Sequence record: NC_070952.1
Reading direction: 5' to 3' (one strand)
DNA: 64,000 nucleotides
The first letter of the stretch is position 1; the number at the start of each line of letters is the position of its first letter. The position numbers and the translations under genes were made by a program. The notes below the pieces were generated by a model. The model had not been told where the DNA came from, made no database searches, and worked only from the letters and a program-made list of their open reading frames with translations. Below are positions 1 through 64,000 of this stretch, piece by piece.

Positions 1-1314
1 ATCGCCGTTGTTTTGACGAACAAACAAATTGAAGTGAACTTCATCGTCGACTACTGTTCCAAGACCCGCAGTGACTCGAACCGGCAGTACATCACTTCCT
101 ACCAGGATAGAATCTTCAAAGGGAACAGATTTCTCAATTCCAAAAGGAGACAGATCAACACTACCCGTTAAGGTCAACGTGTTTTGCTGATGAGGGTTCG
201 GAACCACTTTACGCGACAGAATGATCTTGTTACCAACAACACCTGATTCACACCCGCTGGTTACATCCGTTAAATGAAAACCAACCACCGGTGTACCGTC
301 TTTCCAGAAAACGTGAGCATAGAGTGTTTCTTGTTTTCTTTTATAGGTGTGGCTGTCGATAACGATATTGATATCTGTCTGACCGTTACTCCAACGTTTA
401 ATTGGCGCACTACCTGTCAGGAAGATAGGAGCATTTTGATTGCTGACTTCATTCAGGTGTAATTTGATCTTCGCTGTACCTTGGTCTTTGACATCAGAAA
501 TAGGAACATCAAAATGGATAACACCATCAATGATCGAAAAATCTTGAATCTGGTTCGCAATCCCATAAGTCCCGTTATCAAATTGGAATTTTACCGGCAG
601 GTTTACCGTGACCGTGGTATTAGGGTCAGCCAGGACAACAGAAACCCCTAACAGGTTTTTACCAACCTGAGTGACCTCTACTACAGCGTCATTGGTTTTA
701 ACTTTCGTTCTGGCAACCCAGTTATATTGCACGCCGTCTACTTCAGCTGCACCCATGACTGCATACGTTTCTTCTCCTCCATTATTAATCGGAGTATAGA
801 ACGCATAAGGGATACGTTTCTCTTTGGACGGAATCGCTACAGCGACGCCATCGATTTCACGAGTGGCTTTAAGTGCTAATGGATAACGCAGAAGTTTACC
901 TTCGGTGGTTCCAACTTCAAAACGCATTACACCACCATCAAACGTGATTGGAGTAACCGTTAATGGTGATGGTCCTGGCAGAGTAACATAGAACCGAACT
1001 GGAATGGTTTCGCCGTCCACTACGCCTGAAGTTTGCAGAACCAATTCAACAGGTCCAGTGATGGGGGTCAGTTTGATGTCAAACCAATACATCCCGGTCA
1101 GTGGATCGTAGTATTCATTGAAAGATGTTGCGTTCCCGCCAGGTAGATTATTACCGGACATAAAGGAACGGGAAATAGTAAGACCATCAATGGGTGATTT
1201 GTCATCAGCCCAAACAAGTAAACACGCAACGGTAAGAATATCGCCGGTCAATGCCCCATCGGTTCTGAAATAAATGTCACGGCCATTCACAGCGACTTTC
1301 GCTTCATTGTTCAT
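1..1314 (-). CDS. Beta-rich putative virion structural/fibre protein, partial (runs off the window edge)
   Basis: Hand translation: ATG at 1314, 438 codons with no stop to position 1 (MNNEAKVAVNGRDIYFRTDG...FWKDGTPVVGFHL...). Val/Thr/Gly-rich, Ig-like character. Absent from the supplied ORF track. Confidence 0.7.
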   Translation of the reverse strand, partial: MNNEAKVAVNGRDIYFRTDGALTGDILTVACLLVWADDKSPIDGLTISRSFMSGNNLPGGNATSFNEYYDPLTGMYWFDIKLTPITGPVELVLQTSGVVDGETIPVRFYVTLPGPSPLTVTPITFDGGVMRFEVGTTEGKLLRYPLALKATREIDGVAVAIPSKEKRIPYAFYTPINNGGEETYAVMGAAEVDGVQYNWVARTKVKTNDAVVEVTQVGKNLLGVSVVLADPNTTVTVNLPVKFQFDNGTYGIANQIQDFSIIDGVIHFDVPISDVKDQGTAKIKLHLNEVSNQNAPIFLTGSAPIKRWSNGQTDINIVIDSHTYKRKQETLYAHVFWKDGTPVVGFHLTDVTSGCESGVVGNKIILSRKVVPNPHQQNTLTLTGSVDLSPFGIEKSVPFEDSILVGSDVLPVRVTAGLGTVVDDEVHFNLFVRQNNGD

Positions 1315-1370
1315 AAATCCTCTTCTATAAAAAGTTCTAAATTCGTGCTGAGCATAGAATTTTCATAATG

Positions 1371-1395
1371 GAGAGTTGGGGGTTACCCAACTCTC
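1371..1395. terminator. Hairpin downstream of nrdB
   Basis: GAGAGTTGGG-ggtta-CCCAACTCTC, perfect 10-bp stem. Confidence 0.55.
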
Positions 1396-1408
1396 TCACT
1401 ATAGTTAA

Positions 1409-2539
1409 TTACAGTTGGAAATCGTCGAACGCATCAGCGGAAACTTCGGAATCAATCTGCCCAACCAGGTAAGATGATACTTCAACTTCCTGAGGAGCCA
1501 CCTGAACGTTGTCAGAGACCAACCAGGCATTGATCCATGGGATTGGATTAGAGCGGTTCTGATAAGGCATATCGAGACCCACAGCACTCATACGAATGTT
1601 GGTGATATATTCGATGTACTGACAGATAATATCTTTATTCAGACCGATCATGGAACCACCTTCAAACAGGTAATCTGCCCAGTCTTTCTCTTGCTCTGCA
1701 GCCAGTTTGAACATCGCTTGAACTTCATCACGACATTCTTCAGCAATCTCCTGAAGTTCAGGGTCGTCACGACCTGTCCACATCATATTCAGCATGTGCT
1801 GAGTACCGGTCATATGGAGCGCTTCGTCCCTGGCAATGAGCTTAATGATCTTGGCATTACCTTCCATCAGCGAACGTTCGGCAAACGCAAATGAACATGC
1901 GAAGGAGACATAGAAACGAATGGCTTCCAAGGCATTAACAGAATGCAGACAGATATAAAGTTTCTTCTTCAAATCCCGCAGAGAGATGCGAACTTTCTCA
2001 CCGTTGAAGACATGGTTACCTTCGCCGAACTGCTGCCACAGCTGAACCAGGTTAATCAGCTCGTCATAATACTTACTGACTTCAGCAGCACGGGCTACAA
2101 TGTGTTCATTACCCACAATGTCGTCAAAGACGATCGATGGGTCGTTAACGATGTTCCTGATGATGTGAGTATAGGAACGGGAGTGGATCGTTTCAGAGAA
2201 CGCCCAGGTCTCAATCCAGGTTTCCAGTTCTGGCAGAGAAACGATAGGAAGCAGACAAACGTTTGGACCACGGCCCTGAACTGAATCCAGCAAAGTCTGG
2301 TATTTCAGGTTTGAGATAAAGATGTGCTTTTCATGATCGGGAAGGTTTGCGTAGTCGATACGGTCTTTAGAGACATCGACTTCTTCCGGACGCCAGAAGA
2401 ATGACAACTGTTTCTCAATCAGCTTTTCAAAGATCTCGTACTTCTGCTGGTCGTAACGCGAAACGTTAACGTTCTGCCCAAAGAACATGAACTCTTCTAA
2501 CTGGTTGTTTTTGTTGGTATCAAAAGTACTGTATGCCAT
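1409..2539 (-). CDS. nrdB: Class Ia ribonucleotide reductase beta subunit
   Basis: Very E. coli NrdB-like: [17 protein letters not shown] (radical Tyr), [18 protein letters not shown]-terminal [19 protein letters not shown]. Confidence 0.98.
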
Positions 2540-2726
2540 GATGATATAAGTCCTGTGGTGTAAGTTAAATTTGGTTATCTAATAATTAGACTCTACTTAA
2601 TAATTTATTTTCTAGTGAAGCTTATATTATTTACTTAGGGTGTTACCGGAGGTGAGGGTAGGGAGGATTTGTATAATTAGCGATTACGCAGTAATCATCC
2701 TTTTTGTTTTTCAGGTGTATATCTTT

Positions 2727-2755
2727 TCAGGCTGACATTATCCACTTGTACAAAC
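2727..2755 (+). promoter_or_regulatory. Phage-specific (putative early) promoter motif, copy 1
   Basis: TCAGGCTGACATTATCCACTTGTACAAAC; matches seven other intergenic copies. Confidence 0.7.
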
Positions 2756-2785
2756 TCACTTATTTATTTTAGGGGAATCTTTATC

Positions 2786-3151
2786 ATGGCTCATTATTTC
2801 GATATCCATCTCATTGACAAGAATCTTGTCCAAGGGATACTGGTAATTTCTTTTACCGAAAACAGTTCTTTTGAAGAGAAGATGTTTCCTGTATTGCAAA
2901 TTGTTCGTTGTGGTTTCAATGAGGTATTCCGTCGTTATTTCAATGTTAACTCAGAATGGGATACCAGCTATTTTGTAGTCAAAGCCGGTTATATTCGTTT
3001 TCTAATTAAAGAACTCAAGACCGAACTTGCTAAAGGGGACGATGGCGAAATCTATGATCTTGATAACTATAATAAAGTTTTAGCGTGTTTAACCGAGTTA
3101 AGCAAAAACCCGGACGAAGATGCCACCTATCTGCTCTCCTGGGAAAAATAA
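2786..3151 (+). CDS. Hypothetical protein
   Basis: 121-aa ORF, SD AGGGGA, first gene after promoter motif. Confidence 0.7.
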   Translation: MAHYFDIHLIDKNLVQGILVISFTENSSFEEKMFPVLQIVRCGFNEVFRRYFNVNSEWDTSYFVVKAGYIRFLIKELKTELAKGDDGEIYDLDNYNKVLACLTELSKNPDEDATYLLSWEK

Positions 3152-3249
3152 AGGCTTTCTTCAATTAGCAAGATAATAAATTAACAGGAACCCCATCTAT
3201 TGCAACATGTCCCCATCATTCATTATCTCGATACATAAGGATAGATATC

Positions 3250-3729
3250 ATGGCTAAGAAAGTATACACTCAGTACACACTTCCAATCACTGATGCTGAG
3301 AAAGAAGAGATTAAAGGAATTCTCACCCCGATCTACATCCAGAATGAAAAACGTGAAGTGGCTAAACAACTTCACAGCGCCGTTCTTGGGGTAGTAGATA
3401 ACAATCTTCGTCTGCGGGCGCCAAACTACATGTTGGCTGATCATGAAAGCGTTCAGGGTCGTGGTCTGAATACCCAGATCAAACAGGCAGTAACAGATTG
3501 GTATGACGCTCATGTTCTTCGCCTGGGTCCGGATATCAAACCCGAAGATGTCTTTATTCAGATCAGTGAAGACGGTTTGTATATCCTTACCTATTCCGAC
3601 ACTGCAAAAAGTATTATCCTGGATACTAATTTTGAGTTCTCTGTTCCGACGATCAGTTTCCCTGATACCGACATCGGTTTGGTTCGTCAGGTCAATGAGC
3701 ATTTAGAAAAAGAAGCCGCTGAAGAATAA
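3250..3729 (+). CDS. Hypothetical protein
   Basis: 159-aa ORF with AAGGA SD, followed by hairpin. Confidence 0.75.
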   Translation: MAKKVYTQYTLPITDAEKEEIKGILTPIYIQNEKREVAKQLHSAVLGVVDNNLRLRAPNYMLADHESVQGRGLNTQIKQAVTDWYDAHVLRLGPDIKPEDVFIQISEDGLYILTYSDTAKSIILDTNFEFSVPTISFPDTDIGLVRQVNEHLEKEAAEE

Positions 3730-3743
3730 ACCCCGATATGGAA

Positions 3744-3767
3744 AACCGCACCCTTATAGGTGCGGTT
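3744..3767 (+). terminator. Hairpin terminator
   Basis: AACCGCACC-cttata-GGTGCGGTT. Confidence 0.6.
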
Positions 3768-3792
3768 CTAATCAGAGCTAAAGCAAGGAAAC

Positions 3793-4239
3793 TTGATGAG
3801 CATTGCCATTCGAGCTGAAACGTCCATGACGGCAGCTTTTCAAGTGTTGCCGTTTATTGCGACCCTTGATCAATATTATCCCGATGTTTCACACTGGTAT
3901 ATCAATCGTGTCGTTCCTGGTCTGATGACTGGGAATGATAAACTGTTAATTGCTCGCGATGGCAATCATATCGCAGGAGTCGCTCTGGGGAAAAGTACTT
4001 CAGAGGAAACCAAACTTCGTTGTGTCCGTGTTCATCCTGATTACCAGGGTTCCGGTATTGGTGTAAAGCTGATCGACAACATGATTGATCTGTTGGAACA
4101 CGATCGCCCTACTGTTACTGTTTCTGAAGAACTGATTCATCATTATAGTCGTATCTTTGTGAACCGCTATAACTTCAAATTGAATCACGTCTCCAAAGGA
4201 CAATACCGTTCTGGTAAATTAGAGTACCTCTTTAATTAA
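3793..4239 (+). CDS. GNAT-family N-acetyltransferase (probable start ATG 3796)
   Basis: Acetyl-CoA-binding motif A: LRCVRVHPDYQGSGIGVKL. Confidence 0.85.
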   Translation: MMSIAIRAETSMTAAFQVLPFIATLDQYYPDVSHWYINRVVPGLMTGNDKLLIARDGNHIAGVALGKSTSEETKLRCVRVHPDYQGSGIGVKLIDNMIDLLEHDRPTVTVSEELIHHYSRIFVNRYNFKLNHVSKGQYRSGKLEYLFN

Positions 4240-4248
4240 GGAAGTGTA

Positions 4249-4539
4249 ATGAAAACTATTAATATTGATACGTCTTTACTTCGCAGTTTTGTGACCATTG
4301 TTGACGTGGGGACTTTTGCCCTGGCCGCAAAGGAAGTTTGTCGTACTCAATCAGCATTATCCCAGCAGATGGAAAAGCTGGAGAGTGAACTGGCTGTTGA
4401 ACTGTTCCGTCGTATTGGTCGCAATAAAGTCGTGACCAACGAGGGTATGAAGATTTATGATCTGGCAAAAAAGATGTTGGAAATGAATGATGCTATTCTC
4501 CAACAGGCCAGTATCAGTTCAAAACTCACTACTTTATAA
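4249..4539 (+). CDS. Truncated LysR-type regulator, LrhA/HexA/PecT-like wHTH plus linker helix only
   Basis: LLRSFVTIVDVGTFALAAKEVCRTQSALSQQMEKLE...LFRRIGRNKVVT; only 96 aa, no effector-binding domain. Confidence 0.92.
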   Translation: MKTINIDTSLLRSFVTIVDVGTFALAAKEVCRTQSALSQQMEKLESELAVELFRRIGRNKVVTNEGMKIYDLAKKMLEMNDAILQQASISSKLTTL

Positions 4540-4549
4540 AAGGTAAATT

Positions 4550-4954
4550 ATGAAAGTCACCGTTACATTAACAGCCCCTGAACACCACAAAACCAGCCAC
4601 ATGCCGACTGCATTACGTCAGATGTATTATCAGTCTGGTTATGATGAATTGTGTTCATTAATTGACATGACCGGTTATCCTCACAATGGTGGCAGCCATT
4701 CTTGCGCTATCAGTGGTGAACGTGCGGATGTTGTTGGTTGGCTGGATTTGTTCTTGGAAGCTTTCCCGGATACAAAACCGGAGATTGATATCATCAAGCG
4801 CACCATTCGTCGGGAGTTTGTTAATTCTCCATTAACTCATCATCTTCGTATCGACCTGAGCGATTTCACTCGCCAACATGTTTACAAAGGCCAGTTCATT
4901 TCTCGCAAATGGTTTTGGCACGAAGAATATGAGCCAGATTACGTAGAGGAATAA
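4550..4954 (+). CDS. Hypothetical protein
   Basis: 134-aa ORF, SD AAGGT, tight operon spacing. Confidence 0.7.
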   Translation: MKVTVTLTAPEHHKTSHMPTALRQMYYQSGYDELCSLIDMTGYPHNGGSHSCAISGERADVVGWLDLFLEAFPDTKPEIDIIKRTIRREFVNSPLTHHLRIDLSDFTRQHVYKGQFISRKWFWHEEYEPDYVEE

Positions 4955-4956
4955 CC

Positions 4957-5100
4957 ATGAAAGATTTCCTTGAATTTGCTCTTGAAGAAAAGTGGGGATT
5001 TCTGGCATTGTTCACACTACTCTTTCTTTTGTTTACTGTTCCTCCTTATATTGACAGTTTGTTTCCTACTGTCACAATCATTAATATCACAATTGGGTGA
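4957..5100 (+). CDS. Small single-TM protein (47 aa), not in ORF track
   Basis: GAGGA SD; MKDFLEFALEEKWGFLALFTLLFLLFTVPPYIDSLFPTVTIINITIG; fills the gap between neighbours. Confidence 0.6.
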   Translation: MKDFLEFALEEKWGFLALFTLLFLLFTVPPYIDSLFPTVTIINITIG

Positions 5101-5106
5101 TCCCTT

Positions 5107-5487
5107 ATGTCAAAATTGATTAGTTTGTACTTTGATTTAGGACGAGCTGAAATTAAGGCTGAGTCAATTACTGGATTCAGTACTGGATCGACTCAGGGGA
5201 ATGGGTACGTTTATGTTCTTGGGGTAGGAACTCCTATTAAACAAGAATTCGAACGTTCTCGAAAAGATTGGTTGGACTACATCAACCAAGAAAATACCGG
5301 ATCCGACCAGGTCTTTGAATTTAAAGATATGGAAGATAACAATATTGTTGCTCGCCTTAGTGACGTTATCACTATTCGTCAAGAAGGTAGTCATTCATTA
5401 GTGGTAATGAGCGATCATATTCGCATTGAAAGCCGTGATGATTACTGGGACCTAAAAGAGCGTTTTATCAAAGCACTCAGGTCTTAA
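5107..5487 (+). CDS. Hypothetical protein with two tandem ~55-aa beta-rich units
   Basis: 126-aa ORF; both halves show a beta-hairpin-rich pattern ending in a helix. Confidence 0.65.
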   Translation: MSKLISLYFDLGRAEIKAESITGFSTGSTQGNGYVYVLGVGTPIKQEFERSRKDWLDYINQENTGSDQVFEFKDMEDNNIVARLSDVITIRQEGSHSLVVMSDHIRIESRDDYWDLKERFIKALRS

Positions 5488-5528
5488 ACCAAAAGTTATT
5501 CTGCGTACTTAATTTAGAGAGTATCTTT

Positions 5529-5933
5529 ATGAGCGAGCACAAATTTAAATACAACCTGTTAACAAAAGTATGGTCTCGTGTATTAACGAAATCGAATGAC
5601 GGTGATATTCCTTATCAGAACGAGCTCATGTTGACGCCGGCCCCTGATCTTGCCGGTTACCCTAAAACAATGAAAGACATAAAGAAATTAAACTTTGTGA
5701 AATACTTTCATTTTACTCAACCTGAAGAAGTCCTTTATCGACCGACTCTCCCCACCCATGTTATCGATAGTTTAAAGGCTAGCGTCGATGAGGGTATGTT
5801 TGATACCTTGGTCAACTTGAATTTTGATCATCGGTTGATTCACATCAACATGCCTTCTGGTTTCATTGTGGAAGGTAAAGCGTGTGTTCGATTTTGCCGG
5901 GATTTGTTAGAGGGTCCGGACCGTGACTACTAA
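5529..5933 (+). CDS. Hypothetical protein
   Basis: 134-aa ORF in operon. Confidence 0.65.
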   Translation: MSEHKFKYNLLTKVWSRVLTKSNDGDIPYQNELMLTPAPDLAGYPKTMKDIKKLNFVKYFHFTQPEEVLYRPTLPTHVIDSLKASVDEGMFDTLVNLNFDHRLIHINMPSGFIVEGKACVRFCRDLLEGPDRDY

Positions 5934-6714
5934 CAAGATCAAAGATTGGTTCCGTCAAGATAACAAGACCGGGGAGTGGTTCCGTGCTTTGATTCGTGGT
6001 GGTGAAGGTTACAGTCATCAAGTGGAGATCTTATTAGCCCCGGCTGTTAATACCAAAACAGAATGGGATAAAATCGGTGATGTCTTTATCACTCGCCATG
6101 ATGTCCGTTTTATCAAAGAGAAAGATAAAAGCCGCTGGACTCATCATCTCCCTGATGACGTACATGATAACATGTACCGCAACATCGGGCCCAATAAAAC
6201 AGACTTCCTGTTTGAAGGAAACATCTACTCACTGATTGACTGGAATAAGTTTACAAGAAACGATAATCAAGGTTGTCCATTGTCGCTTTGTCGTCGTGGG
6301 TTTAAATGGTATTACGAACAGACCCATCTGATAATGGGTAATGCCATTGTCCGGGAACAAACAGAAGAACAACCCTTCTTATTAATGAACGCGATTCACA
6401 ACACACCCGACATGTTAATGATTGGCGGTGTTGCGGTACGCTTAGTTAACGTTGATTTACTTATCTATGGCTATTATCATATTGTAACTGGGTATGTTTG
6501 TTTTAACCTGGATACAACGATGACTGTAACTGGTGAGCGCCATACCAGTAAGTTCTCTCAACGACTTAAACCGGACTGGCAAAAAGATCTGATTGCTTTC
6601 ATTGAAACGATGAAGGTAAGAGGGGACATTATCGACAGTATCGAAACCAGTATTAAAACGATGGTCGATACCGCGAACAGCAGTCTAATGACTTTCAACC
6701 TTAGCGAATTGTAG
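5923..6714 (+). CDS. Hypothetical protein
   Basis: 263-aa ORF overlapping upstream stop. Confidence 0.7.
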   Translation: MTTNKIKDWFRQDNKTGEWFRALIRGGEGYSHQVEILLAPAVNTKTEWDKIGDVFITRHDVRFIKEKDKSRWTHHLPDDVHDNMYRNIGPNKTDFLFEGNIYSLIDWNKFTRNDNQGCPLSLCRRGFKWYYEQTHLIMGNAIVREQTEEQPFLLMNAIHNTPDMLMIGGVAVRLVNVDLLIYGYYHIVTGYVCFNLDTTMTVTGERHTSKFSQRLKPDWQKDLIAFIETMKVRGDIIDSIETSIKTMVDTANSSLMTFNLSEL

Positions 6715-6722
6715 GAATAAAC

Positions 6723-7181
6723 ATGAAAGAAAAATATGAAGGTATATTGGGAGTAGTATTGCCTGTTCCGTATCTTCGCGATTCAAATACCATCGTTACT
6801 GCGCTTTTTATTGTGGCAGAAGGATCGTTGATTAAATCGGCCGATATTGGTTTTGCTATTAATAACAATAACGAACCAAACATTAAGCTCACTACTAAAC
6901 CAATTGAGAAATCGATTGAAGAGTTGTTAGAAGGATGGGTTCCATCTGGGCGTTGTGGTGAGCTGGATTATTTCCAAGATCAATTGGACGAACTCCATTG
7001 GCTTGGTTACGCGTACATCATGAAAGCGCTGCCAAGTAACTATACCGGCAAGTTACCGCTGGTCATCATGTCTCACCCTATGTACGCCAATCTGGATACC
7101 TGGGAAGAGATCTCTACTGAAGCACTGGTTCGTGAAATCAACGACCGGATTGCTGTTGCCGAGGTGGAAAATGATCGCTAA
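6723..7181 (+). CDS. Hypothetical protein
   Basis: 152-aa ORF, SD AGGA. Confidence 0.7.
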   Translation: MKEKYEGILGVVLPVPYLRDSNTIVTALFIVAEGSLIKSADIGFAINNNNEPNIKLTTKPIEKSIEELLEGWVPSGRCGELDYFQDQLDELHWLGYAYIMKALPSNYTGKLPLVIMSHPMYANLDTWEEISTEALVREINDRIAVAEVENDR

Positions 7182-7641
7182 GTTTTTGTTTGGAACTAAC
7201 CGGATAATTCCGAATGGATTGGAAGATGCCGGAGATTCAATAAAGTATAAAGATACCTTGTTGATGGTTCGCAAACACGATATCTTCCAGCATGCAGATA
7301 TGGCCAAGATCTATCGACTGACTCCGTCCACAGGTGGATTTGTTAAACGCCTTGGGATTCAAGGTGAAGAACTCTTTTACGGTGAATCAGTTTCTTGTCG
7401 GGTACAAACCGATGACTCGATGCTGAAACTCTACCGTGCATTAACTAAACACGGCGACTGGTTTAAACATACGTACGTTTATAATGAGCGTACTCCGTTT
7501 ACTGTCTTCTGTGGTGTTCCGAAAGACCATTACCCTTCTAGCATTGTAAACGATATTGAATGGGTGTCGGTTGAATACAAAGAAATTAAAAATCTGATGC
7601 GAGAAGAGATTCAGACCAGTGCATCTGGATTAGGTTGGTAA
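7171..7641 (+). CDS. Hypothetical protein (start MIAKFLFG)
   Basis: GAGGTGG SD before ATG 7171; track ORF 7132..7641. Confidence 0.65.
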   Translation: MIAKFLFGTNRIIPNGLEDAGDSIKYKDTLLMVRKHDIFQHADMAKIYRLTPSTGGFVKRLGIQGEELFYGESVSCRVQTDDSMLKLYRALTKHGDWFKHTYVYNERTPFTVFCGVPKDHYPSSIVNDIEWVSVEYKEIKNLMREEIQTSASGLGW

Positions 7642-7695
7642 ACAAACATATTCCTACTCTACCCAACTGGGTAGAGTAGGAGCTATGACTTATTT
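7641..7695. repeat. 55-bp hairpin element, copy A (bidirectional terminator-like)
   Basis: aacaaacatatTCCTACTCTACCC-aact-GGGTAGAGTAGGAgctatgacttattt; 53/55 identical to 40836..40890. Confidence 0.9.
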
Positions 7696-7699
7696 ATTT

Positions 7700-8305
7700 T
7701 TAGTCTAACGCTTGAATCTGTTCGATGATATACAAGTTACCTTGGGTGGTATCGATGTTGATGGCTTCGATTGAGAATGTTCCACCACTCTTTGTTTCGT
7801 CATCAATAACATCTGATGTATTCACTGTGATTTTATCCCAATAAATATCACCCATGATTCGCATGACTTCATCTGGGTTTGCATCAGCCTCTGCTAACAC
7901 AATTCCATAGATTGCTTTATCGCGAATAAAGACAACACCTTCTGCTTGTTCTCCCGATTGAACTTTAGCAATGAAGGTATCGGTGTCAGCGTACTCTGTT
8001 ACCGCCACGGAGAACTCCGTAAAGATTTCAGAAACGTCAACGTGTTCGACTAAGATGTCTGCGCGTAAGAATCCCGTCTTACGAGAAACGAAACAACAGC
8101 GAACGATATTATCCTCAAAAGAAACCGGTGGTTCGATTTGGACATCTTTCGCGGTTAACCCTGTATAGCGTGCTTTCTCAAGGTCGAGTTCAGAACTTGG
8201 ACCTTGAGCTTCAAGTTTGGCAAGACGGTCTTGCATAAATTTGCGTGCTGATAAGAACACAGGGTCATTGATCTTTTTGCTGTTGGTGCCTGATACAATG
8301 ATCAT
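7700..8305 (-). CDS. Hypothetical protein, possibly virion-associated
   Basis: 201-aa ORF with AGGT SD; isolated minus-strand gene inside a + strand region. Confidence 0.65.
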   Translation of the reverse strand: MIIVSGTNSKKINDPVFLSARKFMQDRLAKLEAQGPSSELDLEKARYTGLTAKDVQIEPPVSFEDNIVRCCFVSRKTGFLRADILVEHVDVSEIFTEFSVAVTEYADTDTFIAKVQSGEQAEGVVFIRDKAIYGIVLAEADANPDEVMRIMGDIYWDKITVNTSDVIDDETKSGGTFSIEAINIDTTQGNLYIIEQIQALD

Positions 8306-8380
8306 AAACTTTTTACCTATAGCTGAAACTCAAAGATTTGTTAATCCAAACGATTCTTTTCCTTTTAGGTGAAAGGAATC

Positions 8381-8408
8381 TCAGACTGATATTATTAACA
8401 TGTAATTC
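8381..8408 (+). promoter_or_regulatory. Phage promoter motif, copy 2
   Basis: TCAGACTGATATTATTAACATGTAATTC. Confidence 0.72.
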
Positions 8409-8437
8409 AATCAACGATATTAAATTAAGGATCTCAT

Positions 8438-8851
8438 ATGCCACTTGTTCCCGTACATCATCCTGTTCTTGATCATGATTCTGCTATCATTGCTCTTTTT
8501 GGAAGCTATGAGAAATACCGGAATAGTCCTCTTTTAAAAGAGATCAATGAACGAGTTCATTACCTGACCGATTTAAAAAGTATCATCAGGCGTACCATGG
8601 AAAAAGAACATAAGGAAATACCGTGGTGGGATATTTTTAATAAAGGTGTATCCTTAATTGCTTTCCGGGTGTTCTTGCCTAGCTTTGATAAGGACGTTGA
8701 TAAGCTTATATTAAGGTACGGTGTCATGCGTCCCCTTCCTGTTAAGTTCTTTTTAAATGAACTCAACAATGAATTTGGTGTATTTTATCAACAACATAAA
8801 AAGATGTTCGATCGTCTTGGCATAAAGGAGTATCGTTATGATCACCAATGA
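8438..8851 (+). CDS. Hypothetical helical protein
   Basis: 137-aa ORF, AAGGA SD. Confidence 0.7.
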   Translation: MPLVPVHHPVLDHDSAIIALFGSYEKYRNSPLLKEINERVHYLTDLKSIIRRTMEKEHKEIPWWDIFNKGVSLIAFRVFLPSFDKDVDKLILRYGVMRPLPVKFFLNELNNEFGVFYQQHKKMFDRLGIKEYRYDHQ

Positions 8852-9212
8852 TATCACCGTAGACCGCATTGCGCGTGCTAACGATGTGTATGAAGATCTT
8901 GTTCGTATGGATCAATTGTTTCTGACCCACATGAAAAACCATAAGCGTAAATGGATGCTGTCGCTTAACCTCGTCAGCTATCTCCTTTTATTCTTTCGCA
9001 TTACCAAGTTTGAGCACGAAGGTGCCAAGCTTCTGACCATCCTGGCAGATACGGCAGACTTTAATGTCGCGCATGACTTACTGTGCGAGTTTAATGATCT
9101 GTTAAACGACTTTAAACCAACATTCATTGAGTACATGGATTTAGCACGTCTTAATCCCGCCGAAGACTCAACTGACTTATTCAACATTTATACCTACGGA
9201 GGTGAAGTATGA
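8838..9212 (+). CDS. Hypothetical helical protein
   Basis: 124-aa ORF, AAGGAG SD. Confidence 0.7.
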   Translation: MITNDITVDRIARANDVYEDLVRMDQLFLTHMKNHKRKWMLSLNLVSYLLLFFRITKFEHEGAKLLTILADTADFNVAHDLLCEFNDLLNDFKPTFIEYMDLARLNPAEDSTDLFNIYTYGGEV

Positions 9213-9649
9213 AAGCAATTCCTGATTTAGAAGCACCGATGGCATTGGCTGAACAACGTATCTTGGCTCAGGCGGTATTAATCTCTGTGAGTATCGATCG
9301 TTTAAAGTACCTGGTTGAACACTTTCAGACGCACAAAGGTCTGGGTCCAATCAAGAGCATTCGTCGTGCTCATGCCAAAGCTTCTTTAGCTGCCCTAGAA
9401 CCTCTTCTGGCGCGTGGTTCGGAATTCCAGCAGACGTACATCGCTGTTAAGAATAAAGACAACACAGGTGATCTGGCGAGACTTGGATACCTGTATGTCG
9501 TGATGCTTGAGGAATTTAAATCTCACGTCATTACAGCATTCTGTTATGAAGAGGCGGCTAATCGTTATCACACGGAACCCGGTGACCAGGCTTGGGAATG
9601 GATGACTAGCGGTTTAATTGTACCAGGACTTAAATCCTACGGAAAATAA
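9209..9649 (+). CDS. Hypothetical helical protein
   Basis: 146-aa ORF, GGAGGT SD, ATGA overlap. Confidence 0.7.
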   Translation: MKAIPDLEAPMALAEQRILAQAVLISVSIDRLKYLVEHFQTHKGLGPIKSIRRAHAKASLAALEPLLARGSEFQQTYIAVKNKDNTGDLARLGYLYVVMLEEFKSHVITAFCYEEAANRYHTEPGDQAWEWMTSGLIVPGLKSYGK

Positions 9650-9662
9650 ACCTGGAGTCAAC

Positions 9663-10190
9663 ATGGGCAATACAGTTTGTTGGGCTGATTTACATCTCGA
9701 CCACCTTAAGGCAGCCAAAGCCAGGGGATTCGATACTTTAAAGGAATACCAAGAAAAGGTACAAGATGCGTGGAATGACATTGTTACTCCCCGTACCACT
9801 GTTATCTTAGTAGGTGATTCTGCGCTGTACTATGACGGGTTGGCTATGATTAAGAAACTTCCTGGCAAGAAGGTCCTTATTCTGGGCAATCATGACATTG
9901 AACGGGATAATGACATCCGTGATGTGTTGGAGGTCTATGACCGTGTGGAGGGGCTCTGGAAGCACCGTAAAGGGCTTTGGTTTGGTCATGCTCCATTACA
10001 CCCTTCTCAACTTCGCGGACGCCGTCAGGTCCATGGACACACACATGAAACGATTATCCAAGATGAACGCTATATTAATGTGTGTTGGGATCATCTTAAA
10101 GAAGGTCCGGTTGATCTGGAAAAGATTCTTACTGGTGAGTATCGGACCTACCGTAAACCTGAATTGGTAAGAGAGCAAGTCAATGGATAA
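9663..10190 (+). CDS. Calcineurin-like metallophosphoesterase
   Basis: Motifs WADLHLDH, VGDS, GNHD, GHAP, HGHTH; start MGNTV after GGAG SD. Confidence 0.9.
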   Translation: MGNTVCWADLHLDHLKAAKARGFDTLKEYQEKVQDAWNDIVTPRTTVILVGDSALYYDGLAMIKKLPGKKVLILGNHDIERDNDIRDVLEVYDRVEGLWKHRKGLWFGHAPLHPSQLRGRRQVHGHTHETIIQDERYINVCWDHLKEGPVDLEKILTGEYRTYRKPELVREQVNG

Positions 10191-10401
10191 ATTAATACGG
10201 GTAGTGAACGGTCTCTTTATCGCGATTTACGTTATTGTCGGTTTAGGGACGTCTCTTCTTTTTATGTTCAGAGGGGTCAATGAAGAACTCGGTTTTCATT
10301 ACATAGAGATCTGTGCACCTTGGATCGTGCGTGGTTTGATTACTACTCTTTTTCTTCATCTTTGTCTTACCATTTATCGCAATAAGAGAGCGGACTTGTG
10401 A
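10183..10401 (+). CDS. Small 2-TM membrane protein 1
   Basis: 72 aa, two hydrophobic segments, basic C-terminal tail. Confidence 0.7.
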   Translation: MDKLIRVVNGLFIAIYVIVGLGTSLLFMFRGVNEELGFHYIEICAPWIVRGLITTLFLHLCLTIYRNKRADL

Positions 10402-10628
10402 AGGTATCACTGACGAAGTTACTGCACATGTTGTTGATCAAGTTATATTGGGCAGCAGCATCGGTTTGGGTTTTCATTCTGTTAGTGGGAATGATGACAG
10501 GTGCCGGGCGTTGGACTATTGACATGATTGAAAAAATCAATCCTGTTATCGTTACAATTGTCATTGTCGGCGTTGTTCATTGGGTGATTCTTTATCGTAA
10601 GGAAAAGAAGCGTGATTCGTCAAACTAA
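10398..10628 (+). CDS. Small 2-TM membrane protein 2
   Basis: 76 aa, two hydrophobic segments, RKEKKR tail. Confidence 0.7.
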   Translation: MKVSLTKLLHMLLIKLYWAAASVWVFILLVGMMTGAGRWTIDMIEKINPVIVTIVIVGVVHWVILYRKEKKRDSSN

Positions 10629-10836
10629 ACGTGATGTTGCTGCAAAGGCCAGATTTGCAATTGCTTTATTAATTGCGCTGGTTGCTATACTGGGAATAAT
10701 GGTGTCAGATACTGACAAATATCCAGCAGAATTTAAACTGGTTCTTCAGGTTTTATTTTCTGTGTACTGTGTTGCTCATGGGTATATCATGGGCTGGGAT
10801 GCTAACAAGAAACCCTCTATTTTAAAAGGTCCTTAA
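10612..10836 (+). CDS. Small 2-TM membrane protein 3
   Basis: 74 aa, two hydrophobic segments. Confidence 0.7.
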   Translation: MIRQTKRDVAAKARFAIALLIALVAILGIMVSDTDKYPAEFKLVLQVLFSVYCVAHGYIMGWDANKKPSILKGP

Positions 10837-11064
10837 ATGGGACGTTTTATTGTAGAACTGATAGACCAAGCTGTTGCAATGATAGTCATAATCACTATTA
10901 TATTAACATTCGCTTGGCCGTTTACACCTGACGGTTTCTGGTCTACTAAACTAAAGTATCTTTGGCTTGGAACCATTACTGGATTGGTATGGGTATTCCT
11001 ACCTATCACTATTGAATTTGTAAGAGCAGTTTATAAAGATTGGAAGGTAACGAAATGGAAATAG
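10837..11064 (+). CDS. Small 2-TM membrane protein 4
   Basis: 75 aa, two hydrophobic segments. Confidence 0.7.
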   Translation: MGRFIVELIDQAVAMIVIITIILTFAWPFTPDGFWSTKLKYLWLGTITGLVWVFLPITIEFVRAVYKDWKVTKWK

Positions 11065-11264
11065 AAACCTGGCAGCTATTTCTCCTTCTCTTTGCCGCAA
11101 TTTCTCTAGTCTTAGCGATTGCGATAAGGGTATGGAATAGTCTACACTGGTCAGATCAAAATAAGATTAAAGAGAAGGCTATGATCTATGGCGTCTTTAT
11201 TGTACTTACCAGTGCGGCCGCTTATATCATAGCGTCCATTATTAAATGGAACATGACTCATTAG
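11055..11264 (+). CDS. Small 2-TM membrane protein 5
   Basis: Start MEIETWQ after AAGGT SD; two hydrophobic segments. Confidence 0.7.
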   Translation: MEIETWQLFLLLFAAISLVLAIAIRVWNSLHWSDQNKIKEKAMIYGVFIVLTSAAAYIIASIIKWNMTH

Positions 11265-11272
11265 GAGCTGAT

Positions 11273-12454
11273 GTGAAAAATAAATACGAAAAGTGGTACA
11301 TGGAAACTTTGGCTTATATCTTAGCCAATGGTCAGCGTCGTGGTGACCGTACCGGTACGGGTGTTATCTCCATGCCGAACATTCATTACACGCACGATCT
11401 TCGTGAGAACTATCCGGTAATGTTCAGTCGTTACTTCAATATCTTCCAGCCCATTACTGAAATGAATTGGATGATGTCAGGTAGTTCTAATATCCAATAC
11501 CTGAAAGACAACGGTTGTCCTTTCTGGAATGGCTTTGCTACCAAAGACGACATGGTTAACAAGATTGAACTTAATCGTGTTGAACGTTTGAAAATCCACG
11601 CTAACGATCGCGGCGTGCCGTTCACAGAGATGATGGCGGCGATGGCGGTTGTACCTGTAGCAGAAATTGATGAACTTCTGGATAAACACGAAGTTCCTAA
11701 CATGGTTGACGAGAAAGTCCCAAATGGTGAACTGGGACCTGTCTACGGCGTGATGTGGCGTAACTGGCCTAATCCTGACGGTACAACGTTTGATCAGCTC
11801 CAGTATGCGTTTGATGTTCTTAAACGTGATCCTAACAGTCGTCGTGTGGTTGTGGATTGCTGGAACCCATCGTTCTTACCGGATCCAAAGATCTCTCCTC
11901 GTGAGAATGCTGCTAAAGGAAATATGGCTTTAACTCCATGTCACTTTAACTTCGGCTTCTATACTTGGGAACTTTCTCCCCAAGAACGCTATGGGCTTCT
12001 TCCTACTCTTCATGAAGGAGAACTTACTGATAAGATCTTCATGAGACCTGGGGAAATAGAAGATAACTGGGATAACTTGTATAAGGAATACAACATTCCT
12101 ACTCACTATCTGGACATCAGCTTTACGATGCGCAGCAATGACTGGGTGCTGGGTCAGCCGGCTAACATGAATATGTATTCAGCTTTACTGATGATGTTCG
12201 CTCAGCAACTGAATATGATTCCACGTTATGTTAACTACTGGGGTTGGGATTCTCATATCTACACCAACCATCTGGAAGGCGTGGCTGAACTTATTCGACG
12301 TTGGGATACTGGCGAGTACAATGATCTTGAACTCAAGCTGGATCTGAATAAGAAGCAGGATCTCTACAGCTATCACCACACCGACTTCATTCCTGTCACT
12401 GATGCGTTTGAACTGTTGATGGGTGAACGAATCAAATTCCCTATTGCCATCTAA
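11273..12454 (+). CDS. thyA: Thymidylate synthase with large insertions
   Basis: RGDRTGTG, GPVYGVMWR, MALTPCHF (catalytic Cys), MRSNDWVLGQPAN, DSHIYTNH; GTG start after AGGAG. Confidence 0.96.
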   Translation: MKNKYEKWYMETLAYILANGQRRGDRTGTGVISMPNIHYTHDLRENYPVMFSRYFNIFQPITEMNWMMSGSSNIQYLKDNGCPFWNGFATKDDMVNKIELNRVERLKIHANDRGVPFTEMMAAMAVVPVAEIDELLDKHEVPNMVDEKVPNGELGPVYGVMWRNWPNPDGTTFDQLQYAFDVLKRDPNSRRVVVDCWNPSFLPDPKISPRENAAKGNMALTPCHFNFGFYTWELSPQERYGLLPTLHEGELTDKIFMRPGEIEDNWDNLYKEYNIPTHYLDISFTMRSNDWVLGQPANMNMYSALLMMFAQQLNMIPRYVNYWGWDSHIYTNHLEGVAELIRRWDTGEYNDLELKLDLNKKQDLYSYHHTDFIPVTDAFELLMGERIKFPIAI

Positions 12455-12468
12455 GGATATATACATAT

Positions 12469-12855
12469 ATGGAAGCTCAACAATTTATTAATATCGCTGG
12501 TGTGGGTCACATCCAGGGAGTGTTATCAGGTCTGTTAGATGATAAGGGTATTGAACATGAAGTCAAAATTGATGGCATGTTCGGTCCTGCAACTATCGAA
12601 GGTCTGGAGCTGGCCGTTAAAATAGGTTGGCGGGTTAACTTACCTCCTTTTGTTGATAAACGCGCATTCACCTCTAATGCCGATTATGAACTGGGGATTG
12701 AGGTCTTCCAAATGTGGTATGAATACGCCCGTAATTATCTTCTTGCTAATCATGAGAAGAAAGCATCGTTATGGAAACCAGGACATGTGGATGGTAAGTG
12801 GAGCGATAAAACTATGTTGATGCTCGTAATCATTGTAGCTGGTTTAGTAAATTAA
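12469..12855 (+). CDS. Stand-alone peptidoglycan-binding-domain-like protein
   Basis: Two PGBD-like motifs (IQGVL...IDGMFGPATIEGL; FQMWY...VDGKWSDKT); no catalytic domain. Confidence 0.6.
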   Translation: MEAQQFINIAGVGHIQGVLSGLLDDKGIEHEVKIDGMFGPATIEGLELAVKIGWRVNLPPFVDKRAFTSNADYELGIEVFQMWYEYARNYLLANHEKKASLWKPGHVDGKWSDKTMLMLVIIVAGLVN

Positions 12856-12862
12856 GTCTCAT

Positions 12863-12894
12863 CTTCCTACTCTTCCTAACGGGAGAGTAGGAGG
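12863..12894 (+). terminator. Hairpin terminator (CTACTC/GAGTAG family)
   Basis: TCCTACTCTTCC-taac-GGGAGAGTAGGA. Confidence 0.7.
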
Positions 12895-12918
12895 GTTCAG
12901 ATTTAGTTGGAAAGGATT

Positions 12919-12947
12919 TCAGACATATATAATTACAGTGTATAAAC
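12919..12947 (+). promoter_or_regulatory. Phage promoter motif, copy 3
   Basis: TCAGACATATATAATTACAGTGTATAAAC. Confidence 0.7.
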
Positions 12948-12980
12948 AATAACTGTTTAATTAAATTCAAGGATATCACT

Positions 12981-13310
12981 ATGTACAACTATGCTGAAGT
13001 AAACCATTTCAATACCCGTAACAACGACGGCGTTGCATTCATGCTGAAGACTCTGTCTAAGTTCGATGCTAACGTTACTAAAGAAGAAACCATTGGCTAC
13101 ACTGCAATGGCTGTTCTGAAAACTCTGGCGCGTAAAGTGTTCGGTGCTCTGCCACTGTTCCGTACTCGCATCACTGCTTCTGGTGTTGAAACTTTCCAGG
13201 CTTGGTATAACGACCTGGCTGAAGTTAACAACATGAAAAGCCTGCGCGCTACTGGTGTCTGGGATGAAGCTACTGCAGCTGCATTCAACAGCATCGTAAT
13301 GGCGGCTTAA
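12981..13310 (+). CDS. PGBD-like small protein, paralog of 12469..12855, probably highly expressed
   Basis: GVETFQAWY...LRATGVWDEATAAAF; strongly biased codons (GCT/ACT/CTG/AAC/TTC). Confidence 0.65.
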   Translation: MYNYAEVNHFNTRNNDGVAFMLKTLSKFDANVTKEETIGYTAMAVLKTLARKVFGALPLFRTRITASGVETFQAWYNDLAEVNNMKSLRATGVWDEATAAAFNSIVMAA

Positions 13311-13414
13311 TGAAACGCAAATCAATTGCATCGGCAACTTAAGGGATTAACCTTATACTGTCGGTGCAATTGAATGTTTATCTATCTAAATTTTTTTGTT
13401 CTGAGGAACTATAA

Positions 13415-14092
13415 ATGAGTAAAGTATTATTGGCATTGGACATGGACGATACACTGTGCGATACCCAGGAAGAAGTGGTTATTCGTCTGCGTCGCAAACT
13501 TTACGACACGGCAGCTTGGGATGATCTTAAATGGGTTTATGATTCTGTCCATGCTAATCGTAAACACGGTACCCATTCTACCATGCTGTATCCGCCACAT
13601 CTTCGTGATATCATTAATAAAGACATCATCCAGGAAGGCGGTTATGTTAAAACAGTTAAACCCACCAAACTGATCACCGATGGTGAGTTTGTAAAAATGT
13701 TGTATCGACTGCGTGATGTGTTAGCTGACGATTTAACAACTGTTATTGCCACCCATCGCAATAATGAACAAGAGGTGTATCAGGGAACAGTAGACTGGTT
13801 AGATGGTGTCGATTTCTCTAAACATCTTAATGATCTTCATTTCATCGACAGCCGAGAATACAGTAACAAGATTGAGTATTTAAAAATGCTGTACCCTGAG
13901 CATGAGATTCTGTTGCTGGATGATAACCCATTCGGTAATCTCCAGACTGTCCACCATCCGCATGAATCTGTTTTGGTGTATGAAGGTCTATGCACCTACG
14001 ACGCTTATAAACATCAGAACAAATTCAGGTCCGTTAATGCGCTTGGAAATATGATCATAGATTTTTCCGGACGGGATGATAATGAAAAATAA
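13415..14092 (+). CDS. HAD-superfamily phosphatase, 5'(3')-deoxyribonucleotidase-like
   Basis: Motif I LALDMDDTL and motif IV LLLDDNP. Confidence 0.75.
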   Translation: MSKVLLALDMDDTLCDTQEEVVIRLRRKLYDTAAWDDLKWVYDSVHANRKHGTHSTMLYPPHLRDIINKDIIQEGGYVKTVKPTKLITDGEFVKMLYRLRDVLADDLTTVIATHRNNEQEVYQGTVDWLDGVDFSKHLNDLHFIDSREYSNKIEYLKMLYPEHEILLLDDNPFGNLQTVHHPHESVLVYEGLCTYDAYKHQNKFRSVNALGNMIIDFSGRDDNEK

Positions 14093-14576
14093 ACGCACGG
14101 TGACGTGGATCGTTACTAATGACGACGTCACCAAAGGCATTGCCGGAGATTGGGAGGGTGAACTCCTTACTCTCATGAATGACCTGGTTGAATACGAGGT
14201 ACAATTTCGTGACCTTCCCTTTGAGAAAGACATGAGTATGGGTAAACAGAACCGTCTCGCTGATTTTGTAACGGCGGGTGCGTATCTGGTATTCATTACT
14301 AATATCGTCACTCAAGAAGTTATCGGGACCACATTGGTGCGTCCTGTTGATTCAGGTGAGCATCGTCTTGCGTTACTTGGCTTCCTCCATATTAAGAAGA
14401 AATACCAGCGCAAAGGCTATGGTGCTCACCTTATGAACGAAGCAGAAATGATTGCCAAGAAGATGGGGTGTCATGCGATACGTCTTTCTGTCTTAGGTAA
14501 AAACAAATCGGCTAAAGAGTTCTACGGCACTCTGCTCTACTCCACCACTGAAATCTTCATGGCTAAAAGCCTTTAG
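14076..14576 (+). CDS. GNAT-family N-acetyltransferase
   Basis: LHIKKKYQRKGYGAHL, LSVLGKNKSAKEFY. Confidence 0.9.
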   Translation: MIMKNKRTVTWIVTNDDVTKGIAGDWEGELLTLMNDLVEYEVQFRDLPFEKDMSMGKQNRLADFVTAGAYLVFITNIVTQEVIGTTLVRPVDSGEHRLALLGFLHIKKKYQRKGYGAHLMNEAEMIAKKMGCHAIRLSVLGKNKSAKEFYGTLLYSTTEIFMAKSL

Positions 14577-14584
14577 GAAATATA

Positions 14585-15298
14585 ATGCCAAATTACAACA
14601 AAGTTTTAAGTTCTTACATTGCGCCAATCAGTTACTCTCTGATTCTCGCAACTGATCTGCGGGGCGCCATTGGTTTGAACAATGGTCTCCCTTGGAAAGG
14701 TATTGTTGACAATAAAGAAGACATGCAGTGGTTTCGTGACAAGACCAAAGGCAAGATCATTGTCATGGGTTATAACACCTGGGTGAGTATTGGTCGCAAA
14801 CCTTTACCCGGTCGTGTCAACATCATCATCACCGCTAATCATCGTGATGAGGTTAATCGGGACATCGGTGCGCATGTCCAGACACTCATCGCTGCTGAAA
14901 AGAATCTCCCTACTGTTTTGGTTTATGGGAATCCTCAAATCGCAGTAGATGGTATTAAAAATGGTATTGGTGATTTCCATCTGGGCGGTGAAGTTATGGT
15001 CATCGGCGGCGCTAAGATTTATGAAGCGTTCATGGAATGGACTTCCCGTATTTACTTGACCACCTTCGACTACGAGTTTGAAGCGGATACCTTTGTTAAC
15101 CTGGATCTGGATAAATGGGATCTTTGTTATCGCGATAACTTAAATACCCTAAAGCCTAAGTTTGAGGTTTGGGATTGCACAGAGGAAGCCGCTGAGCGTG
15201 CTGACCTCGATGTCATGCAAATCAGTTATGAACATAAACCGGCTGCTGGGTTCCTGGCCGAATACTACAAAGAAAAAGAGGATAAAGCGGATGTTTAA
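14585..15298 (+). CDS. folA: Dihydrofolate reductase with C-terminal extension
   Basis: AIGLNNGLPW, EDMQWF, VMGYNTW, PLPGRVNII, VIGGAKIY, ADTF. Confidence 0.95.
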   Translation: MPNYNKVLSSYIAPISYSLILATDLRGAIGLNNGLPWKGIVDNKEDMQWFRDKTKGKIIVMGYNTWVSIGRKPLPGRVNIIITANHRDEVNRDIGAHVQTLIAAEKNLPTVLVYGNPQIAVDGIKNGIGDFHLGGEVMVIGGAKIYEAFMEWTSRIYLTTFDYEFEADTFVNLDLDKWDLCYRDNLNTLKPKFEVWDCTEEAAERADLDVMQISYEHKPAAGFLAEYYKEKEDKADV

Positions 15299-15602
15299 TC
15301 TTACTCCTGAGCTGGCAGGCAAGTCAGTAGAAAACGATATCTTTTTTGCTGTTCGTAGCGGCAATGGAAAGATGGTTGTTGCCGGCCAACACGGTTCGAT
15401 GGAAGTTCCTGGTGAAGGGGTCAAGTTGGGCGAGCGTTTCTTTAATACCCCTCAGGGTGTTATCGTGCGTGCTGCTGAACTGGACGACTACCGTCGCAGA
15501 CAGACAGTGATGCTTGAAAAGACTGTTCGGGTCGGTAAGATCGCTGTGGGTAAAATTGCTTCCTATTCTCAACTGAGAAAGAAAAGCAAGAAACGTAAGT
15601 AA
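15291..15602 (+). CDS. Hypothetical protein with basic C-terminus
   Basis: Start MFNLTPEL after GAGGA SD; track ORF 15162..15602. Confidence 0.65.
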   Translation: MFNLTPELAGKSVENDIFFAVRSGNGKMVVAGQHGSMEVPGEGVKLGERFFNTPQGVIVRAAELDDYRRRQTVMLEKTVRVGKIAVGKIASYSQLRKKSKKRK

Positions 15603-15607
15603 TCTTG

Positions 15608-15631
15608 AGAGAGGGAGACATCTCCCTCTCT
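15608..15631 (+). terminator. Hairpin terminator
   Basis: AGAGAGGGAGA/TCTCCCTCTCT followed by T run. Confidence 0.6.
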
Positions 15632-15642
15632 TTACTGGGACG

Positions 15643-16026
15643 GTGAAAATGCGGACATTTATATTTGGCTTTGGTTGGGAACTGTTGGGATTCACGTTAT
15701 ATTATTTAGCTTGGGGATGGATTGCAAGCCTCCTTGAAAATAAAATAACCTGGCTTCAGAACAGAGTTATTTGGGTCGGTGCTCTTTCGGCTGCTATGCT
15801 TCATCCATTTGTGGTGAACTACATTGTGGTAGTATTCTGGACAATGATGGCGGGAACAATTCTTCTTCTATGGGGAAGAACAACCGGGGACTTTATCAAG
15901 GAAAAACTAACCTGGATAAGGGGAATCAATGCGCATCTATTACGCCTCGCTATTTTGGTTATTGCTTTTGTAATTCTGCGTAATAGTATGTTTTATTATT
16001 ATCCGGAGAAAGTTTGGTATTACTGA
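15643..16026 (+). CDS. Multi-pass membrane protein
   Basis: 127 aa, about four hydrophobic segments. Confidence 0.65.
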   Translation: MKMRTFIFGFGWELLGFTLYYLAWGWIASLLENKITWLQNRVIWVGALSAAMLHPFVVNYIVVVFWTMMAGTILLLWGRTTGDFIKEKLTWIRGINAHLLRLAILVIAFVILRNSMFYYYPEKVWYY

Positions 16027-16054
16027 TTTTTATTTATTCTCCGTTAAAATAAAA

Positions 16055-16082
16055 TCAGACAGATATTATCTAGGTGTATAAC
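16055..16082 (+). promoter_or_regulatory. Phage promoter motif, copy 4
   Basis: TCAGACAGATATTATCTAGGTGTATAAC. Confidence 0.75.
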
Positions 16083-16110
16083 TTACAATGATATTTGCTG
16101 GAGATAAACG

Positions 16111-16749
16111 ATGCCAGAAGAAAACAAAAAAGATGAAGGTCCAGGTCTTTATCAGATTTTCCTTAAAGATAAGATTACACCGGAGGGACTTGAAGATCAT
16201 TTTGAGACCCTCACTTCTTTACCTTATGGATCTAGTTTAATGATCTGGTTGAATTCTCCAGGAGGAAGCCCTCAGACCGGGTTCATGTTAGATGACAAGT
16301 TAGCTGCGAAAAATATTAATGTCACCTACATTTCCTATCTTTTTAATGCTTCTGCGGCGTGCACTCTTCCGCAGTTATCAGATGCGATACGACTCAGTTA
16401 TCCGCACTCCGTATTTACCTTCCACGGGGCAAGCATTCATGTAGGAAATCGAAGAGACCAGTTTGACATGATTGTGGGGTATGCGGCTGAATCTATCGAT
16501 CGTACCAATGATCGCTGTATGGCTAAAGTAGGGTTATCTAAGAAAGACTTTAAAAAGTTCAATGGTGACGATATTATTTTCTATGGTTACCAGCTTTTGG
16601 ATGTGGGTGAACATGGTTGGATTGATGGACTTATTTTAAAAGAACATGGAGCTGGGAAATTTCTTATCAAAACACGAGACGGAAATAAGATCATTGATGT
16701 CTCTAAACATAAACGGTCTGATATCAAAGGCCTTCCAGTGGTAGAATAA
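16111..16749 (+). CDS. ClpP-like serine protease
   Basis: WLNSPGGS, NASAA (catalytic Ser), FTFHG (His), GDDIIF..GWIDGLI (Asp region). Confidence 0.8.
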   Translation: MPEENKKDEGPGLYQIFLKDKITPEGLEDHFETLTSLPYGSSLMIWLNSPGGSPQTGFMLDDKLAAKNINVTYISYLFNASAACTLPQLSDAIRLSYPHSVFTFHGASIHVGNRRDQFDMIVGYAAESIDRTNDRCMAKVGLSKKDFKKFNGDDIIFYGYQLLDVGEHGWIDGLILKEHGAGKFLIKTRDGNKIIDVSKHKRSDIKGLPVVE

Positions 16750-16754
16750 AAATA

Positions 16755-16967
16755 ATGACCTACGTACTTTTGATTACAGCAGCTATTTTAATTATGATGT
16801 GGTTTTCAACCGGTCTCTTTACCTGGTTGAAATTCATGTGGTGTTGTGGCGAACCTTACAGTAAACGTAAAGGACTTACCCAGCACCTGAAGTACTTCGG
16901 CGTAACCTTAGGGTTGATCTTTGGTTGGCCTGTGTTTTATACCTGGTTGTGGCGTAAGACCGCATGA
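16755..16967 (+). CDS. Small 2-TM membrane protein
   Basis: 70 aa, two hydrophobic segments. Confidence 0.65.
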   Translation: MTYVLLITAAILIMMWFSTGLFTWLKFMWCCGEPYSKRKGLTQHLKYFGVTLGLIFGWPVFYTWLWRKTA

Positions 16968-17284
16968 TCGGTAAAAAGGTGCTATACACCTGTGACGGCA
17001 AAGGCGGAAGTTACGAGTTAGTTGGCGTAGCAGAAGGTGGGATTGTCGTCAATAAAAGACACAACTATGTTGAGCTGGGAAAATCAACAGGTGCTGGATT
17101 ATCTCGTGGTGAATCCATCAATGTGTTTCGATCAAAACTGGGTGGGATCTCATTCACGGTTACTGACACCGCACAATACGTTCCCTTTACTCCCAAAGTC
17201 GTTTACAAAGACACGATTACTGGTAAGTTGTTTCATCGGGAAAGCGAAGATTTCGCTACCCGGATGCTTCTTGTAGCAGAATAA
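16964..17284 (+). CDS. Small beta-rich protein (DUF1653/SH3-like pattern)
   Basis: GKGGSYELVGVA...VVYKDTITGKLFHRESEDFATRM. Confidence 0.6.
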   Translation: MIGKKVLYTCDGKGGSYELVGVAEGGIVVNKRHNYVELGKSTGAGLSRGESINVFRSKLGGISFTVTDTAQYVPFTPKVVYKDTITGKLFHRESEDFATRMLLVAE

Positions 17285-17324
17285 GATTTATTGCCCCCAT
17301 ACTTTAGAGATATAAGGAAAAGAC

Positions 17325-18887
17325 ATGTCTGTATTAGCCGAACAAACTTTCACCAACCAACAAGACACTCGTGACATTGTAGATGAAGTCATGCAGAATG
17401 CATTTGAATCTGTGTGTTCCACTATGGGTCCGAATGGTCGCTATGTGGTGATCAATCAGACTAACCGTCCAAAGGTTACCAAAGACGGTGTGTCGGTTGC
17501 CAAGGCGCTGGACTTCAACGAAGCTCGTCGTAATCTGATTGCCAAGATTATCACCGAACCTTCTATCAAAACTGATAATGAAGTGGGTGATGGTACAACG
17601 ACTACTGTATTCCAGACTTTCCAGCTGTATAACAAATTCAAAGACAAGATGAGCTTTAAGAACTTGCGTTATCTGGATCAATTGATCCGTGACGTGAAAG
17701 CCCATATTGCCACATTGATTATCGAATCCAAAGTAACGGACGATAAGTTCCGTGCCATGTTGATGACGTCTTCGAACTATGAAGAAAGCATCGTTGAAAC
17801 CATTCTGGAAATCTTCTCCAAGTACGACAAACCGAACATCAGTTTGATCCGTACGCCGGCGTTGAAGAAAGATGAAATCGATCTGACCAACGACATCTTC
17901 TTTGAAGCGGCATTTGGTTTTGATCAGATGAACAGTCGGCTCGGGTCTAAAGGCTTTGTGGTGGATCCACACGGTGCACTGATTGTGTTGGTCGATGACA
18001 CTATCCGCACGGTCCATCCTGATTCATTGTCGCTGATGTCCAATGTGGATTATGCTCGTCCGGTGTTGTTGGTTGCGCGTAACTTCGAAAGTAATGCGTT
18101 ACAAGAAATCAACCGCTATAACTCCGAGATCGATCGTCAAGCGATCGTCCCAATTCAGTTGTCTGCGGCGGGTCGTTTGGGTGCAGCACTGTTTGAAGAT
18201 CTGGGTACTTTACTCGGGGCTAAACCGATCTTTGATTTACGTACCGTGGGTAAAACTGACGTCTATTCTAACGAAGCTGGTTTCGTCATTAAAGCCCGCG
18301 GTATTTATATCGATGCTTCTCAGGAATATGTTGTTCCTGCAATTGAAGAAATCGTTAAGCCGCTGGATGAACGTTACGAAGCTCTGAGTGTCGTAGAACG
18401 TGCAACAGTTATCGGTAATGTCCTGTTCAGTCGTATCAGTCGTCTGCGTGCCAATAACATCACTATCCGTGTAACCGGTGTAACTGATTCAGATACCTCT
18501 GAGCGTTATTATCGTTACGAGGACGTGATGAAAGCAGCGCGTACCGGTTTGCAGTACGGTGTTCTTCCGGGCATCGGTTATGCTTATATGGAAGCGTCTA
18601 AGTTCGTTAAAGCGTTACCTCAACAATCTGATGAGGGACTCGAACAGCTACGCCAAGATCTTGCGGATCTGTTGACCTATCAATATACCTATCTGACCGG
18701 CATCGAACAAACCGATGCGGACTACGGTAAATATGTTGATTTGGTTACCGGTGAAGTTTCTGATCAACCGACTGCGGTATTTGATAATGCTGCTGCAACG
18801 ATGATTGCACTTGAGGGCGCGTGGGCAACTGCGAAAACTTTGAGTAAGATCAACAATGTCATGGGTCGTTCTAATCAGAGCTACTAA
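17325..18887 (+). CDS. groEL: GroEL-like phage chaperonin (OBP gp246/EL gp146 type)
   Basis: STMGPNGRYV, VTKDGVSVAK, GDGTTT, RYEDVMKAAR, GVLPGIG; no GGM tail. Confidence 0.95.
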   Translation: MSVLAEQTFTNQQDTRDIVDEVMQNAFESVCSTMGPNGRYVVINQTNRPKVTKDGVSVAKALDFNEARRNLIAKIITEPSIKTDNEVGDGTTTTVFQTFQLYNKFKDKMSFKNLRYLDQLIRDVKAHIATLIIESKVTDDKFRAMLMTSSNYEESIVETILEIFSKYDKPNISLIRTPALKKDEIDLTNDIFFEAAFGFDQMNSRLGSKGFVVDPHGALIVLVDDTIRTVHPDSLSLMSNVDYARPVLLVARNFESNALQEINRYNSEIDRQAIVPIQLSAAGRLGAALFEDLGTLLGAKPIFDLRTVGKTDVYSNEAGFVIKARGIYIDASQEYVVPAIEEIVKPLDERYEALSVVERATVIGNVLFSRISRLRANNITIRVTGVTDSDTSERYYRYEDVMKAARTGLQYGVLPGIGYAYMEASKFVKALPQQSDEGLEQLRQDLADLLTYQYTYLTGIEQTDADYGKYVDLVTGEVSDQPTAVFDNAAATMIALEGAWATAKTLSKINNVMGRSNQSY

Positions 18888-18897
18888 GTAACCAGGT

Positions 18898-18950
18898 GCT
18901 GACTCAGGGAGATCCCTGAGTCAGTGTCTTCCTCATTATTTTTTTTTGTT
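18898..18950 (+). terminator. Intrinsic terminator
   Basis: GCTGACTCAGGGA/TCCCTGAGTCAGT then gtcttcctcattaTTTTTTTTT. Confidence 0.75.
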
Positions 18951-19093
18951 AAGTTATATAAAAGGGTGGAACGGAATCTGATAACCATCATGCAAAGGAG
19001 AACTAGCCCTGAACTCGATGAATATCCGACTGGCATATCGAGGCACAGCATGCAGCTGATGAGAGCAGTAACTTCCTGTAAAGGAGGTGTAGT

Positions 19094-19369
19094 ATGTCGT
19101 TGAACCGCTTGGTGGCTGTAAAGGACCGTGGGAGAAAGTCATTCTTCTCTCAAGATAACTTGCTTGCCTTCATTTTTGTTGTCATGGTTGTGACAATTGC
19201 ATTAATCCTTAATTACGGTGTTTTTGCCTATTTCACTTTAGGTGCTTTGGTTGTCCGTATTTTTGAAATAATTTTTGAATTAAAGAACAATATGTTAGAC
19301 AAACCTTTTCTGAACTATATCGTTCTGTTAGGTTTACCTGCACAATGTCTTTGGACTCTTTACCGTTAA
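19094..19369 (+). CDS. Membrane protein (2-3 TM)
   Basis: 91 aa, AAGGAGGT SD, hydrophobic segments. Confidence 0.7.
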   Translation: MSLNRLVAVKDRGRKSFFSQDNLLAFIFVVMVVTIALILNYGVFAYFTLGALVVRIFEIIFELKNNMLDKPFLNYIVLLGLPAQCLWTLYR

Positions 19370-19381
19370 TTAGGTACTTTT

Positions 19382-19969
19382 ATGGCTTCTCTTCATTTTC
19401 ATTACAGCACCATGAATGCCGGCAAGTCAACCAACTTGCTACAAGCTAACTATAACTATTTTGAACAGGGGATGAAAACGTTTGTTCTCAAACCTGCGAT
19501 AGATACGCGCGAAGGTGAGGCGATCATCAAGTCTCGCATTGGGTTACAAACAGAATGTATTTTGTTTACCCCCAATGAGAATCTGTATACCTTACTTCGT
19601 GCAATGATGGACGAACACGGGAAACCGGCCTGTATCTTTATTGATGAAGCGCAATTCATGTCAGAGAGTCAAGTCATCGAACTCTCTGATGTTGTTGATA
19701 AACTACAAGTCCCTGCAATGTGTTACGGGTTGCGTACTGATTTCCAGGGTAAGCTGTTTCCAGGGTCGTCCATGCTGTTTGCCCGTGCTGATAAATTGGT
19801 CGAAGTCAGAACCGTTTGTTGGTGTGGTAAAAATGCGTTTATGGTGTTGCGCCTTAATGAAGATGGCGATGTAGTCAGAGAGGGCGACCAAGTAAAAATT
19901 GGTGGCAATGATAATTACGTTTCTGTTTGCCGTAGACATTTTCGTGTTGGTCAGATAAAGACAGATTGA
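19382..19969 (+). CDS. tdk: Thymidine kinase
   Basis: MNAGKST, IFIDEAQF, CYGLRTDF, Zn-binding CWC and C near the C-terminus, QVKIGG. Confidence 0.97.
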   Translation: MASLHFHYSTMNAGKSTNLLQANYNYFEQGMKTFVLKPAIDTREGEAIIKSRIGLQTECILFTPNENLYTLLRAMMDEHGKPACIFIDEAQFMSESQVIELSDVVDKLQVPAMCYGLRTDFQGKLFPGSSMLFARADKLVEVRTVCWCGKNAFMVLRLNEDGDVVREGDQVKIGGNDNYVSVCRRHFRVGQIKTD

Positions 19970-19986
19970 TTCAGTTACATTCCATT

Positions 19987-20014
19987 TCAGACCTATATCA
20001 TTTAAGTGTATATG
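19987..20014 (+). promoter_or_regulatory. Phage promoter motif, copy 5
   Basis: TCAGACCTATATCATTTAAGTGTATATG. Confidence 0.72.
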
Positions 20015-20058
20015 AACAATAATGTTCTCTCTCATTTAAATAGGTTAAGGAATTAAAA

Positions 20059-20523
20059 ATGGAAAACGTAAAATCAGCTGCAGATATCGAAGATCAGAAA
20101 GTTTGGGATGACAAGACCGATGAAGAAATTGGTGCAGCCCTGGGTCGTATCCAGTTGGAAGCCAAAGGTCTGGGCGATGCTCTCGGTCAGAGCATCATTG
20201 AAGATGTCCTGAAAAACGCTAAGCTTGCTCAAGTTAAAACAGGCAAGTTTACCAAAGACAATCGCAATATGATCGGTGCAGCTTTGGGTGTGGCTTTGGG
20301 TGTGGGTCTGGAGGTGTTATCACCAACCGGTTCTAAAACCTCAGCAATCACTGCTGGCGTGGTTGGCGGTGCAGCCCTGGTGTTCCTCTCTCCAATCCTG
20401 AAAGCCACTCCACAGTCCACTGGGATCGCCGCAACTGCAGGTTCCCTGACTTCCCTGATCACTATGTCTGCAGGCCGCATCACTGCGGACTACTTCCCAG
20501 GCAATCTGGATCTTGATGATTAA
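20059..20523 (+). CDS. Glycine-zipper membrane protein
   Basis: IGAALGVALGVG, AGVVGGAA, GIAATAGSLT small-residue helices. Confidence 0.7.
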   Translation: MENVKSAADIEDQKVWDDKTDEEIGAALGRIQLEAKGLGDALGQSIIEDVLKNAKLAQVKTGKFTKDNRNMIGAALGVALGVGLEVLSPTGSKTSAITAGVVGGAALVFLSPILKATPQSTGIAATAGSLTSLITMSAGRITADYFPGNLDLDD

Positions 20524-20529
20524 CACGAT

Positions 20530-20555
20530 AAGGTACTCCCAATCGGGAGTACCTT
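20530..20555 (+). terminator. Intrinsic terminator
   Basis: AAGGTACTCCC-aatc-GGGAGTACCTT plus T-rich tail. Confidence 0.75.
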
Positions 20556-20668
20556 TATTTATGCTTTATTTTTTTTTTGTTTTTACTACCTTCTTCATTT
20601 TATGAAGGTACCTCATAATTTTCTCAGTAGAGGAAATTAACAATGTTTTCATTCCATGGAATATACCA

Positions 20669-21547
20669 ATGAGCCAAACTCCGACCATCAACCAGTATTT
20701 ACTGGATCTGTTGGTAGCGGGCCGTATCGCTGCTGCAGAGAAAACCAAAGATCCAAAAGCCATTGCTAAAGCTAATCGCGATTACAAAGACCTGAAAGAA
20801 TCAGAAGTGACTTTCGGTCCATGGGCACGTGATGCAAAGACCGGCGTCAACTCAGTGAAGTTGGTTGCTAAGAGCCGTAACTGGACTATTGAGAAGATGA
20901 CTTTCAATACCGGTACTCTGGCTGCACTGTCACGTAAAAACCAACAGGGTGCTGCTCTGATCTCAGCACTGGATCTGGTTTCTATCCCAAGTTTAATCTA
21001 CGTCCAGGAAAACGATTCCCGTTACCTGGCAGTGGATGACGGGGCCAATGTATTTGAGTCCCTGAAATTAACCGGGTACGAATTCCCTGCTAATTCTTTT
21101 GTCCCTACCATTTATGGTAAACCAAAAGAAGACAGCAAGGCCGTCGGCCAGGTTGATATCGACCACCCTATCGTGGCGGGTCGTTTCTTGCTTTATTACA
21201 TCACGTCCAGCGCTAAGAAGGGATCTGATGATGATGAAGTGCAACCTACAGATCAGGAAACCACTGATCTATCTTTGAAAGGTGAAACTAACGTGAGTTC
21301 AGATAACACCCAAGACCAAGCTCAAGCCAACTCTAATGAAGGCGATCAGGCAAACCCAGGCAGCACGCAGACCGAACTGAAAACTCCAAAAGAGCCAGGT
21401 CAGTCAGCGCCAACTGCAGGTGACACTCAGGCTAACTCAGCTGACGGTACCGCTGACCCTGTCGAAACTGCCAAAGAGAACGAGCAAACTGCTAAAGAAA
21501 ATGCAGAAGGTTTCGAAGAGAAGCAACAGCAGAACAAAGTTAAATAA
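20669..21547 (+). CDS. Hypothetical protein with acidic Q/N/T-rich disordered C-terminus
   Basis: 292-aa ORF; last ~110 aa low complexity. Confidence 0.7.
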   Translation: MSQTPTINQYLLDLLVAGRIAAAEKTKDPKAIAKANRDYKDLKESEVTFGPWARDAKTGVNSVKLVAKSRNWTIEKMTFNTGTLAALSRKNQQGAALISALDLVSIPSLIYVQENDSRYLAVDDGANVFESLKLTGYEFPANSFVPTIYGKPKEDSKAVGQVDIDHPIVAGRFLLYYITSSAKKGSDDDEVQPTDQETTDLSLKGETNVSSDNTQDQAQANSNEGDQANPGSTQTELKTPKEPGQSAPTAGDTQANSADGTADPVETAKENEQTAKENAEGFEEKQQQNKVK

Positions 21548-21563
21548 TTAACGCGTTCTTGAT

Positions 21564-21597
21564 TAAGTCTAAGGTGGGGAAACCTGCCTTAGACTTA
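21564..21597 (+). terminator. Hairpin terminator with GAAA loop
   Basis: TAAGTCTAAGGTGGG-gaaa-CCTGCCTTAGACTTA. Confidence 0.7.
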
Positions 21598-21620
21598 TGT
21601 ATGTTCATTTACATTATTTT

Positions 21621-21648
21621 TTAGATTGATATCATTACTATGTACAAC
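21621..21648 (+). promoter_or_regulatory. Phage promoter motif, copy 6
   Basis: TTAGATTGATATCATTACTATGTACAAC. Confidence 0.65.
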
Positions 21649-21677
21649 TCACATTAATTTCATTAAGGACTTTAGAT

Positions 21678-22166
21678 ATGTTTAACTTAGCGAATACTGA
21701 ACTGACCCCAAGCAAGTACCTCTTCCAGTTGGTCATGGAAATCCGTAAAGAACGTGATGAGCTGAAAAAGAACGCCTCAGGAAAAGCGGTCAGCTGCGCG
21801 TTGATTCACACCTTAACCTTTAAAGAGGGTGAGGAAGTTGAATCGGCTAAGCTTCAGTACAGCATGGCTGATGTTGATCGTGATGGGGTGAAACCTGCTG
21901 AGTATCATTCTGTTGAATTGGCGGATGGGGGTAATTACCAATTCGAATATTTGACCGGGTTGATTTCGTCTGCAGCCGAGCATTGCAATATGTTGATTGA
22001 CTCATTTGCGATGAACGGTGACGTCATGTATAAAGATGACATTGTCAACAGCGTCAATGAATTTATCCTGGGTAATCTGACCGCACTGTATGTCTATGAC
22101 GGTTACTCTGTTCAGACATCCGTTGTAGCCGGCGGTATTGCCGATATCACTGTTACGGTGGCCTAA
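21678..22166 (+). CDS. Hypothetical protein
   Basis: 162-aa ORF, AAGGA SD. Confidence 0.7.
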   Translation: MFNLANTELTPSKYLFQLVMEIRKERDELKKNASGKAVSCALIHTLTFKEGEEVESAKLQYSMADVDRDGVKPAEYHSVELADGGNYQFEYLTGLISSAAEHCNMLIDSFAMNGDVMYKDDIVNSVNEFILGNLTALYVYDGYSVQTSVVAGGIADITVTVA

Positions 22167-22669
22167 TGCACATCTACTTGAAGTCCGGTGGGTTAGTTTG
22201 TTTAACCGTACCTGAGAATGTGGAGGATGGTTGGAATCGGATTATCCTTTCCCCGACCGGTCATCCAATCATAACCGCCTTATCTGATGATGTGACGGTA
22301 GTCAAATATCACGACCGTACAGATGGGTTGCTAATCATCTTTCCCCCAGACAGTAAAGAAAAAGCAGTGTGCATGAATTTGCATAATTTGCCAGATACTA
22401 ATAAACGCCGGGAATTAATCCACGCAGTCTTTGCTAATCTCCTGGATTACAACGACGGTCGATTAAGTAACGGTAAACGTAATAAAGCAATTATTGTTGT
22501 CAGGCCATTATTGCCAGACGTTGTCCGTAATCACGTTGGAAATAAAGAAGACGGTATTACCTTCTATCTTTACAAAAATCAGCTTTCTGTCTACAAAGAC
22601 AAATCGCTTAAGGTCAAATTAAGACACTACGCATTCTTCTCACGCAATATCAAGGATTCACTGTTATGA
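22166..22669 (+). CDS. Hypothetical protein
   Basis: 167-aa ORF, TAATG overlap. Confidence 0.7.
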   Translation: MHIYLKSGGLVCLTVPENVEDGWNRIILSPTGHPIITALSDDVTVVKYHDRTDGLLIIFPPDSKEKAVCMNLHNLPDTNKRRELIHAVFANLLDYNDGRLSNGKRNKAIIVVRPLLPDVVRNHVGNKEDGITFYLYKNQLSVYKDKSLKVKLRHYAFFSRNIKDSLL

Positions 22670-23340
22670 TTGATACACTCATCGGAGCATTAAAAATCTC
22701 CCTGAACCAATGCAACACCATCGAGCACCCTGTTGAATATGTTTATGAAATCAACCAGGTATTGAACCGCTTTAAAAGTAATCTGTTCAAGCTGATCCCT
22801 GACAAGGCTAAACATCTTTACGATCCCAAAGAGTTTATCCAGCTGCGGCTTTGTTTGGGGTGGAAAATCAACCCAACGTATACCGGCTTCCTCTCAATTA
22901 AAGAACAGTCTCCAGTTCTGCTGCATGTTAACGGGTTCATTCCTGAACTGGGTTTACGCAAGAATAAAGAGACCACCTTTATTAAAGCAGTGGATGTGTC
23001 TGACATCATTAATCTGGAAAAGATCGCCACGATTAGAACGGATTATAACCTTCTTAAAACTGAAACTATTTCTGAGATTAAAACCATCGAAGAACATCTG
23101 GGTCATACTCACGGACTGTGTGTTTATTATGATCGTGAAGCACGTAACGATGGGGTGCAAGATTTCACCATGCAAATTGCTGCCGTGGTGTACTCGCAAG
23201 TTGATTCCCTTCGTTATCAGCTTGTTCCAGTTGTAGTTCAACCCAAGTATGCTCACTGCAAAGTGGCGGGTGCTATAGCGGGACGTAAAAGTGCGATAAG
23301 TCGTGGATGGGTTGACCATTCTCAAGTTCAGGCAGTGTAG
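22666..23340 (+). CDS. Hypothetical protein
   Basis: 224-aa ORF, overlaps upstream stop. Confidence 0.7.
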   Translation: MIDTLIGALKISLNQCNTIEHPVEYVYEINQVLNRFKSNLFKLIPDKAKHLYDPKEFIQLRLCLGWKINPTYTGFLSIKEQSPVLLHVNGFIPELGLRKNKETTFIKAVDVSDIINLEKIATIRTDYNLLKTETISEIKTIEEHLGHTHGLCVYYDREARNDGVQDFTMQIAAVVYSQVDSLRYQLVPVVVQPKYAHCKVAGAIAGRKSAISRGWVDHSQVQAV

Positions 23341-23358
23341 AACAGTACTGGATACTTT

Positions 23359-23991
23359 ATGCATACCTATCAAAGCGCTTTTACAAGTCGACCAGTACCT
23401 GTAGCAGTTACCCCTACTTTACTGGGTGCTACGATACAAGTTCTCGACATTAAGAAAGATTGTTTTTACGGGGCTTCTCCCAAGACTGAAAATGGACCAT
23501 TAGTTATACTGCCTACGGCGGTAAAGCCTGATAATATTCCAAGCATTCGTGCGGGTGATTATGAAGGGCTGGCATCATCAATTTTTAAATCATCGGTAGT
23601 CTTCATGTATACTGATAAGCGTGGTATCTATTTGGATTATCACGCTCCGAACAACAGTAAAGATAAAATGCTTGCGTTGTTTGTAGAATGGAAAGAAGTA
23701 GGTGTACAGAATCCCAGTCAAAGCGATTTTGACTTGTTCCTCTGCTACCTTAAGAAAGGAATGTTAGAAAAGCATTTTATTACTATTTTGGCTCAAGGTA
23801 ATAAAGCACGAAAAGCGATCTTTAAAGCAATTGATTCTATTGCCTTCTCAATGTATGAACGATACAACATTGGGAATAACTGTCGGATTGAAACCGGTTA
23901 TCATGGTGGATGGGATTTGGTTGACAATCTCAAAATTATTCGCCATGCAGTTTGCTTAGAACAACTGACTTTGAAGTTAGTCAAACATTAA
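23359..23991 (+). CDS. Hypothetical protein
   Basis: 210-aa ORF ending at hairpin. Confidence 0.7.
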   Translation: MHTYQSAFTSRPVPVAVTPTLLGATIQVLDIKKDCFYGASPKTENGPLVILPTAVKPDNIPSIRAGDYEGLASSIFKSSVVFMYTDKRGIYLDYHAPNNSKDKMLALFVEWKEVGVQNPSQSDFDLFLCYLKKGMLEKHFITILAQGNKARKAIFKAIDSIAFSMYERYNIGNNCRIETGYHGGWDLVDNLKIIRHAVCLEQLTLKLVKH

Positions 23992-23998
23992 GAAAGAT

Positions 23999-24029
23999 AC
24001 TCCACTCTCCCATCACGGGAGAGTGGAGT
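23999..24029. terminator. Bidirectional hairpin terminator between convergent genes
   Basis: ACTCCACTCTCCC-atcac-GGGAGAGTGGAGT. Confidence 0.75.
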
Positions 24030-24039
24030 TAATCTTGTT

Positions 24040-24702
24040 TTATTTTTCTGTTGTGGTAGCGGTTTGAGCAGCTTGCAACGCAGCTTCCAGTTCTGCAATA
24101 TACGCAGCCTGTTGCGCAACGGTAGCATTGGCATTATTCAACCGGATCAGATCAGAAGGGTTCTCTTGGATCTGTTGTTGTCGGGTATTCTCCCACGCCT
24201 CTGCTTGTTCTTTAGGAACGTAGCCGCGTGTTTGAATAGTTCCAAGAACTGTTCGAGGATTTGCCAACCCCAAGTTATCTTTCATATAGTTATTGAAATG
24301 ATCAATAGCTGAATTCAAGAGATCTTTAAATGCCGGCGGGACTGCACCACAATCAGTGATGATACACAGGTGTTCGTAAATGACCCCATCAACCAACGGG
24401 AATGACTTGATGTAAGTAGAAGGAACATACACATCAGGTGCGTTCTTACTGGACAGCACAATGATTGCACCATTGAGATTAGTCAATGTCGCTAACTGTG
24501 CCTGATAGGTTGCGTCATCCGCCCCTGCAGGTTCCCAGACCGTCTTAAACAGATCAGTCTTTCTTGCCTGCAATTGAGCTGGGGTTACCACGTCTTCTAC
24601 TTTATAGAAGCTCGCAGGTTTAACCACACTGTCAAAAGGCGGATTGGCTTCGAACGAACCCTGAGCATAGAGCTGAGGAATTATGTTCGTGTTTGTACTC
24701 AT
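24040..24702 (-). CDS. Putative virion structural protein (phiKZ-like conserved)
   Basis: 220-aa ORF coupled to 24699..26030; C-terminal coiled coil; family recognised from memory only. Confidence 0.6.
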   Translation of the reverse strand: MSTNTNIIPQLYAQGSFEANPPFDSVVKPASFYKVEDVVTPAQLQARKTDLFKTVWEPAGADDATYQAQLATLTNLNGAIIVLSSKNAPDVYVPSTYIKSFPLVDGVIYEHLCIITDCGAVPPAFKDLLNSAIDHFNNYMKDNLGLANPRTVLGTIQTRGYVPKEQAEAWENTRQQQIQENPSDLIRLNNANATVAQQAAYIAELEAALQAAQTATTTEK

Positions 24703-26030
24703 TCGGTCAGGATTCCATCTTTAACGAATTGATAACGGGTGATCATGCTAATCTTCACATTGGAAGTTCGGCGCGTAATATAAAGCATCCCGTTTTTCGT
24801 CACACGCTGAATACCCGTTGGTGGCATACCGTCAGGAGTCACTGTCATCCCAGCAGCCAGCATCCCTTCCAGGTCAAAGATAAACTGTGAAGTGGATTTA
24901 CTCATCATCCCAGCTTGGGAATCCGTCGATGGAATAAGCTGATAATCCGGGAAGATTTGGTTGATCAAAGTAAGATCATTGTGGTTAGTTGGCTTCCCAA
25001 TAAAGGCCATATGTGCGGACTTATATAAGGAAGGAACGACCTGCAACGATTTTATGATCTGACTGCTATCCCAAAGGGCACCATATTTCATCGGGAGGTC
25101 AGTACCACCGTCATAAGTAAAGATAGGACTGAAGGTGGAACCGGCAACGGTTTCGTTCTGGATACCGATCTTATTCCAGAAAGGAACAATAGCGAATTCT
25201 AACGGGTTGAACAAATCGGGGATGACATCGGCCCATTTGGTTTCATCGTATTTAGAATTCGAGAGTATGCACTCTTTAATTTGTTCATACGTTTGTTCTT
25301 CCGCGTCGTTCGGATTTCCATAATAAATCACCGTCCAGTCACCGGTATTTTTATTTGGTGTATTAACCAGATCGTAAATATCAAAACTGTACACCACGCG
25401 TGCACTGTAAGGAGGATAATCTTTCCCTAAGAGTGCATCAACACGAGCTTCAATTTTTGAAGTGGTTTGCGCCTGGATCAATTGCAAGACTTGCTTGAAG
25501 TTCTTATCGGCAAGAGAATCGATATCTGTAATGGGGATGGGATGGACCACATAGATTTCGCGATAAGGGAATTCCACAGCGAAGTACTCATTAGCAAGCC
25601 AAATTTTGAAGTCGTGAGTTACTGTTCCCACTTTCAAAGTAAAGCTGATGCTAGAGGGTAACCAGATCGCATTGTTGGTGACCATCACACCGACATCAGT
25701 CCAAGTCCAATCTGCGACATAAGTTGCTTTAAGTAACTGCAGACAGGCTTGAGTTGAATTTGTGGTTTTGTTTGCTTTAGCTTGCTCGTAAAGCCAATTG
25801 GTCATGTCAGTTATAGGTTTAATGAATGCGTCTGGAATCTTCTCGTAATTTGAAGTTTCTGAGACACCACGGAATCCCACCAAAGTAATCGGTACACCGG
25901 ACTGGTTATAATAGTCGGGCTCTTTGGCGTAAGTGATCGTGTTATTCGTTAATTCGCCTAATGGTGACGTTGATCCATTGATAATCAAGTCATTGATTAC
26001 AGCAAAGCAACTATAGAGGTTTGTTGACAT
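24699..26030 (-). CDS. Putative virion structural protein (phiKZ-like conserved)
   Basis: 443-aa ORF; N-terminus SPLGELT...TYAKEPDYY resembles phiKZ-like virion proteins (recall). Confidence 0.6.
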   Translation of the reverse strand: MSTNLYSCFAVINDLIINGSTSPLGELTNNTITYAKEPDYYNQSGVPITLVGFRGVSETSNYEKIPDAFIKPITDMTNWLYEQAKANKTTNSTQACLQLLKATYVADWTWTDVGVMVTNNAIWLPSSISFTLKVGTVTHDFKIWLANEYFAVEFPYREIYVVHPIPITDIDSLADKNFKQVLQLIQAQTTSKIEARVDALLGKDYPPYSARVVYSFDIYDLVNTPNKNTGDWTVIYYGNPNDAEEQTYEQIKECILSNSKYDETKWADVIPDLFNPLEFAIVPFWNKIGIQNETVAGSTFSPIFTYDGGTDLPMKYGALWDSSQIIKSLQVVPSLYKSAHMAFIGKPTNHNDLTLINQIFPDYQLIPSTDSQAGMMSKSTSQFIFDLEGMLAAGMTVTPDGMPPTGIQRVTKNGMLYITRRTSNVKISMITRYQFVKDGILTE

Positions 26031-26080
26031 AGATTAACCTTTAGCTATAATAAACATATTAATTTGGTGGAACCGCAGCA

Positions 26081-26488
26081 ATGAACATTTTTCTTAGGGA
26101 ACTAACCAACAGGATCATCAGTTATCTCATCCGAGTATCCAAAGGTGCTACCTATGAAGAGAAACAAGAACATCTTCTTAAGAAGGTGCTTTTGTTCGCT
26201 CTCATGATGGCAATTATGGGCGCAACGATGACCGCTAAGTATATTGTTACCGGTTGGTATATGAGTGATCTGGAGCGTTCTGTCGAGAAGATTGATACCT
26301 TCATGGGAACGCAGCAGGAAAACATGAACCAGTTGTTCCGCATTAACACTGATCAGTATGGCGAAATCCAAAAGAAAAATAATACACTGAAAGAAATGGA
26401 ATCAGATATTCGGAAACTTATGGATGATAACGCCAAACTCAAAGCTGAAAACCAAGAGTTAACTGAAAAGCAAGCAGGGAAGAAATAA
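26081..26488 (+). CDS. Single-TM plus coiled-coil protein (lysis accessory/i-spanin-like topology)
   Basis: One TM (VLLFALMMAIMGATMTAKYIV) followed by a long heptad region. Confidence 0.55.
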   Translation: MNIFLRELTNRIISYLIRVSKGATYEEKQEHLLKKVLLFALMMAIMGATMTAKYIVTGWYMSDLERSVEKIDTFMGTQQENMNQLFRINTDQYGEIQKKNNTLKEMESDIRKLMDDNAKLKAENQELTEKQAGKK

Positions 26489-26546
26489 AATAACACAAGG
26501 ACGTGAATTAGTTGTTACATAACAAAAACACGTCAGGTATTTACAG

Positions 26547-27968
26547 ATGAACATTGTCTATTACATTGTTAGCTCATTCATTAAAGATAAGAACGTAGGT
26601 CTTGCTGGCGGTCACGGATACTCTTATGATCCAGCCAAAGAAAGCAGGCGGAAACTTATCAAGGACACGCCCTCCGTTTACGGTTTCTTTGTGAATGGTA
26701 ACTATCAAAGTATCCCAGTGGATATGATCGATATTTATAACGGCCGTGTTCTTAATCAACCGAATGAAACGACGGCTTTCTTACTTCAACTTGAAATGAT
26801 AATCAATGAATGGTTAACGAATAAAGTTGATGGTAACAAGCTGTTGGTTATTACCAACTGTACCAAAGGACACAAAATGGTTACGGCGGGACGTCATCCT
26901 GATTCAGTGGATGCCGAACTGTTTCGTCGTGTTCATGCCTTGTATGACGAGCACAAGAAAGACATCATTCTTGATATCGAGTATTACGCAAAAGGCGGTG
27001 AAGGTCCTAAGGTTGCACACAAGCAATTGGAACTTGCTATTGCACTTTCTGAATTGCCGGCTTCCGGTGCAGTGGTATTGGATAAGCTTGACCTGAAAGC
27101 ATACAAAGATCCCGAAGTCGATTTTAATAAACTGGTTACTGCCTCACGTTGGTATTTCAACACGGGTGACAAATCAGATTTCTTTAATGTCGATGACCTG
27201 GGGTATCGTAAATATACTTTCGGTCGTGTTGACCCAGATAAAAACTACTACGGCAAAGCAACACCTGATGTTTACTATTCCTCACTTTATACCAAAACGC
27301 CTATTACGGTGTTGGACAAGCTGTTTAACTTCTGTCAAGAAAATAAACCGAATCCATACAACATCATGTCAGCAGGTAACCTGAACTTTATCAAGTCCAA
27401 AGAGATTGCGCGTGTTATCGACACAATCCCTGGGGTCTTTGGTAAGAAAGATCTGGTCGCACCAATGACAGTGGGTAGTACCGAGGAAGCAGTACTGGTA
27501 GAATTCATTGACCCACCAGGGTTAAGTTATCGCATTCGTGATTCACACATTCGGTTAGACCTACTTCATGGGTTCTTCCGTAAGCGTGACGACAAAGGCT
27601 GGTACCGTAACAACCAGTTTATTGATATCACTGATAACTTCTTTATCAAAGATCCAAAGGGTAAATGGAAGATCCACCCGGACTTTACCAACAACACCTT
27701 AACTGTTCCAATTAAAATCGAAGCACCTGGATGTGTTAAGCCGGTCACCATTAACTTGTCGGTTAAATATGACACACCAGAGCGTAACTCGCTGAACAGC
27801 TTAATCACGAATAAGGTAGAAGAGATCAAAGTGTATTTAGCTTTGGACTTTAATGACCCAGCTGGAGTGTGTTACTCCACTATCGTCAGTACGCCTGATT
27901 TTGATTACGTTCATTCAAACAGTATCGCAAACCTTCGTGTATATAGCCTAAAAGAATTAGGCAGATAA
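26547..27968 (+). CDS. RNase H-like protein (phiKZ gp155-type), catalytic residues degenerate
   Basis: Motif order resembles RNase HI plus the phiKZ-type C-terminal domain, but acidic active-site positions are not conserved. Confidence 0.55.
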   Translation: MNIVYYIVSSFIKDKNVGLAGGHGYSYDPAKESRRKLIKDTPSVYGFFVNGNYQSIPVDMIDIYNGRVLNQPNETTAFLLQLEMIINEWLTNKVDGNKLLVITNCTKGHKMVTAGRHPDSVDAELFRRVHALYDEHKKDIILDIEYYAKGGEGPKVAHKQLELAIALSELPASGAVVLDKLDLKAYKDPEVDFNKLVTASRWYFNTGDKSDFFNVDDLGYRKYTFGRVDPDKNYYGKATPDVYYSSLYTKTPITVLDKLFNFCQENKPNPYNIMSAGNLNFIKSKEIARVIDTIPGVFGKKDLVAPMTVGSTEEAVLVEFIDPPGLSYRIRDSHIRLDLLHGFFRKRDDKGWYRNNQFIDITDNFFIKDPKGKWKIHPDFTNNTLTVPIKIEAPGCVKPVTINLSVKYDTPERNSLNSLITNKVEEIKVYLALDFNDPAGVCYSTIVSTPDFDYVHSNSIANLRVYSLKELGR

Positions 27969-27999
27969 CTATAAAGCAATTTCTTTACTTTACTCAAAG

Positions 28000-28028
28000 C
28001 CTCTCTACTCCCAATGGGAGTAGAGAGG
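28000..28028. terminator. Bidirectional hairpin terminator
   Basis: CCTCTCTACTCCC-aat-GGGAGTAGAGAGG between convergent genes. Confidence 0.75.
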
Positions 28029-28049
28029 TATAAGTATGTTTATTTCTTT

Positions 28050-29105
28050 TTACAGTGCATCCAACGCCATTTGCAGGTATTGGTTTGAAGCTTCACTGGT
28101 ATGCTTCATGGCTTCTGTTAATCTTGCTTTGATTTCTGCTGTTTCAATCTGGCCAGCAGTTTTGAGTAACTGAGAATCCAGTGTCAAAACCAGGTCACGC
28201 ATTTTGTTAGCCGCATTACCTAACTCTACTACTACTTTAGCCGCACGAGAAACTTGGCGAGAACGTTCATCCTCAACGCCAAATGGTCCCTCACTGTTCA
28301 TCTTCTCTAAGCGCTTGGTGGCTTCCACCAATGCTGTATCAAATTCACGTGCTATCTTAACGATTCGCTCAGCCGCTAAGTTGATCGTTTTGGTATCGGC
28401 GAAACTTAACAGAACTTTGGATCCACTAATCCCTGTCTTTGAATAGAGAATTAAAAACTTATCAATTCCCAGTTCTTTAGAAATGATTTGCTCTGGATCG
28501 ACACGTTCAATCTCTTCAATGTTTTTAGCAACAGAGTCTAATCGAGAAGTTAGCTTAACCCCCATCTCGTTGATCAGTTTTTCTGAACGATCGTGTTCGA
28601 CCAATGGAGCGTGTTCAATCACAGTTTCGTTGATAATTTTACGATCTTCGTTTTGAACTTTTTTGATTGCATTCAATGCTTTAATGCGTTGAGCAACTTG
28701 GATTTTACTTTCTTCGATTGATTTTTCAATCGTTACTTCAGGGAGAGACATCTCTGTCGGATGATCGATTAACTTATCAAGATCAATTGAAGTTTTAGTG
28801 ATTGATCTCTGGACCTCGATTACTTCGCGCCGAGGCTTACCAAACAACCATTCCTTGATTGCCTTGATAATGGATTTGATCCATTCGTAGACTTTGCTGG
28901 CTCCACGTTTGATATTGTCCAGGAAACCTTCCTGACCATCAATGATGTCATAAGTCCCACCGTCTAACTTCAGTACCGTTTCAGTGTAAACTGCTTCGGA
29001 TGTTTTAGGTGCGGTGTGATCGGTAATATCGCGCAAGTCATCAAGTCCAACTAGTAATTCTGCTTCATGTTCGAAGCCTGCTACTACAGCAAAAGAACGT
29101 TCCAT
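28050..29105 (-). CDS. Putative internal head protein (paralog family with propeptide)
   Basis: AGFE and DGQE-GFLDNIKRGASKVYEWIK amphipathic motif shared with 32502..33320. Confidence 0.65.
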   Translation of the reverse strand: MERSFAVVAGFEHEAELLVGLDDLRDITDHTAPKTSEAVYTETVLKLDGGTYDIIDGQEGFLDNIKRGASKVYEWIKSIIKAIKEWLFGKPRREVIEVQRSITKTSIDLDKLIDHPTEMSLPEVTIEKSIEESKIQVAQRIKALNAIKKVQNEDRKIINETVIEHAPLVEHDRSEKLINEMGVKLTSRLDSVAKNIEEIERVDPEQIISKELGIDKFLILYSKTGISGSKVLLSFADTKTINLAAERIVKIAREFDTALVEATKRLEKMNSEGPFGVEDERSRQVSRAAKVVVELGNAANKMRDLVLTLDSQLLKTAGQIETAEIKARLTEAMKHTSEASNQYLQMALDAL

Positions 29106-29176
29106 AATAAACCTTAATAATGAGGGTGAGATAATAACAAATAATCCTACCCGCCTTTCGACAGGTAGGAATATGA

Positions 29177-31318
29177 TTAGAACAGATCGTTAGCCGTAGC
29201 GCGTTTGAAACTCACTTGATGATTAAAGTGTTCATGCACTGCAAATAAAGATTCATCGAAGACTTCAGGCGGTGTAGGTTCAACATCGTAATAACTTTCA
29301 AACCCAGTTATCCCTGTTCCCCACAATCCTTTAACCGCCAGTGAGACACCGTCAATTTGAGTTGGTAATTTACCCCCACCCAAAAGAACCTCAACCTGCT
29401 CTCTACTCCACTCCATGATATCGATTGAACGAGACGTAATGTTCTCTTCATTCCCGGTATCAAGATCAACCAGATAAACGAAGCATTCCATATCTTGACC
29501 GTTACGATAAATACGGGCAATGGTCTGTTTCAATTCATAGGAACGGAAAGGGGCGTTCATTAAAATGATTTGGTTTGCCATTAATAATGGGTAACCTTCT
29601 TTTAATGTGTTAAAGGTGGTATTCAGTATTTGAATCTCTTTATTGTCACGAAACTCTGTAACAACTTTATCGATGTCTTTACTGTTCTCACCGTGGACCG
29701 ATAATGTCTTCATTCCCAGGTTAGCGAAGTAAGAAGTCAGTTCTCTAATGACGTCGATGTAGGACGTATAGATAAGTGTCTTTTTCTTCACCGCATTCAC
29801 AAGCTCAGGCAGTTTAGCATGGGCAATGGTGTCACGCACTGCATCCATCCTTGCACGCGACAGAACGCGTCCTAGAGCTTCTCCGCGTATCTTCAAGCTA
29901 AGGTATTTCACTGCTGATTTGATATTACGGAAATACTTAAGGTCATCACCCCGTAATTCATTCTCAAGCTTGGCTTCAACCTTATGACAGAACTTGGACT
30001 TGTCCGCATCAGTGAAATTGTTATACCCAAATTTCCTGAAGTATTCTACGGTATCGACATACTGCTGAAGTTCGGCTTCTTCTAATGCGTCACCTTTAAT
30101 CCAGTTCCGGTAGTTGTCCACATACTTCTGCCAATCGGTATTGTACTGTGGCAACACTTTATGGTAATAACTGACCCGTTCTTGAATGAAGTTCATCATC
30201 TCAGCACGAATAGCAGACAGCGTGTATTTCTCGGCACCGGGGAACGACACTGGCCACGGAATAGGTTCCGGTGGTTTACCCATGCCATTAACACTGGTGA
30301 TAGTGAACTTGATCCGACCCAATCGGTGCGCAAGCATCTCATTTAAGAAGGCATTATCACGACCGTACATTTTGTTAAAGTCATCTTGAATATAACTATC
30401 AAAGAACTTATCAATGACTTTGAACAAGACGAAGGTTTCACGACCTTGTGCTTTGATTGGGGTACCTGACATAAAGAGCACATCAGAAACATAAGGATGC
30501 GTTCCTAACTGAATCAACCCTTGTGACTGCTGGGATTTAAATTCATTGTAGTTATGTGATTCATCCACAATGATCTTAATCGGCTCTTTACCATTTTTAG
30601 AGATGGCATTGATCAACGGATCATATTCACCTGAGCGCAAGTTTTCTTTATAGATAATAAAGTAATCGCTGTCAGTGTGATTTAATGGGTTAGTGCCATC
30701 AAGTGACGTCCAGATCTTCGGTGGGACTTTAAAGTACTTATTGGTCATCTCCTCAACCCAGGGATTATTCACCAGGTGTTTTGGAACTACGATGATAGTC
30801 TTATAGGAAGAAATCATTGCCGCCCAAACTAGGCTCGTGAATGTTTTACCTGACCCTGGCTCTGCATCCAATAAACAACCCCGAAGTTGATAACCATATT
30901 TGATCCGCGCATAGTCTTCCAGAAACTCGCGTTGATCCAAGTAAGGACTCAACTTAAAGTTCTTTAGCGCTTTGTCGACATTATACGGAGCGACTGTTTC
31001 AAACGTAGTCTTAATCCATGTTTTGGCTTTGATCTCATCGAACAGCTGCTTATACTTGTACATCCCAACACGGTAACGATCCACCTGTCGTTTATTCTTG
31101 TTGGTCGTAAAATGATCCAAGATCCAAGCTAATTCAACAATGAAAAACTGGTGTATTCTAAAGCGACGGTTATTGACCTTTGTGATAATGCGGTTAAAGA
31201 TAACCGAAGTCCCAAAGTTGGTGCGTAGGTCAGTCTCCAAGGCATTTAAATTTATACCGGTGACCACATAGTAAGAACCGACCTTTTCAACGCTTGGCGA
31301 AAAGTTAAAGAAATCCAT
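29177..31318 (-). CDS. SF2 (SNF2-like) helicase
   Basis: EPGSGKT, IIVDESHN, MSGTP, QTIARIYRNGQ. Confidence 0.92.
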   Translation of the reverse strand: MDFFNFSPSVEKVGSYYVVTGINLNALETDLRTNFGTSVIFNRIITKVNNRRFRIHQFFIVELAWILDHFTTNKNKRQVDRYRVGMYKYKQLFDEIKAKTWIKTTFETVAPYNVDKALKNFKLSPYLDQREFLEDYARIKYGYQLRGCLLDAEPGSGKTFTSLVWAAMISSYKTIIVVPKHLVNNPWVEEMTNKYFKVPPKIWTSLDGTNPLNHTDSDYFIIYKENLRSGEYDPLINAISKNGKEPIKIIVDESHNYNEFKSQQSQGLIQLGTHPYVSDVLFMSGTPIKAQGRETFVLFKVIDKFFDSYIQDDFNKMYGRDNAFLNEMLAHRLGRIKFTITSVNGMGKPPEPIPWPVSFPGAEKYTLSAIRAEMMNFIQERVSYYHKVLPQYNTDWQKYVDNYRNWIKGDALEEAELQQYVDTVEYFRKFGYNNFTDADKSKFCHKVEAKLENELRGDDLKYFRNIKSAVKYLSLKIRGEALGRVLSRARMDAVRDTIAHAKLPELVNAVKKKTLIYTSYIDVIRELTSYFANLGMKTLSVHGENSKDIDKVVTEFRDNKEIQILNTTFNTLKEGYPLLMANQIILMNAPFRSYELKQTIARIYRNGQDMECFVYLVDLDTGNEENITSRSIDIMEWSREQVEVLLGGGKLPTQIDGVSLAVKGLWGTGITGFESYYDVEPTPPEVFDESLFAVHEHFNHQVSFKRATANDLF

Positions 31319-31336
31319 TATAGGGACCTATTCAGA

Positions 31337-32455
31337 ATGAAAGAACCACAAGTACATGAAATTGCTTTTGTAGATGACAACCATTACAATCTGTATTTGT
31401 TCTGTCGTCACCTGCAAGCGAATGTAGTAAATCCCGAGCGATTCGCTGTTGAGAAGCAAGAATATCGGGATCGTTACAAAGTATCCATTGGTAACCAGTT
31501 GTTCTATGTTGCGGCGGATTCGCTGAACAAACTGTGGCTGGAACTGGATAAAGGTTCGGTTAAAATTTATGAGATCTTGAAAAACAAGATCTTTGACGAA
31601 CAAGAAATGCAATGGAACCCAGGTATCGATCTGTCTGGTCAAGAATTCCCTATCGATGAAGGTGATGAATTCTATTCATTGATTGGCCTGGACTACCTCA
31701 ATGTGGAATCACGCATCAAAGGCATGATGACTGGCACTGCCACGACCATCACTGAAGTCGCCCATATCCTTAATAAAGAAATGGCGGCTGTCGCATTGAA
31801 TACCGATATCGTAAAAGATTTCGATGGCATTGTGACTTTCCGTACTGAACCGGGCAAAGACTTTAACGTTGAACTGTGCTTTGATAAAATTAAGCCAGTT
31901 GATCCAGCAAACCAAGCCATTGAAATTCAACGTACCCCGGTTACTCCAGAAGACCTGAAAACATACTTCCCGGATGCTGGCGAAAAGATCCAATCGCGTT
32001 TGGCACATGTCAACAGTCTGGTGAAATCACTGTTCGAATCAAAGCGTATTGCTGAATCAGAAATCCTGACCAAATACGCAGCGGGTTTGATTAACGGCGC
32101 ACTGGTTCCAACCTTCCTGGATCTGAATGTCAACTACGTTATCTTCGGTGGACGTGACGACTGGTCATCTCCGGGGAAAGACACTCCGAACAACTTGGCG
32201 TGTTTCAAATACCTGGATGAAGAGATCGAAAAGATCTTCGAGATGCTGGAGAACATTCCATTGGAAGAAGGCGTGGAAGTTTGGTCAATGGATATCGATA
32301 CCTTCGCTATCTTTGGTCGTAAAGATAACAAAGTCGTGACTCCTGCACTTCAGGGTTATGTTGAGAATCTGCTGTTACCGTTCTCACAAGGATTTGAAAA
32401 GATCTTGACTCAGCGTTTGAGTCTGCTGGATACCCCACATATCTTTAAAGCGTAA
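31337..32455 (+). CDS. Hypothetical protein
   Basis: 372-aa ORF with phage-typical codon usage. Confidence 0.75.
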   Translation: MKEPQVHEIAFVDDNHYNLYLFCRHLQANVVNPERFAVEKQEYRDRYKVSIGNQLFYVAADSLNKLWLELDKGSVKIYEILKNKIFDEQEMQWNPGIDLSGQEFPIDEGDEFYSLIGLDYLNVESRIKGMMTGTATTITEVAHILNKEMAAVALNTDIVKDFDGIVTFRTEPGKDFNVELCFDKIKPVDPANQAIEIQRTPVTPEDLKTYFPDAGEKIQSRLAHVNSLVKSLFESKRIAESEILTKYAAGLINGALVPTFLDLNVNYVIFGGRDDWSSPGKDTPNNLACFKYLDEEIEKIFEMLENIPLEEGVEVWSMDIDTFAIFGRKDNKVVTPALQGYVENLLLPFSQGFEKILTQRLSLLDTPHIFKA

Positions 32456-32464
32456 CAAACATAA

Positions 32465-32498
32465 AACCCTTACCCTCCGTTTAGGAAGGGTAAGGGTT
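32465..32498. terminator. Bidirectional hairpin terminator
   Basis: AACCCTTACCCT/AGGGTAAGGGTT; preceded by taacaaacata as in the 55-bp element. Confidence 0.7.
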
Positions 32499-32501
32499 GT
32501 T

Positions 32502-33320
32502 TTATGAAAGCTTATCTTTTAATTCATTTGTACGGAACATGTTTGATGCAATGGTTCTGTTGGTCTCTACTTTAACATTGTTAACACCAACTCTGAGATC
32601 GTTATAAACAGAAGTCACTGTTGTAACAATATCCCTGATGAGACTAGCATCATACTCATCTTCTTTACTACGATACTTATTAACATCGCGTTTAAGCCAG
32701 ACCGCCACCGATTCGGCATCTTTGGTGATATGACCTAAGATCTTTAATAGGTCATTTGAGAAATAGATATGACTCAGAGTTTCCTTAAATCCAGCATGGC
32801 GTTTAAGGTCTTTAATGTCATAAATAATCCCATCAATAAGATTCACGAGTTCTTTTGGGACACCGCCATCAGCATAGAACGCGTTATTGTTTATCTTATT
32901 CAATAACTCATTCAGTCGATCAATGCCTGTATCACAACGATCGTCTAACTCTCTTTTTGCGATGTCAGTCAGTTGATCAGATATTTTAGAAAAGAGTTCG
33001 TCGTACTTTGCTTTATTGGCTTTGTAGTCTTCCTCTTTAGCTCGATACTCTTTATCTATTTTATCTAATCTACCTTTTTCGTCGGTGATCCAACCAATAA
33101 ATGCAATGATCATGTCCATGATCCATTTACCGGTTTTCTTGGCGCCTTTCTTAATGGTATCCAAGAAGCCCTCTTGTCCGGCAAAACAACCAGTGTCTTC
33201 AGCATGGATTTTAAGCACAGAGAAAGCATAGCGTCCATCATCGGTAAGAGCACGACCCGAAGTAATGGATTCGCAACCACTTATCATGGTGGCAAAATGT
33301 TCAATATCAGATTGACTCAT
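32502..33320 (-). CDS. Putative internal head protein (paralog of 28050..29105)
   Basis: SGCE and AGQE-GFLDTIKKGAKKTGKWIMD. Confidence 0.65.
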   Translation of the reverse strand: MSQSDIEHFATMISGCESITSGRALTDDGRYAFSVLKIHAEDTGCFAGQEGFLDTIKKGAKKTGKWIMDMIIAFIGWITDEKGRLDKIDKEYRAKEEDYKANKAKYDELFSKISDQLTDIAKRELDDRCDTGIDRLNELLNKINNNAFYADGGVPKELVNLIDGIIYDIKDLKRHAGFKETLSHIYFSNDLLKILGHITKDAESVAVWLKRDVNKYRSKEDEYDASLIRDIVTTVTSVYNDLRVGVNNVKVETNRTIASNMFRTNELKDKLS

Positions 33321-33322
33321 TA

Positions 33323-34105
33323 TTACCTCAGCTTACTAGCTTCTTGAACCTGAAGCTGAAGAACACGGGTCAATTCGCTGAGCTGCGCCATCATCACACC
33401 AGTAAAGGTAATGTTGTCGATCAGATTGCTCACGGTACTATTAACCAGAGTTACTTCTTTCTCATTCAAGATGACGGTGCTTGAATCAATTTTTGGTTTC
33501 AGGATATTAAGGATATTAATAACCTGGTTACCACGGGTCGCCACAATTTCAACATCACGTGATTTCAGTGAGTCAACAATTTTATTGAACTCAACTGCCA
33601 GCTCGTATGCACCGGAGAAGTTAGGGTACACCTCGTTAACTGCACGAGTATACACACGGGAATCTTCCAGCACGTTTGTGAACTGTGCACGGGTTTCGTT
33701 GATCAGGATACTTCCATCTACATTGGCCAGCGTAAAAGGAACTTTACCGGTAGCTGCGATGGTTTTTAATCCACGGTAAACTTGATCAGTTTGGGTGTCG
33801 ACCAGTTTCAAAAGTGGAACCGTTTTTAAGATATATTCAACGTAGTTTTTGAACGATACCTTAGCGGGGTTAAACATTACTGGAGTCGGGATATGTTTGG
33901 TAGACACATCAAAATAAACATTCGATGCACCTAACTTATTCCAAATCTCAATCCCCTCAACCTTATGGATAGATTTGTTGAAATTGCGTGCGTTAAAGGA
34001 ATCAATCCCGACGCTAATCTCTTTAAAGAAAGAACTTAATTTTTCTCCAACAGTCAGGGCTTCATTTCCCTCAACTGTACCAGGAGCTATAATTTCTGTA
34101 GTCAT
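33323..34105 (-). CDS. Putative internal head protein
   Basis: N-terminal EGNE-ALT motif; helical; coupled to the head-protein gene downstream. Confidence 0.6.
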   Translation of the reverse strand: MTTEIIAPGTVEGNEALTVGEKLSSFFKEISVGIDSFNARNFNKSIHKVEGIEIWNKLGASNVYFDVSTKHIPTPVMFNPAKVSFKNYVEYILKTVPLLKLVDTQTDQVYRGLKTIAATGKVPFTLANVDGSILINETRAQFTNVLEDSRVYTRAVNEVYPNFSGAYELAVEFNKIVDSLKSRDVEIVATRGNQVINILNILKPKIDSSTVILNEKEVTLVNSTVSNLIDNITFTGVMMAQLSELTRVLQLQVQEASKLR

Positions 34106-34174
34106 GCTATGGCAAACTCCACTAGTGTGCGTAATACGAAACGTTTCATAACATTTAACGAAAGGGTTCTATAA

Positions 34175-35650
34175 ATGCTGAGTGCATTGAATTTCTTAAA
34201 AGACTACGGCGCAGAGTCTAACCTGCAAATTGGTTTTAACACTTCCCCAATCTTTGATATGTTGACCACGTCGATGATCAAAGGTAAAAATGGCGTCTGG
34301 TATCAGAACGGTGGATTGATGCCAATCAATGCGCTGGCAGGCGGTAACAACACGCAGAAAACCGGTAAGACGGTAAAGGATGTTGCGAAGACACTGCACC
34401 GGTTTAGAAACTCCGTTATCCTGTATGGTGACACTGAATCAACCCTGGACATTTCCCGTTTAGCAGAAGAAGTCGATCGTCTGTTTGACGAGGAAGGGTA
34501 TTTTGCTGAACATATCGAAGATGTGCGTTTCCACTACATGCCTAACTCAGCGGGTATTGATGGCACTGAGCTTCACAACAAAGTCATCGAGATCTACAAA
34601 ACGATCACTGCGTTAAGTGAAAGCAAAGACAAAGCCGATCAAGAAGCGTATCGTCAGCTGTTCATGGATACTCCGTTCTGGTCAGAGAAGAACCAGAAGT
34701 ACATCCAGGTCATGCAACCTATCCTCTTCATCTGTGACTCGATCTCAGAAGTGATGTTTGACAACCTGATGTTCAAACAGTTCGATGAAGGCGAGATGGA
34801 TGAAGGCGGTAAGAAACGTACCCGTGATATGGAGATCGGTAACCTGCGTCGTATCTTGATGACAGATGCCTGTATCTTAGGACCGCGTGTTGGTATGCGT
34901 TCATACTGGATTGCACAGTCTGCTGATGTCATCAACATGGATGGTCGTCCTAAAGAAAAAGACTCTACCTTCCTGCGTCACAATAAGAAGCTGGCCGCAC
35001 CGAAGGCGATGTTGAAGTTACCGCACATCGGTATTGAGATCATTAAAGGCACGCCAATGAAGCAGCCTGATCACTCGGTCATGTATCCGCGTGGTAAAGA
35101 CTCAACCATGTCTTCTAATGCTCGCTCCAACCCTGAGCTGGTTCAGTACTTCACAACCACCTTCCGTAACAAGTCGGGTTCTTCTGGTGGGGACCTTGCT
35201 TTTGTTGCAGGTCAGGCAGAAGGTATCCTTGAATCGTTGTCGATGTATGACTCTTTGAAGGACAATAAATACTTTGGTCTGGAAGGATCTGCACAGCGTC
35301 ATTCTTGTGGTTTGATGCCGGATATTTCTATTATGCGTACCACGGTGCGTGAGTTATTGGAAGGTGAAAATGCCAATCCAAAACTTCAACGTGCTATTGA
35401 AATCTGTTGGCAGTTGTGGTTCATGCAAACATTCTGGGAGAACTTCCCAAGCGAATGGTCATTAACCCCCTCTGAAATTTACGCTAAAGGGAAAGAACAA
35501 GGGCTGGACTGGGACGATGTCCTGGAGAACACAGTCTACTTCTGGCACGATAACCCTGAGCATATTAAGAAGCATACATTAACCGTTTACGAATTGATGG
35601 AGATCGTTGTAGGCGGTAAGAAACCATATTGGATCAAGGACAAGAAATAA
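34175..35650 (+). CDS. RecA/UvsX-like ATPase (phiKZ gp152-type)
   Basis: Walker A variant AGGNNTQKT, YGDTES, Walker B ILFICDS, T(F)RNKSG. Confidence 0.75.
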   Translation: MLSALNFLKDYGAESNLQIGFNTSPIFDMLTTSMIKGKNGVWYQNGGLMPINALAGGNNTQKTGKTVKDVAKTLHRFRNSVILYGDTESTLDISRLAEEVDRLFDEEGYFAEHIEDVRFHYMPNSAGIDGTELHNKVIEIYKTITALSESKDKADQEAYRQLFMDTPFWSEKNQKYIQVMQPILFICDSISEVMFDNLMFKQFDEGEMDEGGKKRTRDMEIGNLRRILMTDACILGPRVGMRSYWIAQSADVINMDGRPKEKDSTFLRHNKKLAAPKAMLKLPHIGIEIIKGTPMKQPDHSVMYPRGKDSTMSSNARSNPELVQYFTTTFRNKSGSSGGDLAFVAGQAEGILESLSMYDSLKDNKYFGLEGSAQRHSCGLMPDISIMRTTVRELLEGENANPKLQRAIEICWQLWFMQTFWENFPSEWSLTPSEIYAKGKEQGLDWDDVLENTVYFWHDNPEHIKKHTLTVYELMEIVVGGKKPYWIKDKK

Positions 35651-36028
35651 ATGTTAGAGTTTAGTTACGATTATTCCGTTTTGGTTATTTCAGAGCCCGA
35701 CTTCGCCCCGACTGTAAAAGACGAAGTGACTTACTTCGAGAAGCTGGATGCTTGGCTGGAAAAACGTTCAGCAGATCGTAACTTGCGCAAAGTGAGTGTA
35801 ACCGGTCGTTATGGTGCGAACACAGAAACACTGCTTGATGTTGATGACAAGAATAAAACGTCTTTCCTTAAGTCACTCGATGATCATTTGAATCAGTTTG
35901 ATGAAGTCATCATCATCACTAACTTCGAGAAAGATATGTTTATCGACTCATTAGCCAATCGACTAACCGAAATCTCGAAGCCTTTCACTATTTATGGCTA
36001 CGAGACTCGAGGTTATGAAAAACCGTAA
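35651..36028 (+). CDS. Small alpha/beta protein, weak YspA/SLOG-like pattern
   Basis: VLVISEPDF...KLDAWL...VSVTGRYGA...DEVIII. Confidence 0.4.
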   Translation: MLEFSYDYSVLVISEPDFAPTVKDEVTYFEKLDAWLEKRSADRNLRKVSVTGRYGANTETLLDVDDKNKTSFLKSLDDHLNQFDEVIIITNFEKDMFIDSLANRLTEISKPFTIYGYETRGYEKP

Positions 36029-36692
36029 AGAGATTGAAAGTGACATCTTGGCATTAGCTAAAGACTTCACGAAAGGTGGTGGAAACCACAAGGTGTACTC
36101 CGAACTGTTTGCTCGTCTTAGTGACGAGCAATTCGCTCAATTCTGGAACAACATCTGCGACATGAGTTTCATTCCAATGTTCGTGGATAACTTTGATATG
36201 CGAGAAACGATTGATTACGATCATACCGTTAAGCTTGCTAAGAAGTTAGATATTCCGCTTGAGCAACAAGTTATCTTCACTGACCCAGATACTGGGCTGG
36301 AACACACCACACCGGAAACAGCTATCGTTGGTATCGCTGAAGTGCGTAAGCAGCGTCAGTTACAGGCCAAGAAGTTTGGTGCATCCAAACACGACTATAA
36401 TGTCGAAGACCTCACAGGACAACCTACGGGCGATTCTCGTGCAGGGGGTATCTCTAACCCAGAGATCCAAGTTCTTCTGTCATTAGGCCTTCCTACGTTG
36501 GCTAAAGAGCTTGCCGATGCCCGTGGTGGGGATGTGGGTGCGTACCGTGCCTACAAGAACGATATCTTGACAACTGGGGTCACCACAACGGAATCAGCGC
36601 TGCAGCGAGGTACTGGGGTGAAGTCACTGCAGACAGCTCACTTCCTGTTACTCGGTCAGCATATCGACAACGACTTGATGGCGCGTGACTAA
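36015..36692 (+). CDS. Virion RNA polymerase beta subunit, C-terminal part (phiKZ gp149-like)
   Basis: GQPTGDSRAGGISNPEIQVLLSLG..LAKELADARGGD..AYRAYKN aligns with RpoB QQPLGGKAQFGGQRFGEME...QEML..KSDD. Confidence 0.88.
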   Translation: MKNRKEIESDILALAKDFTKGGGNHKVYSELFARLSDEQFAQFWNNICDMSFIPMFVDNFDMRETIDYDHTVKLAKKLDIPLEQQVIFTDPDTGLEHTTPETAIVGIAEVRKQRQLQAKKFGASKHDYNVEDLTGQPTGDSRAGGISNPEIQVLLSLGLPTLAKELADARGGDVGAYRAYKNDILTTGVTTTESALQRGTGVKSLQTAHFLLLGQHIDNDLMARD

Positions 36693-37174
36693 TGGAACAA
36701 GAAGTTATTGAACTTACCCCCATTGAACGACTGATCGCTTTTTATAGTGAAGAGTTGTTTAATGAAATTGTGATCAACCGGGACAGTACCAGTTTCTGGG
36801 AGAAAGCAAACTCCTATCTGTTTGAGAACGCGTTAACCTCGTTTCGTGAAGGGGTTAAGAGTTTACGGGAAGGCATGGTTGAAGATAAAGACATGTTCAA
36901 CTACTTCAGTGCATTTTGTTTCCGTATCTTTTCTCAACCCTTCACGGATCCCGCTCTGAGTGTTTTCTCAGAAGGGTTCAATGAAATCGCCGATGATCCG
37001 GTCTTCTTTAAAGAAGCGTTTCAATGGAACACCAAGGCTCTCAGTACCATAGAGGTCCTGTTGCTCTTCCTGTGTGTTCATCGTAATAAGATCACCATTA
37101 TGCTGGATACCCGTATCAGAACAGAAAGAGCAGCGGCTGCAGAAACCAGGGCGGTAAAAGGAGGTAAACGATAA
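36692..37174 (+). CDS. Conserved hypothetical protein
   Basis: 160-aa ORF, TAATG coupling. Confidence 0.7.
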   Translation: MEQEVIELTPIERLIAFYSEELFNEIVINRDSTSFWEKANSYLFENALTSFREGVKSLREGMVEDKDMFNYFSAFCFRIFSQPFTDPALSVFSEGFNEIADDPVFFKEAFQWNTKALSTIEVLLLFLCVHRNKITIMLDTRIRTERAAAAETRAVKGGKR

Positions 37175-37905
37175 TGTCGACTATCTCCTGCTTTACCAAT
37201 CTGGATTCGCTGTTTGACCCTCGTCGAGGGATCATTACAAAAGTGGCGTTGGAAAGTGGTAACACCAAGTTCAATTGGAATACCAACATGGCGGAGGTGT
37301 ATAAACGTCGCCGCTATGATTATTTCAACCAGCCGGAGTTAGGGATTACTCAGGAGAAGTACGAAGCACGGTATGCAGCAAGGACCATTAATGACTTTGC
37401 TGACGAAACCCAGTGTTACTTCTATCCGAGTAAACTTATCCGCAGCATGTTCCGTATGGTACGTGAAGTGGAGTTCGGTGTGGGACAGATGTTATCGGTT
37501 TCTACTTTCTCCGTAACTGTTAACTTATATCCCTATACTTTGACAACGGAATTGTTAGATGAATTAGAATCCGTCATTCGTGGTGCGGTTCCATTTAACA
37601 TCTCTCTATCTTTTGTAAAGATACCGTATGATGAATTAACTCCTTCGGTATTGAACGGATATCAGTATGTCTTTATCTACGATTTCTTAATCGGTAAAGA
37701 CTACAAAGTGTATTGGGAAAATTACGCAGCTTCCAGTGGTTCCACTGTGAAGTTCTTCGTTCCCGATATGCTTGTTTACAAAGAACTTCCTGAAGAAATG
37801 AGACGCGAAGAGCCGATCGAGACTATAGGAAAACTGAACGTTACTCAAGGCGGTAAAATAACCTGGGTACCATGCCTAAAAACCATATTCGATTATTCGG
37901 AATAA
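37174..37905 (+). CDS. Conserved hypothetical protein, degenerate HAD-like N-terminus
   Basis: CFTNLDSLFD motif; 243 aa. Confidence 0.6.
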   Translation: MSTISCFTNLDSLFDPRRGIITKVALESGNTKFNWNTNMAEVYKRRRYDYFNQPELGITQEKYEARYAARTINDFADETQCYFYPSKLIRSMFRMVREVEFGVGQMLSVSTFSVTVNLYPYTLTTELLDELESVIRGAVPFNISLSFVKIPYDELTPSVLNGYQYVFIYDFLIGKDYKVYWENYAASSGSTVKFFVPDMLVYKELPEEMRREEPIETIGKLNVTQGGKITWVPCLKTIFDYSE

Positions 37906-37912
37906 GGTCATC

Positions 37913-37940
37913 CTCCAGAGAGCCTCACGGCTCTCTGGAG
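37913..37940. terminator. Bidirectional hairpin terminator
   Basis: CTCCAGAGAGCC-tcac-GGCTCTCTGGAG between convergent genes. Confidence 0.75.
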
Positions 37941-37953
37941 ATGTTGTTTGCTC

Positions 37954-38580
37954 TTAGGAGTTTTCAGCGTCAAAGTCTTCTGGCATTTTTTCACTGGTAT
38001 TGATTCGTTGTTCAGGGTCAATCTCGAAAGCTTCTTCGATTTTCTTACTGTCAAGAATCTGACGACCTTGGAACTTCTCTTCTTCACTGATCTCTTCATC
38101 CGGGTTATCGGTTTTGAAGAGCTTATGCTCAGCGAATGGATCCAGTGGCATTTGGAATTCAGCGAAGGTAGGCATTACCAGACGACCAGCAGAAACTTCG
38201 TTCAGTGCATTGACAAAGGTAGCGAAGCTGGCTTTGTTGTCTTCCAACTCACGGTCACGCAGACGTTCTTTACGGTCGTCTCGCACTGACTTTTCCATTT
38301 GTCCTAACAGGGTGTTAATGGAATCCATCAACTTGGGATTGTTTGGTTTATTGAGGAAAGTGGTGGTAGCGATATCCAAAATTAACTTACGTTGTTTCTG
38401 GACAATGTTAAGCAAACTCTTCTCATTGTCAACTGAATGACCGGCGTTCAGGATTAACTGAATTTCATTGATCAGAGCTTCTTTCTCTTTTTCCTGCACT
38501 AACTTGTTTTCATCTTTGTGGTCGTTAGTGTAGACCGGCGGATGAATACTGTCTTCTTCATCGTACATGTTCTGCTCCAA
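37954..38580 (-). CDS. Conserved hypothetical protein (acidic, helical)
   Basis: 208-aa ORF. Confidence 0.7.
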   Translation of the reverse strand: MEQNMYDEEDSIHPPVYTNDHKDENKLVQEKEKEALINEIQLILNAGHSVDNEKSLLNIVQKQRKLILDIATTTFLNKPNNPKLMDSINTLLGQMEKSVRDDRKERLRDRELEDNKASFATFVNALNEVSAGRLVMPTFAEFQMPLDPFAEHKLFKTDNPDEEISEEEKFQGRQILDSKKIEEAFEIDPEQRINTSEKMPEDFDAENS

Positions 38581-38604
38581 TTCTTTTTAACCGGCCATTA
38601 TGTT

Positions 38605-38632
38605 TGAGACTGATATTATCAAAGTAGATAAC
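38605..38632 (+). promoter_or_regulatory. Phage promoter motif, copy 7 (variant)
   Basis: TGAGACTGATATTATCAAAGTAGATAAC; TGTA replaced by TAGA. Confidence 0.55.
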
Positions 38633-38679
38633 AGTGAAATCTATTTCGATAATATTAATTAATAGACACGGAGTTATAA

Positions 38680-39234
38680 ATGTTTTTAGATAAGCTGTTA
38701 AACAAGATTCCGTATTTTCGCAATAGACGTATTGCTAAGATGAAAAGAGATCTTGTTGACATCAAGAATAATTTCGCTAACGGGTTCTTTAATGATGAAT
38801 TCCTCGTTAGTCTTCACAATATCGTAAATAGCCCTCTGATCGCGTTTACAGAGGACATCGTATATGGGACGATGAAAGACATCACCTTAAGAACAAAGTC
38901 TTCGGTGAGTGCTTACACGCTGTTAGAAAAGAAGGTTTTTAAGAAGACAGAATTAGAGAGAAGTCCGTTGATCAGTATGAGCATGAACACGGGCTACTTT
39001 AATGAATGGTATTCTAATGAAGCATCGTTACTTAACTTCATTGCGATACTCAAGCCATATTTAGCAGCACAGATATGGCTCAATAATAATCCAGAGTTTG
39101 AACTCCTCGAAGATGTCGATTTGTCTGAGTACGGTGAAATAGATGTGGAGATGTATGACACTTTACTTTACAGACTGTTGCTTGAGGATCTGGTTAATAT
39201 TATTTCATTTTACTTAGAGATACAGTATGAATGA
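38680..39234 (+). CDS. Conserved hypothetical protein
   Basis: 184-aa ORF, GGAG SD. Confidence 0.7.
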   Translation: MFLDKLLNKIPYFRNRRIAKMKRDLVDIKNNFANGFFNDEFLVSLHNIVNSPLIAFTEDIVYGTMKDITLRTKSSVSAYTLLEKKVFKKTELERSPLISMSMNTGYFNEWYSNEASLLNFIAILKPYLAAQIWLNNNPEFELLEDVDLSEYGEIDVEMYDTLLYRLLLEDLVNIISFYLEIQYE

Positions 39235-39637
39235 TAAAAAGAAACCGGTGCAGTACATCAAAAACAAGAACTTCGTTCCCTATGAGCAGTTGACTGACGC
39301 ACCCAGCCGACAGTTCAGGAAGATTCTTGATGAGCTTGATATTAATCAAGCCAAATGGAAAACCTATCTTGATGACTATCTTCGCGCTATACACCCTGAT
39401 GACTCTGGTCCGGCTATGGAAGTTAAACGAGCCCGATCCACTGCGCTAGGTAATATCCAGAGCACGTTATTTTGTTCACGTACTCTAAGTCATAACAAGT
39501 TCTTAATGGGCTTGAAGATACTCAAGATAAAAGAAGTCCTCATGGACATCACGGTGACAAAAGAATCTGGTGAGACTAAAACTGTATCAGAGAAAACCAT
39601 CTTGATGAAAAGCTATGTAGACTTTTCGAAAGACTAA
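39227..39637 (+). CDS. Conserved hypothetical basic protein
   Basis: 136-aa ORF overlapping upstream stop. Confidence 0.7.
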   Translation: MNDKKKPVQYIKNKNFVPYEQLTDAPSRQFRKILDELDINQAKWKTYLDDYLRAIHPDDSGPAMEVKRARSTALGNIQSTLFCSRTLSHNKFLMGLKILKIKEVLMDITVTKESGETKTVSEKTILMKSYVDFSKD

Positions 39638-39645
39638 TCAGATAC

Positions 39646-39698
39646 GTTACTCTACCCTTGAGGTAGAGTAACTGTCTTTACCTCATTATTTTTTTTTA
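39646..39698 (+). terminator. Intrinsic terminator (CTACTC family)
   Basis: GTTACTCTACC-cttga-GGTAGAGTAAC then tgtctttacctcattaTTTTTTTTT, a tail shared with 18925. Confidence 0.75.
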
Positions 39699-39706
39699 GG
39701 ATTGAT

Positions 39707-40837
39707 ATGACTCTTTTACAAAAATCCGGTATCTTTGATACGGTAGACATCAACAACAATTTACAGAAAGCCAGTCAGTCTATGAGTTCGACGGTGGCAA
39801 ACCTGACCTCGCAGGTAGTCAACCCGTTCAAGTCATTAACCGCAGGTGTACAAGCCGGTGTTGCTACCATTAGCGAAACCCAATCAATAATCAGTAAGAA
39901 CCTGAGTACATATAAGTCTTCTGCGATTGATGGGATTAACAATGCCCTGAAGAACATCACTGGGGGGAAATACAACCTTTCCGATGTCGGGAGTTTGGTA
40001 ACCTACCAAGATGGGTTCAAATTAAACACTGACCAACTGTTAAGCTTAGCCGGCAGAGGGATTGGTTTCAGTGTAAGTTCAATGCAGGATTTAAAGAACC
40101 AAATCGGCAATGGCTTTATTACTGAATTGAATTCCATGACCGGGGGGATTGCAAGTGGGTTAGTGATTGCTGACACTGATGGCAGTTTTGTTAAACTCCA
40201 CATCGCTGACGACTGGCAATACAGCATGGGGACATCGCTGATCAACTTCTTAGGGTCGGATGATCCTGAAGGGTTTGGTTCAGTGGTAAACGTTGCAGCA
40301 ATTAACTCCGTGCTCAACACCCTTTTAAATCAAGCGGTGCAAAACAGTTTAACCCAGAGCTATTCCAACTTTGGCGACATGTACGTTTATCAAAGCGATT
40401 ACCATGATGCCTTAATTGACAATGCAAGCACTGCTTCGGCACGAGGGGATCTGGATTCTCTTACTGAGATTGTCAGTATTGTTGACACAGAAGGTGCAAC
40501 CAAAATTGCAGCACTGTACCCTAACACGGTACAAGAACTGTTAACCAACTATTACTTCAGTAGTGATGTTGATCCATCTGACTACCCTAAACTGACTACC
40601 GATTTATTAAATGTCTGTACCTCTTTAAATGGTGCTGACTGGTATAAGTACCCGACTCAGTTTGGTATGGTAACTAACGTAGGCTTAGTGAGCACCATTT
40701 CAGCTGATGCCAAGACTTTGTTAGAAAGTAATGAAGACATGATCCCGTTACTTTGTTCATCGGGAATTTTCACAGAGCAATCGGCAACCGAGTTGTTCAC
40801 CACTGATTTTCCTAATGCAATTAAATTAAGCGCATAA
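39707..40837 (+). CDS. Putative virion structural (tail/baseplate) protein
   Basis: 376 aa, S/T/N-rich; typical of phiKZ-like virion genes near the tail lysin. Confidence 0.55.
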   Translation: MTLLQKSGIFDTVDINNNLQKASQSMSSTVANLTSQVVNPFKSLTAGVQAGVATISETQSIISKNLSTYKSSAIDGINNALKNITGGKYNLSDVGSLVTYQDGFKLNTDQLLSLAGRGIGFSVSSMQDLKNQIGNGFITELNSMTGGIASGLVIADTDGSFVKLHIADDWQYSMGTSLINFLGSDDPEGFGSVVNVAAINSVLNTLLNQAVQNSLTQSYSNFGDMYVYQSDYHDALIDNASTASARGDLDSLTEIVSIVDTEGATKIAALYPNTVQELLTNYYFSSDVDPSDYPKLTTDLLNVCTSLNGADWYKYPTQFGMVTNVGLVSTISADAKTLLESNEDMIPLLCSSGIFTEQSATELFTTDFPNAIKLSA

Positions 40838-40890
40838 CAAACATATTCCTACTCTACCCGATTGGGTAGAGTAGGAGCTATGACTTATTT
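40836..40890. repeat. 55-bp hairpin element, copy B
   Basis: Identical to 7641..7695 except two loop bases (gatt vs aact). Confidence 0.9.
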
Positions 40891-40894
40891 TTTT

Positions 40895-43108
40895 TTAACG
40901 GTTAAGTGGACGTCCAGTAAAGATACGGGAAATGTCCCCAACGATGGAATCATTCACTACCCCTGCAATGGTCGCAGGTTTAAAGATGTTTTTCACATCG
41001 GTTGTAAAGCGTGTCAAGCGACGGTTAAGGTCGTTGTAACGTAATACAGTATCCAAGTAATCAATACCTGCTGTACGGTTCACCCAGTCGTTATATTTAC
41101 CCACATCACCTAAGTAACGAGATGACTGACCAGCCACGTTCAATAAATCTAACGGGTTAGTTACACGACTGATTGGAACAGACATCACTTTGTCCAGATC
41201 GGTTACAGTTAAGTTGACACGCAAGTTACGTGGTTTCATATCTGTGGTCCAACCTAGGGGACCTGAGCCAAATTCAAAGGACGCATTCTGAATGATACCA
41301 GTACGGATAATCGATTTACCGCGACTGAACACTTTGACCAAGAACGGTGTGGTGTACGTTGAACCGCCAGTTGAGAACGGCACAATAAACGGCATCAATA
41401 AAGACAGCGGTAAGAAGATGTTGGTTGCAATGGAATACGGATGAGCATACGGGGCTTCAAAATAGAAACTGAAGCTTTCACTGTGCAAGTTGGTTGTTGA
41501 ATCTTCCCAGTGATCAGGTATTTCTACTTTGGAGTTACCCAGTAATGCCAACGGGACGTTACCAATAACTGACCCTGCTGCAACCCCGGCTACCGCATCC
41601 TTAATCCCATTGACAAACTCATCAACAATCCCAATCCCTGTTTGCCCGCCACCGATGTTGAACTTGAAGTCCTGCACGGCTGTAACGGTACTGTTGAAGG
41701 TAGATGCAATGGCAGATGACGTTGTACTGTTACTGAAGGAGTCAGACACACTGCCTGTTCCCTCGGTACGGAAAGTAACCCCGTCCAGACCACCGTAGAA
41801 CCCATCCATCAACAAGGTTCCAATCTGACCCAGCCATGAACTTTCATCCACATCACTTGGGCTTGAGATTGTGGTCGGTTCAGTCCCTGACAGCTGCGCC
41901 GCTGATTGGGTGGTTGCTGCCGTGTTGGTACCGCCATCCAACCCAAAGGCTTCTGAGTTGGTTGCCTTGATCTTATCCTGGTATCCCGCAATATAAGCAC
42001 TGCCGTCTACCGCACCAGTGGCTTGACTTTCAGCACCAACCGGTTTGATGTTCTGGCCGGCATCCGCACTGGTATACGCAGACGCTACTTCAGGGTAGTT
42101 AAGTTCATCCATACCACGGGCTTTACCTACGGTCTTGAGTTCCTTCATCAGGTACTCACGTGTGGTTGTTCCAGCAGTACTTCCCCCGTTAGCATTGACA
42201 AACCCACTGTCAGCCATCAGGTTATTTAGAATCCCCTCGATACGTTGATCCTTTTGCTCCACGGTTCTAATCCCGAACTGGTCATCCAAGTTCTTGATTT
42301 CTTTCATGAAGTGTCGGAACTTCCGCACACCACGGGTGGAGACTTTTAAGATATCAATCGTCCCATCCGGGTTAATGGCATCCGGGAACAACGAGTGCAT
42401 ATACGAAATGTTGTTCTTCGCAATCTCCGTATCGGTCTGATAACCTTTCGCACCACCGCCAGCAAAATCACGGTCACCCGCTTTGGTGTTACCCTGGTCT
42501 TGACGATCAGCAGGCAGAACACTCAGTGAGTAACCGGCTGAGATCATCAGGTCATTGAAGATACCTTGAGCAGCAGTAAAGTACATCCCCATAGACGGTT
42601 TGCAATAATACCATTTGTTCTTAGGGGTATTCGTCAGGTATTCAAAAAAGTTAAATGAGGTAGCAACAATCTGCGCAGGCCAGAATGCAATAGCACCGGC
42701 AGCTTGGCCAATGTAGAATGCCCATGTTGGAGCACGTCCTTTATTCGCCATGATCGATGCAGAATAATCAAACATGTTCAGGATGAATGTGATCATCCCG
42801 GTGAATTCCGCGACACCTGCCGTAAAGGTTGCGCTTAAGGCATTGTCTTGGTGAATGCGTTTATAATACCGACCCTGGTTCCCCATTTTGTTTTCCATTG
42901 CGGGCTTAGGGTAGGGATCAGTATTACGACTAAACCCCGGTAGAGGGTTAACGAATTTGTTATCCCCTACAGCAGTGGAGAAGAAACTGGTATATAAGTC
43001 ATAATCCGATCTGACTAATACTTTCTCTGGATCTTTAATGCCTTCACTCATCAAGCGAAACGATCTGGAAACTATATTCCTGTCTTTATAATCAACGGTA
43101 ACGCTCAT
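40895..43108 (-). CDS. Putative baseplate/tail hub protein (phiKZ gp182-like)
   Basis: 737 aa immediately downstream of the tail lysin; synteny with phiKZ-like phages (recall). Confidence 0.6.
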   Translation of the reverse strand: MSVTVDYKDRNIVSRSFRLMSEGIKDPEKVLVRSDYDLYTSFFSTAVGDNKFVNPLPGFSRNTDPYPKPAMENKMGNQGRYYKRIHQDNALSATFTAGVAEFTGMITFILNMFDYSASIMANKGRAPTWAFYIGQAAGAIAFWPAQIVATSFNFFEYLTNTPKNKWYYCKPSMGMYFTAAQGIFNDLMISAGYSLSVLPADRQDQGNTKAGDRDFAGGGAKGYQTDTEIAKNNISYMHSLFPDAINPDGTIDILKVSTRGVRKFRHFMKEIKNLDDQFGIRTVEQKDQRIEGILNNLMADSGFVNANGGSTAGTTTREYLMKELKTVGKARGMDELNYPEVASAYTSADAGQNIKPVGAESQATGAVDGSAYIAGYQDKIKATNSEAFGLDGGTNTAATTQSAAQLSGTEPTTISSPSDVDESSWLGQIGTLLMDGFYGGLDGVTFRTEGTGSVSDSFSNSTTSSAIASTFNSTVTAVQDFKFNIGGGQTGIGIVDEFVNGIKDAVAGVAAGSVIGNVPLALLGNSKVEIPDHWEDSTTNLHSESFSFYFEAPYAHPYSIATNIFLPLSLLMPFIVPFSTGGSTYTTPFLVKVFSRGKSIIRTGIIQNASFEFGSGPLGWTTDMKPRNLRVNLTVTDLDKVMSVPISRVTNPLDLLNVAGQSSRYLGDVGKYNDWVNRTAGIDYLDTVLRYNDLNRRLTRFTTDVKNIFKPATIAGVVNDSIVGDISRIFTGRPLNR

Positions 43109-43124
43109 GAATTAAACCTCGATG

Positions 43125-43146
43125 TAAGTGCCCCGAAGGGCACTTA
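43125..43146 (-). terminator. Hairpin with C(UUCG)G loop after tape measure gene
   Basis: Minus strand TAAGTGCCC-TTCG-GGGCACTTA. Confidence 0.65.
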
Positions 43147-43154
43147 ATTATCAA

Positions 43155-46100
43155 TCAAACTTTGACAATTGGTTGGCTGGCGCCATTCCTTTTCAAGCTA
43201 TCCCTGATTTCCTTAAGAACCGTTAACTGTTGAGCATTGATCTGTGCACCTACAGAGTCAGCCACATTCATTTGATCCGGCATGTTAATCGCCGGAACAG
43301 GGGCTGGAGCCGTTGGAGCAAGAGATGCTGGAGCAGCAGTCTTAGTCGGAGTACTCGTGCGTGCTGGAGCCGAAGCACCGGCAGTTGGAGACCCACTTGG
43401 ATTATCAGTGGACGTGGAACTTGTGACAGGTGCATTGTCGTTAGTGGAAGCAGGTCCTGACGATGTCACCGGACTACTCATTGGTGACGCATTCGCCGTT
43501 GGTGGAGGAGTTCCTGCATTAGATGGTGCAGAAGATTTCTCTGCTTGGTCTAACAAGGCTCCTGTTGCTCCCGGTTTAACAACTTTGGTCTCTGTACCGG
43601 TTCCCATCTTGTCTGCTGGAACATTCTTATCCGCGGCTTCTGGAACATCCGGGGACTGATTGTTCATCGCATTCTGATCACCTGCTTGGGCCGAAGCGTC
43701 GTCAGCATTATCTCCACCTGGAATGTTTAATGAACCACTCCGCAGTTTGTTGAGATAATCATTATAGAAAGCCCGACGTTCGTCTGTTGCAGGAACAGCA
43801 TTCCCACCGTTAATACCGCGCACCGCTGTATCGAAGTCACCGGTTTTCGCAATCGACTTCATTGCGGCACTGTTCTTCAAGAACCATACAGCTGATTCAG
43901 CCATAACGTTTGGATCTTCAGAAACCAATTCAGGATGTGAGACAACATCAATACCTGATGCTTTCTTGAAGGCTTCGTAGTTTGATTTGCCCGTTAACTG
44001 GAACAACCCACGACCACGGTAATCCCATCCGTCTTCGGGTTTCGTGTTACCCAACGCTGGACCTTTTGGTGCCCGACCATAAACATACATTGCTCGTTCA
44101 ACAGGAGACATCGCAGCAACTTTCTGTGCGGTAGCCGCATCAGGGATGTTCTTGAAGTACTTGAGTAATGTCGGCGCTGACCAGTTGGTATTCTCAACGG
44201 TGCTTTGATAACCACCCGTTTCCTTTCTTGCCATTGCTAAAGCAAGTGCCAGGGTTTTATTATCACGGAAGCCTGCTTTCACGAGATGGTTCAGCATTAA
44301 CTGATCACCTTGTTCAAGCGACATCTTGATTCCCTTATCGGAACCGGCTTTCTTGATAAACTCAGGGTTAAAGCTTTGATTCGCATTTCCCATGAATTGA
44401 CCTGCTGAACCTGCAGGACCGCCCGGTGCACTCATTGTTGCATTTGGATAATACCCACCGGCTGCAGAGCTGCCTCCCGAGGAACGCAGTGGACCGCCGC
44501 CTGATGCAAAGCCTGTGGCACCTTTACCGTACACCGCATCCATGATGGATTTAGTCTGGGCATCGCTTCCTACTCCATTTGTGGCTGTCGGGGTAGAAGT
44601 ACTGGTGGCTTCACTTTTCGCTTTCTCCAATTCAGGGTCTTTGATCGCCGCTTCTTTGGCTTTCGAATCCAATATCTTCATGTACTTGTCAGCACGGTCT
44701 GGATAGGTTCCTGAATCAGAATCTGGGAATGGTGACGCATTAACGGACCAGATAGGTTGCTGGGTATCGTTAACGGTAACAATCAATCCTAGAAGCTTAC
44801 GAGCGATAATGGCTTTGTTGGTATCAGAAAGAGAACGCCACGTTTTACCAGGTATCCCACCACGAAGCTGTACCGTTTGTTTGCAGTATTCCATCAGTGT
44901 CGGTAAGAAACGATCACGGAACCAAATCATCCAGTTGTTCTTGGATATGATGTTTCTGTCGACGACATGGAAGCTTGCTTTAAACAATTCCAGCAACTGG
45001 TTAGACTTACCAGTGAAACGTGCATCTTTGCCAGTCACCATGATGAAGCTTTCAGTATAACGTTCTAAACGCAACACCGCTTCAACACGCCAAGGAACAC
45101 TCTTGTCATTACCGTACACCGCCAGACGTGCTAAAGTAAAGGCATCAAGATTACCGTCTTTACCGTACATGTCAGAGATATCGATTTTCGTTACATCGGC
45201 TGGAGAGGTGATATCATCAACTGCTTGTGCCGAAGCACCTGCTGCTTTCTGATCCATCCCAGGAGTAATGGCAATCTCAGGCATGCTGGTTGTGTCACCA
45301 GACTGACTGTTATCTTGTTTGGCTTGTGCACTTGCATCTGCGGTCATTGATTCAGGTGTCTTCTCCGGTGGAGCTGGCATTTCCTTTTTCAATTGATCAA
45401 ACAGTTTGGCGACGGCATCACGAGTTTGTTCAGGACCCATGGTTGCTTCTTTATCATCGATACGGACATCGATAGAATAAGGAGGCGGGTTATAACTGGC
45501 AATGCCTCGTTGGGCTTGTTCAACAACTTTCACTGCATCGTAAGACTTAGAGTTATCAAACTCAACAATGTCTCCCATACGTTCGGTTGCAACGGCCACG
45601 TTATAAATCATGAACACCGGTTTAAAGCGTGCCATGAACCACGTACCGATTGCACTCTTGTCATTAAACTTACTGATCCCACTGTTAGCGAAGTCGTCCA
45701 CCAGTTTCCCGGTTGGGGTATTCGGTTTCAGTGACGCCTTGTTATCTTTAATGACCACGTATTGATACAGTTGATTTTCCAGTGCCATAATACGACGAGC
45801 CAAATTACTACTCGTATCATGGACACCGTACATTGCCAAACGGATCTTTCTTTGGGTGGTGATCTTGTTCGCTGCTTTCTCAACACCAGGGGCGTTGTTA
45901 ATAACAGGTTTGCCGTCTAGTGCGGATTGTGCTGCATCGGCTTTTCGGCGATCAGTGTAGAAGGTACCATCAGAAGTCCAGAACAAGCCAATGTTGTCTA
46001 ACTTCTCATATCCGTCTGGACCCAACACACCCTGAAGTGCGCTCTTAGCCAGGCTGCCTTGAGGAAGCCAATCGGTAACAGTATTGACTACCTTATCGGT

Positions 46101-49100
46101 GGCTGTTTGGTGACGACCAGTTACTGGATCAGCATCGCCAATATCCAAGTCCTCTGTTCCAGTTTCATAATCCGCTGGATCATTATTGAAGATCTCGTCA
46201 ACAGCCATTCCACCCAGCGCAGCGTAAGCAGATCCTTTTGCAAAGCGACCTAATTTACCGCCTCTTCTACGACCCGCTCCACGGTTACCAGCCCGGTTCC
46301 TTCTTCTAGCACCTTGACCACGTTGTTCAGGTTCAGGACCTATCCCGCCGCCAGCACCTCGTCTTCCTCCGCCTAAAAGACCACCGGCCAGTTTAGTGAA
46401 GCCCCATTTCATGAGTTTGAAGATAGGAGAAGAAATCCCCATTACACCTGAGAAGAGTGCGGTACCAATTTTGGCTAACCGCCCAGTGGATTTCAGCAAG
46501 CTACCGAAGACCAGACTCCCGATTGTTCCGATAGGGTTTTTAAAGAGTTTGACACCAAAGCCACCTAACGCTAAGAACATGTCTTTGATCTTACCAAAGA
46601 ACCCTTTGCTCTCGCCTTTCTCTTCTTCCCCACCCATGCCTTTGGTATTTTTAGCGATCTCAATGATAGCTTCATTTACCTTGTGCTTTTCTTCGGAAGC
46701 GGCTTCTTTCTTCTTCCACTCCAGTGAGTTAAGACGAAGACCTGCACCATCAGAACCACCGGTCATTTTAGAACGGATTGCTTCAGTTAGGTTATCGGTT
46801 TCCATTGGGATACCGAAGTGCTGAGACATCATGCGGTAGATCAAATCCAGTCGGTGTTCAACCCCAGAGTTTCCAGAGCCTTTCGAACCACCCACGCCGC
46901 CAGCGGCACTTCCTGGAGCAGTTGCTTGGCTTGAATAACCAAATCGTCCCAAGAGTGAATTGAGTCCAGCTTTAGCCAACCCCGCTGCACCGCCAACCAC
47001 GCCAGCAACACCAGCGCCCATATTGCGTACAGCCATACCTGAGGCCGTGACCAAACCTGATTTGTATTCCTCTTCACTAACCAGTTGATTACCTTGGTCA
47101 TCATAGACTGGCCCATTGATCTCATTCCATCCAGTGATTGGTTTAAAGTTTCCTGATTCATCACGAGAGTAATATTCACCGGCTTTGAATTTCGCTGCCC
47201 TGAGAGCAGGTTCTTTCTGACCTTTAATATAAATGTCTTGTTGATAAACCAGATCTTTACCCGTGTCAATAATAGAACGAATACGGCCAAGAGGATCGGC
47301 AAGGTTATACGCACCCACAATGCCGTCACGCACACGACGCAGTCCATTCAACGCAACGGCACGACCATCAGCACCAAAGATCTTACCGGCCAGCTCACGC
47401 GCTCCAATGACCGCACGTGTTGCGGTATCGAAGATCGGTCCGCGAATGTCGTTCCACGTTTTAATAACCCGTCGAGTGGCAGCATCCAAATATTCACCTG
47501 CTTTTAACTTAGCAGATTTCAGAAGAGGTTCACCCTTTTCATCCAGGATATCCTCATCGTCATTTGGAGCAGCAGTAGACGTGTTACCGCTTCCGGTACG
47601 GTTACGACGTTGGTAGTGATCAACTGCAGCACCGAGTGCTAAACCGCCGGCGGCAAGCGCTCCTGAGAGCAGGAAGTTCTTACTAGTGGCAGCGGCACCT
47701 ACGGCACCCAGAATCCCACCCAGGACCATTGGGTTGCGACTCATGATGAAGTCCATCCCTCGACCCATCATTCCCGTTGGAAGCTTACTCTTGATTTTAT
47801 CTAAGAAGGACTTTTTGGCTTGTTCTTCTTGACGTTCTTCAGAAGGTGTTCCCGCTGTTCCTGTGGTGAGTTTCCCTGCCTTGGCTAACTCCAGGAGACT
47901 TCCCATTAACGATTCGATATTCTTGCTGGTACTGAAAATACCGGCATTGCTATCTTTGATCTCAGTCAGTGCACCGGTCATGGTATCGAAATTAACCATT
48001 GAGGCGTTCTGACCAGGGGTCGCTTCTGGCTGCGGTTGGTTCAAGGTTCCCAGGCGTTCATTCAACTGCTGCAGGGTTTCGTTTAATCCGTCCATTGGGT
48101 TAACAGTCGGACTACTATTACCACTGGTACGCAGACCACCTACCGTTGGGTTCTTTTTACCACCTTTCGGAAGGACACCACGCAGAGCAGGATCGTTCGG
48201 GTTATCCATGTATTGACCAATGCGGTCATGGAAAGCCTGATTGTTGATCTTGTCAATGCCGTTCTCGGTATAGATCACTCCAATGTCACGGAGCATCTGT
48301 TCGTTACCGGTGGCACGCAACAAGTCAATACGTTCTGCTACATTCGGGAAGTTGGACTTCAAGTTCTCTGCAGAAGCAGATGCGTTGTTCAGACGTTCAC
48401 GGCCTTCTTTCGTTGGCATCTTGCTCATCTGTTTCATACGCTGGAAACTATCAGAGCTGTTGAACGTGCTGACATCCTGAGTCGTAATACCAAAGTGACG
48501 CATCAGCGCAGCATGCACTTCCTTCTGAGCAGAAGGACTCATCCCTTTGATGTCGCCTAAATAGTAGTACGGGTTAAACCCCATCTCGGCATCAATGTCT
48601 TTCGCTACTTGCTGAGCAAACGCTTTACGAGTAGACGGAGACAAGAACTTATCAGGGTCAATAGAGTCAACCAGAGATAATGATGCTTGAGCGTAACGTT
48701 GGAATTCACCGTGAGGCATGAGGTCGGCTTGTACTGATACACGACGTTGAGAATCCGTTTGGAATTCACCTCGCATATAGTTATAGCTTTCCGACTCTAC
48801 ATTGTCCTTTCCTGTGCGCATCTTTTCTAAGATCAAGTTTGTCTTAGAAATCAAACCCGGCAACACTTCGTTTAAGGTGATGTTGTTAAGTTCTTTCCAA
48901 ATACCTGGCTGGTTAAGATCTTTAACATCACGTTTCTTCAACGTGTACTGTGTACCACGGGTTTTGTTTGCATCACCCATCAGTTTGTTAATGGCTTCTT
49001 TACCGCGGTTAGACGCAGCGTTCAGAGCCGTCCAAGCCGCTTTAGGAAGAGGTTTCTTACCCGGCGGTAATTCAGAGAGGTAATGTTCATAATCGGCATA

Positions 49101-50369
49101 CTTCATTTCATCCATAGGCTGGTAGTTCTGAGCCATATAGTTCAACATCCCAGTACCTGATGTCGATGCGTATGAAATGACGTGACCCACATCAGTGAGC
49201 TTGTCGATTTGTTCCTTTATATACCCGGCTTGTTCTGGGTAGGTTTTTGACAACTTGTCAATGGCCTTTTTACCCGGACCCCGTGTAAAGAACGCAGGCA
49301 ATTGATCCACCGCAACCCCAGCGATCATATTACCCAAGATGTTGCCAACCAAACCGCGGGACAGAGACGTGTCACCGGCCATGTCAATACCATCACTGAT
49401 ATTGTTGGCAAGCGACCCTAATACCCCGTAAGCTTCCTTACGGTTATCCGCACTGAACCTGTCACGGAACATTCCCGTCAGACCACCCATCCTTTTACCG
49501 ACGGTATTAAAGACACGCTGACGCATATAAGCTTTCGATGCGGTAAACGTGCTGGTCTTTTGGTAATCACTCATACCGGTGTATTTTGTGATTTTCTTCA
49601 GTTCGGTTACTTCGGCGTGAATGCCGGCTTCCATGAACTTGTAGAACTTGGCACTGTTCACATAAGAACGGGCAGTTAAGTTCAACTGGGCTTGCTGAAT
49701 ACGCGCATCAACATTACGTTGATAGTTAAGCATATCCCGCATTGCGCCTTCAATGTTCACCAACTGACGATTACCTGCCCCTATAGAAGCCTGTAACGCG
49801 CTGGTAGCAGCGACAGTCATTGAGTTAAGAGAATCACCCAATGAAACGAACATCCCCGACTGAGCGTTCATAGAGGTGTTTAACGCACCCTCTACATCAT
49901 CTTCAGTTGTACTGTCAACACGTGCATCAAAACGATCAGACCGTGTTTCAGACCTTTCCCACATGGAGAAATCTTTGGAACTGAAATTCCCCAATCCCTC
50001 ACTCAGAAAACCTGGGAGTTTATCCCCCATCTTCTTATTTATGTGGGACGCAATGTTTTGCAAGGATTTCGCTGATTCCGCATTTTCTTCTCTGAACTCG
50101 GTAGCGAGCTGACCAAGACGATCATTAATGAATGATGCCTTGTCGAGCGCATTACTGAAGCTACTAGGTAAGATAGTGCGCATGCTTCGAAAACGGGCAG
50201 GGGAACTTCCCACTGTCTCGTCAACGACGCCTGATAAGAATCCCGTTGCGAATGATCTTATAAAACCTTTTCCTTTGAATGGATCCATATCGAAATCCAT
50301 ATCAAAGTCCATATCGCCGCCAAAGGGATCATTATCCCAATCGAGCCCGATATCGTAATCATCGGCCAT
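43155..50369 (-). CDS. Tail tape-measure/virion-associated lysin with GH19 domain (phiKZ gp181/OBP gp276-like)
   Basis: 2404 aa; GH19 motifs ARKETGG, YRGRGLFQLTGKSNY, VRGINGG near the C-terminus; adjacent to vRNAP genes. Confidence 0.9.
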   Translation of the reverse strand: MADDYDIGLDWDNDPFGGDMDFDMDFDMDPFKGKGFIRSFATGFLSGVVDETVGSSPARFRSMRTILPSSFSNALDKASFINDRLGQLATEFREENAESAKSLQNIASHINKKMGDKLPGFLSEGLGNFSSKDFSMWERSETRSDRFDARVDSTTEDDVEGALNTSMNAQSGMFVSLGDSLNSMTVAATSALQASIGAGNRQLVNIEGAMRDMLNYQRNVDARIQQAQLNLTARSYVNSAKFYKFMEAGIHAEVTELKKITKYTGMSDYQKTSTFTASKAYMRQRVFNTVGKRMGGLTGMFRDRFSADNRKEAYGVLGSLANNISDGIDMAGDTSLSRGLVGNILGNMIAGVAVDQLPAFFTRGPGKKAIDKLSKTYPEQAGYIKEQIDKLTDVGHVISYASTSGTGMLNYMAQNYQPMDEMKYADYEHYLSELPPGKKPLPKAAWTALNAASNRGKEAINKLMGDANKTRGTQYTLKKRDVKDLNQPGIWKELNNITLNEVLPGLISKTNLILEKMRTGKDNVESESYNYMRGEFQTDSQRRVSVQADLMPHGEFQRYAQASLSLVDSIDPDKFLSPSTRKAFAQQVAKDIDAEMGFNPYYYLGDIKGMSPSAQKEVHAALMRHFGITTQDVSTFNSSDSFQRMKQMSKMPTKEGRERLNNASASAENLKSNFPNVAERIDLLRATGNEQMLRDIGVIYTENGIDKINNQAFHDRIGQYMDNPNDPALRGVLPKGGKKNPTVGGLRTSGNSSPTVNPMDGLNETLQQLNERLGTLNQPQPEATPGQNASMVNFDTMTGALTEIKDSNAGIFSTSKNIESLMGSLLELAKAGKLTTGTAGTPSEERQEEQAKKSFLDKIKSKLPTGMMGRGMDFIMSRNPMVLGGILGAVGAAATSKNFLLSGALAAGGLALGAAVDHYQRRNRTGSGNTSTAAPNDDEDILDEKGEPLLKSAKLKAGEYLDAATRRVIKTWNDIRGPIFDTATRAVIGARELAGKIFGADGRAVALNGLRRVRDGIVGAYNLADPLGRIRSIIDTGKDLVYQQDIYIKGQKEPALRAAKFKAGEYYSRDESGNFKPITGWNEINGPVYDDQGNQLVSEEEYKSGLVTASGMAVRNMGAGVAGVVGGAAGLAKAGLNSLLGRFGYSSQATAPGSAAGGVGGSKGSGNSGVEHRLDLIYRMMSQHFGIPMETDNLTEAIRSKMTGGSDGAGLRLNSLEWKKKEAASEEKHKVNEAIIEIAKNTKGMGGEEEKGESKGFFGKIKDMFLALGGFGVKLFKNPIGTIGSLVFGSLLKSTGRLAKIGTALFSGVMGISSPIFKLMKWGFTKLAGGLLGGGRRGAGGGIGPEPEQRGQGARRRNRAGNRGAGRRRGGKLGRFAKGSAYAALGGMAVDEIFNNDPADYETGTEDLDIGDADPVTGRHQTATDKVVNTVTDWLPQGSLAKSALQGVLGPDGYEKLDNIGLFWTSDGTFYTDRRKADAAQSALDGKPVINNAPGVEKAANKITTQRKIRLAMYGVHDTSSNLARRIMALENQLYQYVVIKDNKASLKPNTPTGKLVDDFANSGISKFNDKSAIGTWFMARFKPVFMIYNVAVATERMGDIVEFDNSKSYDAVKVVEQAQRGIASYNPPPYSIDVRIDDKEATMGPEQTRDAVAKLFDQLKKEMPAPPEKTPESMTADASAQAKQDNSQSGDTTSMPEIAITPGMDQKAAGASAQAVDDITSPADVTKIDISDMYGKDGNLDAFTLARLAVYGNDKSVPWRVEAVLRLERYTESFIMVTGKDARFTGKSNQLLELFKASFHVVDRNIISKNNWMIWFRDRFLPTLMEYCKQTVQLRGGIPGKTWRSLSDTNKAIIARKLLGLIVTVNDTQQPIWSVNASPFPDSDSGTYPDRADKYMKILDSKAKEAAIKDPELEKAKSEATSTSTPTATNGVGSDAQTKSIMDAVYGKGATGFASGGGPLRSSGGSSAAGGYYPNATMSAPGGPAGSAGQFMGNANQSFNPEFIKKAGSDKGIKMSLEQGDQLMLNHLVKAGFRDNKTLALALAMARKETGGYQSTVENTNWSAPTLLKYFKNIPDAATAQKVAAMSPVERAMYVYGRAPKGPALGNTKPEDGWDYRGRGLFQLTGKSNYEAFKKASGIDVVSHPELVSEDPNVMAESAVWFLKNSAAMKSIAKTGDFDTAVRGINGGNAVPATDERRAFYNDYLNKLRSGSLNIPGGDNADDASAQAGDQNAMNNQSPDVPEAADKNVPADKMGTGTETKVVKPGATGALLDQAEKSSAPSNAGTPPPTANASPMSSPVTSSGPASTNDNAPVTSSTSTDNPSGSPTAGASAPARTSTPTKTAAPASLAPTAPAPVPAINMPDQMNVADSVGAQINAQQLTVLKEIRDSLKRNGASQPIVKV

Positions 50370-50396
50370 ACTTTACCCCTTTAGGATAACTCAGAA

Positions 50397-52028
50397 ATGA
50401 GCAGAAAACCTACTAACTTTACTTTATTAGATCCCAATAAAGTGCCCTGGGCTTTAATGAAGCCAGTTACGGTAGCGGATGCCTTTGAAGGGCAAACGAA
50501 CAACCTTAATGATCAAGGACTTTACTCCACAGAAATATTTGGTCGAGTGGGAACAGCGGAACGCGACACAACGATTTCTTATATTGATGTTACGCTCCCT
50601 ATCTTTAACCCAACCTATTTCAAAGCACTGATTCAATTGAAGAGTCTGTACGGTGAAATCATTAAAGGTCGCGCATACGCTACCTGGGATCCAGTTGAGA
50701 AGGATTTCATAAAATCCAATCTCATCGAGGGCGAGACAGGTTATGCTTTCTTTATGTCTCATTTCCATGAACTCGATCCAAAGCAGAACGAATCATTTAA
50801 ACGTAAGCAGAAGATCGACCTTGTTGATAAATTTAAATCACAAGCGCTATCTAGCAACGTCATTGTTATTCCGGCCGGTATCCGTGATATTGAATTCACC
50901 CCGAACGGAACAGGAAGTGTGGTCACGGAGAACGAGGTCAATGACCTTTACCGTAAACTGATCTTCCGCAGTAAGTCTTTGAACATCAAAAACATCGACA
51001 CCACCGACCCGGTGTATGATGGGATCCGTTGGGGACTCCAGGAAAGCTTTAACAACATCGCTGACTTCTTCTTTAATATGCAAGAAGGTAAGCGTGGCTT
51101 TATGCAACGCCGTATGTCACGCCGTGCCATCTTTGGTGCAACGCGTAACGTTATTACCTCGCGTAAAGTGTCGGTTGAAGATTGTGATAATAATGTCACC
51201 GGGGATCCTAACTCAACCATTATCGGACTGTTCCAGGCTTTGCTCGGGTTTAACCTGGTGGCGATCCATCAGTTAACCAACGGGTTCTTGAACGAAGTCT
51301 TTACATCGGGAATGGGAACCGCTCGCCTGGTTGATCCTAAAACGTTGAATGCAGTTTATGTGGAAGTGGGTCCTTCGGTTGTTGACAAGTTCACATCCAG
51401 TGACGGACTGACCTCGATGTTCAACGGCTATGGCTCACCAAACCTGCGTAACCGCGATATTAAAATCTCTGGACATTACTTAGGGTTAGTTTACGATGAC
51501 GGCAAAGACGTAATGCTCTTGCACGATATCGATGACTTACCTGAAGGTCTGGACAGGAAACTGGTTCGTCCGGTAACGTACACGCAATTCTTCTATATGC
51601 AATGTGTTCCTGAAATTGAGAAGAAGATGTTGCAAGTTACCCGATACCCAATTACTGGGATAGGTTCTATATATCCAAGTCGTGTTTTTGTCATGCCAAC
51701 GAACTCCACATCAAGTTCCCGTAACTTGTTGGATCTGGACGGGCAGACAGTCATTACCAAATTTAACTACTTCCCTACTTATACGAAGAACCCCAGTTAT
51801 TTCGATGGGATGTCAATTGCCAACATCCGTATTGGACTGGCAGGTGCTGACTTCGATGGTGACGCCTTATCAGCAAACTCCATCATGGCAGAAGACTCCA
51901 TTCGTGAAGTTGAGGAGTTGTTTGGTAAACGTGACTTCTATATTTCAGGTTCCGGGGATTTCTTATACGACCCGGTACAAGAACCGCATGAATTCCTTTT
52001 ACGTTCATTAACTAACGGGCTAGCCTAA
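50397..52028 (+). CDS. Virion RNA polymerase beta' subunit, catalytic N-terminal part (phiKZ gp180-like)
   Basis: GLYSTEIFG, GKRGFMQRRM, catalytic ADFDGD. Confidence 0.95.
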   Translation: MSRKPTNFTLLDPNKVPWALMKPVTVADAFEGQTNNLNDQGLYSTEIFGRVGTAERDTTISYIDVTLPIFNPTYFKALIQLKSLYGEIIKGRAYATWDPVEKDFIKSNLIEGETGYAFFMSHFHELDPKQNESFKRKQKIDLVDKFKSQALSSNVIVIPAGIRDIEFTPNGTGSVVTENEVNDLYRKLIFRSKSLNIKNIDTTDPVYDGIRWGLQESFNNIADFFFNMQEGKRGFMQRRMSRRAIFGATRNVITSRKVSVEDCDNNVTGDPNSTIIGLFQALLGFNLVAIHQLTNGFLNEVFTSGMGTARLVDPKTLNAVYVEVGPSVVDKFTSSDGLTSMFNGYGSPNLRNRDIKISGHYLGLVYDDGKDVMLLHDIDDLPEGLDRKLVRPVTYTQFFYMQCVPEIEKKMLQVTRYPITGIGSIYPSRVFVMPTNSTSSSRNLLDLDGQTVITKFNYFPTYTKNPSYFDGMSIANIRIGLAGADFDGDALSANSIMAEDSIREVEELFGKRDFYISGSGDFLYDPVQEPHEFLLRSLTNGLA

Positions 52029-55000
52029 TGTCGAAATTCATTCCCTTAAACTTGTTTGCGGTTGATGGGAATGAGGCGTTACAGTACAGCATGTTTGTTC
52101 GTCTCTTCGGTACACGCGAAAAGATTAACGATATCACCAATCCCCGGTATACACCTATCGGGGACATCATGCTCCCACGTAATTCCCTCATTCATTACCA
52201 GCAACACCATCCAGGTGAAGTAGGGCCAAGTAACACCGCGCCTTTTATTAGTAACTATGATAAACGCATTAACATCTTCTTCAACCCGAACTATGAAGTT
52301 GTATTAGGTTCTATTCGCAATGTTCAGGTTCAGTTGAGTTCGATCATTAAAGCGTATGAAAGTTCGCACTTCATTTATCAGCGTACCCGTAACTACCCAA
52401 GCGTTATTGGGAAAGAAGGGGAGCTGTTGGTGAATGACTTGGCGATTGGGCAGATTACTATTGACTACCGTCGTCGTACAGTCTTCACTCCGTTCCAACA
52501 GTCGTACAACACACGCTATACCTTAATGGACTCCGTCAATGAGTTCAGCAAGTTTGACAAGCACCAGTTTGTTGAAGTAGCGTTACCCCGTACCTTCCCG
52601 ACATATAAAGAACTGCAGTTTGCTTTTGATCTGTATAAGAATTTCTTTAATGCGGATGGACAGATTGTCAAGTACGACAAACGTGCTTTACGGCACTTCC
52701 AGGCCGAACAATCTTTCTGGTTGCTTGACCTGTTCGGGATCTTAATGGGTTTCGGAGATAAACAATACTCCTTGTTTAACCGTTTGAACGATGACTCTAA
52801 ACGTCAGTTAGAAATCATCTTCACTTATAACGGCACTTGTTGGATTGTCAATCTTCAGAACTTGATCAACTTAATGGCTTATTCAGATAAACCGACTGAT
52901 GATAAACCAAGTTCACTTAAGATTAATTATTTTAAACGTTTTTATCTTAACCTTATTAGCCTTGTTTCTCCTGTTAATGAGACAGCTATCACTCCTGAGG
53001 AAGAAACGGAAGCTTCTGCGGAGGGGGATGAAAATAATAGCGGATCGCCACTATCCGGAACCAAAACAAATGAACAAACGACCGAAAGGATTCCTAGCGT
53101 CAATCCCACTATGGATGATAATCGTGGGCCTAGTTCTCTCGCTGATCTTTACGCCAGCCCTAAGAGAACTGCTGATGTACCAGTTCACCCCACCGGAGAT
53201 ACGCGAGAAACGCCTGATCCTAAGGCATATCTCACAACTCCAGATGGACTCGAGGAGGAAGAAGGAGATCTTTCTGGGGAAAACTCCTGGGGACAGGATA
53301 TTTCAGACGACTTATTTGAACGCGTAACGGTTGAGTCATCAACTATCACGCCAGCGTCTGCTGCAACACCAACCTCGGCTATTGAACGTGAATTACGGGA
53401 GCTGTCGAAGACTGGGCAGATTACCACACGTGAAGCTGAGTACTTCATCAATGCGGCCAACAGTTATCGTGATATTGATATCAACGGTCACTCGCTTGAA
53501 GAGATCGTAGACATCAAACCTGAGAACATGGTCTTGAAGAATAAGGATCTGTCACCGGACAGTATTGTTATTCGGGATAAGTCTGTGTTGCGTTCTCGTA
53601 CGGAAGAACTGCGTACGGAGTACATTACCTCAGGGCTGTTGGACCGTAACATCATGGAAATGGTGCTGCACGTTCAAAACGGTAAAGTTGCGTTGACTGG
53701 CTTGGATCGCGAAACGATTATTACGGCTGACTCTAAGTATGATGTTTATACCATGAAGTTCCAGCCGATTAAAGGTAGTCCATCTACCCGTCGTATGCGT
53801 ATCCCTAAAGTCGAACCCGATGGTACCTTCACCATTAACGGCGTGAAGTCCTATGCCCAGTTAATGCGTATGGAATTACCGATTCGCAAGATCACCCCAA
53901 CCAAAGTGTCATTGACTTCGTACTACGACAAGAAAGTCATGGTCGAGCGATCTACCATGAAGGTGGATGATTATGCGTCTTGGTTGCGTAAATCAATCAT
54001 CGAGAAGTCTTACACCGATAAATCTATTCGGGTAAGTCTGGGTGGTAACAAACCACCTAAGAGCGATGTCTGTTATTATTACAGCATCCTGGCTTCTCGT
54101 TTTAAAGAAATCAGTACGCCGGACTATACCTTTGACTTTGACACCATTAAGTTGGTTAACGGTAAAAAGGAATTGGCTAAACTGTGTAACGGTGAAAGTT
54201 GGTTGATTGGGTTCCAAGGTGATTCACCTATCCTGATTGATTCAAACGGACTGGTGTCGATTGACGGAAGTGAGCGGGGATACATTGAGGAGATCTTAGG
54301 CCTGAATGTTGCTAAAGCACCTGTTCCTACTGCGACCGTTAACATCAACGGGTTTAAGTTCCCGGTGATCGTTGTGTTGTCATATTGGATTGGCTTGTCA
54401 GAAGTCATGAAAATGTTGAAGGTACAATACCGCACGCTTGATCCCGATACCCGTGCACAGTTAAGTGCCGATGAGTACCTGGTTTCTTTTGCTGATGAAC
54501 GTCTGGTATTAAACCGCCGTGATGAACTGTCTACTTTGGTCATGTCAGGACTTCGTAAGCTAACTGGCTTGTCGAATTTCTCTCGTTCTGATTTGGACAA
54601 TCCAAACGTCTGGTTCAGTCTGATGCAAGACCCGCGGGTGAAACCATCTCACTTTAAAGAGATGAGTATGATCTTTGACATGTTCATTGATCCAATCACC
54701 ATGCGTTTGCTGAAGAAGTTTAAGTACCCTGTTGTCATGGACAAGTTATTGGTGGAAGCTGTCAAGCTGATGCTTAATAATGAAGCGGAACATGAAATCG
54801 AACTTACCGAACAGCGCTTTGTTGGTTATGAACGTTTCTCCGGTCACGTCTATCGTGAACTGGTTAAAGCAACGCGTCAGTACCGCAACAAACCGAACAA
54901 CGGTAAAAAGACCTTTGACTTGAACCCTGAAGCTGTGATGATGAACATTATTACAGACTCCTCGTGTCAGGCTACCGAAGAAGTTAACCCTGTGCATCAA

Positions 55001-56392
55001 GCGAAGACCCAAGAGGAATACACTTTTGGTGGCACGCTGGGACGCTCTGACCGTGCGATGGTTCGCCGTACACGTGGCCAGCTTCCTAACTACGCAGGGG
55101 TGGTTTCTGAGGCAGGTAAAGACTCCGGTAAAGTTGGCTTCATTGGTTATCTGACCTCTGATGCAAAAATTACTGATCTTTATGGTAACATCAACGTCAA
55201 AGAAAAAGGCACCAACGCAGGGCGCGGTTCTGTGGTCATGAACTTGCTGTACGGAACAACGAAGGACGATACCAAGCGTACCCTGTTCTCCGGTGTTCAG
55301 CAGTCTCAGGTAATGGCTGCAGACAACTATGCAATGAACCCATTGCGTACGTCTTACGACTCCATGCTTGCTTACCGTACCTCTGAACTCTATTCCTCTG
55401 TTTCCAAGAAAGCCGGTAAAGTAACTGAAATCAGTGGCTACGGCATGACTGTGGAATATGAAGACGGATCTACCGACAAGTTCCCATTGGGCTACGAAAT
55501 CGGGAAAGGAGCAGGTGAGTATCATAAACACATGAAGGTCACTGACCGGGCGGTGGGTTATGAGTTTAAAGCCGGTGAAGTCTTAGCATTCGATAAAATG
55601 TTCTTTGCTCGTGATCCTATTGACAACACCCGTGTTGTTTGGATGAGTGGTGGGAATGCTCGTATTGCGTTATTTGAGGACCAGTTCACCTTTGAAGACT
55701 CCATCGGAATCGTAAAAGGATTTGCTGATGCATCAACTTCTCCTTTCGTTAAACCAAATGAGTTTACCGTAGACGGAAGTCAATCAATCAAACTGCACGT
55801 GAAAGTCGGTGACGAGGTTGAGTATGACCAGATCCTGTGCGACATTCAGAACCCTGAATCCGCAGCATTTGATTTTGATGATGTAGAAGAGTTTGCGGGC
55901 TTGGACCGTTTAGGTATCAAACAGATAAAGGCAAAACAGTCTGGCAAGATTACCAAGATCGATGTGGTCTACAACGGTGATCCAGAAGGTTGGGATGAAA
56001 GTCTCCGTTCCTTTATTAAGAAGCAAGATGCTGTGCGTGGGAAAATTGCTTCCTATAAACAGATGACGGCTTCTACCGGTGACGTGGGTGGTAACACCTC
56101 TGTTGGTAAAAGTAAACTGTATCCTGACACTGCTGTTGTCCTTATCTATATTGACAACAAGATCAAAACCACTACTGCGGATAAGTTTGTAGTAGGGAAC
56201 CAGATGAAAGGTACCGTTGGCTTTATCTACGAAAATCCAATTTACACTGTGGATGGTCGTCCGGTTGATATTATCTTCTCCTTGAAGTCATTGCTGAACC
56301 GAATGGTTCTGAGTCTGCGTGACAAGTTGGTTGCTAATGAAATCAACAACGTCTACACCACTCGAATGATTTCCAAATACGGCAGGTACTAA
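52028..56392 (+). CDS. Virion RNA polymerase beta subunit, N-terminal part (phiKZ gp178-like)
   Basis: 1454 aa; FEDSI, ADKFVVGNQMKGTVG, VDIIFSLKSLLNRM RpoB-like motifs. Confidence 0.93.
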   Translation: MSKFIPLNLFAVDGNEALQYSMFVRLFGTREKINDITNPRYTPIGDIMLPRNSLIHYQQHHPGEVGPSNTAPFISNYDKRINIFFNPNYEVVLGSIRNVQVQLSSIIKAYESSHFIYQRTRNYPSVIGKEGELLVNDLAIGQITIDYRRRTVFTPFQQSYNTRYTLMDSVNEFSKFDKHQFVEVALPRTFPTYKELQFAFDLYKNFFNADGQIVKYDKRALRHFQAEQSFWLLDLFGILMGFGDKQYSLFNRLNDDSKRQLEIIFTYNGTCWIVNLQNLINLMAYSDKPTDDKPSSLKINYFKRFYLNLISLVSPVNETAITPEEETEASAEGDENNSGSPLSGTKTNEQTTERIPSVNPTMDDNRGPSSLADLYASPKRTADVPVHPTGDTRETPDPKAYLTTPDGLEEEEGDLSGENSWGQDISDDLFERVTVESSTITPASAATPTSAIERELRELSKTGQITTREAEYFINAANSYRDIDINGHSLEEIVDIKPENMVLKNKDLSPDSIVIRDKSVLRSRTEELRTEYITSGLLDRNIMEMVLHVQNGKVALTGLDRETIITADSKYDVYTMKFQPIKGSPSTRRMRIPKVEPDGTFTINGVKSYAQLMRMELPIRKITPTKVSLTSYYDKKVMVERSTMKVDDYASWLRKSIIEKSYTDKSIRVSLGGNKPPKSDVCYYYSILASRFKEISTPDYTFDFDTIKLVNGKKELAKLCNGESWLIGFQGDSPILIDSNGLVSIDGSERGYIEEILGLNVAKAPVPTATVNINGFKFPVIVVLSYWIGLSEVMKMLKVQYRTLDPDTRAQLSADEYLVSFADERLVLNRRDELSTLVMSGLRKLTGLSNFSRSDLDNPNVWFSLMQDPRVKPSHFKEMSMIFDMFIDPITMRLLKKFKYPVVMDKLLVEAVKLMLNNEAEHEIELTEQRFVGYERFSGHVYRELVKATRQYRNKPNNGKKTFDLNPEAVMMNIITDSSCQATEEVNPVHQAKTQEEYTFGGTLGRSDRAMVRRTRGQLPNYAGVVSEAGKDSGKVGFIGYLTSDAKITDLYGNINVKEKGTNAGRGSVVMNLLYGTTKDDTKRTLFSGVQQSQVMAADNYAMNPLRTSYDSMLAYRTSELYSSVSKKAGKVTEISGYGMTVEYEDGSTDKFPLGYEIGKGAGEYHKHMKVTDRAVGYEFKAGEVLAFDKMFFARDPIDNTRVVWMSGGNARIALFEDQFTFEDSIGIVKGFADASTSPFVKPNEFTVDGSQSIKLHVKVGDEVEYDQILCDIQNPESAAFDFDDVEEFAGLDRLGIKQIKAKQSGKITKIDVVYNGDPEGWDESLRSFIKKQDAVRGKIASYKQMTASTGDVGGNTSVGKSKLYPDTAVVLIYIDNKIKTTTADKFVVGNQMKGTVGFIYENPIYTVDGRPVDIIFSLKSLLNRMVLSLRDKLVANEINNVYTTRMISKYGRY

Positions 56393-57379
56393 ATGACCAA
56401 CAGCGTTAAGGATGAATCGGTTCTCAAATCGTTACAGACTTCGCTGGCAAAACTATCTCTCTACGGAGGCCGTGTTGACGGCCTCTTTGGAGACCTTTGT
56501 CGCAAAGCTGTGATTACCATGTTAAACAAAGCGTTCCCCTCGGTTAAGACCAGTACGCTTCCCGGAAACACGTATGACGCTAACTCGGTGTACACCTTTC
56601 TTCAAACTGGCCTTGCTCGTGCTGGTTTGTATACCATTACTATTGATGGTAAGTGGGGCCCTACTTCTCAAGGTGCTTTTGACAAGTTATCCCTCGCCTA
56701 CACTCAAGCGATTAAAAAGTCCAATGGAGAGACCATGCTTCCGCTACAACCAGCCACGGTAGTTCCCACTCATGTTAATGAAGCGCAACTCAAACTCATG
56801 CTGTCACAAGACGCTTGGGGTAAGATCGCTTCTCTCCTTGATCCGATGAATAAATGTATGGACATGTTCGACATTACATCTGGATTACGCAAAGCCCATT
56901 TCATGGCACAAATCCTTCACGAAACTGCTTCTTTTAAGTACAGTGAAGAGATTGCCAGCGGTGCGGCTTATGAAGGTCGGGCTGATTTAGGGAACACCCA
57001 GCCGGGTGACGGTAAGCTTTTTAAAGGGCGCGGTTGGTTACAACTTACTGGCCGTCTGAATTATTTGAAATGCGAAACGTTTCTTCGTCAGCATTTGAAT
57101 GATCCTTCTATCGATCTTACTTCGTCTGCTACGGCTGCTGCACAAGTAGCCAACAATCCACTTTACTCCGCTTTGGCATCTGGATACTTCTGGGGTTACA
57201 TTAAACCGAAGCTGAATCCCACTGCAGATAAAGACGATATTTTCTGGGTTTCTGTTTATGTAAACGGTTGGGCTAAACAAGCTAAACCTTATTACCCGAA
57301 TAAAGATCTGGAGCCAAACGGAATGGCAGACAGGGTTGCGAAGCTGGCGATTGCTAAACAAGCATTTGGTCTTATTTAA
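56393..57379 (+). CDS. Modular endolysin: two peptidoglycan-binding repeats plus GH19 catalytic domain (OBPgp279-like)
   Basis: VDGLFG and IDGKWGPTS PGBD motifs; AHFMAQILHET, FKGRGWLQLTGRLNY. Confidence 0.95.
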   Translation: MTNSVKDESVLKSLQTSLAKLSLYGGRVDGLFGDLCRKAVITMLNKAFPSVKTSTLPGNTYDANSVYTFLQTGLARAGLYTITIDGKWGPTSQGAFDKLSLAYTQAIKKSNGETMLPLQPATVVPTHVNEAQLKLMLSQDAWGKIASLLDPMNKCMDMFDITSGLRKAHFMAQILHETASFKYSEEIASGAAYEGRADLGNTQPGDGKLFKGRGWLQLTGRLNYLKCETFLRQHLNDPSIDLTSSATAAAQVANNPLYSALASGYFWGYIKPKLNPTADKDDIFWVSVYVNGWAKQAKPYYPNKDLEPNGMADRVAKLAIAKQAFGLI

Positions 57380-57396
57380 CTTATAAAGGAACAACC

Positions 57397-57573
57397 ATGT
57401 CTAAGCTCGCTGTAGACAACATCATCGTTGTGTCGAACATCTTTGAGTTCGTCAGCAAAACCAAAGAAAAGATTGGTTATGAATACCAGGCTCCGCTTGA
57501 TGCGGATACTCAAAATGAAATAACCTCTCGTGCCATTAAAGAAGTCATTACAGGAGCTGTTCAGAATGATTAA
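57397..57573 (+). CDS. Small protein (58 aa), not in ORF track; probable minor head protein
   Basis: AAAGGA SD; MSKLAVDNIIVVSNIFEFVSKTKEKIGYEYQAPLDADTQNEITSRAIKEVITGAVQND; stop overlaps next start. Confidence 0.7.
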   Translation: MSKLAVDNIIVVSNIFEFVSKTKEKIGYEYQAPLDADTQNEITSRAIKEVITGAVQND

Positions 57574-59083
57574 GCAACAAACTGTATTGATGGCGACACC
57601 TATCGCTGCTTTGGCAACCGAGAAAGGTATTGATCTGCATGAAGCAGCAAGCGATATCATTAAGGGTCTTGATGAGACCACTTCGAACATCGTGAGCTTC
57701 ACCCCAGATAACATCGCTGTCGAATTGCCTGATTACACCGGACTGGTTCCAGAGCACACTGAAGTAATGGATGCAGCGACCACTATGGTTGCCGATGCTA
57801 TTCGTGGTGCCCTGTACGTTATCTCCCAGAACGTTAAACCTATCCTGTCTGAAGTGGAACAACGCCTGCGTGATTCCATCTCTGCTGACTCTGCTGTGGA
57901 AACTATTCTGAGCAACGTTCAGCTGGAAATGGTTAATGTGGAACCTGCGTTCCTGAATTCCTATTTCTACCCAACAGAACCAGCGCCAGCGTTCCGTGAC
58001 ATCCAGACTGTCCGTATGAGTGATCTGCTGCAAGGCAGTTACCCACGCATGTCTGGTGCCGAACTGGTTGATCTGATTGCTGTGGACGTTCCTGACCTGC
58101 AACCGTTCTTTATGGACCCAGCAGAAGTTGAACGCGTGTACAGCTCGCTGTTCGTTGAGAAATACTTCTACAGTGTGTTCAGTCCTAATGCAGTAAGTAA
58201 CGGCGTTGCCAATATCACATCCCCACTGAACTATCGTTTTGATTCGTTCCGTTCTCTGGTGATTGGTACCTTGATCCTGAATAAGCTGACTTCGATGGAT
58301 GATCCCATCGACGGTGTCACCGGCATCAGCCTGGAAGATTACCGTGTGTCTCTGCGTGTAACCCGTGACTTGTTTGGTACCATGCTCTGGCACTTCAAAC
58401 AGATCTGGGAGCAGCGTGCTGCTGCAGGTATTGTAGTGATCGACAACGGTTTACAATACAAGCCATTGAGCGATTCTTCTACAGGTGACTTGCCAGTTAT
58501 CAAAGGTCCTCTGGTGATTGGTTATAACAATGCTATCCTGACCATGTTCGCTGACTCGGATCAATTGAGTTTGTCTGAATATGTGCTGGGCTTTGTTTAT
58601 GCTAAGTTCCGTGAATACCGTGTGAAAGACATCATCACCGATAAAGATATCGTGGTTGAAGCGTGGCGCGAATACCAGAACGACGTTTCTACTGCACTGA
58701 TGGCTAATAAAGGCGCCAATGCACGTCGCGTCTTCAGGCAGGTAATGGAATCTCTGGCCGGTAAGGAAGAGTACAAGCCACTGCTGGAAATCATGGAAGA
58801 CAATCTGCCAATGACTCAGCGAGCACTGTCTCGTGTGACTCAAGCGATTGACTTGAACGTGTTCTTCAACAACACGGCTTTACTGGATGCGGTGTTACGT
58901 GGTAACAACTCACTGATGAACACCCAGCTGGCTGTGGTCCTGGCAGATGTGTTCGACAGTCCACTGGCACGTGAGATTTTGGTGATCAATGCCAAGAACC
59001 CAGCCGGTACTCTGGAACAACAGCGTAAAGCATTATCTCACGCGATTGACCAGGTTATCATCAAGCGTCTGCTTAAAGTCTAA
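57566..59083 (+). CDS. Virion head protein (phiKZ gp177-like)
   Basis: Start MIKQQ after CAGGAG; position between vRNAP beta and beta'-C is conserved in phiKZ-like phages. Confidence 0.65.
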   Translation: MIKQQTVLMATPIAALATEKGIDLHEAASDIIKGLDETTSNIVSFTPDNIAVELPDYTGLVPEHTEVMDAATTMVADAIRGALYVISQNVKPILSEVEQRLRDSISADSAVETILSNVQLEMVNVEPAFLNSYFYPTEPAPAFRDIQTVRMSDLLQGSYPRMSGAELVDLIAVDVPDLQPFFMDPAEVERVYSSLFVEKYFYSVFSPNAVSNGVANITSPLNYRFDSFRSLVIGTLILNKLTSMDDPIDGVTGISLEDYRVSLRVTRDLFGTMLWHFKQIWEQRAAAGIVVIDNGLQYKPLSDSSTGDLPVIKGPLVIGYNNAILTMFADSDQLSLSEYVLGFVYAKFREYRVKDIITDKDIVVEAWREYQNDVSTALMANKGANARRVFRQVMESLAGKEEYKPLLEIMEDNLPMTQRALSRVTQAIDLNVFFNNTALLDAVLRGNNSLMNTQLAVVLADVFDSPLAREILVINAKNPAGTLEQQRKALSHAIDQVIIKRLLKV

Positions 59084-59829
59084 TGGATTTTGAGAACCTA
59101 AAAAAAGACAGAGAGCGGGTAAACACCGCTCTCAAAGTCTTGCCTGATGGAAGCGTGGTTGCTGTCAAGAAAGTCACGGTCTGTTTCCCTAAGCGGTTTG
59201 AACAAAGTAACCTGGCAGAGATCTCTGACACCGTAACAGCTATTTTGATGTTGGGTGTGATCTTTGATGGGTCCTATGCGTTCTTTGGGGGAATGGTCAA
59301 GGTTGTCTTGAAGCCTGGGGATATTTACGAAGAGACGATCAAGAACGATCGTTACTACATGCTTGACTTCGAACCCGGTGATGTTGTAATTGAAGCATTG
59401 ACTGTTCCTATGGACAGCAATATCGGTTACTACTATTACTTGGAGTTCACCAAGTATGCGCGTATTCCTTGGTACCTGGATGCTGATGACCTTCTTGGCA
59501 TTTATGATGAAGCCAAGTTCTACACAGGTAAATCAATGGGAACGTGTAACCAAGCAGTCCGCGTGTTGTATGCGTTGACTCAGCGTGATCCGAATAACTT
59601 GGACATTCCGTTCCGTTACTCGCCTTCCCTAAAGGACTTATCTATTAAACCGCGTATCATCGGTATTAACAACCCAGGACAATTGTTGAACTCAACCTTT
59701 AGCCGTTTAGCATCGGGTTATATGGCAGACAACATTATCTCGGGTATCTTGAACCCTGATACGAAAGTGACAAATCTGGAAGAAGTTATTCGCGGCTTAC
59801 CTGCCGCCGCAGGAGATAATAATGGCTGA
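59083..59829 (+). CDS. Virion RNA polymerase beta' subunit, C-terminal part (phiKZ gp176-like)
   Basis: STFSRLASGYMADNIISGI..LEEVIRG aligns with RpoC SFISAASFQETTRVLTEAA..LKENVIVG; synteny. Confidence 0.75.
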   Translation: MDFENLKKDRERVNTALKVLPDGSVVAVKKVTVCFPKRFEQSNLAEISDTVTAILMLGVIFDGSYAFFGGMVKVVLKPGDIYEETIKNDRYYMLDFEPGDVVIEALTVPMDSNIGYYYYLEFTKYARIPWYLDADDLLGIYDEAKFYTGKSMGTCNQAVRVLYALTQRDPNNLDIPFRYSPSLKDLSIKPRIIGINNPGQLLNSTFSRLASGYMADNIISGILNPDTKVTNLEEVIRGLPAAAGDNNG

Positions 59830-60673
59830 TATCAGCTTAGGTAATATCATTCTTGCTGATACAGGTAAGAAAGGGATTCTCAAACCTGACCAGGATGGTC
59901 GTTATCTGTTGAACGCAGGTGGATTCAATATGCCTAACCATGCGGGCATTACTTATCCGTCCAACGATTACATTCTTGATCAAATCAATGCCAACTCTGA
60001 TTTGCAACGTCGTGTTAAAATGGGCTATTGCAAAATGGAACGTGAACACCCAGAGCCGTTTTTCTATGTGATTGAGAATGGGGTTAAATACGCCAAACCA
60101 ATGACTGACATTCTGCAATGGATCAACCGTTTACGTTCTTATGACCCAGCCAACATCTGTGGGTTGATCAGTGAAGTGTTGTTTAAATTTGAAAACGAAC
60201 GTAACCCTATGGCTCCAATCTGGAACTATATTCGTTGTGAACCGTTTGGTCCGCTTGGTTCTGAATTTAAAGAATCGTTAGAAAACCCTCGTCACAATAC
60301 CGCGGTCTCTATCCGTACTCAGATCTCTCCGTTCAAACCAGGTGAAACCCGTAAGAATGTAGAGTACTGGACTGGATACGACTGGGTCTCTGAACCAGGG
60401 ATGATTCACGCTAACAAACACATGACGGCAGGCTGTGAAAGCTTCCTGAATGACTTTGGTCTGAAAGACAACATTCGTAAGTTTAAAGTAAGCGACATGT
60501 TGGCCCGTTTGGATGAAGCATTGCATACCGAAGTGGCTGACCAAGATGCGTTGATTCGCGTTGGTGGGTTAGAAGCACTGGATCATTATCGTGACGTACT
60601 GAATGTAATGAAGACTCGTTACAAGTCAGGCGAAGAGATTGGGGCGAAAGTCAATTTCACCGACATCTTTTAA
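59822..60673 (+). CDS. Prohead (head maturation) protease (phiKZ gp175/SPN3US gp245-like)
   Basis: EREHP (His), AVSIRT (Ser), GYDWVSEPG (Asp); synteny after the gp176 homologue. Confidence 0.85.
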   Translation: MADISLGNIILADTGKKGILKPDQDGRYLLNAGGFNMPNHAGITYPSNDYILDQINANSDLQRRVKMGYCKMEREHPEPFFYVIENGVKYAKPMTDILQWINRLRSYDPANICGLISEVLFKFENERNPMAPIWNYIRCEPFGPLGSEFKESLENPRHNTAVSIRTQISPFKPGETRKNVEYWTGYDWVSEPGMIHANKHMTAGCESFLNDFGLKDNIRKFKVSDMLARLDEALHTEVADQDALIRVGGLEALDHYRDVLNVMKTRYKSGEEIGAKVNFTDIF

Positions 60674-60679
60674 TGGACT

Positions 60680-60706
60680 CTCTACTCTTCCCTAGGGAAG
60701 AGTAGA
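60680..60706 (+). terminator. Hairpin terminator (CTACTC family)
   Basis: CTCTACTCTTCC-tag-GGAAGAGTAGAG. Confidence 0.72.
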
Positions 60707-60821
60707 GGTTTATGTTTGCCTGTTAAATTGTTTGATAAATCGCAAATAACAACCCACTTATTTTTTATATAGTTTGCAATTATACGTCACAGCATTTCAA
60801 CATTTTATTAAGGTCTAAACG

Positions 60822-61376
60822 ATGTCTATTAATTTAAACACTCTGCGCATTGCTACCCAAGTACGTGAACTTCTTCTTCAGGGTGTAACACTGAAAAATA
60901 CTTTTAAAGGAATGGAAGAGACCTGGCTCAGTTTGTATGACACAGACAAACGCTGCCTGATCGTGGAACAACACGCTACCAAGGTTAAATTCCAGCTGGT
61001 CAGCACCTATGCAATCAAACTGATCAGATACATAAACAGCATCGTGGGTCTTGATCTGGTTCCGCTGGCACAACAAGATCCAGAAACTCGTACCTGGAAG
61101 AACGATGCCGTTGTTCTGAACATCGGTGGTAACAAAGTAAAGAGCCATGAACATATGTTCCGGGCCATGTTACTTAACCTGTTCGGGATCTCTGAAGACA
61201 TCATCGCTATCGCGTTTGAACCGACTGCTGAAAACATTCGTACATATGTTAAGAAAACGTATGACATCGATCTGGGCGATACTGAAGGCTTGACCTCAGA
61301 GCTCACGATCGAAGAAGCCGAAGAGGCATTACAAACCTACTTGGCTGATCCAACCAAAGCGTATCGACTTTACTAA
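60822..61376 (+). CDS. Hypothetical protein
   Basis: 184-aa ORF, AAGGT SD. Confidence 0.7.
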   Translation: MSINLNTLRIATQVRELLLQGVTLKNTFKGMEETWLSLYDTDKRCLIVEQHATKVKFQLVSTYAIKLIRYINSIVGLDLVPLAQQDPETRTWKNDAVVLNIGGNKVKSHEHMFRAMLLNLFGISEDIIAIAFEPTAENIRTYVKKTYDIDLGDTEGLTSELTIEEAEEALQTYLADPTKAYRLY

Positions 61377-61383
61377 TTAAACT

Positions 61384-61411
61384 GACTAAGAGGGGTAACT
61401 CCTTCTTAGTC
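61384..61411 (+). terminator. Hairpin terminator
   Basis: GACTAAGAGGGG-taac-TCCTTCTTAGTC then T-rich. Confidence 0.65.
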
Positions 61412-61420
61412 TATTTATTT

Positions 61421-61447
61421 TCAGGCTGATATTATTAGAGTGTAAAC
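61421..61447 (+). promoter_or_regulatory. Phage promoter motif, copy 8
   Basis: TCAGGCTGATATTATTAGAGTGTAAAC. Confidence 0.75.
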
Positions 61448-61473
61448 TATATAAATATTTTTCTGGAGTTGTT

Positions 61474-62421
61474 ATGGAATCGTTAATGTTGCGTCGTTTT
61501 ACTCGATCTGAAGAAGATGAACTGGATGTTTTCCACGGAACCTCTGTAAAGAAATCCCAGGTAATTACCATAGGGCAGGTTCTTCTTCTTAACTGCTATT
61601 ACCCAACCCAAGAATTTGAAGCCCCTCGTTTGAATGAGGCACTGTGCCAATTCAACTATGGTAACGGGCGTGTCTCTCCTTTCCTGAATAAAGTTGACGC
61701 TATCCGATTGACTGAATCATTACGTGGACTGTTACCGCGTATTCAGCGTGATGGCGAGCGCACCCAAATGGGTGATCGTTTAAAATGTGGTGAAGTTCAG
61801 ATTAGCGGTACCGAAATGCATTTTGCCAATAATGGTGGTCGGTATAAGAACAGAGGAGATGCTGTTGAGTTTATCAGTGGGTTGATCTCTGGGTTAACTT
61901 CTTTTGTGGCGGAGAGTGGGGAACAGTATCCTTTCATCACGAAAAAGAAATACGAGAACGGGGTTGACACCGATACCATGTTATTGGTTACCCATCACGG
62001 TGACTTAAGTTACGACGCTTTCCCTTCTTATCTCCGTTACACCCACTCCACTAACGGACGGGGTGGTGAGCTGACTCTGCAATACGGACAGCTTCGCCTT
62101 TATTTAAATGAAGGACATACCCGTGGTGTGAGCTGGAAGCACTTCTTAGCTGTGCTGGCAGAAGGTCTGGCCAATGTAGCTAAAGCAATAGAAGACGGCG
62201 CTAAGCATCATACAGAACGTCTGTATGAAGATCACGTTGTGCTGGGTAAGTACAATTTCTATGTCGGGATGATTCGTGAATATCGTGGCACCTTTGTGGT
62301 CATTAGTTCCGATCTTTCCTGTACTAACTCTAAGGTGAGTTTTGTTGTTGAAAAAGACAACTTCACTCAGCTGAAGAATTTCATTAAAGCAGTTGTTCTT
62401 TATCTGGAGAAAGATAAATGA
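61474..62421 (+). CDS. Hypothetical protein
   Basis: 315-aa ORF, GGAG SD. Confidence 0.7.
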   Translation: MESLMLRRFTRSEEDELDVFHGTSVKKSQVITIGQVLLLNCYYPTQEFEAPRLNEALCQFNYGNGRVSPFLNKVDAIRLTESLRGLLPRIQRDGERTQMGDRLKCGEVQISGTEMHFANNGGRYKNRGDAVEFISGLISGLTSFVAESGEQYPFITKKKYENGVDTDTMLLVTHHGDLSYDAFPSYLRYTHSTNGRGGELTLQYGQLRLYLNEGHTRGVSWKHFLAVLAEGLANVAKAIEDGAKHHTERLYEDHVVLGKYNFYVGMIREYRGTFVVISSDLSCTNSKVSFVVEKDNFTQLKNFIKAVVLYLEKDK

Positions 62422-63086
62422 CTGATATTGCGGGCGTACAAATTCCTGAGGGAATGAAAGTGGATAATGTAACCTTTAAGGAGAGTTACACCCAGGCTCG
62501 GGATGAATTCGGTAACGGTTATATCGAATTCGATATTGACGGCAAGATTAAAACTGCTGAGTACACCAATACTTCTTATGGTTCTCCACCTAAGGACGTA
62601 AAGGGATACAACAAGTCCATCAAAAACTTCACTGGTATTCTGGACTTAATTGATTTCACAATCATTGCAGTGCGTGGTCAATTGGTATTTGGATTTGGCT
62701 GCGCGGTACCTGAAGCTATGGCTATGTTTACTTCTTTCTATAGTTGGGGGCGTATCTGGGAAGAAATGCGTGGACATTTTGGTTCACTGAAAGAAGAAGA
62801 CATAGAGGCGTTTGAATCAGCCCTGAATCATTTTATCAAGGGGTTATCGAAACCTTTAGATGAAGAAATTGTTTCTGAGGACTTTATTGATCAGACTAAC
62901 CCTTTCTTTTCCCACTACAGCGGGCATATGTCGTCGGCTGCTTGGATGAGTCATATCCATAGTGTTCGTGAGTTGTATCAACGCGGTTACGTAACCGATA
63001 AAGATTCTTATTTGGAAGAGCGTTGGGAAGGAAGCTTCGCCAAAGAACGCACACTTCCTGTAATTCAGGGAAACAAAAATGACTGA
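62418..63086 (+). CDS. Hypothetical protein
   Basis: 222-aa ORF, overlaps upstream stop. Confidence 0.7.
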   Translation: MTDIAGVQIPEGMKVDNVTFKESYTQARDEFGNGYIEFDIDGKIKTAEYTNTSYGSPPKDVKGYNKSIKNFTGILDLIDFTIIAVRGQLVFGFGCAVPEAMAMFTSFYSWGRIWEEMRGHFGSLKEEDIEAFESALNHFIKGLSKPLDEEIVSEDFIDQTNPFFSHYSGHMSSAAWMSHIHSVRELYQRGYVTDKDSYLEERWEGSFAKERTLPVIQGNKND

Positions 63087-63468
63087 TAAAATCAGTAAAG
63101 TGGTGGAGCTGATTAAAGTAGCTAAACCAAAGAACGTTTGTGTGTTATTGGAAGTCCCGGTGGGTCATACCTTTGACGATGCCAAAGTAAACAGCCGTAA
63201 TGTTCAGCGCTTGGATGAGATCTTAGGTGAGGTAGAAGATGGGGCGGTTGATCCATCTATTCCTATGACATGCCATCTCGTCACCAAGACACCTGTTAAA
63301 GAAGGGCATGCACAGATTCTTCCGATGTACTCTTTCTTTGATCCAAAGGTGAAACTGCGCAGCGTCATGGTTTATGATCTGGTTCTCGTTAAATGCCTCG
63401 ACAACAAGTACCTGGTTATGAAAGTACCGGAAGGGATTGACCTTCTTCCATTCGCTCAGCTTGATTAA
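63079..63468 (+). CDS. Hypothetical protein
   Basis: 129-aa ORF. Confidence 0.65.
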   Translation: MTDKISKVVELIKVAKPKNVCVLLEVPVGHTFDDAKVNSRNVQRLDEILGEVEDGAVDPSIPMTCHLVTKTPVKEGHAQILPMYSFFDPKVKLRSVMVYDLVLVKCLDNKYLVMKVPEGIDLLPFAQLD

Positions 63469-63480
63469 AAGGAATAAACG

Positions 63481-63885
63481 ATGGTTGATTGTGATTTGCC
63501 TGATTGTCAGTTTGATCCTATCGATCAACGAGACGGTTCCGATAAGCATTACATTCGTGCGGTCAGTTCCCGTCGTTCTGGGAAATATTTGGTCCGTAAC
63601 TTGGAACACATTGCTATTGCATTGGATATCCTCCAAGTTGCCAAGTGTGTAGAAAGCATCGGTGACAGCGAAGGGGTTGATTCTAAGCTTCTGCAAGGCC
63701 GGAATATTAATGTCATCTTTGGCATTAAAGGAAATGGAACCTGGGCAGGTTACCGTCAATATGTACTTGATAAATACAATATTGATATGGGTCCAGTTCC
63801 TGAAAATGCACAGCGTCCGTATTCTGTTACCATTGAAGTCACTATCCATAACTGGCTGAATGGCGAACCGCTGTTGTTTTATTAA
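63481..63885 (+). CDS. Hypothetical protein
   Basis: 134-aa ORF, AAGGA SD. Confidence 0.65.
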   Translation: MVDCDLPDCQFDPIDQRDGSDKHYIRAVSSRRSGKYLVRNLEHIAIALDILQVAKCVESIGDSEGVDSKLLQGRNINVIFGIKGNGTWAGYRQYVLDKYNIDMGPVPENAQRPYSVTIEVTIHNWLNGEPLLFY

Positions 63886-64000
63886 TGTATTACTGAAGTA
63901 GTAATAACTGGGGATCACTGACCAAACTCCCCATTGCAATAAAAACGGTCTAACTGACCAATATCTTTTATCATTCAAACATAAATAGGAATGAACACAT

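Follow-up and report, generated by a model that had tools for sequence, protein, structure and literature searches.

The question raised by this locus is whether a small gene of a jumbo phage, which encodes nothing but the DNA-binding domain (DBD) of a LysR-type transcriptional regulator (LTTR), is directed at the host, serves the phage's own transcription or is a relic. The gene, gp203, lies in a 64,000-nucleotide stretch (the window) of Erwinia phage AH04 (MZ501267.1), a jumbo phage of 262,639 bp in the genus Meadowvirus whose host of isolation is Erwinia billingiae and which was obtained from horse-chestnut leaves (PMC8567782). Window position 1 corresponds to position 186,001 of the record, to which window positions 3700-5000 are 100% identical. 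In GenBank, AH04_203 is labeled only 'HTH transcriptional regulator'. It is not discussed in the genome announcement of AH04 (PMC8567782), and a literature search found no paper describing it. The gene and its immediate surroundings are as follows:

2786 to 7641, plus strand: gp200 to gp210, a tightly packed cluster of co-directional small genes that includes gp203 (annotation, open reading frames, synteny in relatives)
3796 to 4239, plus strand: gp202, a GNAT N-acetyltransferase gene directly 5' of gp203, separated from it by a 9-nt gap (Pfam, a weak RimI-like NCBIfam match, synteny)
4238 to 4244, plus strand: Shine-Dalgarno-like AAGGAAG, 4 nt upstream of the gp203 start codon (read from the sequence)
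4249 to 4539, stop included, plus strand: gp203 (AH04_203), a DBD-only LrhA-type LysR protein of 96 aa (open reading frame, annotation, Pfam HTH_1, NCBIfam, PDB, purifying selection)

The reading frame of gp203 starts with ATG and ends with TAA at 4537-4539, and since it is open only from 4240 onwards, an N-terminal extension is impossible. The next gene (4550-4954, 10-nt gap) is unrelated; it belongs only to a PHROG of unknown function and has no Pfam match. The preliminary description of this DNA had reported a 96-aa frame with its own Shine-Dalgarno sequence, a clean stop and an unrelated next gene, which was confirmed by the list of open reading frames, the AAGGAAG motif, the TAA codon and the PHROG assignment; the sequence letters quoted there are present in the window. 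On the 5' side, synteny identified the GNAT gene as a conserved neighbor of the LrhA-type gene in most relatives. A scan for sigma-70 promoters and terminators around gp203 gave no enrichment over shuffled sequence.

To describe the architecture of the protein, profile searches were combined with an AlphaFold2 model that was built on seven family members and reached a mean pLDDT of 88. Residues 10-66 match Pfam HTH_1 (PF00126, E=5.3e-16) and no Pfam match was obtained in gp203 beyond this domain. The predicted secondary structure consists of helices at residues 8-20, 23-29 and 34-48, strands at 53-56 and 59-62 and a long helix at 64-95, which gives three parts:

4270 to 4434, plus strand: winged helix-turn-helix (HTH), residues 8-62 (AlphaFold2 secondary structure)
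4348 to 4392, plus strand: recognition helix, residues 34-48 (AlphaFold2; LrhA DNA-contact residues mapped from PMC12968389)
4438 to 4533, plus strand: linker (dimerization) helix, residues 64-95 (AlphaFold2; the most constrained part within the phage family)

Using Foldseek, the model was matched to LTTR DBDs together with their linker helices, and its own linker helix aligned with those of BenM, CbnR and OxyR. Superposition on the DNA-bound fragments BenM_DBD (4ihs) and CbnR_DBD (5xxp), which comprise 87-93 residues, gave a TM score of about 0.9 relative to the target. The end of the reading frame coincides with the end of the modeled linker helix. When the effector domains of six LrhA proteins were used as tblastn queries against the window and the related phage loci, no remnant of an LrhA effector domain was detected (all E>1). 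Of the features of an LTTR, gp203 thus has the N-terminal winged HTH and the linker helix and lacks the C-terminal LysR_substrate domain, and is therefore a derivative of an LTTR and not a complete one. According to the model, gp203 contains no parts other than a winged HTH and an entire linker helix. The proposal of a DBD-only protein that ends at the domain boundary is upheld by Pfam, AlphaFold2 and the tblastn search alike.

We then asked to which LysR subfamily the domain belongs. The best NCBIfam match of gp203 was the LrhA model (NF011673) with 88.3 bits, compared to 65.2 bits for the next model, although this score is far below the equivalog cutoff of 530 bits. In the PDB, LrhA (7yhj/22xo) was matched with 79 bits and the next entry with 40.7 bits. 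When 1.84 billion cluster representatives were searched exhaustively with HMMER, no cellular protein exceeded about 55% identity to gp203; for each of the ten best full-length matches, the LrhA model gave the highest score by a wide margin, and their effector domains, which lie outside the query, are related to each other. Whereas a scan of bacterial genomes with the single gp203 protein gave no match, genomic relatives were found by an alignment-based scan in which one genome per species was used and the best 80 matches were kept. About 75 of these 80 are Enterobacterales lrhA orthologs of 300-316 aa. Among them, LrhA of Erwinia oleae, E. tracheiphila and Pantoea scored 598-604 bits and thereby exceeded the NCBIfam cutoff of 530, from which it follows that the host genus has a true LrhA, as judged from congeners, E. 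billingiae not being among the best 80 loci. By these comparisons, gp203 is assigned at the subfamily level to the LrhA/HexA/PecT/PigU/RovM type and not to generic LysR proteins, as had been proposed from sequence likeness; the best NCBIfam, PDB and full-length matches all point to LrhA.

Nine LrhA residues have been tested for DNA binding by mutagenesis (F28, R37, T38, Q39, S40, Q44, R48, R63 and K65; PMC12968389), and the PDB match and the alignment place phage residue n at LrhA residue n+5. In this register, gp203 has the identical residue at eight of the nine positions, and none of these eight varies within its family of eight members; the ninth position (LrhA R48) is a conservative lysine in AH04 and arginine in all seven relatives. 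Of the 124 LrhA-like cluster representatives nearest to gp203, only 19 have the complete set of eight, verified LrhA proteins among them. The retention of these residues is our strongest argument that gp203 may still read LrhA-like DNA sites.

To understand if the gene is maintained by selection, its close relatives were compared. Six further clusters (at 90% identity) are 63-80% identical to gp203 and all of their proteins are exactly 96 aa long; the contigs in which these relatives are located are syntenic and include an IMG/VR genome of 266,753 bp. Pairwise dN/dS within the 96-aa family is 0.03-0.21, with synonymous sites near saturation. Constraint is highest in the linker helix, which is 86-90% identical within the phage family (pN about 0.06, pS saturated) compared to 71% for the winged HTH, and at residues 65-77 the eight members do not differ at all. 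The substitution pattern thus indicates that gp203 is a functional gene under purifying selection and not a pseudogene; decay into a pseudogene, which the preliminary description had named as an outcome that would undo its proposal, does not agree with this dN/dS range and the uniform lengths. That gp203 is a functionless, decaying fragment of a captured LysR gene is accordingly extremely improbable. Reduced symbiont genomes (Arsenophonus, Symbiopectobacterium, Regiella) do contain short LrhA-like frames that look like products of decay, but besides the dN/dS values and the fixed length of 96 aa, the own Shine-Dalgarno sequence, the missing effector-domain remnant and the coincidence of the frame end with the helix end all contradict decay. 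The chromosomal short frames of 100-149 aa in L016 (Arsenophonus), L019 (Symbiopectobacterium), L091 (Kluyvera) and the P0016 cluster (Regiella) are probably lrhA decay products and not selected short forms.

Conservation has its limits within the wider lineage. Syntenic, more divergent copies of 100 and 101 aa exist, and the counterpart of LrhA R37 is no longer arginine in P0008 and P0009, which are syntenic and more divergent; for P0009, LrhA is no longer clearly the best model. Therefore, LrhA-like specificity is not kept across the whole lineage.

The distribution of the gene was surveyed with the help of relatives retrieved via its neighbor gp207, and 13 loci were compared in all, AH04 and 12 relatives. 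The LrhA-type gene is the sole short LysR gene in AH04, L096, L003 and L009, and occurs alongside a 92/93-aa LysR paralog in L002, L005-L008, L010 and L097, while in L098 and L099 its slot is empty and only the paralog is present. The LrhA-type gene is accessory, and at least one DBD-only LysR gene is found in 13 of 13 loci. L096 (Logan SRR31860988) is a metagenomic contig in which, over the gp199-gp208 region, the HTH gene is 100% and gp207 99% identical to that of AH04; AH04-like phages have therefore been sampled again elsewhere. The gene was absent from the distant named relatives of AH04 and from all other records of the phage collection searched, and only one contig with a close relative was present in IMG/VR. 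The paralog was located as follows:

L005, 3131 to 3412, and L002, 4678 to 4959: 93-aa DBD-only LysR paralog, also present in L006, L007, L008, L010 and L097
L098, 698 to 976: 92-aa form of the paralog, also present in L099

There is a 4-nt overlap between the 93-aa paralog and the beginning of the GNAT gene, and conservation of the paralog is 90-98% across those loci in which the LrhA-type gene is found as well. The paralog does not resemble LrhA: it scores best with the model of another LysR family (56.6 bits versus 32.9 bits for LrhA) and its recognition helix is different.

Next, the origin of gp203 was analyzed, as it had been suggested that a lytic jumbo phage captured the regulator of its host and cut it. 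Identity to Erwinia LrhA is 53% over residues 4-81 of gp203. Within a set of 67 LrhA proteins of Enterobacterales, the identity of the winged HTH is 96%, compared to 55% between the phage and Enterobacterales LrhA. The GC content of gp203 (41%) is near that of the phage (44%), with 49-53% in Erwinia lrhA. In neighbor-joining trees, the 96-aa clade was supported in 183 of 200 bootstrap replicates and the deeper nodes were unresolved. On the 84-86 alignment columns of this phylogeny, the phage clade could not be placed inside or beside the Enterobacterales LrhA clade. The most frequent sister of the 96-aa clade (118 of 200 replicates) consisted of 87-aa frames of Erwinia psidii and E. tracheiphila together with P0035:

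L036, 3001 to 3264: 87-aa LrhA-like frame of Erwinia psidii
L080, 3001 to 3264: 87-aa LrhA-like frame of E. tracheiphila

Like gp203, these P0035-type frames are DBD-only and have LrhA as their best match (68 bits), and with 56% and 54% they show the highest identities to gp203 among the best 80 genomic matches kept. They differ in being shorter, in a linker helix that is only 35-44% identical and in residing on a chromosomal island instead of a jumbo phage. They are AT-rich (38% GC compared to 51% for the locus), and their neighbors encode TraF_2, a lipoprotein, a phage-type DNA methyltransferase (phrog_954) and small PHROG proteins. Judged by this gene content, the setting is a conjugative or integrative island with the same kind of domain-only LrhA copy. 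The low identity to LrhA, the phage-like GC content and the short-form sister together indicate that the acquisition was an old event. Short LrhA-like genes may circulate among mobile elements, in which case the phage need not have made the truncation itself, and gp203 may have been acquired already truncated. Capture and trimming of the host gene by the phage, at 50-56% identity to LrhA proteins that share 96% with each other, is thus not supported.

A further short gene was found in two other contigs. P0012 (91 aa; L011, 8001 to 8276, and L012, 8001 to 8276) is DBD-only, scores best against LrhA (78.8 bits) and lies on phage-like contigs of 58-61 kb, near genes for DHFR, a 917-aa protein, a Porin_8 protein and an Rv2179c-like exonuclease. 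P0012 may represent a separate instance of a DBD-only LrhA-like gene.

A phage-borne DNA-binding protein could act on phage DNA. In this reading, which is possible though doubtful, gp203 binds phage operators and controls phage genes or itself, and its likeness to LrhA reflects ancestry. Upstream of the gene cluster, alignment revealed candidate elements for such a role:

2540 to 2785, no strand assigned: divergent intergenic region between the gene of the ribonucleotide reductase small subunit (minus strand) and gp200 (plus strand) (alignment)
2682 to 2696, no strand assigned: single-copy perfect 15-bp palindrome just 3' of a conserved TATAAT-like box, a candidate operator

The mean column identity of the intergenic region is 81% across seven phages and exceeds that of the surrounding coding DNA. 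In L009, the most divergent relative, both arms of the palindrome are changed symmetrically and the palindrome is kept. Conserved AT-rich blocks in the same region may be phage promoters. It is plausible that the palindrome is an operator for some phage DNA-binding protein. By analogy with DBD-DNA structures, a span of 15 bp would fit a winged-HTH dimer in successive major grooves. The second DBD-only LysR paralog of the relatives, with its other recognition helix, would agree with several related regulators in these phages, and the loss of LrhA-type residues in the most divergent copies also speaks for a phage-internal role. However, nothing links the palindrome to gp203. It also occurs in genomes of the L098/L099 type, or at the least in every locus that has the region, whichever set of paralogs is present. 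It does not recur beyond chance in the 64-kb window, so that any phage regulon would comprise a single promoter region, which counts against control of phage genes, and it is not enriched in the lrhA promoter regions of 70 Enterobacterales loci.

The phage also appears to encode a multisubunit RNA polymerase of its own, a weak match that speaks against gp203 as a regulator of phage genes. The genes concerned and two further large genes of the window are:

17325 to 18887, plus strand: Cpn60/GroEL-like chaperonin gene
52028 to 56392, plus strand: gene for a 1454-aa protein with a weak match to RNA polymerase beta (Rpb2_6, E=8e-4, below the Pfam cutoff)
43155 to 50369, minus strand: frame of 2404 aa (7,215 bp), with a length equal to that of the 'biggest gene' of the AH04 announcement
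11246 to 12454, plus strand: thymidylate synthase gene (402 aa)

The Cpn60-like gene and the weak polymerase match suggest that AH04 is a jumbo phage of the EL/OBP-like kind and has a multisubunit RNA polymerase of its own. Such a polymerase would mildly favor a host-directed role of the LysR-type domain. A literature search on AH04 as a nucleus-forming phage found nothing. The biggest gene of AH04 was described as an endolysin with a chitinase domain (PMC8567782). The Pfam match of the thymidylate synthase covers residues 17-381, compared to 248 profile positions, and therefore includes about 115 extra residues inside the domain.

The position of gp203 next to gp202 raises another possibility, namely that it is an antitoxin-like or autoregulatory partner of the GNAT protein in a toxin-antitoxin-like or enzyme-regulator module. 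The order '92/93-aa HTH, GNAT, (0-1 gene), LrhA-type HTH' recurs among the relatives, and the 4-nt overlap described above joins the 93-aa gene to the GNAT gene. On the other hand, L009 carries the LrhA-type gene without any GNAT gene, and in L003 and L005-L007 an extra gene separates the two. The GNAT protein shows no sequence similarity to solved GNAT toxins in the PDB or to PADLOC families, its only match being the weak RimI-like one. A partnership of this kind is therefore very unlikely. The toxin-antitoxin reading of the GNAT neighbor as such was rejected, as no toxin or defense similarity was obtained in the PDB (by sequence) or with PADLOC.

We subsequently analyzed how a DBD-only protein might interfere with host LrhA. 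One suggestion had been a dominant-negative subunit; gp203 would then heterodimerize with host LrhA via the linker helix and the winged HTH and poison its tetramers. The residues R17, R79, F84 and N85 of the LrhA DBD-DBD interface have been tested (PMC12968389). R12 (R17) and N80 (N85) are kept in the phage proteins and R79 is replaced by lysine (K74), which counts in favor of this suggestion; F84 corresponds to M, I or V at position 79, and the interface residue D14 of LrhA is S, A or N. Moreover, the phage proteins and Enterobacterales LrhA share only 27-37% identity in the linker helix, while LrhA proteins share 89-93% among themselves and the phage family 86-90%. Poisoning of LrhA tetramers is thus disfavored and appears quite unlikely. 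A helix that is strongly constrained and yet the part of the protein least similar to LrhA is more in keeping with a private homodimer than with pairing to LrhA, and for this reason we rank a competitor or mimic of LrhA above a dominant-negative subunit.

Our preferred reading, which we hold tentatively, is that gp203 is a stand-alone LrhA-type DNA-binding module and an effector-blind competitor of host LrhA. By analogy with engineered LTTR DBD fragments, gp203 would self-dimerize through its lineage-specific linker helix, and the dimer would occupy LrhA-type paired half-sites on host DNA. Lacking an effector domain, it would form no tetramer, bridge no two sites and respond to no signal, and it is this lack from which competition with LrhA irrespective of effectors would follow. 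At promoters that are activated by the LrhA tetramer, gp203 would act as an antagonist, whereas at promoters that are repressed by simple occupancy it would mimic LrhA. The outcome would be a shift of the LrhA regulon during infection; in relatives of the host, this regulon includes the Rcs system and exopolysaccharides (EPS), fimbriae, surfactant and motility, control of RpoS, and CRISPR-Cas.

Which of these targets could matter to the phage was judged from studies of LrhA proteins. Shutdown of flagella through flhDC, the target initially put forward, rests on E. coli and is weak for Erwiniaceae, as in Pantoea stewartii, a member of the host's family, the flhDC promoter is not bound by LrhA (PMC5723134). 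The sites bound there are the lrhA promoter itself, rcsA and genes for fimbriae and surfactant, and LrhA represses its own expression; the LrhA operator is poorly defined (PMC5723134). LrhA-controlled CRISPR-Cas, which had been overlooked, is an attractive alternative class of targets by analogy. The Serratia LrhA ortholog PigU represses type I-F and type III-A CRISPR immunity against a phage 100- to 1000-fold (PMC10810281), and in E. coli the cas operon is activated by LrhA in the form of a tetramer that bridges DNA (PMC12968389). A dimer made of DBDs alone could imitate repression of the PigU type and could antagonize activation of cas of the E. coli type. No statement on CRISPR-Cas was found in the genome paper of E. 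billingiae.

The role of the LrhA family in setting the CRISPR-Cas level of Enterobacterales has only recently been shown, and the same family controls surface structures that phages use. Domain-only copies on a phage and on a conjugative-type island of the same host genus suggest that mobile elements exploit LrhA as a regulatory node. A wider generalization, in which DBD-only LrhA mimics are a class of counter-defense or host-takeover factors of Erwiniaceae jumbo phages and conjugative-type islands that occupy LrhA operators, is in our view unlikely. If it were true, functions wired to LrhA, among them the expression of CRISPR-Cas and receptors of the surface or EPS type, would be switched off or unbalanced at entry, and this would amount to transcriptional anti-immunity through domain-level mimicry of a global regulator.

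Among known systems, the closest in sequence are LrhA of E. coli (PDB 7yhj, 22xo) and its orthologs PigU (Serratia), HexA (Pectobacterium/Photorhabdus), PecT (Dickeya), RovM (Yersinia) and LrhA of Pantoea/Erwinia, which belong to the same winged-HTH subfamily as gp203. Identity between cellular LrhA and gp203 amounts to 50-56% across residues 4-83 and to 71% within the recognition helix. In contrast to these full-length proteins, gp203 has no effector domain and hence would form no tetramer, its linker helix has diverged and it is phage-borne. In length and fold, gp203 resembles the engineered LTTR DBD fragments BenM_DBD (4ihs/3m1e), CbnR_DBD (5xxp), YhaJ DBD (9irz), AceR DBD (8wpa) and CysB NTD (5z4y), with 87-96 aa and TM scores of about 0.85-0.9. 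Several of them were crystallized on DNA. Whereas those fragments are laboratory truncations, gp203 is a natural gene kept by selection, which suggests that it is a natural example of a LysR DBD without a sensor domain; if it binds LrhA sites, it would be a compact tool to define the LrhA operator.

As summarized in PMC12968389, phage-encoded AmrZ homologs repress CRISPR-Cas (Borges et al. 2020). The concept of a mobile-element copy of a host immunity regulator is the same, here on the strength of sequence likeness: gp203 is a homolog of a host regulator, LrhA/PigU, that controls a defense system, CRISPR-Cas. The AmrZ homologs belong to another fold and family, are full-length and have a shown function, whereas gp203 is domain-only and has a proposed function. 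We infer that gp203 works as a host-regulator copy that has been reduced to a single domain on a mobile element. A truncated antagonist of this kind is also represented by H-NST of genomic islands, an H-NS-like protein with which a mobile element uses a single domain of a global regulator to interfere with that regulator in the host. H-NST keeps the oligomerization domain and lacks the DNA-binding domain, and gp203 is the reverse.
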